DNA of 30,823 nt from a virus (lineage: Duplodnaviria > Caudoviricetes): positions 1 through 30,823 of the IMG/VR virus record IMGVR_UViG_3300016484_000186; one strand, given 5' to 3'. Each line of letters starts with the position of its first letter. Within the stretch, counting starts at the first letter, position 1. A program made the translations under genes and the position numbers. Below are positions 1-30,823 of the stretch, piece by piece. The notes below the pieces were generated by a model that made no database searches, was not told where the DNA came from, and saw nothing but the letters and a program-made list of their open reading frames with translations.

Positions 1-208
1 AGAAACAAAATTAAAATTTAGTAAAATAAGAAAAGGTATTAAACCTAAGTGTATTCCACCTGATTTTTCAAAATTATGTTTAGATACTTATACAGGAATA
101 TTTTATGATAGTTTAGTTAAAGGTTGTAAAGCTGTAAATATTAGACCAAATACAGAATTAACTAGAATTAGTAGAAAAAGTAAACTTCAAAGATTTATAT
201 ATGTCTAA
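1..208 (+). CDS. C-terminal part of a GIY-YIG/NUMOD3 homing endonuclease (continues from 30444..30823 across the window junction)
   Basis: Frame 2 reads ETKLKFSKIRKGIKPK...DTYTGIFYDSLVKGCKAVNIRPNT...RFIYV*. Joined to the window end it gives KKHSEETKLKFSKIRKG, a NUMOD3 motif, followed by a NUMOD1-like HTH tail. Confidence 0.85.
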   Translation, partial: ETKLKFSKIRKGIKPKCIPPDFSKLCLDTYTGIFYDSLVKGCKAVNIRPNTELTRISRKSKLQRFIYV

Positions 209-590
209 AAAAAATAAAAGAAGTAGTTTAATAAAAAAACTAGATAGTATATTTAGTATTTATATTAGAAAAAGTAGAAGTGATAAAAACGGAAATACAA
301 CTTGTATAACTTGTGGTAAAATTGAATATTGGAAAAATCAAGATTGTGGACATTTTATAAGTAGAAGAAATAATAGTACACGTTGGGATGAAAGAAACGT
401 TGATACTCAATGTAAATATTGCAATAGATATTGTCAGGGAAAACAATATGAATTTAGTTTAAAATTAGGTAATAAACTTTCAGAGGAATTACATATACTT
501 TCTAAACAAACAGTAAAATTATCTGATGCTGATTTAGAAGTAATGATAGAATATTATAAAAATTTAGTAAATAATTTGGAAGTTAAATAA
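201..590 (+). CDS. ninG: NinG/Rap-like recombination endonuclease
   Basis: CITCG...DCGHFISRR...TRWDERN...QCKYCNR pattern, typical of the lambda NinG family. Confidence 0.85.
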   Translation: MSKKNKRSSLIKKLDSIFSIYIRKSRSDKNGNTTCITCGKIEYWKNQDCGHFISRRNNSTRWDERNVDTQCKYCNRYCQGKQYEFSLKLGNKLSEELHILSKQTVKLSDADLEVMIEYYKNLVNNLEVK

Positions 591-605
591 AAAGTACTAT
601 CTTTG
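575..605 (+). promoter_or_regulatory. Bacteroidota sigma70 promoter (-33 TTTG, 19-nt spacer, -7 TATCTTTG)
   Basis: TTTG at 575-578 and TATCTTTG at 598-605, same spacing as the promoters at 5584 and 12448. Confidence 0.75.
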
Positions 606-607
606 TC

Positions 608-683
608 GTAGTTCTTTCGTTCTAGCAATAGAAGTTTTCTTTTAGTTAAAGGGGTAGTTATTAGTTTAGCTACCCTTTTTTTT
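608..683 (+). ncRNA. Candidate ~70-nt small antisense RNA
   Basis: Lies between a consensus promoter and an intrinsic terminator and contains no ATG. Has a UUCUA-GCAA-UAGAA GNRA hairpin (620-633) and a U-rich seed (636-648) complementary to AACTAAAAGAA upstream of four early start codons. Confidence 0.55.
648..683 (+). terminator. Rho-independent terminator
   Basis: GGGTAG(TTA)...(TAG)CTACCC stem followed by T8. Confidence 0.85.
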
Positions 684-818
684 ATAGTTATAACTTTAAA
701 AACTATATTTATATTAAAAGTTTTAAGTATATAACCTTAAAAAACTATAATATAATCAGTCTAAACCCTTATAAAATATATATAAATAAAATTTTTTAGA
801 AAAAAAAGTAAAAAATAT

Positions 819-849
819 TTTTTTTATTAAAATAATGTTTATATATTTG
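819..849 (+). promoter_or_regulatory. Early host-type promoter (-7 TATATTTG) with TTTATTAAAA spacer element
   Basis: TATATTTG at 842-849; TTTATTAAAA at 823-832 in the same position as in the 5584 and 12448 promoters; upstream A-tracts. The -33 position reads TTTT rather than TTTG. Confidence 0.65.
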
Positions 850-868
850 TGAAATAAAATTAAACTTT

Positions 869-1015
869 ATGGAAACTAGAAACGAACATTTAGAGTATAT
901 GCTATTTAGAATAGATGCTCTACAGAAAGCACTTGAAAAAGTACAATTAGAAAATTTAATGTTAAAGCAGAAACTAGAGAATAGAGATGCTACATTAGAA
1001 GTATTAACGTATAAT
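869..1015 (+). CDS. Small coiled-coil hypothetical protein (48 aa, not in ORF track)
   Basis: METRNEHLEYMLFRIDALQKALEKVQLENLMLKQKLENRDATLEVLTL*; first ORF after the promoter, with an A-rich leader. Confidence 0.7.
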
Positions 1016-1031
1016 TATAATTATTTAAACA

Positions 1032-1385
1032 ATGGAAACTAGTATTGTAAAAGTTATCACTCCTGCAGGAGAGTGGAACGGAATGAACAAACAAAAAGTT
1101 ACTTTAGCTAACGGAAAGGTAATTACTTTTTTAAGCAAAGGAGATTTTAAGGCAAATGTTGGAGATAGTATTAACTATCAAATAACAAACGAACAGTATC
1201 AAACAGGAAAGCTGTTAGGTAAGGTAGATGTACCACAAAAGAGTAATAATGCAGATATTCAATTATCTATTATTAAACAGACTTGTATTAAGGCTTCTGC
1301 AGAGTTTAATGCTCAAAGAGGAACAGTAGGCATAGAAGATGTTATTAGTGATGCAGAAATAATGTTAAATTGGATATTAAGCTAG
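1032..1385 (+). CDS. Putative OB-fold ssDNA-binding/annealing protein
   Basis: Beta-rich N-terminus and helical SIIKQTCIKASAEF tail; located next to the SSB-like and helicase genes. Confidence 0.45.
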   Translation: METSIVKVITPAGEWNGMNKQKVTLANGKVITFLSKGDFKANVGDSINYQITNEQYQTGKLLGKVDVPQKSNNADIQLSIIKQTCIKASAEFNAQRGTVGIEDVISDAEIMLNWILS

Positions 1386-1386
1386 T

Positions 1387-1671
1387 ATGGAGACAATTTT
1401 AGTAAATGGTATGATACCAAAGAAAGCTAAACACGATTTTATCGTTACAAATTTGCATATAAATGTAAATGAGTTTAGTAAGTTTTTAATCGAGCAAAAA
1501 GATTATATAGAAAAAAATAATGGTTGGTTAACTGTAGATATTTTGAAGTCTAAAAAAGACCCTGAAAAATACTATGGTAAGATAACTAAATTAGAGAAAA
1601 AAGCAGAAGTATCAGCAAGTAGCCATATGCCTGATAGAGAAGCTAAAGTAGCAGACGATTTACCATTTTAA
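1387..1671 (+). CDS. Putative single-stranded DNA-binding protein
   Basis: Ends in the acidic SSB-type tip DDLPF. Confidence 0.55.
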   Translation: METILVNGMIPKKAKHDFIVTNLHINVNEFSKFLIEQKDYIEKNNGWLTVDILKSKKDPEKYYGKITKLEKKAEVSASSHMPDREAKVADDLPF

Positions 1672-1677
1672 TAACTA

Positions 1678-1708
1678 GGGGATAGTGTAAAAAGCTATCC
1701 CTTTTTTT
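1678..1708 (+). terminator. Rho-independent terminator
   Basis: GGGATAG...CTATCCC stem followed by T7. Confidence 0.8.
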
Positions 1709-1722
1709 AAACTAAAAGAACT

Positions 1723-2637
1723 ATGTTAGTAGAAATAGACGAACAATTAAAAATCTTAAAAGATATAAGACTAGGAAACGTTAAGGAGGGTTTAAAACTT
1801 GATATACCCGAAATAGATGAGTATTTTAGATTTAAACCTACAAATATAAACGTAATACTAGGACACGCCAATGTAGGTAAGACTTCACTTATTTTATATT
1901 TAATGTTATGTTATTCTAAAAAATATGATATTAAATGGTTGGTATATACTTCAGAAAATGAAACTTACGGAACTATTAGAAAGTTAGTAGAGTATTTAAC
2001 AGAAACACCTATAAACTTAATTGATGAGTTTGAATTTAATATGCAGGTTAGTTGGATAAACGAACATTTTAAATTTATCTCAATAGACAGAACTTATACA
2101 TATAAGGAGTTATTAGATTTATGTAAAGCTGTAAAAGATGCTTGGGACTATGACGGAATATTATTAGACCCTTATAACTCAATAGCTAAAGACGGTAAAA
2201 TACTAAAAGACATTGGAGGCAATACTCACGATTACGATTATTTTGCTATGAGTGAAATGCGTATATTTTGCAAGTCAAATAAAGTAACGATGTGGATATG
2301 TGCACACCCAAGTACAGAAGCTACTAGAAAGGTACACAGAGACGGACACTATTACGCAGGACACCCTACACCACCAAATAGCTCTGATATAGAGGGAGGA
2401 GGAAAGTACGTAAATAGATGCGATGATTTTATAGTTATTCACAGGTACATTTTCCACCCTACAGATTATATGAAATCGCATATGTATTTAAGAAAGGTTA
2501 AGGAAATAGAAACAGGAGGAAGACCGAACAGCATTGATAACCCTATAGAATTAAAAGCAATTAGAAATAATGTAGGATATGAAATAGGAGGAACAAGTTT
2601 GTTAAAATTAATAGAAAGTAATAACACACCTTTTTAG
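1723..2637 (+). CDS. DnaB-like SF4 replicative helicase (no primase domain)
   Basis: Walker A GHANVGKT, catalytic TSEN, Walker B ILLDPY, CAHP, DIEGG and VIHR motifs. Confidence 0.85.
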   Translation: MLVEIDEQLKILKDIRLGNVKEGLKLDIPEIDEYFRFKPTNINVILGHANVGKTSLILYLMLCYSKKYDIKWLVYTSENETYGTIRKLVEYLTETPINLIDEFEFNMQVSWINEHFKFISIDRTYTYKELLDLCKAVKDAWDYDGILLDPYNSIAKDGKILKDIGGNTHDYDYFAMSEMRIFCKSNKVTMWICAHPSTEATRKVHRDGHYYAGHPTPPNSSDIEGGGKYVNRCDDFIVIHRYIFHPTDYMKSHMYLRKVKEIETGGRPNSIDNPIELKAIRNNVGYEIGGTSLLKLIESNNTPF

Positions 2638-2639
2638 TT

Positions 2640-3032
2640 ATGACAGAACAAGAAAAAAAAGAATATTACACGCATAAGTTAGTAACTAGCGTAATGACAG
2701 CACAGATATTAAATAATCAGTTACACGATTTAGTAGTTAATAAAGTATTTAAACAATCTGATAAGAAGCATATAAACAATGCAATTAAAATTTTAGAAAG
2801 CATAGAGAGTAAATACTATGATAAATTCTACGACAAAAAAGAGGAAAAGACTAGCGAGGTTTATGACTTTTATGAAAAATTTATTAGTACTATGGCTAAT
2901 GTGCCTATTTACGATGCTTCAGTAGTAATGATGTTGTATAAACTTTATAAGGAAACACCGAGAAAATTACAGGAATTAATAAACGAAAACTATGAAAGCG
3001 AATATCTTACGAAAATACAGAACGAAGTATAA
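2640..3032 (+). CDS. Hypothetical protein
   Basis: 130-aa ORF, tightly packed in the operon. Confidence 0.7.
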   Translation: MTEQEKKEYYTHKLVTSVMTAQILNNQLHDLVVNKVFKQSDKKHINNAIKILESIESKYYDKFYDKKEEKTSEVYDFYEKFISTMANVPIYDASVVMMLYKLYKETPRKLQELINENYESEYLTKIQNEV

Positions 3033-3198
3033 GTTAATAGAATATAACGGTACTTATTGGTTAGGAAAAAGAAACCTAACAGGGTATTATGTTATAATGG
3101 ACTATTTAAGTACTGATAAGAATTTTGCAAAGAAAGCATACAGAGAATTTATTTTAAAAGATTTAGCAAAAAGATATTACAAATGGATAATAATATAG
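2992..3198 (+). CDS. Hypothetical protein
   Basis: 68-aa ORF overlapping its neighbours. Confidence 0.55.
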   Translation: MKANILRKYRTKYKLIEYNGTYWLGKRNLTGYYVIMDYLSTDKNFAKKAYREFILKDLAKRYYKWIII

Positions 3199-3326
3199 AA
3201 AACCACAGACAAGAACTACAAGAGGAACTAAAGGAAATAAACGGAAAACTACGTTGGTTACTTAAAAGAGGTGCTAACGATGAGAATTTAGTTAATAGAA
3301 AAAGATATTTAGAAAGCCTGATATGA
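3183..3326 (+). CDS. Small hypothetical protein (47 aa, not in ORF track)
   Basis: MDNNIENHRQELQEELKEINGKLRWLLKRG...YLESLI*; ATGA overlap with the next ORF. Confidence 0.6.
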   Translation: MDNNIENHRQELQEELKEINGKLRWLLKRGANDENLVNRKRYLESLI

Positions 3327-3472
3327 GAATATATTTTAATTTAGTTAGAGGATTTGCCTTTGGGTTTATAGTTTACAAACCTAGTTACGAGTTTAACGAT
3401 GTACCTGCAGAGGATAACTATACAGATATAGATATTATATTTGGCTTTGTATCGATTAAAATTTGTTTATAA
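3323..3472 (+). CDS. Small hypothetical protein (49 aa, not in ORF track)
   Basis: MRIYFNLVRGFAFGFIVYKP...DIIFGFVSIKICL*; its TAA overlaps the ATG of the sigma factor. Confidence 0.6.
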   Translation: MRIYFNLVRGFAFGFIVYKPSYEFNDVPAEDNYTDIDIIFGFVSIKICL

Positions 3473-3963
3473 TGTTAAAGGAGTTAGGTAAAAATCACAA
3501 ACTTTGGTTAAAGTACCTTTACAGTTTAGGCTGTAGAGAATGCTGCGAGGATATAGTACAGGATATGTATATAAAAGTATATGAATATCTACAACGACAC
3601 AACAAAGATATAATGTACAATAAAGACGAAATTAACTACTATTTTATTTATATCGCTTTACAAAACCTGTACTATGACCAACTCCGTAAAAAGAAAATAG
3701 ATTTTATAGAAATAGAAGAAATAGACTTACAAGACGATGACTACATAGAAATAAATATGGATAAAGAGTTAGAGGCTATTTATGAATGGTACAACAATAA
3801 CGAGGGCAACACTCACGAATTAGAATATTATAAAAGAATATTTGAGGAAATATTTATAGAAAAAAAATCAGTTTCGGAACTATCTAGAGAGAGTAAAATT
3901 ACTTATTGGAGTTTACGAAATGCAGTTAAGATAATTAAAAAACAAATACAAGATTTAATATGA
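3472..3963 (+). CDS. ECF-like sigma70 factor (regions 2 and 4)
   Basis: EDIVQDMYIK...YIALQNLYYDQLRK (region 2) and KSVSELSRESKITYWSLRN HTH (region 4). ATG at 3472 preferred over the TTG at 3463. Confidence 0.8.
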   Translation: MLKELGKNHKLWLKYLYSLGCRECCEDIVQDMYIKVYEYLQRHNKDIMYNKDEINYYFIYIALQNLYYDQLRKKKIDFIEIEEIDLQDDDYIEINMDKELEAIYEWYNNNEGNTHELEYYKRIFEEIFIEKKSVSELSRESKITYWSLRNAVKIIKKQIQDLI

Positions 3964-4178
3964 TACCACTACACTATAAAACAGACGGAATAGATATAAT
4001 AGAATTTTGTAAAATGTATGAACTAAATTTTAACAGAGGAAATATAGTAAAGTACATTTGTAGAGCAGGTAAAAAAGATAACGAACTTCAGGACTTAAGA
4101 AAGGCTTTAGACTACTTACAAAGAGAGATAGAGCATTACGAAAAATTGCAAGAAGAATGGATAGAAAATAATAAGTAA
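3960..4178 (+). CDS. DUF3310-family protein
   Basis: PLHY...IDIIEF...FNRGNIVKYICRAGKK...DLRKALDYL signature. Confidence 0.8.
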   Translation: MIPLHYKTDGIDIIEFCKMYELNFNRGNIVKYICRAGKKDNELQDLRKALDYLQREIEHYEKLQEEWIENNK

Positions 4179-4199
4179 ATAATATAAAAAACTTGACAA

Positions 4200-4400
4200 A
4201 TGGATATAACAAAATGCAAAGGTACTGATTGTATTATTAAAGAAAAATGCATTAGATATACAGCAAAAGAAACGCCTGAATATCAATCGTGGTTTGTAGA
4301 TATACCTTTTAAAATTAAAGATAATGAATTTACTTGCGATATGTATTGGGGAGAAAATTCACAAAATATTTTTAATGTATTAGGTAAAATAATTAAATAA
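4200..4400 (+). CDS. Small Cys-rich hypothetical protein
   Basis: DITKCKGTDC..KEKC.RY...C..YW; four Cys, possibly Zn-binding. Confidence 0.7.
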   Translation: MDITKCKGTDCIIKEKCIRYTAKETPEYQSWFVDIPFKIKDNEFTCDMYWGENSQNIFNVLGKIIK

Positions 4401-4425
4401 CTATTATAAAACTAATTAAAGAAAA

Positions 4426-4584
4426 ATGATACAGTCTATAGATAAATTTTATTTAAAAAAAGTTAAAAGAATGTACCAAGACGAGCCGTACTTACAATGT
4501 ATATACACAAATGGTATAGAAAGTAAAATAATAGCAGTCAAATTTGGAGAGGATATAAAAAGCGTAATATATGAAATTGGGTAA
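4426..4584 (+). CDS. Small hypothetical protein (52 aa, not in ORF track)
   Basis: MIQSIDKFYLKKVKRMYQDEPYLQC...VIYEIG*; A-rich leader. Confidence 0.5.
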   Translation: MIQSIDKFYLKKVKRMYQDEPYLQCIYTNGIESKIIAVKFGEDIKSVIYEIG

Positions 4585-4717
4585 CATATTAGAAAGTATT
4601 TTTAAGTACACAGGAGTACGATTTATAGTAAAAGGTATTAGTAATTGGCTAGGGATAGATTGTGGCTGTAATGAGAGAAAAGAAGCCTTAAATAACATAT
4701 TCAGAAATGGAAAGTAA
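4571..4717 (+). CDS. Small hypothetical protein with DCGC motif (48 aa, not in ORF track)
   Basis: MKLGNILESIFKYTGVRFIVKGISNWLGIDCGCNERKEALNNIFRNGK*. Confidence 0.7.
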   Translation: MKLGNILESIFKYTGVRFIVKGISNWLGIDCGCNERKEALNNIFRNGK

Positions 4718-4922
4718 AGATTATTTTAAATGGTTAGATTTTATTAGCAAAACGAGTAACACTATAGACCATACAGAATATATGTTAGTTATGGAGTTAC
4801 ACGCTAAATACTTTAATCATAAATTTAAAAAGCTATGTAAGTGTAAAGGAAGTGCTATACAAAAGTGGATAGACGAATTAAACGAATTTTTTGAAAAAAG
4901 CCCAAAGCCAAAAATTAGATGA
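4707..4922 (+). CDS. Hypothetical protein (CxC motif)
   Basis: 71-aa ORF containing LCKCKGS. Confidence 0.65.
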   Translation: MESKDYFKWLDFISKTSNTIDHTEYMLVMELHAKYFNHKFKKLCKCKGSAIQKWIDELNEFFEKSPKPKIR

Positions 4923-5320
4923 TAAATAAAATTAAACAATGGGAATTAGCTACCATAGGAGTACTTAATTTAGACGGTTGGGACTTACAACCTAGTAATG
5001 AATTTGATTGCTACGATGCGATAGGATATACTCCTAAAGGTATTAAATGCGTAATAGAAATGAAGTTTAGAAATGATTATTACGAAACTAAAATGCTAGA
5101 AGTAGATAAATACAATAGTTTAATGAAATTAGAGGAATATGTAAAAATATACTTTGTTAATGATGCAAAGGGAAATTATATGTTTTGGCTAGATAATATA
5201 ATAATGCCTACTCCTGTTTGGATAAAAGCACCTAAAACTACTATGTGGAATAATCAAAATGTAAGCAAAAATGTTTATATGTTACCTGAGGGAAAGGCTA
5301 CTATAATTAATCGGTATTAA
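4919..5320 (+). CDS. PD-(D/E)XK-fold nuclease-like protein
   Basis: YDAIG...VIEMKFR catalytic-type motif. Confidence 0.6.
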   Translation: MINKIKQWELATIGVLNLDGWDLQPSNEFDCYDAIGYTPKGIKCVIEMKFRNDYYETKMLEVDKYNSLMKLEEYVKIYFVNDAKGNYMFWLDNIIMPTPVWIKAPKTTMWNNQNVSKNVYMLPEGKATIINRY

Positions 5321-5583
5321 TGGATAAGTTTATAAATAAAATTTTACACTATAGTATAAATAAAGTTTTATATTTATTTAATAGATGTATAACAGCTAAT
5401 ACTGTTTATTATATAGGTAACATTGGTAATGATTGGAAAATTATAAAAAAATATAAAGATTATTTCGAGATAAGTTACAATGTTTTAAGTAAAACAGAAA
5501 ACAAGAATATCTATAAAATAGATAAGCAAATAAGGTTGTTTAAGTATAATTACAAAAAAATTTAAAAAAAAGTTTAAATTTAT

Positions 5584-5614
5584 TTTGTTTATTAAAAAAC
5601 TTTTAATATCTTTG
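5584..5614 (+). promoter_or_regulatory. Early host-type promoter (-33 TTTG, -7 TATCTTTG)
   Basis: TTTG at 5584-5587, 19-nt spacer, TATCTTTG at 5607-5614. Confidence 0.8.
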
Positions 5615-5643
5615 TACCATAATAATTAAAACTAAAAGAAATT

Positions 5644-5841
5644 ATGGAAACAAAAAATTTTATTACAAAAGAATTTAAAAGAAGAGAAGAACTAGTAATG
5701 GATATTGAATTTAGAAAAATAGTAGCAAAACACGCAGAAAATATAGGTATAAGTGCTGAGGAATGGAACAAAAATAAAATGACTATATTATTGTATTTTG
5801 CAAATGAATTTTGCTCTATAGAGAATAAAAATAATAATTAA
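5644..5841 (+). CDS. Hypothetical early protein
   Basis: 65 aa; first gene after the promoter. Confidence 0.7.
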   Translation: METKNFITKEFKRREELVMDIEFRKIVAKHAENIGISAEEWNKNKMTILLYFANEFCSIENKNNN

Positions 5842-5890
5842 ATAAAACAGGGGTGCGACTGTAACGAATATTAATTTTAAACTAAAAGAA

Positions 5891-6253
5891 ATGACAAAAG
5901 AATTTTTATACGAAAAGTTAGTTAAAAGCATAGAAAAAAATGTTTTACTAGAACATAGAATAAATGATTTAGAAAAAAAAAATTATGAATTAGGAATTAT
6001 TATAAATGAAAAAGATAATAAAATATCTAGTTTAAATTTAGAAATAAGTGCTATTACAGGTAATATTATAAATAAAAATACAGAAGTTATTTTAGAAAAT
6101 GAAACTAAATATACTTATGATATAGTAGAAAATAATTACATTGTTAGAAGAGCAAAACATACAGATTTAGAAGAGAACTTATTTGATAATATAGAAAGTA
6201 TTTTAAAATTAGCAAAAAGAGAAAATTATAACATAAAATTTAAACTAAAATGA
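5891..6253 (+). CDS. Hypothetical coiled-coil protein
   Basis: 120 aa with a heptad-rich N-terminus. Confidence 0.65.
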   Translation: MTKEFLYEKLVKSIEKNVLLEHRINDLEKKNYELGIIINEKDNKISSLNLEISAITGNIINKNTEVILENETKYTYDIVENNYIVRRAKHTDLEENLFDNIESILKLAKRENYNIKFKLK

Positions 6254-6447
6254 GAACTGAATTTATCGACTATTTAGATGTAGAATTTGAGGTAGAGTAT
6301 TATACTACTTCAGGAGAAGAAGAAACAGGAATACCTGCCTGTTATGAAGTTACAAATGTTTACATAAATAATGTATGTGTAACAGATGTATTAAATGAAA
6401 AAGTATTAGAAAGACTAGAAGATGAACTAACTAAAAGAATATGCTAA
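6250..6447 (+). CDS. Hypothetical acidic protein
   Basis: 65 aa; ATGA overlap with the upstream gene. Confidence 0.7.
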   Translation: MRTEFIDYLDVEFEVEYYTTSGEEETGIPACYEVTNVYINNVCVTDVLNEKVLERLEDELTKRIC

Positions 6448-6602
6448 CAAAGGACACTTGGTATGCTGTACTAGAAGAGATTAGAAAGTATGCACAAACA
6501 GACAAAGAACTAACTCACATTAACCTAGAAATTAAAATAAGAAAAAATAGTTGGGGAGATAAAAAAATAAGTACTTGTAAAATTAATTTAACTAAAGATT
6601 AG
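6441..6602 (+). CDS. Small hypothetical protein (53 aa, not in ORF track)
   Basis: MLTKDTWYAVLEEIRKYAQTDKELTHINLEIKIRK...KINLTKD*; fills the gap before the exonuclease. Confidence 0.65.
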   Translation: MLTKDTWYAVLEEIRKYAQTDKELTHINLEIKIRKNSWGDKKISTCKINLTKD

Positions 6603-6607
6603 AAATT

Positions 6608-7378
6608 ATGATTAAAACGCTAGACGGAAAGAATTGGGAAGAAAAAGAACTATTAGACAATATGTACGATGATAGTTTTTATTACGGTTATTTAGGTAAG
6701 TATGCTTTTAGTAGCAGCTCTTTAAAGCTGTTATTAGATAGTCCAAAGACTTACAAATATGTAACTCAATACGGAAACGAAGAGAGCCAAGCATTAAGAG
6801 ACGGAAAACTGTTTCATACTTTAATACTAGAGCCAAATAAATTAGAAAGCTATCACTTTGTAGATGTAGCTAGTAAGAATACAAAAGCGTATCAGGAAGC
6901 TAAAAAAGAAAACGAGAATGTATTTACAACAAAGGAGTTAAAAGATGCAGAGAGATTAGCAGATGCGATTTATAAAAACGAAGAGGCAAAGAGTTTACTA
7001 GTTAAGTCAGAATTTGAAATACCTGCTATCGGAACTCTATACGGATACCCTTTTAGAGCTAAAGCAGACATATTAAAACCAAATGCTATTGTAGATTTAA
7101 AAACTACTACCGATGTAAATAACTTTTATTTATCAGCAAAGAAATATAAATACGCTTTACAGGTTTATATATATTGTCAGTTGTTTAATGTAGAGTATAA
7201 AGACTTTACTTTTTTATGTGTAGATAAAAGCAATTTAGATTTAGGTATTTTTACCTGTAGTCAGGACTTTTATTTTCAGGGAGAGGAAATGTTAGAGAGA
7301 GCAATTAGCATTTATAAAAAATACTTTGAACAAGACGGAATAGATATTAACGATTATATAATTAAAGGAGAATTGTAA
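6608..7378 (+). CDS. PD-(D/E)XK exonuclease, RecE/exonuclease VIII-like
   Basis: SSSSLK...GKLFHTLILEP...RAKADIL...IVDLKTT...YALQVYIY. Confidence 0.85.
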   Translation: MIKTLDGKNWEEKELLDNMYDDSFYYGYLGKYAFSSSSLKLLLDSPKTYKYVTQYGNEESQALRDGKLFHTLILEPNKLESYHFVDVASKNTKAYQEAKKENENVFTTKELKDAERLADAIYKNEEAKSLLVKSEFEIPAIGTLYGYPFRAKADILKPNAIVDLKTTTDVNNFYLSAKKYKYALQVYIYCQLFNVEYKDFTFLCVDKSNLDLGIFTCSQDFYFQGEEMLERAISIYKKYFEQDGIDINDYIIKGEL

Positions 7379-7391
7379 AAACAAATAAGAT

Positions 7392-7628
7392 ATGGAAATA
7401 AACCACGATAAAGGAAAAACAGTAGGAGAAAGTTTAGGGCTAGATTTAAACTTTATGAAAGACCTAGACGAAAAATTTACAGATGCTGTACATTATAGCA
7501 TAGGAGTAGAGTTAAAAACAGAAATTGTAGAGTATGTTTTAAATAATTTTAGTTACAATGAATTAGTAATTATAGCTACAAAATACATAGACGAAGTATC
7601 AGTAGATTATATAAACAATAACTTATGA
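7392..7628 (+). CDS. Hypothetical protein
   Basis: 78-aa ORF. Confidence 0.65.
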   Translation: MEINHDKGKTVGESLGLDLNFMKDLDEKFTDAVHYSIGVELKTEIVEYVLNNFSYNELVIIATKYIDEVSVDYINNNL

Positions 7629-7693
7629 TAATAGGTATAGTAATAACAGGAGTATATTTTATAACAATAGTATTAATTAGCAAAATAGATTAA
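7625..7693 (+). CDS. 22-aa single-TM micropeptide (not in ORF track)
   Basis: MIIGIVITGVYFITIVLISKID*; ATGA-coupled to the upstream gene and ends 2 nt before the next ATG. Confidence 0.5.
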   Translation: MIIGIVITGVYFITIVLISKID

Positions 7694-7695
7694 AA

Positions 7696-8136
7696 ATGAT
7701 AGTAAAAGAAACGATTAGAGAACAAAAGACAGTAAGTAAGTATTTACAGGTAGCAAATAGGGTAAACAAACTTTTAAACGTAAATGTATTCGATAACAAA
7801 AGAACATTAGATTTGGTAGATGCTAGAAGCGTAACTTGTTATATATTAAACAAATACTACGGAGGTACGTTACATAGTATAGCAGACTTCTTTAAAACAA
7901 ACGGAAAAAGATTTGACCATAGTACAGTTTATTATAATATACAACTATTTGAGAGAGAAGTAAAAGTAAGAAGAAAAGATATAGACGAAAACTTAATGTA
8001 TTTAATAGGTACTATAGACTACAATACACACCTAAACATAGTACTAGATACTGTATTAAGCGATGAGGACAAAGAACGTATTATAAAGATAGTAAATAGA
8101 TTAGCACATAAATATTACAAAAAAAGCGTTATATAG
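7696..8136 (+). CDS. DnaA domain IV-like (Bac_DnaA_C) HTH DNA-binding protein
   Basis: R..DLVDAR...TLHSIADFF...FDHSTVYY resembles the DnaA C-terminal RDHTTV helix. Confidence 0.7.
   Translation: MIVKETIREQKTVSKYLQVANRVNKLLNVNVFDNKRTLDLVDARSVTCYILNKYYGGTLHSIADFFKTNGKRFDHSTVYYNIQLFEREVKVRRKDIDENLMYLIGTIDYNTHLNIVLDTVLSDEDKERIIKIVNRLAHKYYKKSVI
8127..8135 (+). promoter_or_regulatory. Putative late promoter -10 element CGTTATATA
   Basis: Motif recurs at 13535, 20881, 22635 and 24799, each in front of a late operon. Confidence 0.65.
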
Positions 8137-8138
8137 TT

Positions 8139-8798
8139 ATGAAAGTATTAAATTTATATGCTTGTCTAGGAGGAAACAGATACAAGTGGGATGAAGTAGC
8201 AAAAGAAGCAGGAATAGAAATAGAAGTTACTGCTGTTGAATTAGACGAAGAAGCTGCAAGATTATATCAAGAACGCTTCCCTAATGATAAAGTAATAGTT
8301 GCAGATGCACACAAATATTTATTAGATAATTTTAAAGAATTTGATTTTATTTGGAGTAGTCCACCCTGTCCTACACATAGTAAAGCAAGATATTGGGGTT
8401 TTGGTAAAAATGGTTTAAAACCTTGTTATCCTGATATGAAATTATATGAAGAAATAATTTTTTTAAAATATCATTTTTTTGGAAAATGGGTAGTTGAAAA
8501 TGTAAACCCTTATTATGAGCCTATGTTCAATCCTATACAAAAAGAAAGACATACATATTGGAGTAATTTTAAATTTCCAAATGTATTAAGTAATAGAAAT
8601 GATACAGCTTTAGTACAAGCATCACGCATTCAAGATTTATGTGATTTTCACGATTACGATTTTAGAAAATATAAAGGAAAACAAAGACTTTTAAAAATGG
8701 CACGTAATTTAGTAGACTATGAAGCAGGAAGAACTATTTTTGAAACAGCTTTAGGAATTATAAAAAAGAAAGATAGTAAGCAAATAGAATTATTTTAA
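8139..8798 (+). CDS. C5 DNA cytosine methyltransferase (short form)
   Basis: Motif I VLNLYACLGG, motif IV SPPCP, motif VI VVENV. Confidence 0.85.
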   Translation: MKVLNLYACLGGNRYKWDEVAKEAGIEIEVTAVELDEEAARLYQERFPNDKVIVADAHKYLLDNFKEFDFIWSSPPCPTHSKARYWGFGKNGLKPCYPDMKLYEEIIFLKYHFFGKWVVENVNPYYEPMFNPIQKERHTYWSNFKFPNVLSNRNDTALVQASRIQDLCDFHDYDFRKYKGKQRLLKMARNLVDYEAGRTIFETALGIIKKKDSKQIELF

Positions 8799-8799
8799 T

Positions 8800-9372
8800 A
8801 TGAAAGTAGAAATTAGCAAATTAAAAAGTAACGAAAACAATCCACGTTACATTAAAGATGAAAACTTTAAAAAGTTAGTAAAGTCAATTAAAGAGTTTCC
8901 GCAGATGTTAGAACTTCGCCCTATAGTAGTAGATAGCGAAATGGTTGTACTTGGTGGAAATATGCGTTTAAAGGCTTGTATAGAAGCAGGACTAAAAGAA
9001 GTACCTGTAGTTATAGCCGATACGCTAACAGAAGAACAAAAAAAAGAATTTATAATCAAAGATAATGTAGGATATGGCGAATGGGATTGGGATATATTAG
9101 CTAATGAATGGGATAACGAACTATTAACAGAATGGGGTTTAGATGTTTGGCAACCTGAAGCTGATGTAGATTATTCTTTATTAGACGATGAAGAAGAAAT
9201 AGACGGCTTATTAGACGATATGTCAAACGGAGTAAAAAAAGCTATACAAATTGAATTTGAAGCAGAACACTATGAACAGGCTTATGAGTTAGTTAAGTTT
9301 TGGAGAGAGAGAGATGCTTATGTAGGTGGTATGATTATGGAATATTTAAAAGATGAAAAAGATAAATTATGA
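8800..9372 (+). CDS. ParB/Srx N-terminal domain protein
   Basis: NPR...LVKSIKEF...RPIVVD...VLGGNMRLKA...DN; acidic linker and small C-terminal domain. Confidence 0.85.
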   Translation: MKVEISKLKSNENNPRYIKDENFKKLVKSIKEFPQMLELRPIVVDSEMVVLGGNMRLKACIEAGLKEVPVVIADTLTEEQKKEFIIKDNVGYGEWDWDILANEWDNELLTEWGLDVWQPEADVDYSLLDDEEEIDGLLDDMSNGVKKAIQIEFEAEHYEQAYELVKFWRERDAYVGGMIMEYLKDEKDKL

Positions 9373-10100
9373 TTTGTTTTATACCTACAAAAGGAAGAGT
9401 TAAAACAAAGACTTATAAATTATTTCTTGACGCTGGTATTGATGTAATTCATTTTATTGAGCCAAAAGAATTTGATTTATATGATGTACCAAATAAAGTG
9501 TCAATACTCAAAAATGATATGGGTATTGCATATGTACGCAATTTTATGTTGGAATATGCAAAAAAAAACAATCACGAATGGGTGATTATGTGTGATGATG
9601 ATGTAGACCATTTCGGTGTTTATAATAATGGTAATATTAAAAAAGATGCAAATATTTGGCACGAAATAAAACAAAAAGTTGAAAAATTACCATTTGAATT
9701 AATTGGTATAAATTATAGACAATTAGCTTGGACTGAAAAAACTAATTATTCTATAAATAAAAGATTTGTTGAAGTATGCGTTCTTTTTAATATTAATAGA
9801 ATAAAATGGGTTTATAGGTCAGAATTTAATATGAAAGAGGATAGAGATTTTTCAATGCAAACAATACAAAAAGGAAATGGAATTTTAAGATTTAATAAAT
9901 ATTTTTATAATTGCCCAGACGTAGGAACAAATCCTGGAGGATTACAAGAAGAATATAAATCTAAAAAAGATGAAGAAACTGCTTTTAAAATGTGCAGAGA
10001 ATGGAATCCATTTGTTACTTTGAAAAAAAAAGGAAACCGTATTGATATAAAAGCCGATTTAAAATCATTAGCAAAATATTATAAAAAAATAATAAAATGA
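9369..10100 (+). CDS. TET-associated (GREB1-like/TAGT) GT-A fold glycosyltransferase
   Basis: FIPTKGR, GIAYVRNF, MCDDD (DxD), KEDRDF and GG motifs; adjacent to TET/JBP. Confidence 0.75.
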   Translation: MICFIPTKGRVKTKTYKLFLDAGIDVIHFIEPKEFDLYDVPNKVSILKNDMGIAYVRNFMLEYAKKNNHEWVIMCDDDVDHFGVYNNGNIKKDANIWHEIKQKVEKLPFELIGINYRQLAWTEKTNYSINKRFVEVCVLFNINRIKWVYRSEFNMKEDRDFSMQTIQKGNGILRFNKYFYNCPDVGTNPGGLQEEYKSKKDEETAFKMCREWNPFVTLKKKGNRIDIKADLKSLAKYYKKIIK

Positions 10101-10906
10101 AAAAATTAGAATTAGTAAAGTTAGAACACAATGTAAAAGTAGGAGACGTATGCGAATACATAGAGCCTAACGTAACAGAAGATACTTTGTTTTTAGAAAA
10201 TGGAGAGCCAATAGGTTTTTTCATTAAAGATATTTCAAAGTATTCTGAAAAAGCTAGTAAATTAGCAGATTTAGCAAACACTGAATTAAGGAGTAAAAAT
10301 GTACCTAAAACAGAAATGAGCAGAGGTCCACAAGGAAGTAAAAAAGATAAAATAGAAAGAATTAAAAAAGGAATTAATTTAGTAACACAATACAGTACTA
10401 TTTTAGGAAGCGTACCACCAAAGCCACATATGAGAAGACCATATCCAACTATATCTAGTGTGCATAGTGTTAAAACAGCTCAAACTTTTATAAAAGCTAT
10501 GTATAAACTTTGTTTAGAGAGTGAAGAAATAATAAAGCAAATAGCACCAAATATATATGATAAACAAAAAAAGATATTTGACGAGCAAGTAGATAAAAAA
10601 TGGAAGTTCGGAAACTTATTTACAAGTTCTATCTCTAACTTTAATATAGCAGCAGGTTTTCACGTTGATAATGGAAATATAAAAGACTGTGTAAATGTTA
10701 TTATAACAAAAAGACAAAATAGTAAAGGAGGTTGTACAACAGTACCTGACTATAATGCCACTATGGATAGCTGTGATAATTCTATATTAGTTTACCCTGC
10801 TTGGAAAAATATACACGGAGTAACACCTATTATACCAACTCACGAGGGTGGATATAGAAATAGTTTAGTATTCTATCCTTTAAAAGCATTTGTAGGACTT
10901 AAATAA
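10097..10906 (+). CDS. TET/JBP-family 2OG-Fe(II) dioxygenase
   Basis: FTSSISNFN...FHVDNGN (HxD), IHGVTP (distal His), RNSLVFY (2OG-binding Arg). Confidence 0.85.
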   Translation: MKKLELVKLEHNVKVGDVCEYIEPNVTEDTLFLENGEPIGFFIKDISKYSEKASKLADLANTELRSKNVPKTEMSRGPQGSKKDKIERIKKGINLVTQYSTILGSVPPKPHMRRPYPTISSVHSVKTAQTFIKAMYKLCLESEEIIKQIAPNIYDKQKKIFDEQVDKKWKFGNLFTSSISNFNIAAGFHVDNGNIKDCVNVIITKRQNSKGGCTTVPDYNATMDSCDNSILVYPAWKNIHGVTPIIPTHEGGYRNSLVFYPLKAFVGLK

Positions 10907-10913
10907 AATAAAT

Positions 10914-11264
10914 ATGAATAAACAAAATTCAACATTAAAAAAGGCAATGTTAGAAGCATTAGAGAAATCTTTAGGAGTTGTAACAACAGCCTGTAAACAA
11001 GTTGGTATAGATAGAGGTACGCATTATAATTGGTTAAAGAATGACGAGGAGTATAAAGAGCAAGTAAAGAATTTAGAAAATGTAGTATTAGATTTTGCAG
11101 AGAGCCAATTACATAAACAAATTTTAGACGGAAATACAACAGCTACAATATTTTTATTAAAGACAAAAGGTAAGAGCAGAGGTTATATAGAAAGACAAGA
11201 AATAGTAACAGATACAGATAACTTTTTTAAAGTAGAAATAATAGATGCAGAAGATAAAGACTAA
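10914..11264 (+). CDS. terS: Terminase small subunit
   Basis: HTH GVVTTACKQVGIDRGTHYNW and GNTTATIFLLKTKGKSRGYIER; directly upstream of TerL. Confidence 0.8.
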   Translation: MNKQNSTLKKAMLEALEKSLGVVTTACKQVGIDRGTHYNWLKNDEEYKEQVKNLENVVLDFAESQLHKQILDGNTTATIFLLKTKGKSRGYIERQEIVTDTDNFFKVEIIDAEDKD

Positions 11265-12399
11265 TATAGTTTTTAAGCACCTTAACGCTTCAAATAAGCG
11301 AATAACTATAGAGCAGGGAGGTACTCGTTCAGGAAAAACATATAATATCCTTATATGGCTTATATTTGATTATTGTGCAAATAACAAAGGTAAGATAGTA
11401 ACTGTGGCGAGAAAGACTTTCCCTGCTTTACGTACTTCTGCTATGCGTGATTTTTTCGAGATATTAAGAACGTATAACATATATAGCGAGGAATACCACA
11501 ACAAATCTAATTCAGAATATTACTTAAACGGAAACCTAGTAGAGTTTATTAGTTTAGACCAACCTACAAAGGTAAGAGGTAGAAAAAGAGATTTACTTTA
11601 CGTTAATGAAGCTAACGAGTTATTTTGGGAAGATTGGCAGCAATTAGTATTTAGAACAAAAGAAAAAATAATAATAGATTATAACCCTAGTGACGAGTTT
11701 CATTGGATATATGATAAGGTAAAGACTAGAGAAGATGCAGACTTTTATATTACAACGTATAGAGACAATCCTTTTTTAGACGATGAGATAAAAAAAGAAA
11801 TAGAACGGTTAAAAGAAACAGACGAGAATTATTGGAATGTTTACGGACTAGGTTTGACAGGACAAAGTAAGTCATTAATATTTAGAATTAACGAAACAAA
11901 AGAAATACCAAAAGAAGCAAAGTTTTTAGCATACGGTATGGACTTTGGTTTTACTAACGACCCTACTACTTTAGTTGCTGTATATCAGTCAGGAGATAAC
12001 TTATATTTTGATGAACTAATATACCAAACAGGTTTAACCAATACGGATATATCAAATAAGTTAAAGGAGTTAGGAATAGATAAAAGAGCAGAGATATACG
12101 CAGATGATGCAGAGCCAAAAAGTATAGAAGAGTTATACCGTATGGGTTGGAATGTAAAAGAAGCTAAAAAGAAAGAGGTTAATTTAGGAATTGATATAAT
12201 GAAGCGTTATAGTTTATACTGTACTAGCAATTCTACCAATATGATAAAAGAATTTAAGAACTATAAATGGATAGAAGATAAGAACAGCAATATATTAAAC
12301 AAGCCTGTAGATATGTTTAATCACTCTATAGATGCTATTCGTTATGTATGTTATAATAAAATGAGTAGGCCAAACTATGGAAGATATGCTATAAGATAG
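11245..12399 (+). CDS. terL: Terminase large subunit (PBSX/Terminase_3-like)
   Basis: Walker A GGTRSGKT, Walker B YVNEANE, DYNP, nuclease GMDFGF and NHSIDAIRY. Confidence 0.95.
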   Translation: MQKIKTNIVFKHLNASNKRITIEQGGTRSGKTYNILIWLIFDYCANNKGKIVTVARKTFPALRTSAMRDFFEILRTYNIYSEEYHNKSNSEYYLNGNLVEFISLDQPTKVRGRKRDLLYVNEANELFWEDWQQLVFRTKEKIIIDYNPSDEFHWIYDKVKTREDADFYITTYRDNPFLDDEIKKEIERLKETDENYWNVYGLGLTGQSKSLIFRINETKEIPKEAKFLAYGMDFGFTNDPTTLVAVYQSGDNLYFDELIYQTGLTNTDISNKLKELGIDKRAEIYADDAEPKSIEELYRMGWNVKEAKKKEVNLGIDIMKRYSLYCTSNSTNMIKEFKNYKWIEDKNSNILNKPVDMFNHSIDAIRYVCYNKMSRPNYGRYAIR

Positions 12400-12447
12400 T
12401 GTATTTACTAGGAAAGTAAAAAAAAATAAAAAAAAATTAAAAAAAGT

Positions 12448-12478
12448 TTTGTTTATTAAAAAATTGTTTATATCTTTG
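12448..12478 (+). promoter_or_regulatory. Early host-type promoter (-33 TTTG, -7 TATCTTTG)
   Basis: TTTG at 12448-12451, 19-nt spacer, TATCTTTG at 12471-12478; upstream A-tracts. Confidence 0.8.
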
Positions 12479-12504
12479 TCAAAGAAATTTAAAATAAACT
12501 AAAA

Positions 12505-12711
12505 ATGGAAAACTTATTAAGCAAATCAGTAGAAGAAAGAGCAATACAATTAATAATTAATGGAATTGATACTTTAGAAGCTATTAAACAAGCTATAAAT
12601 GAAGAGCAAGATTTAATAGAAGAAATGATAGCTCAAAATACAGAACGTTCTAAAAAAGCTAAAAATACTATTTGTAAAAATGTTTATGGTTTAATTCACT
12701 TAATATCTTAA
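12505..12711 (+). CDS. Hypothetical protein
   Basis: 68 aa; first gene after the promoter. Confidence 0.7.
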   Translation: MENLLSKSVEERAIQLIINGIDTLEAIKQAINEEQDLIEEMIAQNTERSKKAKNTICKNVYGLIHLIS

Positions 12712-12713
12712 TT

Positions 12714-12947
12714 ATGGGCTTTGAAACATTAGTTAGTATTTGTAAAAAATGTAATGGAACTATAATAAAAACAGGTAAAATAATATCAAGTAGATGTAAA
12801 TGTAATAAAATGGAAAACTTAAAAGAACTAAAAAAAGAATTAACGTTAACTCAAATAGATATGTTAATTTCATTAGCTGAATTATCAGACAGAATATATG
12901 AAAAAAATAAACTAGAAGAAATAAAGAACTATATTTTAAATAACTAA
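12714..12947 (+). CDS. Hypothetical protein (start uncertain; internal ATG at 12810 also plausible)
   Basis: N-terminal CKKC...CKC, then MENLKELKKE with its own A-rich leader. Confidence 0.55.
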   Translation: MGFETLVSICKKCNGTIIKTGKIISSRCKCNKMENLKELKKELTLTQIDMLISLAELSDRIYEKNKLEEIKNYILNN

Positions 12948-12950
12948 AAA

Positions 12951-13097
12951 ATGGAAATAGGAACTAGATATAAATTTACAGACGGTACTATAGGAACTTT
13001 AAGACAGACTAATAAAAACTTTGGTTTATTTATATTTGAAAACGGAAAACAATTTGTATTTAATTTGAATAACTTAAAAGAAAAAAATATATTATGA
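12951..13097 (+). CDS. Small beta-rich hypothetical protein (48 aa, not in ORF track)
   Basis: MEIGTRYKFTDGTIGTLRQTNKNFGLFIFENGKQFVFNLNNLKEKNIL*. Confidence 0.65.
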   Translation: MEIGTRYKFTDGTIGTLRQTNKNFGLFIFENGKQFVFNLNNLKEKNIL

Positions 13098-13219
13098 AAA
13101 CAACAGCTTTAATTTTAGGAACTATAGGACTAGGGTTAGAAAATACCCTAGCTACTTTCGGAATACTTATAGTAATGGGTATAATAGTTTATATAGATTA
13201 TCAAAATGAGCAGAGATAA
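13094..13219 (+). CDS. Small membrane protein (41 aa, not in ORF track)
   Basis: MKTTALILGTIGLGLENTLATFGILIVMGIIVYIDYQNEQR*; ATGA overlap. Confidence 0.6.
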   Translation: MKTTALILGTIGLGLENTLATFGILIVMGIIVYIDYQNEQR

Positions 13220-13451
13220 AAGATTTGTAGCTTTAAAATGGTGTCATAACAACGGTATTATTATTTACCCTGTTACAGATTTAACAGCACCAAAGTATAG
13301 TTTAGGAAAACGTAATATACAGAAAGTACAAATAGAAATAAACAACAAAGGTAAAATAAGCAAAGATAAAAAGTGGTATAAACAAGACGAGGAATTATCT
13401 AATAAGATAACAGAATACTATTTATTTTACTATGATAGATATAATAAGTAA
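13206..13451 (+). CDS. Hypothetical protein
   Basis: 81 aa; ALKWCHNNGIIIYPV. Confidence 0.7.
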   Translation: MSRDKRFVALKWCHNNGIIIYPVTDLTAPKYSLGKRNIQKVQIEINNKGKISKDKKWYKQDEELSNKITEYYLFYYDRYNK

Positions 13452-13480
13452 TTAAGTTAAGTTTGGTTTGTTTTTAAATT

Positions 13481-13509
13481 GGGTAGCTAGAAATAGTTAC
13501 CCTTTTTTT
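13481..13509 (+). terminator. Rho-independent terminator
   Basis: GGGTAGCTA-GAAA-TAGTTACCC followed by T7. Confidence 0.9.
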
Positions 13510-13534
13510 ATGCTCACAAATAGCCTTTTAGAAA

Positions 13535-13543
13535 CGTTATATA
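13535..13543 (+). promoter_or_regulatory. Putative late promoter -10 element CGTTATATA
   Basis: Repeated motif, located after a terminator and before the tail operon. Confidence 0.7.
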
Positions 13544-13554
13544 AATAAAAATAT

Positions 13555-14232
13555 ATGAAAGTAAGTATTAATATACCTGATAACTTAAGCGAGATAACTT
13601 TAGAGCAGTACCAAAAGTATTTAAAAATAGTGGAGCAGAATAAGCATATAGAAAATGCAGAAACTTTTTTAGAGTTAAAAATGATTGAAGTATTTTGTCA
13701 TATACCATATTCAGAAGCTATAAAAATTAAGTATAAGGATATTAAATACATAGTTAATCACATAGGAGGTTTATTACAGCAAAAGCCTGAATTAGTTAAA
13801 GGATTTAAGATAGGAGAAAAAAACTTTGGTTTCGTTACTAATTTAGACGAACTTACTTTTGACGAGTACACTACACTAGATACAAACATATCTAATTTAG
13901 ATAATATGCATATAGCTATGGCTGTATTGTATAGACCGATAAAATCAGGAAGCTATAGTAGTAAATACATACTAGAAGACTACGAAATTAAAAAGTATTG
14001 GGAAGTAATGAAGTATATGCCTTTAGATGCTGTTTTTAGTTCGTTGGTTTTTTTTTATCATTTAGGGATAGAATTATCGAAAGCTACCCTGAAATATTTG
14101 CAGACAGAGGAAATACAGACGAGTTTTCAGCAAGAACTCAATTTAGTACAAAATGGGGTTGGTATAACTCAATTTACCGACTTGCTTCAGGAGATATTAC
14201 CAAGTTTGGAGAAGTCGCAAAACTTAATATAA
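13555..14232 (+). CDS. Putative tail assembly chaperone (0-frame product)
   Basis: First gene of the tail operon; contains a G-GTT-TTT-TTT slippery run at 14046-14056. Confidence 0.6.
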   Translation: MKVSINIPDNLSEITLEQYQKYLKIVEQNKHIENAETFLELKMIEVFCHIPYSEAIKIKYKDIKYIVNHIGGLLQQKPELVKGFKIGEKNFGFVTNLDELTFDEYTTLDTNISNLDNMHIAMAVLYRPIKSGSYSSKYILEDYEIKKYWEVMKYMPLDAVFSSLVFFYHLGIELSKATLKYLQTEEIQTSFQQELNLVQNGVGITQFTDLLQEILPSLEKSQNLI

Positions 14233-14315
14233 ATGAGTGCTTATATTATTTAGCATATAAGGCAGAGTTAGACGAATTAGAACAAAACGAAATTAAAAAA
14301 CAATTTAAGAAATGA
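14055..14315 (+). CDS. -1 frameshift extension of the tail chaperone (fusion about 253 aa)
   Basis: 86 open codons LSFRDRIIESYPEIF...KWGWYNSIYRLASGDITKF...KQFKK* with no own ATG; its TGA overlaps the next ATG. Confidence 0.75.
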   Translation, partial: LSFRDRIIESYPEIFADRGNTDEFSARTQFSTKWGWYNSIYRLASGDITKFGEVAKLNINECLYYLAYKAELDELEQNEIKKQFKK

Positions 14316-14788
14316 TAACTAACGAATTTGGTTTACAGAACTTTTACAAAATAACGGATATGATAAAAGATAATTTTATAGATAGTCCGTATGTAAATAC
14401 TGTAACGTATGGTAATATATTTGACATAGATTTAAGCAAACAAACTATATTTCCTTTAACTCACGTACAAGTTAATACAGCTACACATAACGAAAATGTA
14501 ATTACATATAACATTACTATTATGAATATGGATTTAGTAGATATTAGCAAAGAAGCACCTGCAGATATTTACTATGGTAACGATGATTTACATAATGTAT
14601 ATAATACGCAATTAGCTGTTATTAATAAATTCATTCAAGAAGTAAATAGAGGTTTTATAGGTAGAGACGGTTTCCAATTAAACGGACAACCTACAAGTGA
14701 AGCGTTTATGGATAGGTTTGAAAATTTATTAGCAGGTTGGGTTACTACTATTAATATAGATGTTGCGAACAATATATCAGTATGCTAG
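14312..14788 (+). CDS. Putative tail terminator/completion protein
   Basis: Size, position and IFPLTHV motif in a beta-rich protein. Confidence 0.55.
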   Translation: MITNEFGLQNFYKITDMIKDNFIDSPYVNTVTYGNIFDIDLSKQTIFPLTHVQVNTATHNENVITYNITIMNMDLVDISKEAPADIYYGNDDLHNVYNTQLAVINKFIQEVNRGFIGRDGFQLNGQPTSEAFMDRFENLLAGWVTTINIDVANNISVC

Positions 14789-15294
14789 ATAATTTAAAAA
14801 AGGCTTTAGAAACATTAAGGGATAATGTAGTTAATGCTAGTAAAAAGAATTTACAGGGAGCAAAAAAAATAACTACAGGAGACTTATATAACTCTATTAA
14901 AGGAAGCGAAGTAAAAGTAACGGATAAGTCTATACAATTTAACATTGAAATGGAAGACTACGGAACTTTTGTAGATAAGGGTGTAAACGGAAAAAAGAGT
15001 GCCTTTACTACTCCATATTCGTATAAGGATAAAATGCCACCACCTAGTAAGCTAGATAAATGGATAGTTAAAAAAGGAATAGCACCAAGAGACGAGAAAG
15101 GAAAATTTATAGATAGAAAAAGTTTACAGTTTTTAATAGCGAGAAGTATTTTTAATAATGGTTTTAAGCCTACTTTATTTTTTACTAAACCGTTTGAAGA
15201 GGAATATAAAAAACTCGAGGGGCAATTAGATAACATATTATTTAAAGATGCAGAAGATATGATAAACTTTGTAATTAAACAAAATAGAAAATGA
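14782..15294 (+). CDS. Neck/tail completion protein (HK97 gp10-like)
   Basis: TGDLYNSI...YGTFVDKG...GFKPTLFF pattern. Confidence 0.6.
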   Translation: MLDNLKKALETLRDNVVNASKKNLQGAKKITTGDLYNSIKGSEVKVTDKSIQFNIEMEDYGTFVDKGVNGKKSAFTTPYSYKDKMPPPSKLDKWIVKKGIAPRDEKGKFIDRKSLQFLIARSIFNNGFKPTLFFTKPFEEEYKKLEGQLDNILFKDAEDMINFVIKQNRK

Positions 15295-16304
15295 AAAAAA
15301 TATTTGTACGCAGTCCGTACTTTATAGAAGTAAACGAAACAGGGCAAACAGGGGCAAAAGTAGATTTATTTATATGGCATAGAAACGAGAGTGAGCCTAC
15401 TGTACCTACATATACTTTGACACAGAATATAGCAAGTCAAACGCAAACTAATATAACATTCAATATTAGCCCTTATGCTTTAGACAATATACAAATAGTT
15501 ACACCTACAATAGGAGCAAGTATAGCTTTAGAAGATGCTGTAAATTGGGTATATGTAAAAGTTAAAAGATATAAAATAGTTTCAGGAACTTCTACTTTAT
15601 TAGATACAGAAACTTTTGCAGCTTTAAATGGTTTTACTTTATATGAAAATGGTTATAACCAATATAATGATAGTGATGTAGTACCTTTATTTAATACAGA
15701 TATTTTACTTTATAATTTTAACGATACTAATAAATACGTTAATGTTTGGTTAGATGCTAGTACTAGATACCGTTATAACGAAGCACCTTTTACAGCAGCA
15801 GTAGACGGAGTATATAAATTACCTTATTCAATAGATTTAAATTACACTTTAAAAAAAGGAACTATAAGCCCAATTTTAAGATTTGATTATAATATAGAGA
15901 ATTTATGTGAGCCTAAATATACTCCTGTAGTATGTAGTTATATTAATCGTTTTGGTGGTTGGCAGTTTTTAACGTTTTTTAAGGCTTCAAAAGAAAGTTT
16001 GGAAACAGAGTATAAAGATTTTAAATTAATGCCTCAAAGCGTAGATTATGACGTTAATTTAGGAGTTACTAAAACATTTAACCAACAGGGTAAAAAGAAA
16101 ATAACTTGCAATACAGGTTGGGTAGACGAAAACTACTTTGAGTTAATAGAGGATTTAATGTTAAGCGATATCATATTAATTGACGGAAAACCTGCTTATA
16201 TATTGAGCAAGTCAACAGATAGAAAAACATATATAAGAGATAAAAATATAAACTACACTTTAGACTTCCAATATGCCTATGGTGTAATTAATGATATAAT
16301 TTAA
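15291..16304 (+). CDS. Tail tip/distal tail structural protein
   Basis: Beta-rich; C-terminal YINRFGGWQFLTF...NTGWV...DLMLSD; located in the tail operon. Confidence 0.55.
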   Translation: MKKIFVRSPYFIEVNETGQTGAKVDLFIWHRNESEPTVPTYTLTQNIASQTQTNITFNISPYALDNIQIVTPTIGASIALEDAVNWVYVKVKRYKIVSGTSTLLDTETFAALNGFTLYENGYNQYNDSDVVPLFNTDILLYNFNDTNKYVNVWLDASTRYRYNEAPFTAAVDGVYKLPYSIDLNYTLKKGTISPILRFDYNIENLCEPKYTPVVCSYINRFGGWQFLTFFKASKESLETEYKDFKLMPQSVDYDVNLGVTKTFNQQGKKKITCNTGWVDENYFELIEDLMLSDIILIDGKPAYILSKSTDRKTYIRDKNINYTLDFQYAYGVINDII

Positions 16305-18601
16305 TGGAGGTAGGTTTATTTATATACGTAGAGGAAACATTACTTTTGCCTCAACCTTTAACGGCAGATAATACTTTAGTTACTGTAGATAGCACTAGTA
16401 TAACGGCAGATGCAACGCAATACAATGTTTATACAGATACAACTAGAGCTAGACGTATGGACTTATTTAATGACGAAAAAATTAGTGTAACTAGTAGTAT
16501 ACAAAATATAAATGATATATCAAAAGTCTTTACGGACTATTCTCAGAGTTTCACAATACCTGCAACGAAAAATAATAATTCTATATTTAGGCATTGGTAC
16601 GAAAATAAAGTGGATAATGGCTTTAATCAACTTGTTAGATATAGTGGCTATATTACTATTAATGGCGAAGTATTTAGGGTTGGTAAGTGGCAGATAGAGA
16701 GTGCTAGTGTTAAGGATAATCGCATATTAGATTATAAGATTACTTTTTATGGTAACCTTAAGAGTATGTTAGATAGCTTTGGAGAGGATAAATTAAAAGA
16801 CGTAGAAACTTTAAACGATTATACTATAACTTATACAGGAGAAAGGGTACAGGATTTAATAGAAAGTAATACAAGTCTAAATATAATGTTTCCTTTGATT
16901 AGTTCGCAGAGAGTTTGGCAATATGGAACAGGTGGTACAAATGATATTTCACAAAATTCGCATCATATACACTACACAGAACTAGCACCTGCTTTGAAAT
17001 TATCTAGAGTATTTGATGCTATAGAAAGTAAATATGGAATATCTTTTAACGGAAACTTTTTAACTCAAAGCAGATTTAATAGTGCTTATTTATGGTTAAA
17101 AAATAAAGAGGTATTTACAGCTACTTCTGCACCTACTAGAGTAAACTTAACTACGATAGTACAAGACGATAGCGGTTTTATAACTTACAATACAGTTAAT
17201 AATACTTATGAAATTAGTAATGGAGCTGCACCTAGCGTAAATAAAGTATTCTATGCAAGTATTGGTTTAAGTGCTTCAACTACTTGGATTTTAACTGTTT
17301 TTAAAAATGGAGTTAATTACGTTAATTTTACAGGAACAGGTAATACTATAAATGTAAACTTACCTCAAGAAGATGCAGAATATTATTTAACTATACAAAC
17401 AGGTACAGCTTGTAGTTATACAGGTACTTTATATGGAGCATTTGATTTATGGGATGACCCATTTGGTTATTTTGAATGGATAACATATGCTAATGAGGTA
17501 AACGTTTTAGGAAGTACAAATAGTCAATTAGATTTAACGCAATATGTACCTGATATTAAAGTTGCTGATTTTGTTAGTGGAGTTTTAAAAATGTTTAACT
17601 TAACTGCATTTAGCTTTGACGAAACAAATTATACTTTAGAGCAGTTAGAAAATTGGTATTATCAGGGAGATATAAAAGACTTCAGCCAATATACTGTAAC
17701 AGATTTTGATTACGAGAGAATTAAGCCTTATAAAAAGATTAGCTTTCAATATGAAAAATGCGAAAGTTTAATGAATAGGGCATTTTATGATAATGCAGCT
17801 AGAGAATATGGTAATTTGGAATATCCATTTAATACAGACGGAGCAGATTATACAATTAAACTGCCTTTTGAGAATTTACTATTTAATAAATTTACAGGAA
17901 CTAGTTTACAAGTAGGTTATAGTATAAATAAAGATTTACAGCCTTATATACCGAAGCCGATTATACTTTATAGATTAGGTAAAGCAGATTGCGATTTTTA
18001 TTTAAATAACGGAAGTAGTACAAATAATATTTTAAGTTATAATGTATTCGGACAAGATACTACTTATCAGGGTGCTACACATTCTTTGAATTGGGGAATA
18101 GAAATAAGCAGTTATTATTTACAAGCTATTACAAACAGTTTATTTAACGATTATTATTTAGCTTACTTAAGTAACCTTTATTCTTTAAAGTCTAGAATGG
18201 TTAAAGTTACTATGAGATTACCTTATACAGAAATGTTAAAACTAAAGTTAAATGACAGAATAGTAATTAGAGATAAAAGATATATAATTAACCAATATAC
18301 TACAGACTTTGATACATTCGAAACTAAAATGGAATTGATACAAGACTTTAGGAGTGTATTATTTGGAAATAGCTTTGCTCAAACTATAAATAGTTCTGCA
18401 CAAACTTTAAGATTTAACACAGTTAGTCAAGAGCCTTTACTGTGGAGTGTACAGCAAGATTTAAACGGACAAATTATATCAATAAATACTTTTGACGAAT
18501 ACGTAGAAGTGGAAACAAAAGCAAATTTTACAGGAGTAGATTTATTTTATAGTATAGAGAGTAATTTAGGGGATATAATAGTAATAACACAAACAGCGTA
18601 A
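16304..18601 (+). CDS. Tail tip/baseplate hub protein
   Basis: 765 aa; DYSQSFTIPATKNNN near the N-terminus and LKLNDRIVI...YIIN OB-like C-terminus. Confidence 0.65.
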   Translation: MEVGLFIYVEETLLLPQPLTADNTLVTVDSTSITADATQYNVYTDTTRARRMDLFNDEKISVTSSIQNINDISKVFTDYSQSFTIPATKNNNSIFRHWYENKVDNGFNQLVRYSGYITINGEVFRVGKWQIESASVKDNRILDYKITFYGNLKSMLDSFGEDKLKDVETLNDYTITYTGERVQDLIESNTSLNIMFPLISSQRVWQYGTGGTNDISQNSHHIHYTELAPALKLSRVFDAIESKYGISFNGNFLTQSRFNSAYLWLKNKEVFTATSAPTRVNLTTIVQDDSGFITYNTVNNTYEISNGAAPSVNKVFYASIGLSASTTWILTVFKNGVNYVNFTGTGNTINVNLPQEDAEYYLTIQTGTACSYTGTLYGAFDLWDDPFGYFEWITYANEVNVLGSTNSQLDLTQYVPDIKVADFVSGVLKMFNLTAFSFDETNYTLEQLENWYYQGDIKDFSQYTVTDFDYERIKPYKKISFQYEKCESLMNRAFYDNAAREYGNLEYPFNTDGADYTIKLPFENLLFNKFTGTSLQVGYSINKDLQPYIPKPIILYRLGKADCDFYLNNGSSTNNILSYNVFGQDTTYQGATHSLNWGIEISSYYLQAITNSLFNDYYLAYLSNLYSLKSRMVKVTMRLPYTEMLKLKLNDRIVIRDKRYIINQYTTDFDTFETKMELIQDFRSVLFGNSFAQTINSSAQTLRFNTVSQEPLLWSVQQDLNGQIISINTFDEYVEVETKANFTGVDLFYSIESNLGDIIVITQTA

Positions 18602-18738
18602 TGATTAGACATATATTAGATGCTCTCGAGTTAGTAGAGTACGGAGAAAACGAGTTAATAGATATAGCTAAAGGAAAATATAAAAAGATAGAAAATTTTA
18701 GTGATTTTAAAAAAGAAATAAAACGTATATTTAGATAA
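18601..18738 (+). CDS. Small hypothetical protein (45 aa, not in ORF track)
   Basis: MIRHILDALELVEYGENELIDIAKGKYKK...KRIFR*; fills the gap exactly (TAATG overlap). Confidence 0.7.
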   Translation: MIRHILDALELVEYGENELIDIAKGKYKKIENFSDFKKEIKRIFR

Positions 18739-18739
18739 A

Positions 18740-20866
18740 ATGGCAATTACAAAAACTATAGAGATAGATGTAAAAAGTAATTTAGGAAAGGCTAATCAAG
18801 ACTTAAATAAGTTACAACAAAATATGAATACTACAGGTCAGGCTGCAGAACAACTGACCGAAAAAATGTCAGGTAGTGAAAAAGCAACTGCTGTAATAAA
18901 TGGCGTAGGAGACGCAGTAGGTAAATTAAACCCTGCATTCGGAAGTGCTATAAAAGGTGCTAATGGACTTATTTTGAAGATGTGGGAAATGGTAGCTAAT
19001 CCTATTGGTGCTATTTTAGCAGGTATTGTAGTTACATTAAAATTTCTATACGAAGCATTTCAAAGTTCTGTGGCAGGTGGTAAGGAATTAAAAGCTATGT
19101 GGGCAGGTTTAACAGCTACAGCAGACCAAATTAAAGATGCTATTTTTGGACTAGGTAGAGCATTAATAAGTACTATTGAAGCGGCAGTTAAATTTATTAA
19201 ATTAGATTTTAAAGGTGCTAGTGCTGCAATGAAAAAAGCTAATCAAGAAGCTGCAACTAGTTTTAATCAATTAGGAAACGCTGTTGAGGGTACTACTGCT
19301 AAAATTATATATAATTTAACTAAACAACAACAGGCTAATGATAAAGCTAGAAAACAATTAGCAGTAACACAATCCGAAACAAATAAATTATTAGTTCAAT
19401 CTAGAGAGACTTTAACAGACGAAACAGCAAGTATAAAAGAAAAGAAAAAGGCTTTAGATGAGGTAACAAAAGCAGAAAAAGCTAGTAGTGCAGAAAAGGT
19501 TAGAATTGCTGCAGAAGATTTGCGTATAGCTAAAGAAAGAGCTAAAGCAATGGGCGGAGAGGCAGAGAAAAAAGCAAAACAAGAGTTAAGAGATTTAACT
19601 ATAGCTTTAAACGAAGCCGAGACAGAAAATGCAATGACAGGAATAAAGCTGAATAAACAGCGTAAAATGTTAGCTAAACAAGAAGCTGAAGAGGGTAAAG
19701 CTGCAGCAGAAGAAGCTAAACAACGAGCTAAAGAAAGAGCAGAAGCTGCAAAAGAGGCATACAATAAAGAGTTAGAAAGTTTAAAACAAAAAATATCAGA
19801 CGAAAAATTAACTTTTGAAGAAAGAAGAAAACTTGTTTTAGATGATGTTAAAATAACAGCTAAAGATAAGGATAAGTTAGTAGCACAAATTAATGCAGAA
19901 GAGAAAAAAGCTATAGAAGCACATCAAAAAGAATTAGCAGACGTACAAAAACAGTTAAGAAATAAAATTGACGATATGAATGCTAAAAATGAAATGGAAC
20001 GTTTAGATTTAGAGGATAGTAGAGAACGTGAAAGATTAAGTAAAGTAGCTAAAACAAATGAAGAGTTATACACTTTAATTTCTTTACAAGATGAGATATA
20101 TACTAAAAAGAGAAATGAAATTTTAGATAAAAATGCTAATGATGAAACTAATAAACAAATAGCAAAAAATGCTAAACAAATAGAAAATAGCAATTTAGAA
20201 TTTCAAGCTAGATATGACTTAATTAGTCAACAAGAAAGTTTGATAAATTCACTAACAAATGTATCTGAAGAAACTAGAAGACAAATGTTAGAGGATAACG
20301 CTAAAAAAAGAAATGATATAGTAAAAGCAGAAGCAGAGTTTAAAGAAAAAACATATAGAGATAATTATAATAATTTACAAAACATTTTATCAGTTGGTGG
20401 AAAGTCTATGCAAAAAGTTTCAAAGGCTTTAGCTATTGCAGATATTGTTAGAACAAGTTATAACTCAATTTCTAGTACAATTTCTAGCATTGGTAAGGCT
20501 AATGCTGCTGCTACTGCCGCTTCGCCTTTAACAGGTGGTTTGCCTTTTGTTGCTATTAATACTATTAAAGGAGCATTAAGTATAGGAAGCACTATTGCTA
20601 GTGCTGCAAAATCTATTCAAGCTATCAACGGAGATGCTAAAAGCGTTTCAGGTGGTGGAGGTAGTGCAGTAAGTTCAGGAGGTGGAGGAGGTGCTGCACC
20701 TGCAGCACCACAGTTTAACGTAGTTGGTAATAGTGGAGTTAATCAGTTAGCTAGTACTTTAGGACAACAAGCGCAACAACCTGTACAAGCATTTGTTGTA
20801 GCTAATCAGGTAACAACACAACAGGCACTAGATAGAAATATAGTTAACAATGCTAGTTTAGGCTAA
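18740..20866 (+). CDS. Tail tape measure protein
   Basis: 708 aa, Ala/Lys/Glu-rich helical with hydrophobic segments and a Gly-rich C-terminus. Confidence 0.85.
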   Translation: MAITKTIEIDVKSNLGKANQDLNKLQQNMNTTGQAAEQLTEKMSGSEKATAVINGVGDAVGKLNPAFGSAIKGANGLILKMWEMVANPIGAILAGIVVTLKFLYEAFQSSVAGGKELKAMWAGLTATADQIKDAIFGLGRALISTIEAAVKFIKLDFKGASAAMKKANQEAATSFNQLGNAVEGTTAKIIYNLTKQQQANDKARKQLAVTQSETNKLLVQSRETLTDETASIKEKKKALDEVTKAEKASSAEKVRIAAEDLRIAKERAKAMGGEAEKKAKQELRDLTIALNEAETENAMTGIKLNKQRKMLAKQEAEEGKAAAEEAKQRAKERAEAAKEAYNKELESLKQKISDEKLTFEERRKLVLDDVKITAKDKDKLVAQINAEEKKAIEAHQKELADVQKQLRNKIDDMNAKNEMERLDLEDSRERERLSKVAKTNEELYTLISLQDEIYTKKRNEILDKNANDETNKQIAKNAKQIENSNLEFQARYDLISQQESLINSLTNVSEETRRQMLEDNAKKRNDIVKAEAEFKEKTYRDNYNNLQNILSVGGKSMQKVSKALAIADIVRTSYNSISSTISSIGKANAAATAASPLTGGLPFVAINTIKGALSIGSTIASAAKSIQAINGDAKSVSGGGGSAVSSGGGGGAAPAAPQFNVVGNSGVNQLASTLGQQAQQPVQAFVVANQVTTQQALDRNIVNNASLG

Positions 20867-20880
20867 AAAATAAAATTAAT

Positions 20881-20889
20881 CGTTATATA
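20881..20889 (+). promoter_or_regulatory. Putative late promoter -10 element CGTTATATA
   Basis: Repeated motif at the start of the head operon. Confidence 0.65.
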
Positions 20890-20892
20890 AGT

Positions 20893-21510
20893 ATGAAATA
20901 TGGTTTTGTTTATATATGGACTAATCAAATAAATAATAAAAAATATATAGGTAGTCATTATGGTAATATTAATGATGGTTATATAGGTAGTGGAATATAT
21001 TTTCAAAAAGCATACAAAAAATATAAAGATAATTTTAAAAGAGATATTTTATATATTGGTAATTTATATAAAGAAGTTGAAGAACATTATTTAAATAAAT
21101 ATAATGTAGCAGAAAATAAAGAATATTATAATTTAAAAAATAATTCTATAGGTGGGTGGTCTCATATAAATAATGATAAATTTTTATTAGAAAAAAGATA
21201 TAAAAATATATCTATATCTAAAAAAGGAAAATATTATAAACATTTAAATTATAATAAAATAGGAAAAAACAATCCGATGTTTAATAAAAAGCACAATGAA
21301 GAAACTAAAATTAAAATGAGCGAAAGTGCTAGAAAAAGAAAACCAACTAGAATAAAAAAAATATTAGAAGTAACAGAAAATAAAATATTTAATTCAGTTA
21401 CTGAATGTGCTATTTTTTATAATATAAAACAGCCTACTATGACTTCTTTAATTAGAAATGAAATAATATGTAGAGGAAAGTGTAAAAATAAAATATTTAA
21501 ATATGTATGA
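20893..21510 (+). mobile_element. Free-standing GIY-YIG homing endonuclease (Seg-like) with NUMOD3 and HTH
   Basis: GFVYIWTN...KKYIGSH...YIGSG...YYNL and NPMFNKKHNEETKIKMS; more AT-rich than flanking genes. Confidence 0.9.
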
Positions 21511-22468
21511 AATTATAGAATTAGTAATAGACGAAGAAAAAGAGTTATCAGGAGTAGAAGCTATTAGTATAGTTGAATACCCTGCAATAGAGGAAAATTT
21601 TGTAGCCTTATCGCATCAAAAAGAATATATGTTTAAGTCTGTAGATGACGAGAAACGAATTTTAGTAGGTGCTTTGTTAATACCTGATAAAAAGATATAT
21701 CGTAGAGACGGCAATAAAGAGTATTACGTTTATTTTTCAAAAGAGACTATACGTAAAGCTATGGAATTGTATGCACAAAGAGGGTATCAAAATAACGCTA
21801 CATACGAACACAAAGAAGACGTAAACGGACTTACTTTAGTTGAGAGTTGGATAGTAGACGATACGAAAAATGACAAATCAAATATATACGGACTAGATTT
21901 ACCTTTAGGAACTTGGGTAGGTACTATTAAGGTTAATAACGAGGTTATATGGAACGACTATGTTAAAACAGGTCAGGTTAAAGGTTTTAGTATAGAGGGG
22001 TATTTTGTAGATAAAGTAAAAACAGAAGAGGAAGTTAGTGAAGATTTATCTGCCGAAATAGAAGCAGGTTTAAAATTACTATCTGTGAAGTCTGCATTAC
22101 TTAAAACTATAGTTCGAAAAAAAAAAGACGCTAGACTAAAAACAGGAGAACGTTTAGAGTTTGAAAGTTATACCGATTACCCTGATGCAGTTAGTAATAA
22201 TGCTAAAAGAGGTATCGAGTTAAACGAAAAAAACGGTAATAAATGTGCTACTCAAGTTGGTAAAGTAAGAGCACAGCAATTAGCAAATAAAGAGCCAATA
22301 AGTTTAGAAAATATAAAGCGTATGTATTCGTACTTAAGTAGAGCAGAAGAGTATTACGATGAGAATGATACAAAAGCCTGTGGTACGATTAGTTATTTAT
22401 TATGGGGAGGTTTAGCAGGTAAGCGTTGGGCAGAAAGTAAATTAAAAGAGTTAGGATATGAGAAATAA
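21503..22468 (+). CDS. Prohead serine protease (XkdF-like) fused to a C-terminal domain of unknown function
   Basis: ATYEH (His) and GFSIEG (Ser); extra ~100-aa domain SYTDYP...YLLWGG. Confidence 0.8.
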   Translation: MYEIIELVIDEEKELSGVEAISIVEYPAIEENFVALSHQKEYMFKSVDDEKRILVGALLIPDKKIYRRDGNKEYYVYFSKETIRKAMELYAQRGYQNNATYEHKEDVNGLTLVESWIVDDTKNDKSNIYGLDLPLGTWVGTIKVNNEVIWNDYVKTGQVKGFSIEGYFVDKVKTEEEVSEDLSAEIEAGLKLLSVKSALLKTIVRKKKDARLKTGERLEFESYTDYPDAVSNNAKRGIELNEKNGNKCATQVGKVRAQQLANKEPISLENIKRMYSYLSRAEEYYDENDTKACGTISYLLWGGLAGKRWAESKLKELGYEK

Positions 22469-22610
22469 AAGAAATTATATACCTAGTTATACAAGCCCTA
22501 AAGGTGGAAAAAGAGGCTGTTTATGTATAGATGAAGACAAGTACGATGTAAAGTGCTGTAACGGAGATTTAAGAGAGCAGGGAATAGGACCAATACAAAG
22601 AACTAGTTAA
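22458..22610 (+). CDS. Small Cys-rich protein (50 aa, not in ORF track)
   Basis: MRNKRNYIPSYTSPKGGKRGCLCIDEDKYDVKCCNGDLREQGIGPIQRTS*. Confidence 0.7.
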   Translation: MRNKRNYIPSYTSPKGGKRGCLCIDEDKYDVKCCNGDLREQGIGPIQRTS

Positions 22611-22634
22611 AAATGCAAAATTATAATATATAAT

Positions 22635-22643
22635 CGTTATAAA
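22635..22643 (+). promoter_or_regulatory. Putative late promoter -10 element CGTTATAAA
   Basis: Variant of the repeated motif, before the scaffold and capsid genes. Confidence 0.65.
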
Positions 22644-22657
22644 TAAAAATTAAATAT

Positions 22658-23218
22658 ATGAAACCTAGCGAATTATTAAAACAAATTACTACTCTATTGA
22701 GTGCTGAAGCTAAAATTGAATTAGCTCAAGCTACTACAGTAGACGGTGTAGTTTTGGAAGCTGATAGCTTTGAAGCAGGTATGCCTGTTTTTCAAGTTAC
22801 AGAAAATGGTAACGAGCCACTTCCAAAAGGAGAGTACAAGTTAGAAGACGGTAAAACGTTAATACTTGTAGAAGACGGATTAATTGACGCTATCGTTGAA
22901 GCTGAAACAGAAACCGAAATCGAAGTAGAAGCTGCTGAAGAAGTTAAAGCAGAAGAAATTAAAGAAGAGGAAACTGTAGAAGTAGAGGCAGTAAGTCAAG
23001 AGGAAATTATCAAAGCTGTTATAGAAGCTGTAACTCCTTTATTAGAGGAAATGAAAGCTAATGTAGCAGAATTAAAATTTCAAATGGAAGAGTACAAACA
23101 AACTAAAATGTCTAAAGTTGTACACAATCCTGAGGGAGCAAAAAAAGTAGAAACAATTAAAACTAGTAAAAATGCTTCTAACTCTGTGTTAGAGGGTATC
23201 TTTTCAAAATTAAACTAA
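22658..23218 (+). CDS. Capsid scaffolding protein
   Basis: Very Glu-rich; between protease and major capsid protein. Confidence 0.65.
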   Translation: MKPSELLKQITTLLSAEAKIELAQATTVDGVVLEADSFEAGMPVFQVTENGNEPLPKGEYKLEDGKTLILVEDGLIDAIVEAETETEIEVEAAEEVKAEEIKEEETVEVEAVSQEEIIKAVIEAVTPLLEEMKANVAELKFQMEEYKQTKMSKVVHNPEGAKKVETIKTSKNASNSVLEGIFSKLN

Positions 23219-23225
23219 TAATAAG

Positions 23226-24146
23226 ATGAGCAATTTAAAAAGAGTTGAATTTTCAGAGCCTACAATTACTACAACGTATGCAGGTGAATTCGCAGGGAAA
23301 TATATCGCTGCAGGTGTTTTAGAAGCACCAACATTGAAAAAAGAGGGTGTAACTATTATGCCTAATGTTAAACACAAATCAGTTATCAAAACTTTAACTA
23401 ACGACATTACTATCGCAAATGCTACTTGTGATTACACAGATACTGCAGATGTTGCTTTAGCTGAAAAAGTTTTAGAAGTTACAGAAAAACAAGTTAACCT
23501 AACTTTATGTAAAACTCCGTTTCAATCAGATTGGGAAGCTGTACAAATGGGTTATTCTGCATACGATAACTTACCTGCTACATTTAGTGATTTCTTTATT
23601 GCTAATATGTTAGAGAAAGTTGCTTATGCTACTGAGCAATATGTATGGAATAGCTTAATTTCAAAATCTATCGCTGACGGTGCAGATGTTTCTTTAAACC
23701 CAGGTGCTATTACTGCTGCTAATGTTATTGATACTTTAGGAGATGCTGTAGATTTATTGCCTAACAACGTTTATGGTAAAGAAGATTTACATATCTATAT
23801 GGGCTTCGAAACGTTTAAAGCGTATGTACGTGCTTTAGGTGGTTTTGCTGCTAACGTAGGTGCTAATGGTGTTAATGGGCAGGGTACAATGTGGTATGAC
23901 GGAGTACAGTCTTTAACTTTTGACGGAATTAAAATTTTCGTTACAGGTGCTTTAGGAGAGAGAATTGCTATCGCTAGAAAATCTAACTTATTCTTTGGAA
24001 TTGGTTTATTAGATAACCTTAACGAAGTTAGAGTTTTAGATATGGCTTCTTTAGACGGCTCTAAAAATGTACGTTTCGTGATGCGTTGGTCTCAAGGAAC
24101 TCAAGTAGGTTTTGGAAACGAAGTAGTATTAGTAAACTGCGACTAA
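23226..24146 (+). CDS. Major capsid protein
   Basis: 306 aa; biased codon usage; follows scaffold and is followed by a terminator. Confidence 0.8.
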   Translation: MSNLKRVEFSEPTITTTYAGEFAGKYIAAGVLEAPTLKKEGVTIMPNVKHKSVIKTLTNDITIANATCDYTDTADVALAEKVLEVTEKQVNLTLCKTPFQSDWEAVQMGYSAYDNLPATFSDFFIANMLEKVAYATEQYVWNSLISKSIADGADVSLNPGAITAANVIDTLGDAVDLLPNNVYGKEDLHIYMGFETFKAYVRALGGFAANVGANGVNGQGTMWYDGVQSLTFDGIKIFVTGALGERIAIARKSNLFFGIGLLDNLNEVRVLDMASLDGSKNVRFVMRWSQGTQVGFGNEVVLVNCD

Positions 24147-24152
24147 TTTAAT

Positions 24153-24178
24153 TGGGGTAGAAAACTGCCCCTATTTTT
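24153..24178 (+). terminator. Rho-independent terminator (probably leaky)
   Basis: GGGGTAG-AAAA-CTGCCCC followed by TATTTTT. Confidence 0.7.
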
Positions 24179-24200
24179 AACTTTTTAAAATTTATAATAT

Positions 24201-24725
24201 ATGCAATGTGGAATTTCAACAGGTAGATTATTAGCGTGTAAAGATAACGTAGGAGGTATTAAAAACATTTATTTTGCTGACTATGGTACTTTAGGTGCTT
24301 TGACTATCGTAGACGGAGAGATTACAGCTATTGCAGGTACTCCTGACATTTTTAAGTATGAGGTAAGAGGTGCTAATAATTTAGAAGTAACTGTAACACA
24401 GTCTGCTGATAATGGTACTACTTTCTACGAACAGGCTTTAAATGTTACATTACACAAACTAGATAACGATACTACTGTAGCTTTACATAATATCGTAATT
24501 GGTAGACCTCACGTATTTATCGAAGACAATAACGGTAAATTTTACTCGGTAGGTGTTACTAGAGGTTGTGATGTTACAGGTGGTACTTTTGCAACAGGTG
24601 CAGCATTTGGGGATATGAGTGGATATACTTTAGCATTAACTGCTTCAGAGCCTTTTTATCCTTATTTAGTTGCTAGTTCTGTAATTAGTTCTAACTTAGA
24701 TAATACAAACATAGACCCTGCTTAA
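24201..24725 (+). CDS. Major tail tube protein
   Basis: 174 aa, beta-rich; CKDNVGGIKNIYF...NGTTFYEQ...GDMSGYTL. Confidence 0.65.
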   Translation: MQCGISTGRLLACKDNVGGIKNIYFADYGTLGALTIVDGEITAIAGTPDIFKYEVRGANNLEVTVTQSADNGTTFYEQALNVTLHKLDNDTTVALHNIVIGRPHVFIEDNNGKFYSVGVTRGCDVTGGTFATGAAFGDMSGYTLALTASEPFYPYLVASSVISSNLDNTNIDPA

Positions 24726-24747
24726 TCAGGTTGATTTATGTGAGAAT

Positions 24748-24775
24748 AAGGGTAGCCGAAAGGTTGCCCTTTTTT
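24748..24775 (+). terminator. Rho-independent terminator
   Basis: AAGGGTAGCC-GAAA-GGTTGCCCTT followed by a T-run. Confidence 0.9.
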
Positions 24776-24798
24776 ATTTATCAAAATTAAAGTTTTTA

Positions 24799-24807
24799 CG
24801 TTATATA
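24799..24807 (+). promoter_or_regulatory. Putative late promoter -10 element CGTTATATA
   Basis: Repeated motif, after a terminator and before the portal operon. Confidence 0.7.
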
Positions 24808-24810
24808 AAT

Positions 24811-25143
24811 ATGATAGTATTACAACAAACAGAAGACAGTCAAACTTTTATGTGCATACCTAGAGCATATGAAACAAACGTTACTATTAGTTTATTAGAT
24901 AAGACTAGAAATACAACAGTAAATATAACTCCTGAAATTGATATAGTAGGAGATAATTACTATGTTAGTTCTGTATTTGATTTAAAACAGGATAATTGGT
25001 ATTTATTAACTATAATATACGGAGAAACTGAAATATTTAAAGATTTAGTTTTTTGTACTAATCAGAACGTGGAAGACTATAGCATAAATTCAGGTATTTA
25101 TACAGCACAACCTGATGCAGATAATGAATATATAACTATTTAG
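24811..25143 (+). CDS. Putative virion structural protein
   Basis: 110 aa, beta-rich; upstream of portal. Confidence 0.5.
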   Translation: MIVLQQTEDSQTFMCIPRAYETNVTISLLDKTRNTTVNITPEIDIVGDNYYVSSVFDLKQDNWYLLTIIYGETEIFKDLVFCTNQNVEDYSINSGIYTAQPDADNEYITI

Positions 25144-25144
25144 A

Positions 25145-26860
25145 ATGGAAAAAAAAGTAGAAAATAATATTAGGGTAGTTCAAATGGCTAACTATACTTC
25201 GCCTGTAGTTAAGGAAATTAGAGGTAACGAGTGGGTAGCATACGGAGAAGACAATAACTATTTTCAGTATTTAATAGATAGATACAACGGAAGCCCTACA
25301 AACAATGCTTGTATTAATGGTATTAGCCAAATGATATACGGAAGAGGTTTAGATGCTATTAATGGAGGAGATAACCCTACAGACTATGCTAAGTTTTTAA
25401 CTTTGATTACTCCTGATTGTATGGAGAAACTAGTTAACGATTTTTACCTTTTAGGTCAGGGTGCTTTACAGGTTATTTATAATATAGACCATACACAAAT
25501 TTTAGAAGTAGAGCATTTTCCTGTAGAAACGTTAAGAAGTGGAAAAGCTAACGAGCAGGGAGTAGTAGACTTTTATTATTATTTTCACGATTGGACTAAA
25601 ATAAAACGTACAGATAAGCCACAGCCTATACCTGCTTTTGGAACTAGTACAAATGGAAACGAAATACTTTACATAAAACCTTATAAGTCAGGATATTACT
25701 ATTACTCGCCTGTAGCATATCAGGGAGGTGTACAATACGCAGAATTAGAGGAGGAAATATCTAACTATCATTTGAATAATATTTTAAATGGTTTAGCACC
25801 TAGTATGTTAATTAACTTTAATAACGGAGTGCCTGACGAAGATATGCAATCTACAATAGAACACGATATTAGACAAAAATATCAGGGAACTACCAATGCA
25901 GGTAGATTTATTTTAGCTTTTAATGACAAAAAAGATGATGCTGCAACTATTGAAGCTGTACAATTATCAGATGCACATAATCAATACCAATTTTTAAGCG
26001 ATGAGAGTACTAAAAAAATAATGTTATCTCACAGAGTAGTTAGTCCTATGCTTTTAGGTATTAAAGACCAAACAGGTTTAGGAAATAATGCAGACGAGAT
26101 ACAAACAGCTAGTACATTAATGGATAACATAGTTATTAGACCATTTCAGGACTTAATTATAAAAAACATACAAAAGATATTAGCATTTAATAAAATTAGC
26201 TTAAAACTATATTTTAAAACGTTACAGCCTTTAGAGTTTACAGACTTAACAAACGCAGTAACAGAAGAGCAGATAGTAGAGGAAACAGGAACTAATTTAT
26301 CTAAAATTAATGAACACCTTTACGAAAGTATAATGGCTAACATACAGGGGGAAACTATAGACGATGAGTGGGAGTTAGTTGCTACTGTACCTGCTTCTGA
26401 AGACGAAAGCGTATATAATAGCTTATTTAATTTTGCTTCTCAAATTCAGCCTAGTGGCTCTGAAAGTTCACAGGATAATGATTTATGGAAAATACGTTAC
26501 TCGTATGCAGGAAACCCTAGCCCTGAAAGAGAGTTTTGCAAATTAATGTTAGGTAATGGACTATATTACAGATACGAAGATTTAGACAAAAACTTATCTG
26601 TTAATGCAGGTTTCGGTCCGAATGGAAGTAACGAATATAATATATGGCTTTACAAAGGTGGTGCTAATTGTAAACACTATTGGATGCGAAATATATTTTT
26701 AAGAAAGGATAACGGCAAAATTAGTGTTAATCAAGCACGAAAAATTATTAACGATATGGAGCCTAGTTTAAGAGGTAAATATAGATTTCCTGTTAATGAT
26801 AGTAAAGTAGCAAAGATACCTTATGATATGCCTAATCACGGATATTTAAACCCTAGATAA
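25145..26860 (+). CDS. Portal protein with C-terminal Cys-containing extension
   Basis: SPTNNACIN, NGLAPSMLI, GTTNAGR, HRVVSPMLLGI and IRPFQ portal-type motifs; extension carries REFC...GGANCKHYW. Confidence 0.85.
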   Translation: MEKKVENNIRVVQMANYTSPVVKEIRGNEWVAYGEDNNYFQYLIDRYNGSPTNNACINGISQMIYGRGLDAINGGDNPTDYAKFLTLITPDCMEKLVNDFYLLGQGALQVIYNIDHTQILEVEHFPVETLRSGKANEQGVVDFYYYFHDWTKIKRTDKPQPIPAFGTSTNGNEILYIKPYKSGYYYYSPVAYQGGVQYAELEEEISNYHLNNILNGLAPSMLINFNNGVPDEDMQSTIEHDIRQKYQGTTNAGRFILAFNDKKDDAATIEAVQLSDAHNQYQFLSDESTKKIMLSHRVVSPMLLGIKDQTGLGNNADEIQTASTLMDNIVIRPFQDLIIKNIQKILAFNKISLKLYFKTLQPLEFTDLTNAVTEEQIVEETGTNLSKINEHLYESIMANIQGETIDDEWELVATVPASEDESVYNSLFNFASQIQPSGSESSQDNDLWKIRYSYAGNPSPEREFCKLMLGNGLYYRYEDLDKNLSVNAGFGPNGSNEYNIWLYKGGANCKHYWMRNIFLRKDNGKISVNQARKIINDMEPSLRGKYRFPVNDSKVAKIPYDMPNHGYLNPR

Positions 26861-26863
26861 TAA

Positions 26864-27373
26864 ATGGTACTATTTGTAACACCTGAAGATATAAAACGTA
26901 ACACTATAATTAACGGTAATTTAGATGTTAACGAGTTTGTGCAGTTTATTAAAATTGCTCAACAAATACATATACAAAACTATTTAGGAACTCAATTATA
27001 CGATAAATATACAGAGTTAATAGATAATGGAGATATAAACGAAATAGAGTTTGCTAGTTATAAGACTTTATTAACTGAATATATACAGCCTATGTTAATT
27101 AACTTTGCTATGGTAGATTATGTGCCATTTGCAGGGGTAACAATTAAAAACGGAGGTATATTTAAGCACAGAGCAGAAACAGCAGACATACCTACTAAAG
27201 AAGAAATAGATGCTTTAACACAAAAGTACAGAAATTTTGCAGAGTTTTATACTCGTAGATTTATAGATTATATGGGAATATACGCTAGTCAGAATTACCC
27301 TGAATATTATTTAAATGCTAATGCAGATATGTTCCCTGATACTAAAGCTAATTTTGTTGGTTGGAAATTATAA
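26864..27373 (+). CDS. Head-tail adaptor (connector) protein
   Basis: Helical 169-aa protein after portal; AQQIHIQNYLGTQLY. Confidence 0.6.
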   Translation: MVLFVTPEDIKRNTIINGNLDVNEFVQFIKIAQQIHIQNYLGTQLYDKYTELIDNGDINEIEFASYKTLLTEYIQPMLINFAMVDYVPFAGVTIKNGGIFKHRAETADIPTKEEIDALTQKYRNFAEFYTRRFIDYMGIYASQNYPEYYLNANADMFPDTKANFVGWKL

Positions 27374-27376
27374 CAT

Positions 27377-27514
27377 ATGGAATACAAAGTAAAGAAAGAA
27401 AACATAGTAAAGTTAGAGAAATATTTATCATTAAAACAACAGAAAAATGAACAACATAAATTGGGGTCAGGGAGTAGACAACAACTCGATAGATTGGGGA
27501 ACAAACGCAACTAA
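27377..27514 (+). CDS. Small basic hypothetical protein (45 aa, not in ORF track)
   Basis: MEYKVKKENIVKLEKYLSLKQQKNEQHK...; starts 3 nt after the adaptor stop. Confidence 0.55.
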   Translation: MEYKVKKENIVKLEKYLSLKQQKNEQHKLGSGSRQQLDRLGNKRN

Positions 27515-27667
27515 TAATATAAATTTCGGTTATATATACGAAGCTAGTCCAAGTGGGGAAACTAGCTTAAAAAAAAACTAGTTAGCTTAACGGTTGACAG
27601 TATTAAATACATAGCAGACACGATTAAAATAACAATAGATAAAATAGTACAATGGCTCAAGAAATAA
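27447..27667 (+). CDS. Small virion protein: 44-aa 0-frame product (stop at 27581) and ~73-aa -1 frameshift product (stop at 27667)
   Basis: MNNINWGQGVDNNSIDWG...SGETSLKKN*; A-AAA-AAC heptamer at 27572-27578; -1 frame reads LVSLTVDSIKYIADTIKITIDKIVQWLKK*. Confidence 0.6.
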
Positions 27668-28617
27668 TTAACGTAGGTACGAGTGCTAATGACGGCACAG
27701 GAGATGCTTTAAGAAATGCGTTTATAAAATCAAACAATAACTTTACGGAACTATACGCTAATAGAATAAGCGGAAGTGGTACGGATAACTATATACCAAG
27801 ATTTAACGGAACGAATGCACTTGAGAATAGTATTATTTTTGATAATGGTACAAACGTAGGTATTGGAACAACTTCGGCTTGGTTTCCAGCATCAGGCAGA
27901 AGAGTGTTATCTATTAACGGAACAAATTCATCATTATTAGAATTCCAAAAATCAGGTGTTTTATCAGGTTATATATATTCAACTGATTCTGTATTTGAAT
28001 TTAGTGGTGGAGATTCTGCTCCATTACTATTTCTTACGTCTAATACCGAAAGAATGCGTATTACTTCAAGCGGTAATGTTGGTATAGGAACGAGCGCGCC
28101 AAATATTGGCGGATGGGGTAAAGCTGTAACGCTTCAGGGAGCAGGTAATGCAGCATTTGAAGTTACAGATGGAACTGTAAGAACATCTTTAATTGCTGCC
28201 GCTGGTTCAGCAGGATATGTTTCTACTGATACAGACCACCCCTTGTTATTTAGAACAAATAGTTCTGAGCGAATGCGTATTACCAATACAGGTAACGTAG
28301 GAATTGGAACAAGTAGTCCAATAGGTAAATTATCTATCGTAGGAAGTGGCGTAGGTTCAGGGATTTTAGATTTCAATACAGATAGTACAAGATGTGATAT
28401 TCAATCATATAACAAGCCTTTAGCTATTAATAGACAGGGAAACAACACTTTGTTAAATGAAGAAAGTGGCAAAGTAGGCATAGGGACTACTGCTCCAACA
28501 TCCAAACTTCACGTAGTAGGGTTGCCAAGTTATGCTGATAATACAACGGCTTTAGCAGGTGGTTTAACTGCAGGTGCTTTTTATCACACTGCAGGAGTTT
28601 TAAAAGTAGTAATTTAA
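27652..28617 (+). CDS. Tail fibre / receptor-binding protein
   Basis: N-terminal INVGTSANDGTGDALRNAFIKSNNNFTELY attachment motif and four (G)NVGIGT-type repeats. Confidence 0.85.
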   Translation: MAQEIINVGTSANDGTGDALRNAFIKSNNNFTELYANRISGSGTDNYIPRFNGTNALENSIIFDNGTNVGIGTTSAWFPASGRRVLSINGTNSSLLEFQKSGVLSGYIYSTDSVFEFSGGDSAPLLFLTSNTERMRITSSGNVGIGTSAPNIGGWGKAVTLQGAGNAAFEVTDGTVRTSLIAAAGSAGYVSTDTDHPLLFRTNSSERMRITNTGNVGIGTSSPIGKLSIVGSGVGSGILDFNTDSTRCDIQSYNKPLAINRQGNNTLLNEESGKVGIGTTAPTSKLHVVGLPSYADNTTALAGGLTAGAFYHTAGVLKVVI

Positions 28618-28628
28618 AATAAATAAAT

Positions 28629-28940
28629 ATGTTTAATTGGACAATCAGTGCATTAGATTGCAAAGTAAAAGAAGATAATTTACAAGACGTTGTTTATAAC
28701 GTACATTGGCGATATGTAGCTACAAAAGGAGAAATTGTTGTAGATACTTACGGCTCAACTTCAGTAGATAGACCAAGCGAGGAAGATTTTATTCCTTATA
28801 ATGAATTAACTGAAGAAATTGTTGTATCTTGGCTCGAGCAAAGTTTAGATGTTGAAGCTATGCAAAAATCTTTAATAGAGCAAATAGAGTTAATAGAAAA
28901 TCCTATTGATGTAACATTTACAAATCCGTTTAATAAGTAA
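28629..28940 (+). CDS. Fibre-associated hypothetical protein
   Basis: FNWTI...VVYNVHW...FIPYNELTEEIVVSW; directly after the fibre gene. Confidence 0.6.
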   Translation: MFNWTISALDCKVKEDNLQDVVYNVHWRYVATKGEIVVDTYGSTSVDRPSEEDFIPYNELTEEIVVSWLEQSLDVEAMQKSLIEQIELIENPIDVTFTNPFNK

Positions 28941-28942
28941 TT

Positions 28943-29089
28943 ATGGAAAGTTTACAAATTATCGAACAAGCTATCAATTTAGCAACTACAAAAGGAGTGT
29001 TTAATTTACAAGAAATTGATTTAATTATCAATGCGTTAAAAGACTTACAAAGTCAGTTTCCTAAAGCAGAAAATGAAGACATATCTTAA
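28943..29089 (+). CDS. Small helical protein (48 aa, not in ORF track)
   Basis: MESLQIIEQAINLATTKGVFNLQEIDLIINALKDL...*. Confidence 0.7.
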   Translation: MESLQIIEQAINLATTKGVFNLQEIDLIINALKDLQSQFPKAENEDIS

Positions 29090-29507
29090 TTATATCTTTA
29101 CAGGTTTAGTTTTATTTTTTGCACCAATACAGGGGCTGTTAGTTGCTGTAGCATTTAGTATAATGTTAGATACGTTTACAGGTATATTTAAGAGCATAAA
29201 GTTAAACGGATTGAAGTCTATTCGTAGCCGTAAGCTATCTAACGTTATATCTAAAATGTTATTATATCAGGTTTGTTTAATTAGTTTGTATGTTATAGAT
29301 AAATTTTTATTAAACGAGTTAATTAATCTACACTTCAGCACAAAGTTTTTATTTACTAAATTAGTAGCTATTGTATTGGTGTTTGTAGAACTTGTAAGCA
29401 TTAAAGAAAACATAGAAGAAGCGTTAAAAATAGATATTTGGAAACTTTTAAAAGATTTACTAAATAGAGCTAAAGAAGTTAAAGGAGATATTAACGAAAT
29501 TAAATAA
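29073..29507 (+). CDS. Holin (Phage_holin_4_1-like)
   Basis: Several TM segments; DTFTGIFKS...SRKL...ELVSIKEN; upstream of the endolysin. Confidence 0.8.
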   Translation: MKTYLNYIFTGLVLFFAPIQGLLVAVAFSIMLDTFTGIFKSIKLNGLKSIRSRKLSNVISKMLLYQVCLISLYVIDKFLLNELINLHFSTKFLFTKLVAIVLVFVELVSIKENIEEALKIDIWKLLKDLLNRAKEVKGDINEIK

Positions 29508-29508
29508 T

Positions 29509-29961
29509 ATGAAGTTAAGCGAAAATTTTACACTAGCAGAATTAACTAATAGTTCACAGGCTAAAAGACTAGGAATAAATAATACACCTGACGATAAAGT
29601 AATAAAGAATTTAGAATTATTAGCTAAAAACATATTGCAGCCTATTAGAGACCATTTCGGAGTAGCTATAAACATATCTTCAGGTTATAGAAGTTTGGCT
29701 TTAAATAAACGTATTGGAGGAGCTAGTAATTCACAGCACGTAACAGGACAAGCTGCAGATATAGACAACGATAATACAGAGGTTAGTAATGCAGAGATAT
29801 TTAACTTTATAAAAGATAATCTTAAATACGACCAACTTATATGGGAGTTTGGTACTGATACAAATCCTGATTGGGTGCACGTTTCGTATAGTTCAAAGCC
29901 TAGAAAACAAATACTAAAAGCGGTTAGAAATGGTTTACAGACTTCTTATATTAAGTTTTAG
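29509..29961 (+). CDS. Endolysin, peptidase M15A family
   Basis: LSENFTLAEL, SGYRS, SQH...AADI and WVHVS Zn-peptidase motifs. Confidence 0.9.
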   Translation: MKLSENFTLAELTNSSQAKRLGINNTPDDKVIKNLELLAKNILQPIRDHFGVAINISSGYRSLALNKRIGGASNSQHVTGQAADIDNDNTEVSNAEIFNFIKDNLKYDQLIWEFGTDTNPDWVHVSYSSKPRKQILKAVRNGLQTSYIKF

Positions 29962-30376
29962 TTTTTTATTGTTCAGTTGTGGTACTCGTAAAGTAGATTT
30001 AAACAAAACAGAAACGCTAAAAACTACACAAACAAAAGAGCAGTATTTTGACAGTAGTAACGTTAAAATAAAATTTGATATAAATAGAGAAATTTATACT
30101 ATTACTGCAAACGATACTTTAAAACCATTCGTATATGACGGTAAAACGTATTTTAACGCTGTTTTAAGGAAAGAACTTGTAAAAGATAATATTGTATATG
30201 AAAATAAAAAGAAAATAGCTTATATTAAAGATAATAAAGTTATTACTAGAAATATAACTAAAACTAAATATATAACTAGAACTAACTATATAGCTATTTA
30301 TATTATATTAATAATTATTATTATATATATATTATATAGATTATATAAATATATAACTAAAGTTAATTTAAATTAA
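29930..30376 (+). CDS. Putative unimolecular spanin (lipoprotein with C-terminal TM)
   Basis: Signal peptide with lipobox LFSC, beta-rich middle and C-terminal YIAIYIILIIIIIYILY; last gene of the lysis cassette. Confidence 0.65.
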   Translation: MVYRLLILSFSFLLFSCGTRKVDLNKTETLKTTQTKEQYFDSSNVKIKFDINREIYTITANDTLKPFVYDGKTYFNAVLRKELVKDNIVYENKKKIAYIKDNKVITRNITKTKYITRTNYIAIYIILIIIIIYILYRLYKYITKVNLN

Positions 30377-30416
30377 CGTTCTTTATTATATAATTATTAT
30401 ATATAAATATATTTAT

Positions 30417-30424
30417 TATATTTG
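30417..30424 (+). promoter_or_regulatory. Possible host-type -7 element TATATTTG
   Basis: TAnnTTTG 20 nt upstream of the endonuclease ATG; no clear -33. Confidence 0.45.
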
Positions 30425-30443
30425 CTATATGAAAAAAAAATAA

Positions 30444-30823
30444 ATGGCTTTAGTTTATAGACATAGAAGATTAGATAATAATAAAATATTTTACGTTGGA
30501 ATTTCAAAAGATAAATATAGACCTTATGCAAATGGTAGATATAGAAATAAAATATGGAATAGAATTGTAAATAAAACTGATTATATTGTAGAAATAGTAT
30601 TGGAAAATGTATCTTATGAAGATGCTATTGATTTAGAAATATTTTTAATTTATTTATATGGTAAAATAATAAATAATACAGGTTCTTTAGCAAATATAAC
30701 AGACGGAGGAGAAGGTACTTTAGGTATTAAGCCTTGGTGTGCAGGAACAAAAGGTTTAGTTAAACCTAATAAAGGTAGTTTTAAAAAAGGACATAAAACT
30801 TTAGTTGGTAAAAAACATTCTGA
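30444..30823 (+). mobile_element. N-terminal part of a GIY-YIG homing endonuclease (195 aa when joined to 1..208; not in ORF track)
   Basis: MALVYRHRRLDNNKIFYVGIS...R...LEIFLI..YG...LANITDGGEG...GKKHS, open to the window end. Confidence 0.85.

Follow-up and report, generated by a model that had tools for sequence, protein, structure and literature searches.

A U-rich segment behind ninG co-varies with helicase and early-gene starts in uncultured aquatic phages, pointing to a trans-acting antisense RNA

In an uncultured, aquatic 31-kb phage, we identified an element at the 3′ end of ninG that, judged from its sequence and those of its relatives, is a real, selected feature and most likely a trans-acting antisense RNA whose targets are replication and early genes of the same phage. 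The window, meaning the stretch of DNA analysed, is the whole virus record of 30,823 bases. We propose that a 74-nt RNA is made from the 3′ end of ninG and that its seed likely pairs in trans with the starts of the helicase and early genes, which would block their translation. Promoter boxes, a terminator, complementarity and a fixed place behind ninG across the clade were seen directly, as were the joint change of seed and helicase leader and the restriction of the matches to sense-strand starts of replication and early genes.

Family searches found NinG (201–590) and a helicase (1723–2637), along with exonuclease, DNA-modification, terminase, portal, tail and lysis genes. On the plus strand, ninG encodes a ninG/rap junction endonuclease (PF05766, E 4.5e-12; phrog_5034, E 5.9e-26), and the gene at 1723–2637, the conserved main target of the predicted RNA, a replicative helicase of the DnaB/primase-helicase-like kind (phrog_18375, E 1.3e-36; phrog_19, E 5.6e-14). 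PDB searches with both helicase types returned no match. Searches with NinG and the helicase found no cultured close relative. The best matches of both proteins among annotated phages were mostly Flavobacteriaceae phages, and from these matches and the promoter type we infer a Bacteroidota host. Among 57 proteins of the window and 91 of its relatives, none matched an integrase or repressor family, many small ORFs having no family at all, in agreement with the sequence-only reading, which had recognised neither.

Several other features of the record are of note. Genes for a C5 methylase and for ParB-like, glucosyltransferase-like and queuine tRNA-ribosyltransferase-like proteins form a DNA-modification cluster at 8139–10906, which suggests modified bases. 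A CGTTAT motif at 8127, 13535, 20881, 22635 and 24799 lies 12–25 nt before ORFs 8139, 13555, 20893, 22658 and 24811, and ORF 3463–3963 weakly matches a sigma-factor family (phrog_1740, E 3e-4); the two are possibly a late promoter and a phage sigma factor. A very AT-rich, ORF-free stretch at 30300–30420, which separates the lysis genes from a promoter at 30417, is a candidate replication origin. ORF 30444–30823 leaves the end of the record towards ninG and has no Pfam match; by eye it resembles a homing endonuclease.

The promoter of the predicted RNA is present exactly as the sequence-only reading had claimed. A -33-type box TTTG (575–578, plus strand), inside the end of ninG, is followed after 19 nt by a -7 box, TATCTTTG (598–605, plus strand), of the TAnnTTTG type whose consensus is given in the available text of PMC6847099. 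Because transcription from Flavobacterium johnsoniae promoters starts 4–5 nt after the -7 box (PMC6847099, partial text), the RNA is expected at about 610–683 on the plus strand, giving a predicted length of ~74 nt with no ORF. The interval between promoter and terminator does lack an ATG, and the strong terminator proposed for the end of the element was confirmed as an intrinsic terminator at 648–683 (plus strand), with a 13-pair stem at 648–679 and a U tract. It is one of seven terminator-type sites observed in positions 1–15000, where 2.3 are expected. The element lies in the 3′ region of ninG and shares this terminator with the gene. Early promoters at 824–849, 5589–5614 and 12453–12478 carry a common extended block, TTATTAAAA, upstream of the -7 box; it is absent from the promoter of the RNA and present again in two relatives (L004 and L006).

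The small-RNA layout first proposed stood only in part. The terminator is accompanied by a U-rich seed at 636–648 (plus strand; core 637–647), the exact complement of the target 11- to 12-mers, and the fold z of 608–685 is -4.4, the terminator contributing most. The GCAA-capped 5-bp hairpin at 620–633, supposed to leave the seed free, is doubtful: ViennaRNA predicts it at P ~0.23, against ~0.64 for an alternative hairpin in which the seed is partly paired, and gives an unpaired probability of 0.2–0.6 over 639–647. This minority fold of the window is the minimum-energy fold of the homologous hairpin in L004, the closest relative among the matches listed, and the alignment of these two sequences holds one two-sided change. 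The 5′ segment 610–617, complementary to 1715–1722 in the helicase leader and kept in L004, is possibly a second seed; the co-fold optimum does not use it. A pattern search of viral contigs for the 5′ part of the RNA matched the L004 contig only. Elsewhere, at the end of the third early cassette (13458–13509), a second -7-like box stands with a U-rich stretch and a terminator, and own-leader matches to this unit were not in excess (37 vs 36.5).

The 11-mer complementary to the seed core has five copies in the window. One is on the minus strand (637–647, the seed itself); the other four are on the plus strand and lie 2, 3, 0 and 1 nt before the ATGs at 1723, 5644, 5891 and 6441, respectively. 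The exact reverse complementarity, the positions of the four start-codon sites and the 12-bp extensions before ORFs 5644, 5891 and 6441 all hold as first read. The helicase site (1710–1720, plus strand) covers -13 to -3 of the start, with a predicted co-fold of -12.9 kcal/mol (rank 2 of 60 leaders), and directly follows a predicted plus-strand terminator at 1677–1709. The remaining exact sites, also plus-strand, precede ORF 5644 (5630–5641; exact 11-mer within the 12-bp match, also found by co-folding), a 65-aa ORF of no family that is the first gene after the early promoter at 5607; ORF 5891 (5880–5891; 120 aa; rank 1 of 60), where the site reaches the A of the AUG; and ORF 6441 (6428–6439; rank 3 of 60), where it falls within the end of ORF 6250. 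Eight-nucleotide plus-strand sites were found at the start of ORF 6250 (6243–6250; rank 4 of 60), before ORF 12505 (12497–12504; rank 7 of 60), the first gene past the early promoter at 12471, and, weakly, before ORF 12951 (12942–12949; -8.1 kcal/mol). With accessibility included, predicted binding of the RNA places the four exact targets and ORF 6250 in the first five ranks among the 60 window leaders. The start of late ORF 22458 (22433–22470) is predicted to pair with the RNA nearly as well as the early targets (rank 6 of 60).

The 7-nt core AACTAAA is present in 8 of 60 ORF leaders, all before position 13000. These include the leaders of ORFs 6250, 6608, 12505 and 12951, for which weaker versions of the motif had been proposed, and none of the structural-gene leaders, so that the motif is not equally common before late genes. 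In 1000 dinucleotide shuffles of the leaders, at most 2 leaders carried the motif, compared with 4 observed. Shuffling the RNA instead, at least four leaders were matched in 21 of 2000 trials, so the window alone, at p ~0.01, is suggestive only. That value is one point in favour of chance or composition, whereby a U-rich terminator tail would merely meet the generic A-rich leaders of Bacteroidota. Counts in a host-like comparison set, 41 genomes of the order to which a Flavobacteriales MAG belongs, argue against it: the motif followed by an ATG occurs 57 times in their summed ~106 Mb, compared with 4 times in the 31-kb window, a ~240-fold lower density, and a reversed-motif control gave 45, close to 57. 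The motif is thus more than the generic A-rich leader.

Relatives were collected through NinG alignments, as the best 80 of ~3500 matching stretches in viral contigs and the best 80 of ~1200 in metagenome contigs, with 7 further loci from genomes and 6 earlier ones; the sample is biased to close relatives and includes duplicates. It comprised 171 sequences with a NinG match, the window included, of which 3 had too little downstream DNA and were dropped, leaving 168 evaluable. Among the matches listed, a terminator follows within 140 nt of the ninG stop in 159 of these 168 loci, and five of the nine loci where none was called are distant MAG contigs. The 35 nt before the ninG terminator have a T fraction of 0.54, compared with 0.39 before other terminators, and their sequence varies between lineages. 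Whole contigs were taken for 25 loci. Grouping the NinG proteins at 80% identity yielded 51 clusters; the 40 that had 20 ORFs or more were kept as lineages, and 11 were dropped. Also left out were the nine loci without a called terminator and L018, where another element intervenes: ninG and the U-rich segment are separated there by a GC-richer stretch of ~100 nt (2999–3110) that carries a hairpin and a U tract of its own. A prophage search with one genome per species gave 7 loci, all MAG contigs, among which L085 alone is a close relative carrying the element. Two cultured phages with distant NinG proteins, hattifnatt9-1 and P12002L, have no room for it, the next gene beginning 5 and 1 nt past the stop, respectively.

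The U-rich segment of each lineage was scored against the leaders of every lineage. Among the matches listed, own leaders ranked first for the own segment in 12 of the 40 lineages and within the top three in 17, a result as strong appearing in 0 of 20,000 permutations (p<5e-5). Relatives therefore keep segments that match their own leaders, not just terminators lacking such a seed, and the seed/target covariation that the sequence-only reading had suggested as a check is borne out. At internal ATGs the own-genome excess was much weaker (rank 1 in 4 of 40, p 0.011). Segments before 76 other terminators scored +0.4, compared with +4.6 for 33 ninG terminators (p 6e-6). Among gene clusters with at least 5 members, the helicase had the largest excess (+2.2 nt, n=29). 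A ParB-like gene came next (n=5), then an AAA_25 ATPase (n=11); the excess was also high for a DNA methylase (n=7) and for an Erf-like annealing protein (n=19), and structural genes were near zero. The AAA_25 ATPase (Pfam) replaces the helicase in 11 of 40 lineages (L025, L029, L032, L038, L055, L057, L059, L063, L073, L149 and L151), mostly at the helicase's gene position. Covariation with the RNA is seen in the leader of this ATPase as well (p 0.0005).

At the helicase leader, predicted duplex energies were -12.5 kcal/mol with the own segment and -8.0 kcal/mol with those of other lineages (0 of 50,000 permutations, p<2e-5). Clearly different seed and helicase-leader sequences occur in the window and in L006, L009, L012, L060, L072, L084, L095, L107 and L145, and for the distinctive seeds of L060, L084, L095, L107 and L145 the own helicase leader ranks 1–2 of 40 in each case. 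In a swap test on 46 nearest-neighbour pairs (fewer independent ones, since some reuse near-identical lineages), 35 favoured the own partner by more than 0.5 kcal/mol, with 8 ties and 3 against (Wilcoxon p 5e-8). Leaders of Erf, one unnamed early gene and ninG itself also co-varied with the segment in this test, and the exonuclease leader was borderline (0.049). Control leaders (portal, capsid, endolysin, a sigma-like cluster, ORF 4919 and ORF 7696) showed no own preference (p 0.09–0.86). The helicase-position leader is in the top 4 for only 16 of the 40 lineages; in several of the 24 outside, the helicase starts immediately next to the preceding gene or to a terminator. The own-versus-other tests, the host-like counts, the control on other terminators and the ranks of the distinctive seeds together make chance or composition extremely improbable; the first of these largely refutes it, and the remaining point in its favour is a small own-genome excess at non-start sites.

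The matches also depend on strand and position. Own 10-mer matches on the sense strand numbered 67 against 20.5 at annotated starts (3.3-fold), 57 against 33 at other ATGs and 115 against 87 elsewhere, and same-sense copies of the segment were not enriched at starts (57 vs 49.7). This distribution bears on a DNA-level origin of the pattern, in which the sequence is a lineage-specific protein-binding site (such as an operator in the DNA) of which one copy is inverted, or a leader cassette that was duplicated within each genome and inverted once. Such an origin would fit the absence of a G·U excess, and the early promoters and leaders do have common blocks at 842, 5607 and 12471, so duplication could explain several copies. 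The matches, however, are strand- and position-specific and tied to start codons, not promoters; the inverted copy always lies between the ninG stop and the terminator; and bulges at the AUG or at an internal hairpin interrupt the predicted duplexes of L038, L059, L072, L084 and L123. We consider a DNA-level origin very unlikely indeed. A boxA- or NusG-pause-like reading of the U-rich tract was set aside because it predicts no co-change with helicase leaders.

The trans-acting antisense RNA of the sequence-only reading is supported in part, by its complementarity, its covariation, its non-generic motif and its promoter and terminator; less favourable are a seed predicted to be partly paired and the lack of an excess of G·U, which would be a mark of RNA pairing, among mismatches at match edges (0.144 own vs 0.160 other, over 215 edge mismatches). 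Pairing beyond the exact core had a better energy (mean z -0.4) with no higher number of base pairs at equal core length; as this gain may reflect C/G content, we excluded it from the support.

We next consider whether the segment acts from a separate RNA. Of the 40 lineages, 16 have a TAnnTTTG box 12–75 nt ahead of the terminator, compared with a background of 4.6%, and 12 of these 16 have a TTG 17–24 nt upstream of the -7 box (background 9.8%). As in the window, the -33 TTG falls mostly within the end of ninG, and the RNAs predicted for promoter-bearing lineages are ~50–75 nt long, often with a small internal hairpin, which carries a two-sided change between L020 and L123. With accessibility included, these 16 RNAs favour their own helicase-position leader (-11.0 vs -6.3 kcal/mol). 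Two freshwater RNA runs from one study held 6–7% of words, with contigs from a relative (mostly 90–99% alike); no RNA contig covers 598–821, and since the contigs are the relative's and unable to reveal small RNAs, this is no evidence either way.

In the 24 of 40 lineages that have no promoter box, the element may simply be the ninG 3′UTR. It is then conceivable that there is no separate small RNA in any lineage, and that the segment works as the 3′UTR of the ninG message, which would pair both with other transcripts and with the start region of ninG itself, as in the 5′–3′UTR pairing of icaR. In the 24 box-less lineages the helicase-position leader of the own genome is still preferred (mean -2.8 kcal/mol, p 0.002), and the ninG leader co-varies with the segment (z -4.2), ranking first in 5 of the 38 lineages listed, both as such a 3′UTR would predict. 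In L004, L058, L072, L084 and L107 the segment also matches the start of ninG best, and autoregulation of ninG is possible there. Against a 3′UTR alone stand the -7 boxes of the window and 15 other lineages, the -33 TTG in 12 of these 16, the stronger pairing where a promoter is present (-5.1 vs -2.8, p 0.03) and the rank of the window's own ninG leader, only 8 of 40. We judge it unlikely as a general account. The weaker co-variation of the box-less lineages fits a 3′UTR form, and there the same seed would be supplied by the 3′UTR of the ninG mRNA, whole or processed.

For the window, we favour a separate RNA with the following mode of action. Host polymerase would start near 610 and stop near 683, and the seed would pair with positions -13 to -3 relative to the helicase start, as well as with the like sites of other early genes. 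In F. johnsoniae, A-3, A-6, A-12 and A-13 favour initiation (PMC6847099, partial text), and because the helicase site covers all four positions, repression is a better expectation than activation. Pairing would keep ribosomes from loading on the target leaders, and as the RNA accumulates it would cap the synthesis of helicase and early proteins, serving as a repressor-free brake or timer on replication.

The pairing may instead be real and have another effect, with early mRNAs stabilised or activated, or with the leaders titrating the RNA or altering ninG termination. Covariation shows complementarity but leaves the sign of the effect undecided; the seed borders on the terminator stem, and another terminator stands immediately before the helicase site. 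Set against this, the sites cover the adenines that favour initiation in the available text of PMC6847099 and often reach or cross the AUG, the remaining three sites of the window have no adjoining terminator, and the gene after ninG has its own promoter at 842. Such a different outcome appears very unlikely to us, and repression remains our preferred reading.

Rfam gave no match at gathering score in the window, the best hit within 400–900 reaching 20 bits against a cut-off of 45. The CI RNA of phage P4 is a comparable phage antisense RNA. Membership of the C4 or CI families was ruled out, as no covariance model matched and the folds give at most one small hairpin and the terminator. In the available text of PMC5320573, the C4 RNA of P1 and P7 is likewise ~75 nt long and trans-encoded, with short antisense segments over phage ribosome-binding regions, and a few changed bases set its specificity between related phages, as in the predicted RNA. 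C4, as described there, folds into three stem-loops with its antisense segments in the loops, is released through cleavage by RNase P and functions in lysogeny; in the window, by contrast, an RNA running from promoter to terminator is predicted to act on several unlinked targets including the helicase, in a phage where no integrase or repressor was found.

In its build the element resembles the type I 3′UTR-derived sRNA, which, in the portion of PMC7821165 available, also has a promoter within or just after a coding sequence, a terminator in common with the mRNA and a trans action. At the sequence level the window agrees with the promoter arrangement of this class, its boxes lying around the ninG stop ahead of the terminator at 648–683, as do 16 of 40 lineages in all, and the seed is complementary to distant targets and kept so by covariation, as expected of a trans-encoded base-pairing sRNA. 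Unlike the examples in that partial text, it is phage-encoded, in a probable Bacteroidota host without Shine-Dalgarno use; its predicted targets are the phage's own replication and early genes, seed and targets are re-written together, and it is known from sequence. The same source describes a 3′UTR segment of Staphylococcus aureus icaR that is complementary to a translation start (PMC7821165, partial text). Pairing of this type with ninG's own leader may occur in some lineages, and, unlike in icaR, the main match here is to other transcripts.

Small RNAs that limit the synthesis of a replication protein through its mRNA leader are also known from plasmids, such as RNAI of pT181 and of pSK41; these are counter-transcribed from the target locus, which makes complementarity automatic (PMC5703833, partial text). 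The predicted RNA, unlike them, is on the same strand at a distance of ~1.1 kb and has to change in step with several targets. With its exact targets 1.1–5.8 kb away on the same strand, a plasmid-type counter-transcribed copy-number RNA was ruled out. Among phages, sar of P22, OOP and aQ of lambda, PreS, VpdS and 24B_1 tune phage development post-transcriptionally, sar by blocking translation initiation as proposed here; their targets are a single regulator or host genes, and most of them belong to temperate phages of Proteobacteria (PMC12197685, partial text). In the set reviewed there, so far as that text was available, no phage sRNA is directed at a start motif shared by its own helicase and early genes. 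Among the papers listed in our searches, which covered few subscription journals, none described the element; it could be included in the candidate lists of viral structured-RNA screens (PMC10690425 and PMC8040213).

The rapid divergence of the RNA raises a further reading, which we put forward tentatively and regard as rather unlikely: it could be a self-recognition code that silences the helicase and early genes of any phage bearing the same leader motif. The outcome would be superinfection exclusion specific to the lineage, or a carrier state under copy control. On this tentative reading, the repeated joint change of seed and leaders would be explained by related phages excluding one another. 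If true, joint re-writing would be an escape from the RNAs of relatives, an RNA equivalent of immunity or incompatibility groups in widespread aquatic Bacteroidota phages without repressor or integrase.

Covariance-model searches miss such an RNA because its sequence is not fixed and it has little structure, and the own-versus-other test offers a general way to find others. The natural seed and leader pairs form a ready-made swap panel for Flavobacterium johnsoniae and could serve as orthogonal RNA switches for Bacteroidota. For the phages themselves, the antisense RNA that we consider most likely would amount to translation control without Shine-Dalgarno sequences, in which a private sequence is written into the A-rich start region and its mirror image kept by the phage, and would mean that replication in a large clade of uncultured phages is under the control of a circuit that needs no protein.
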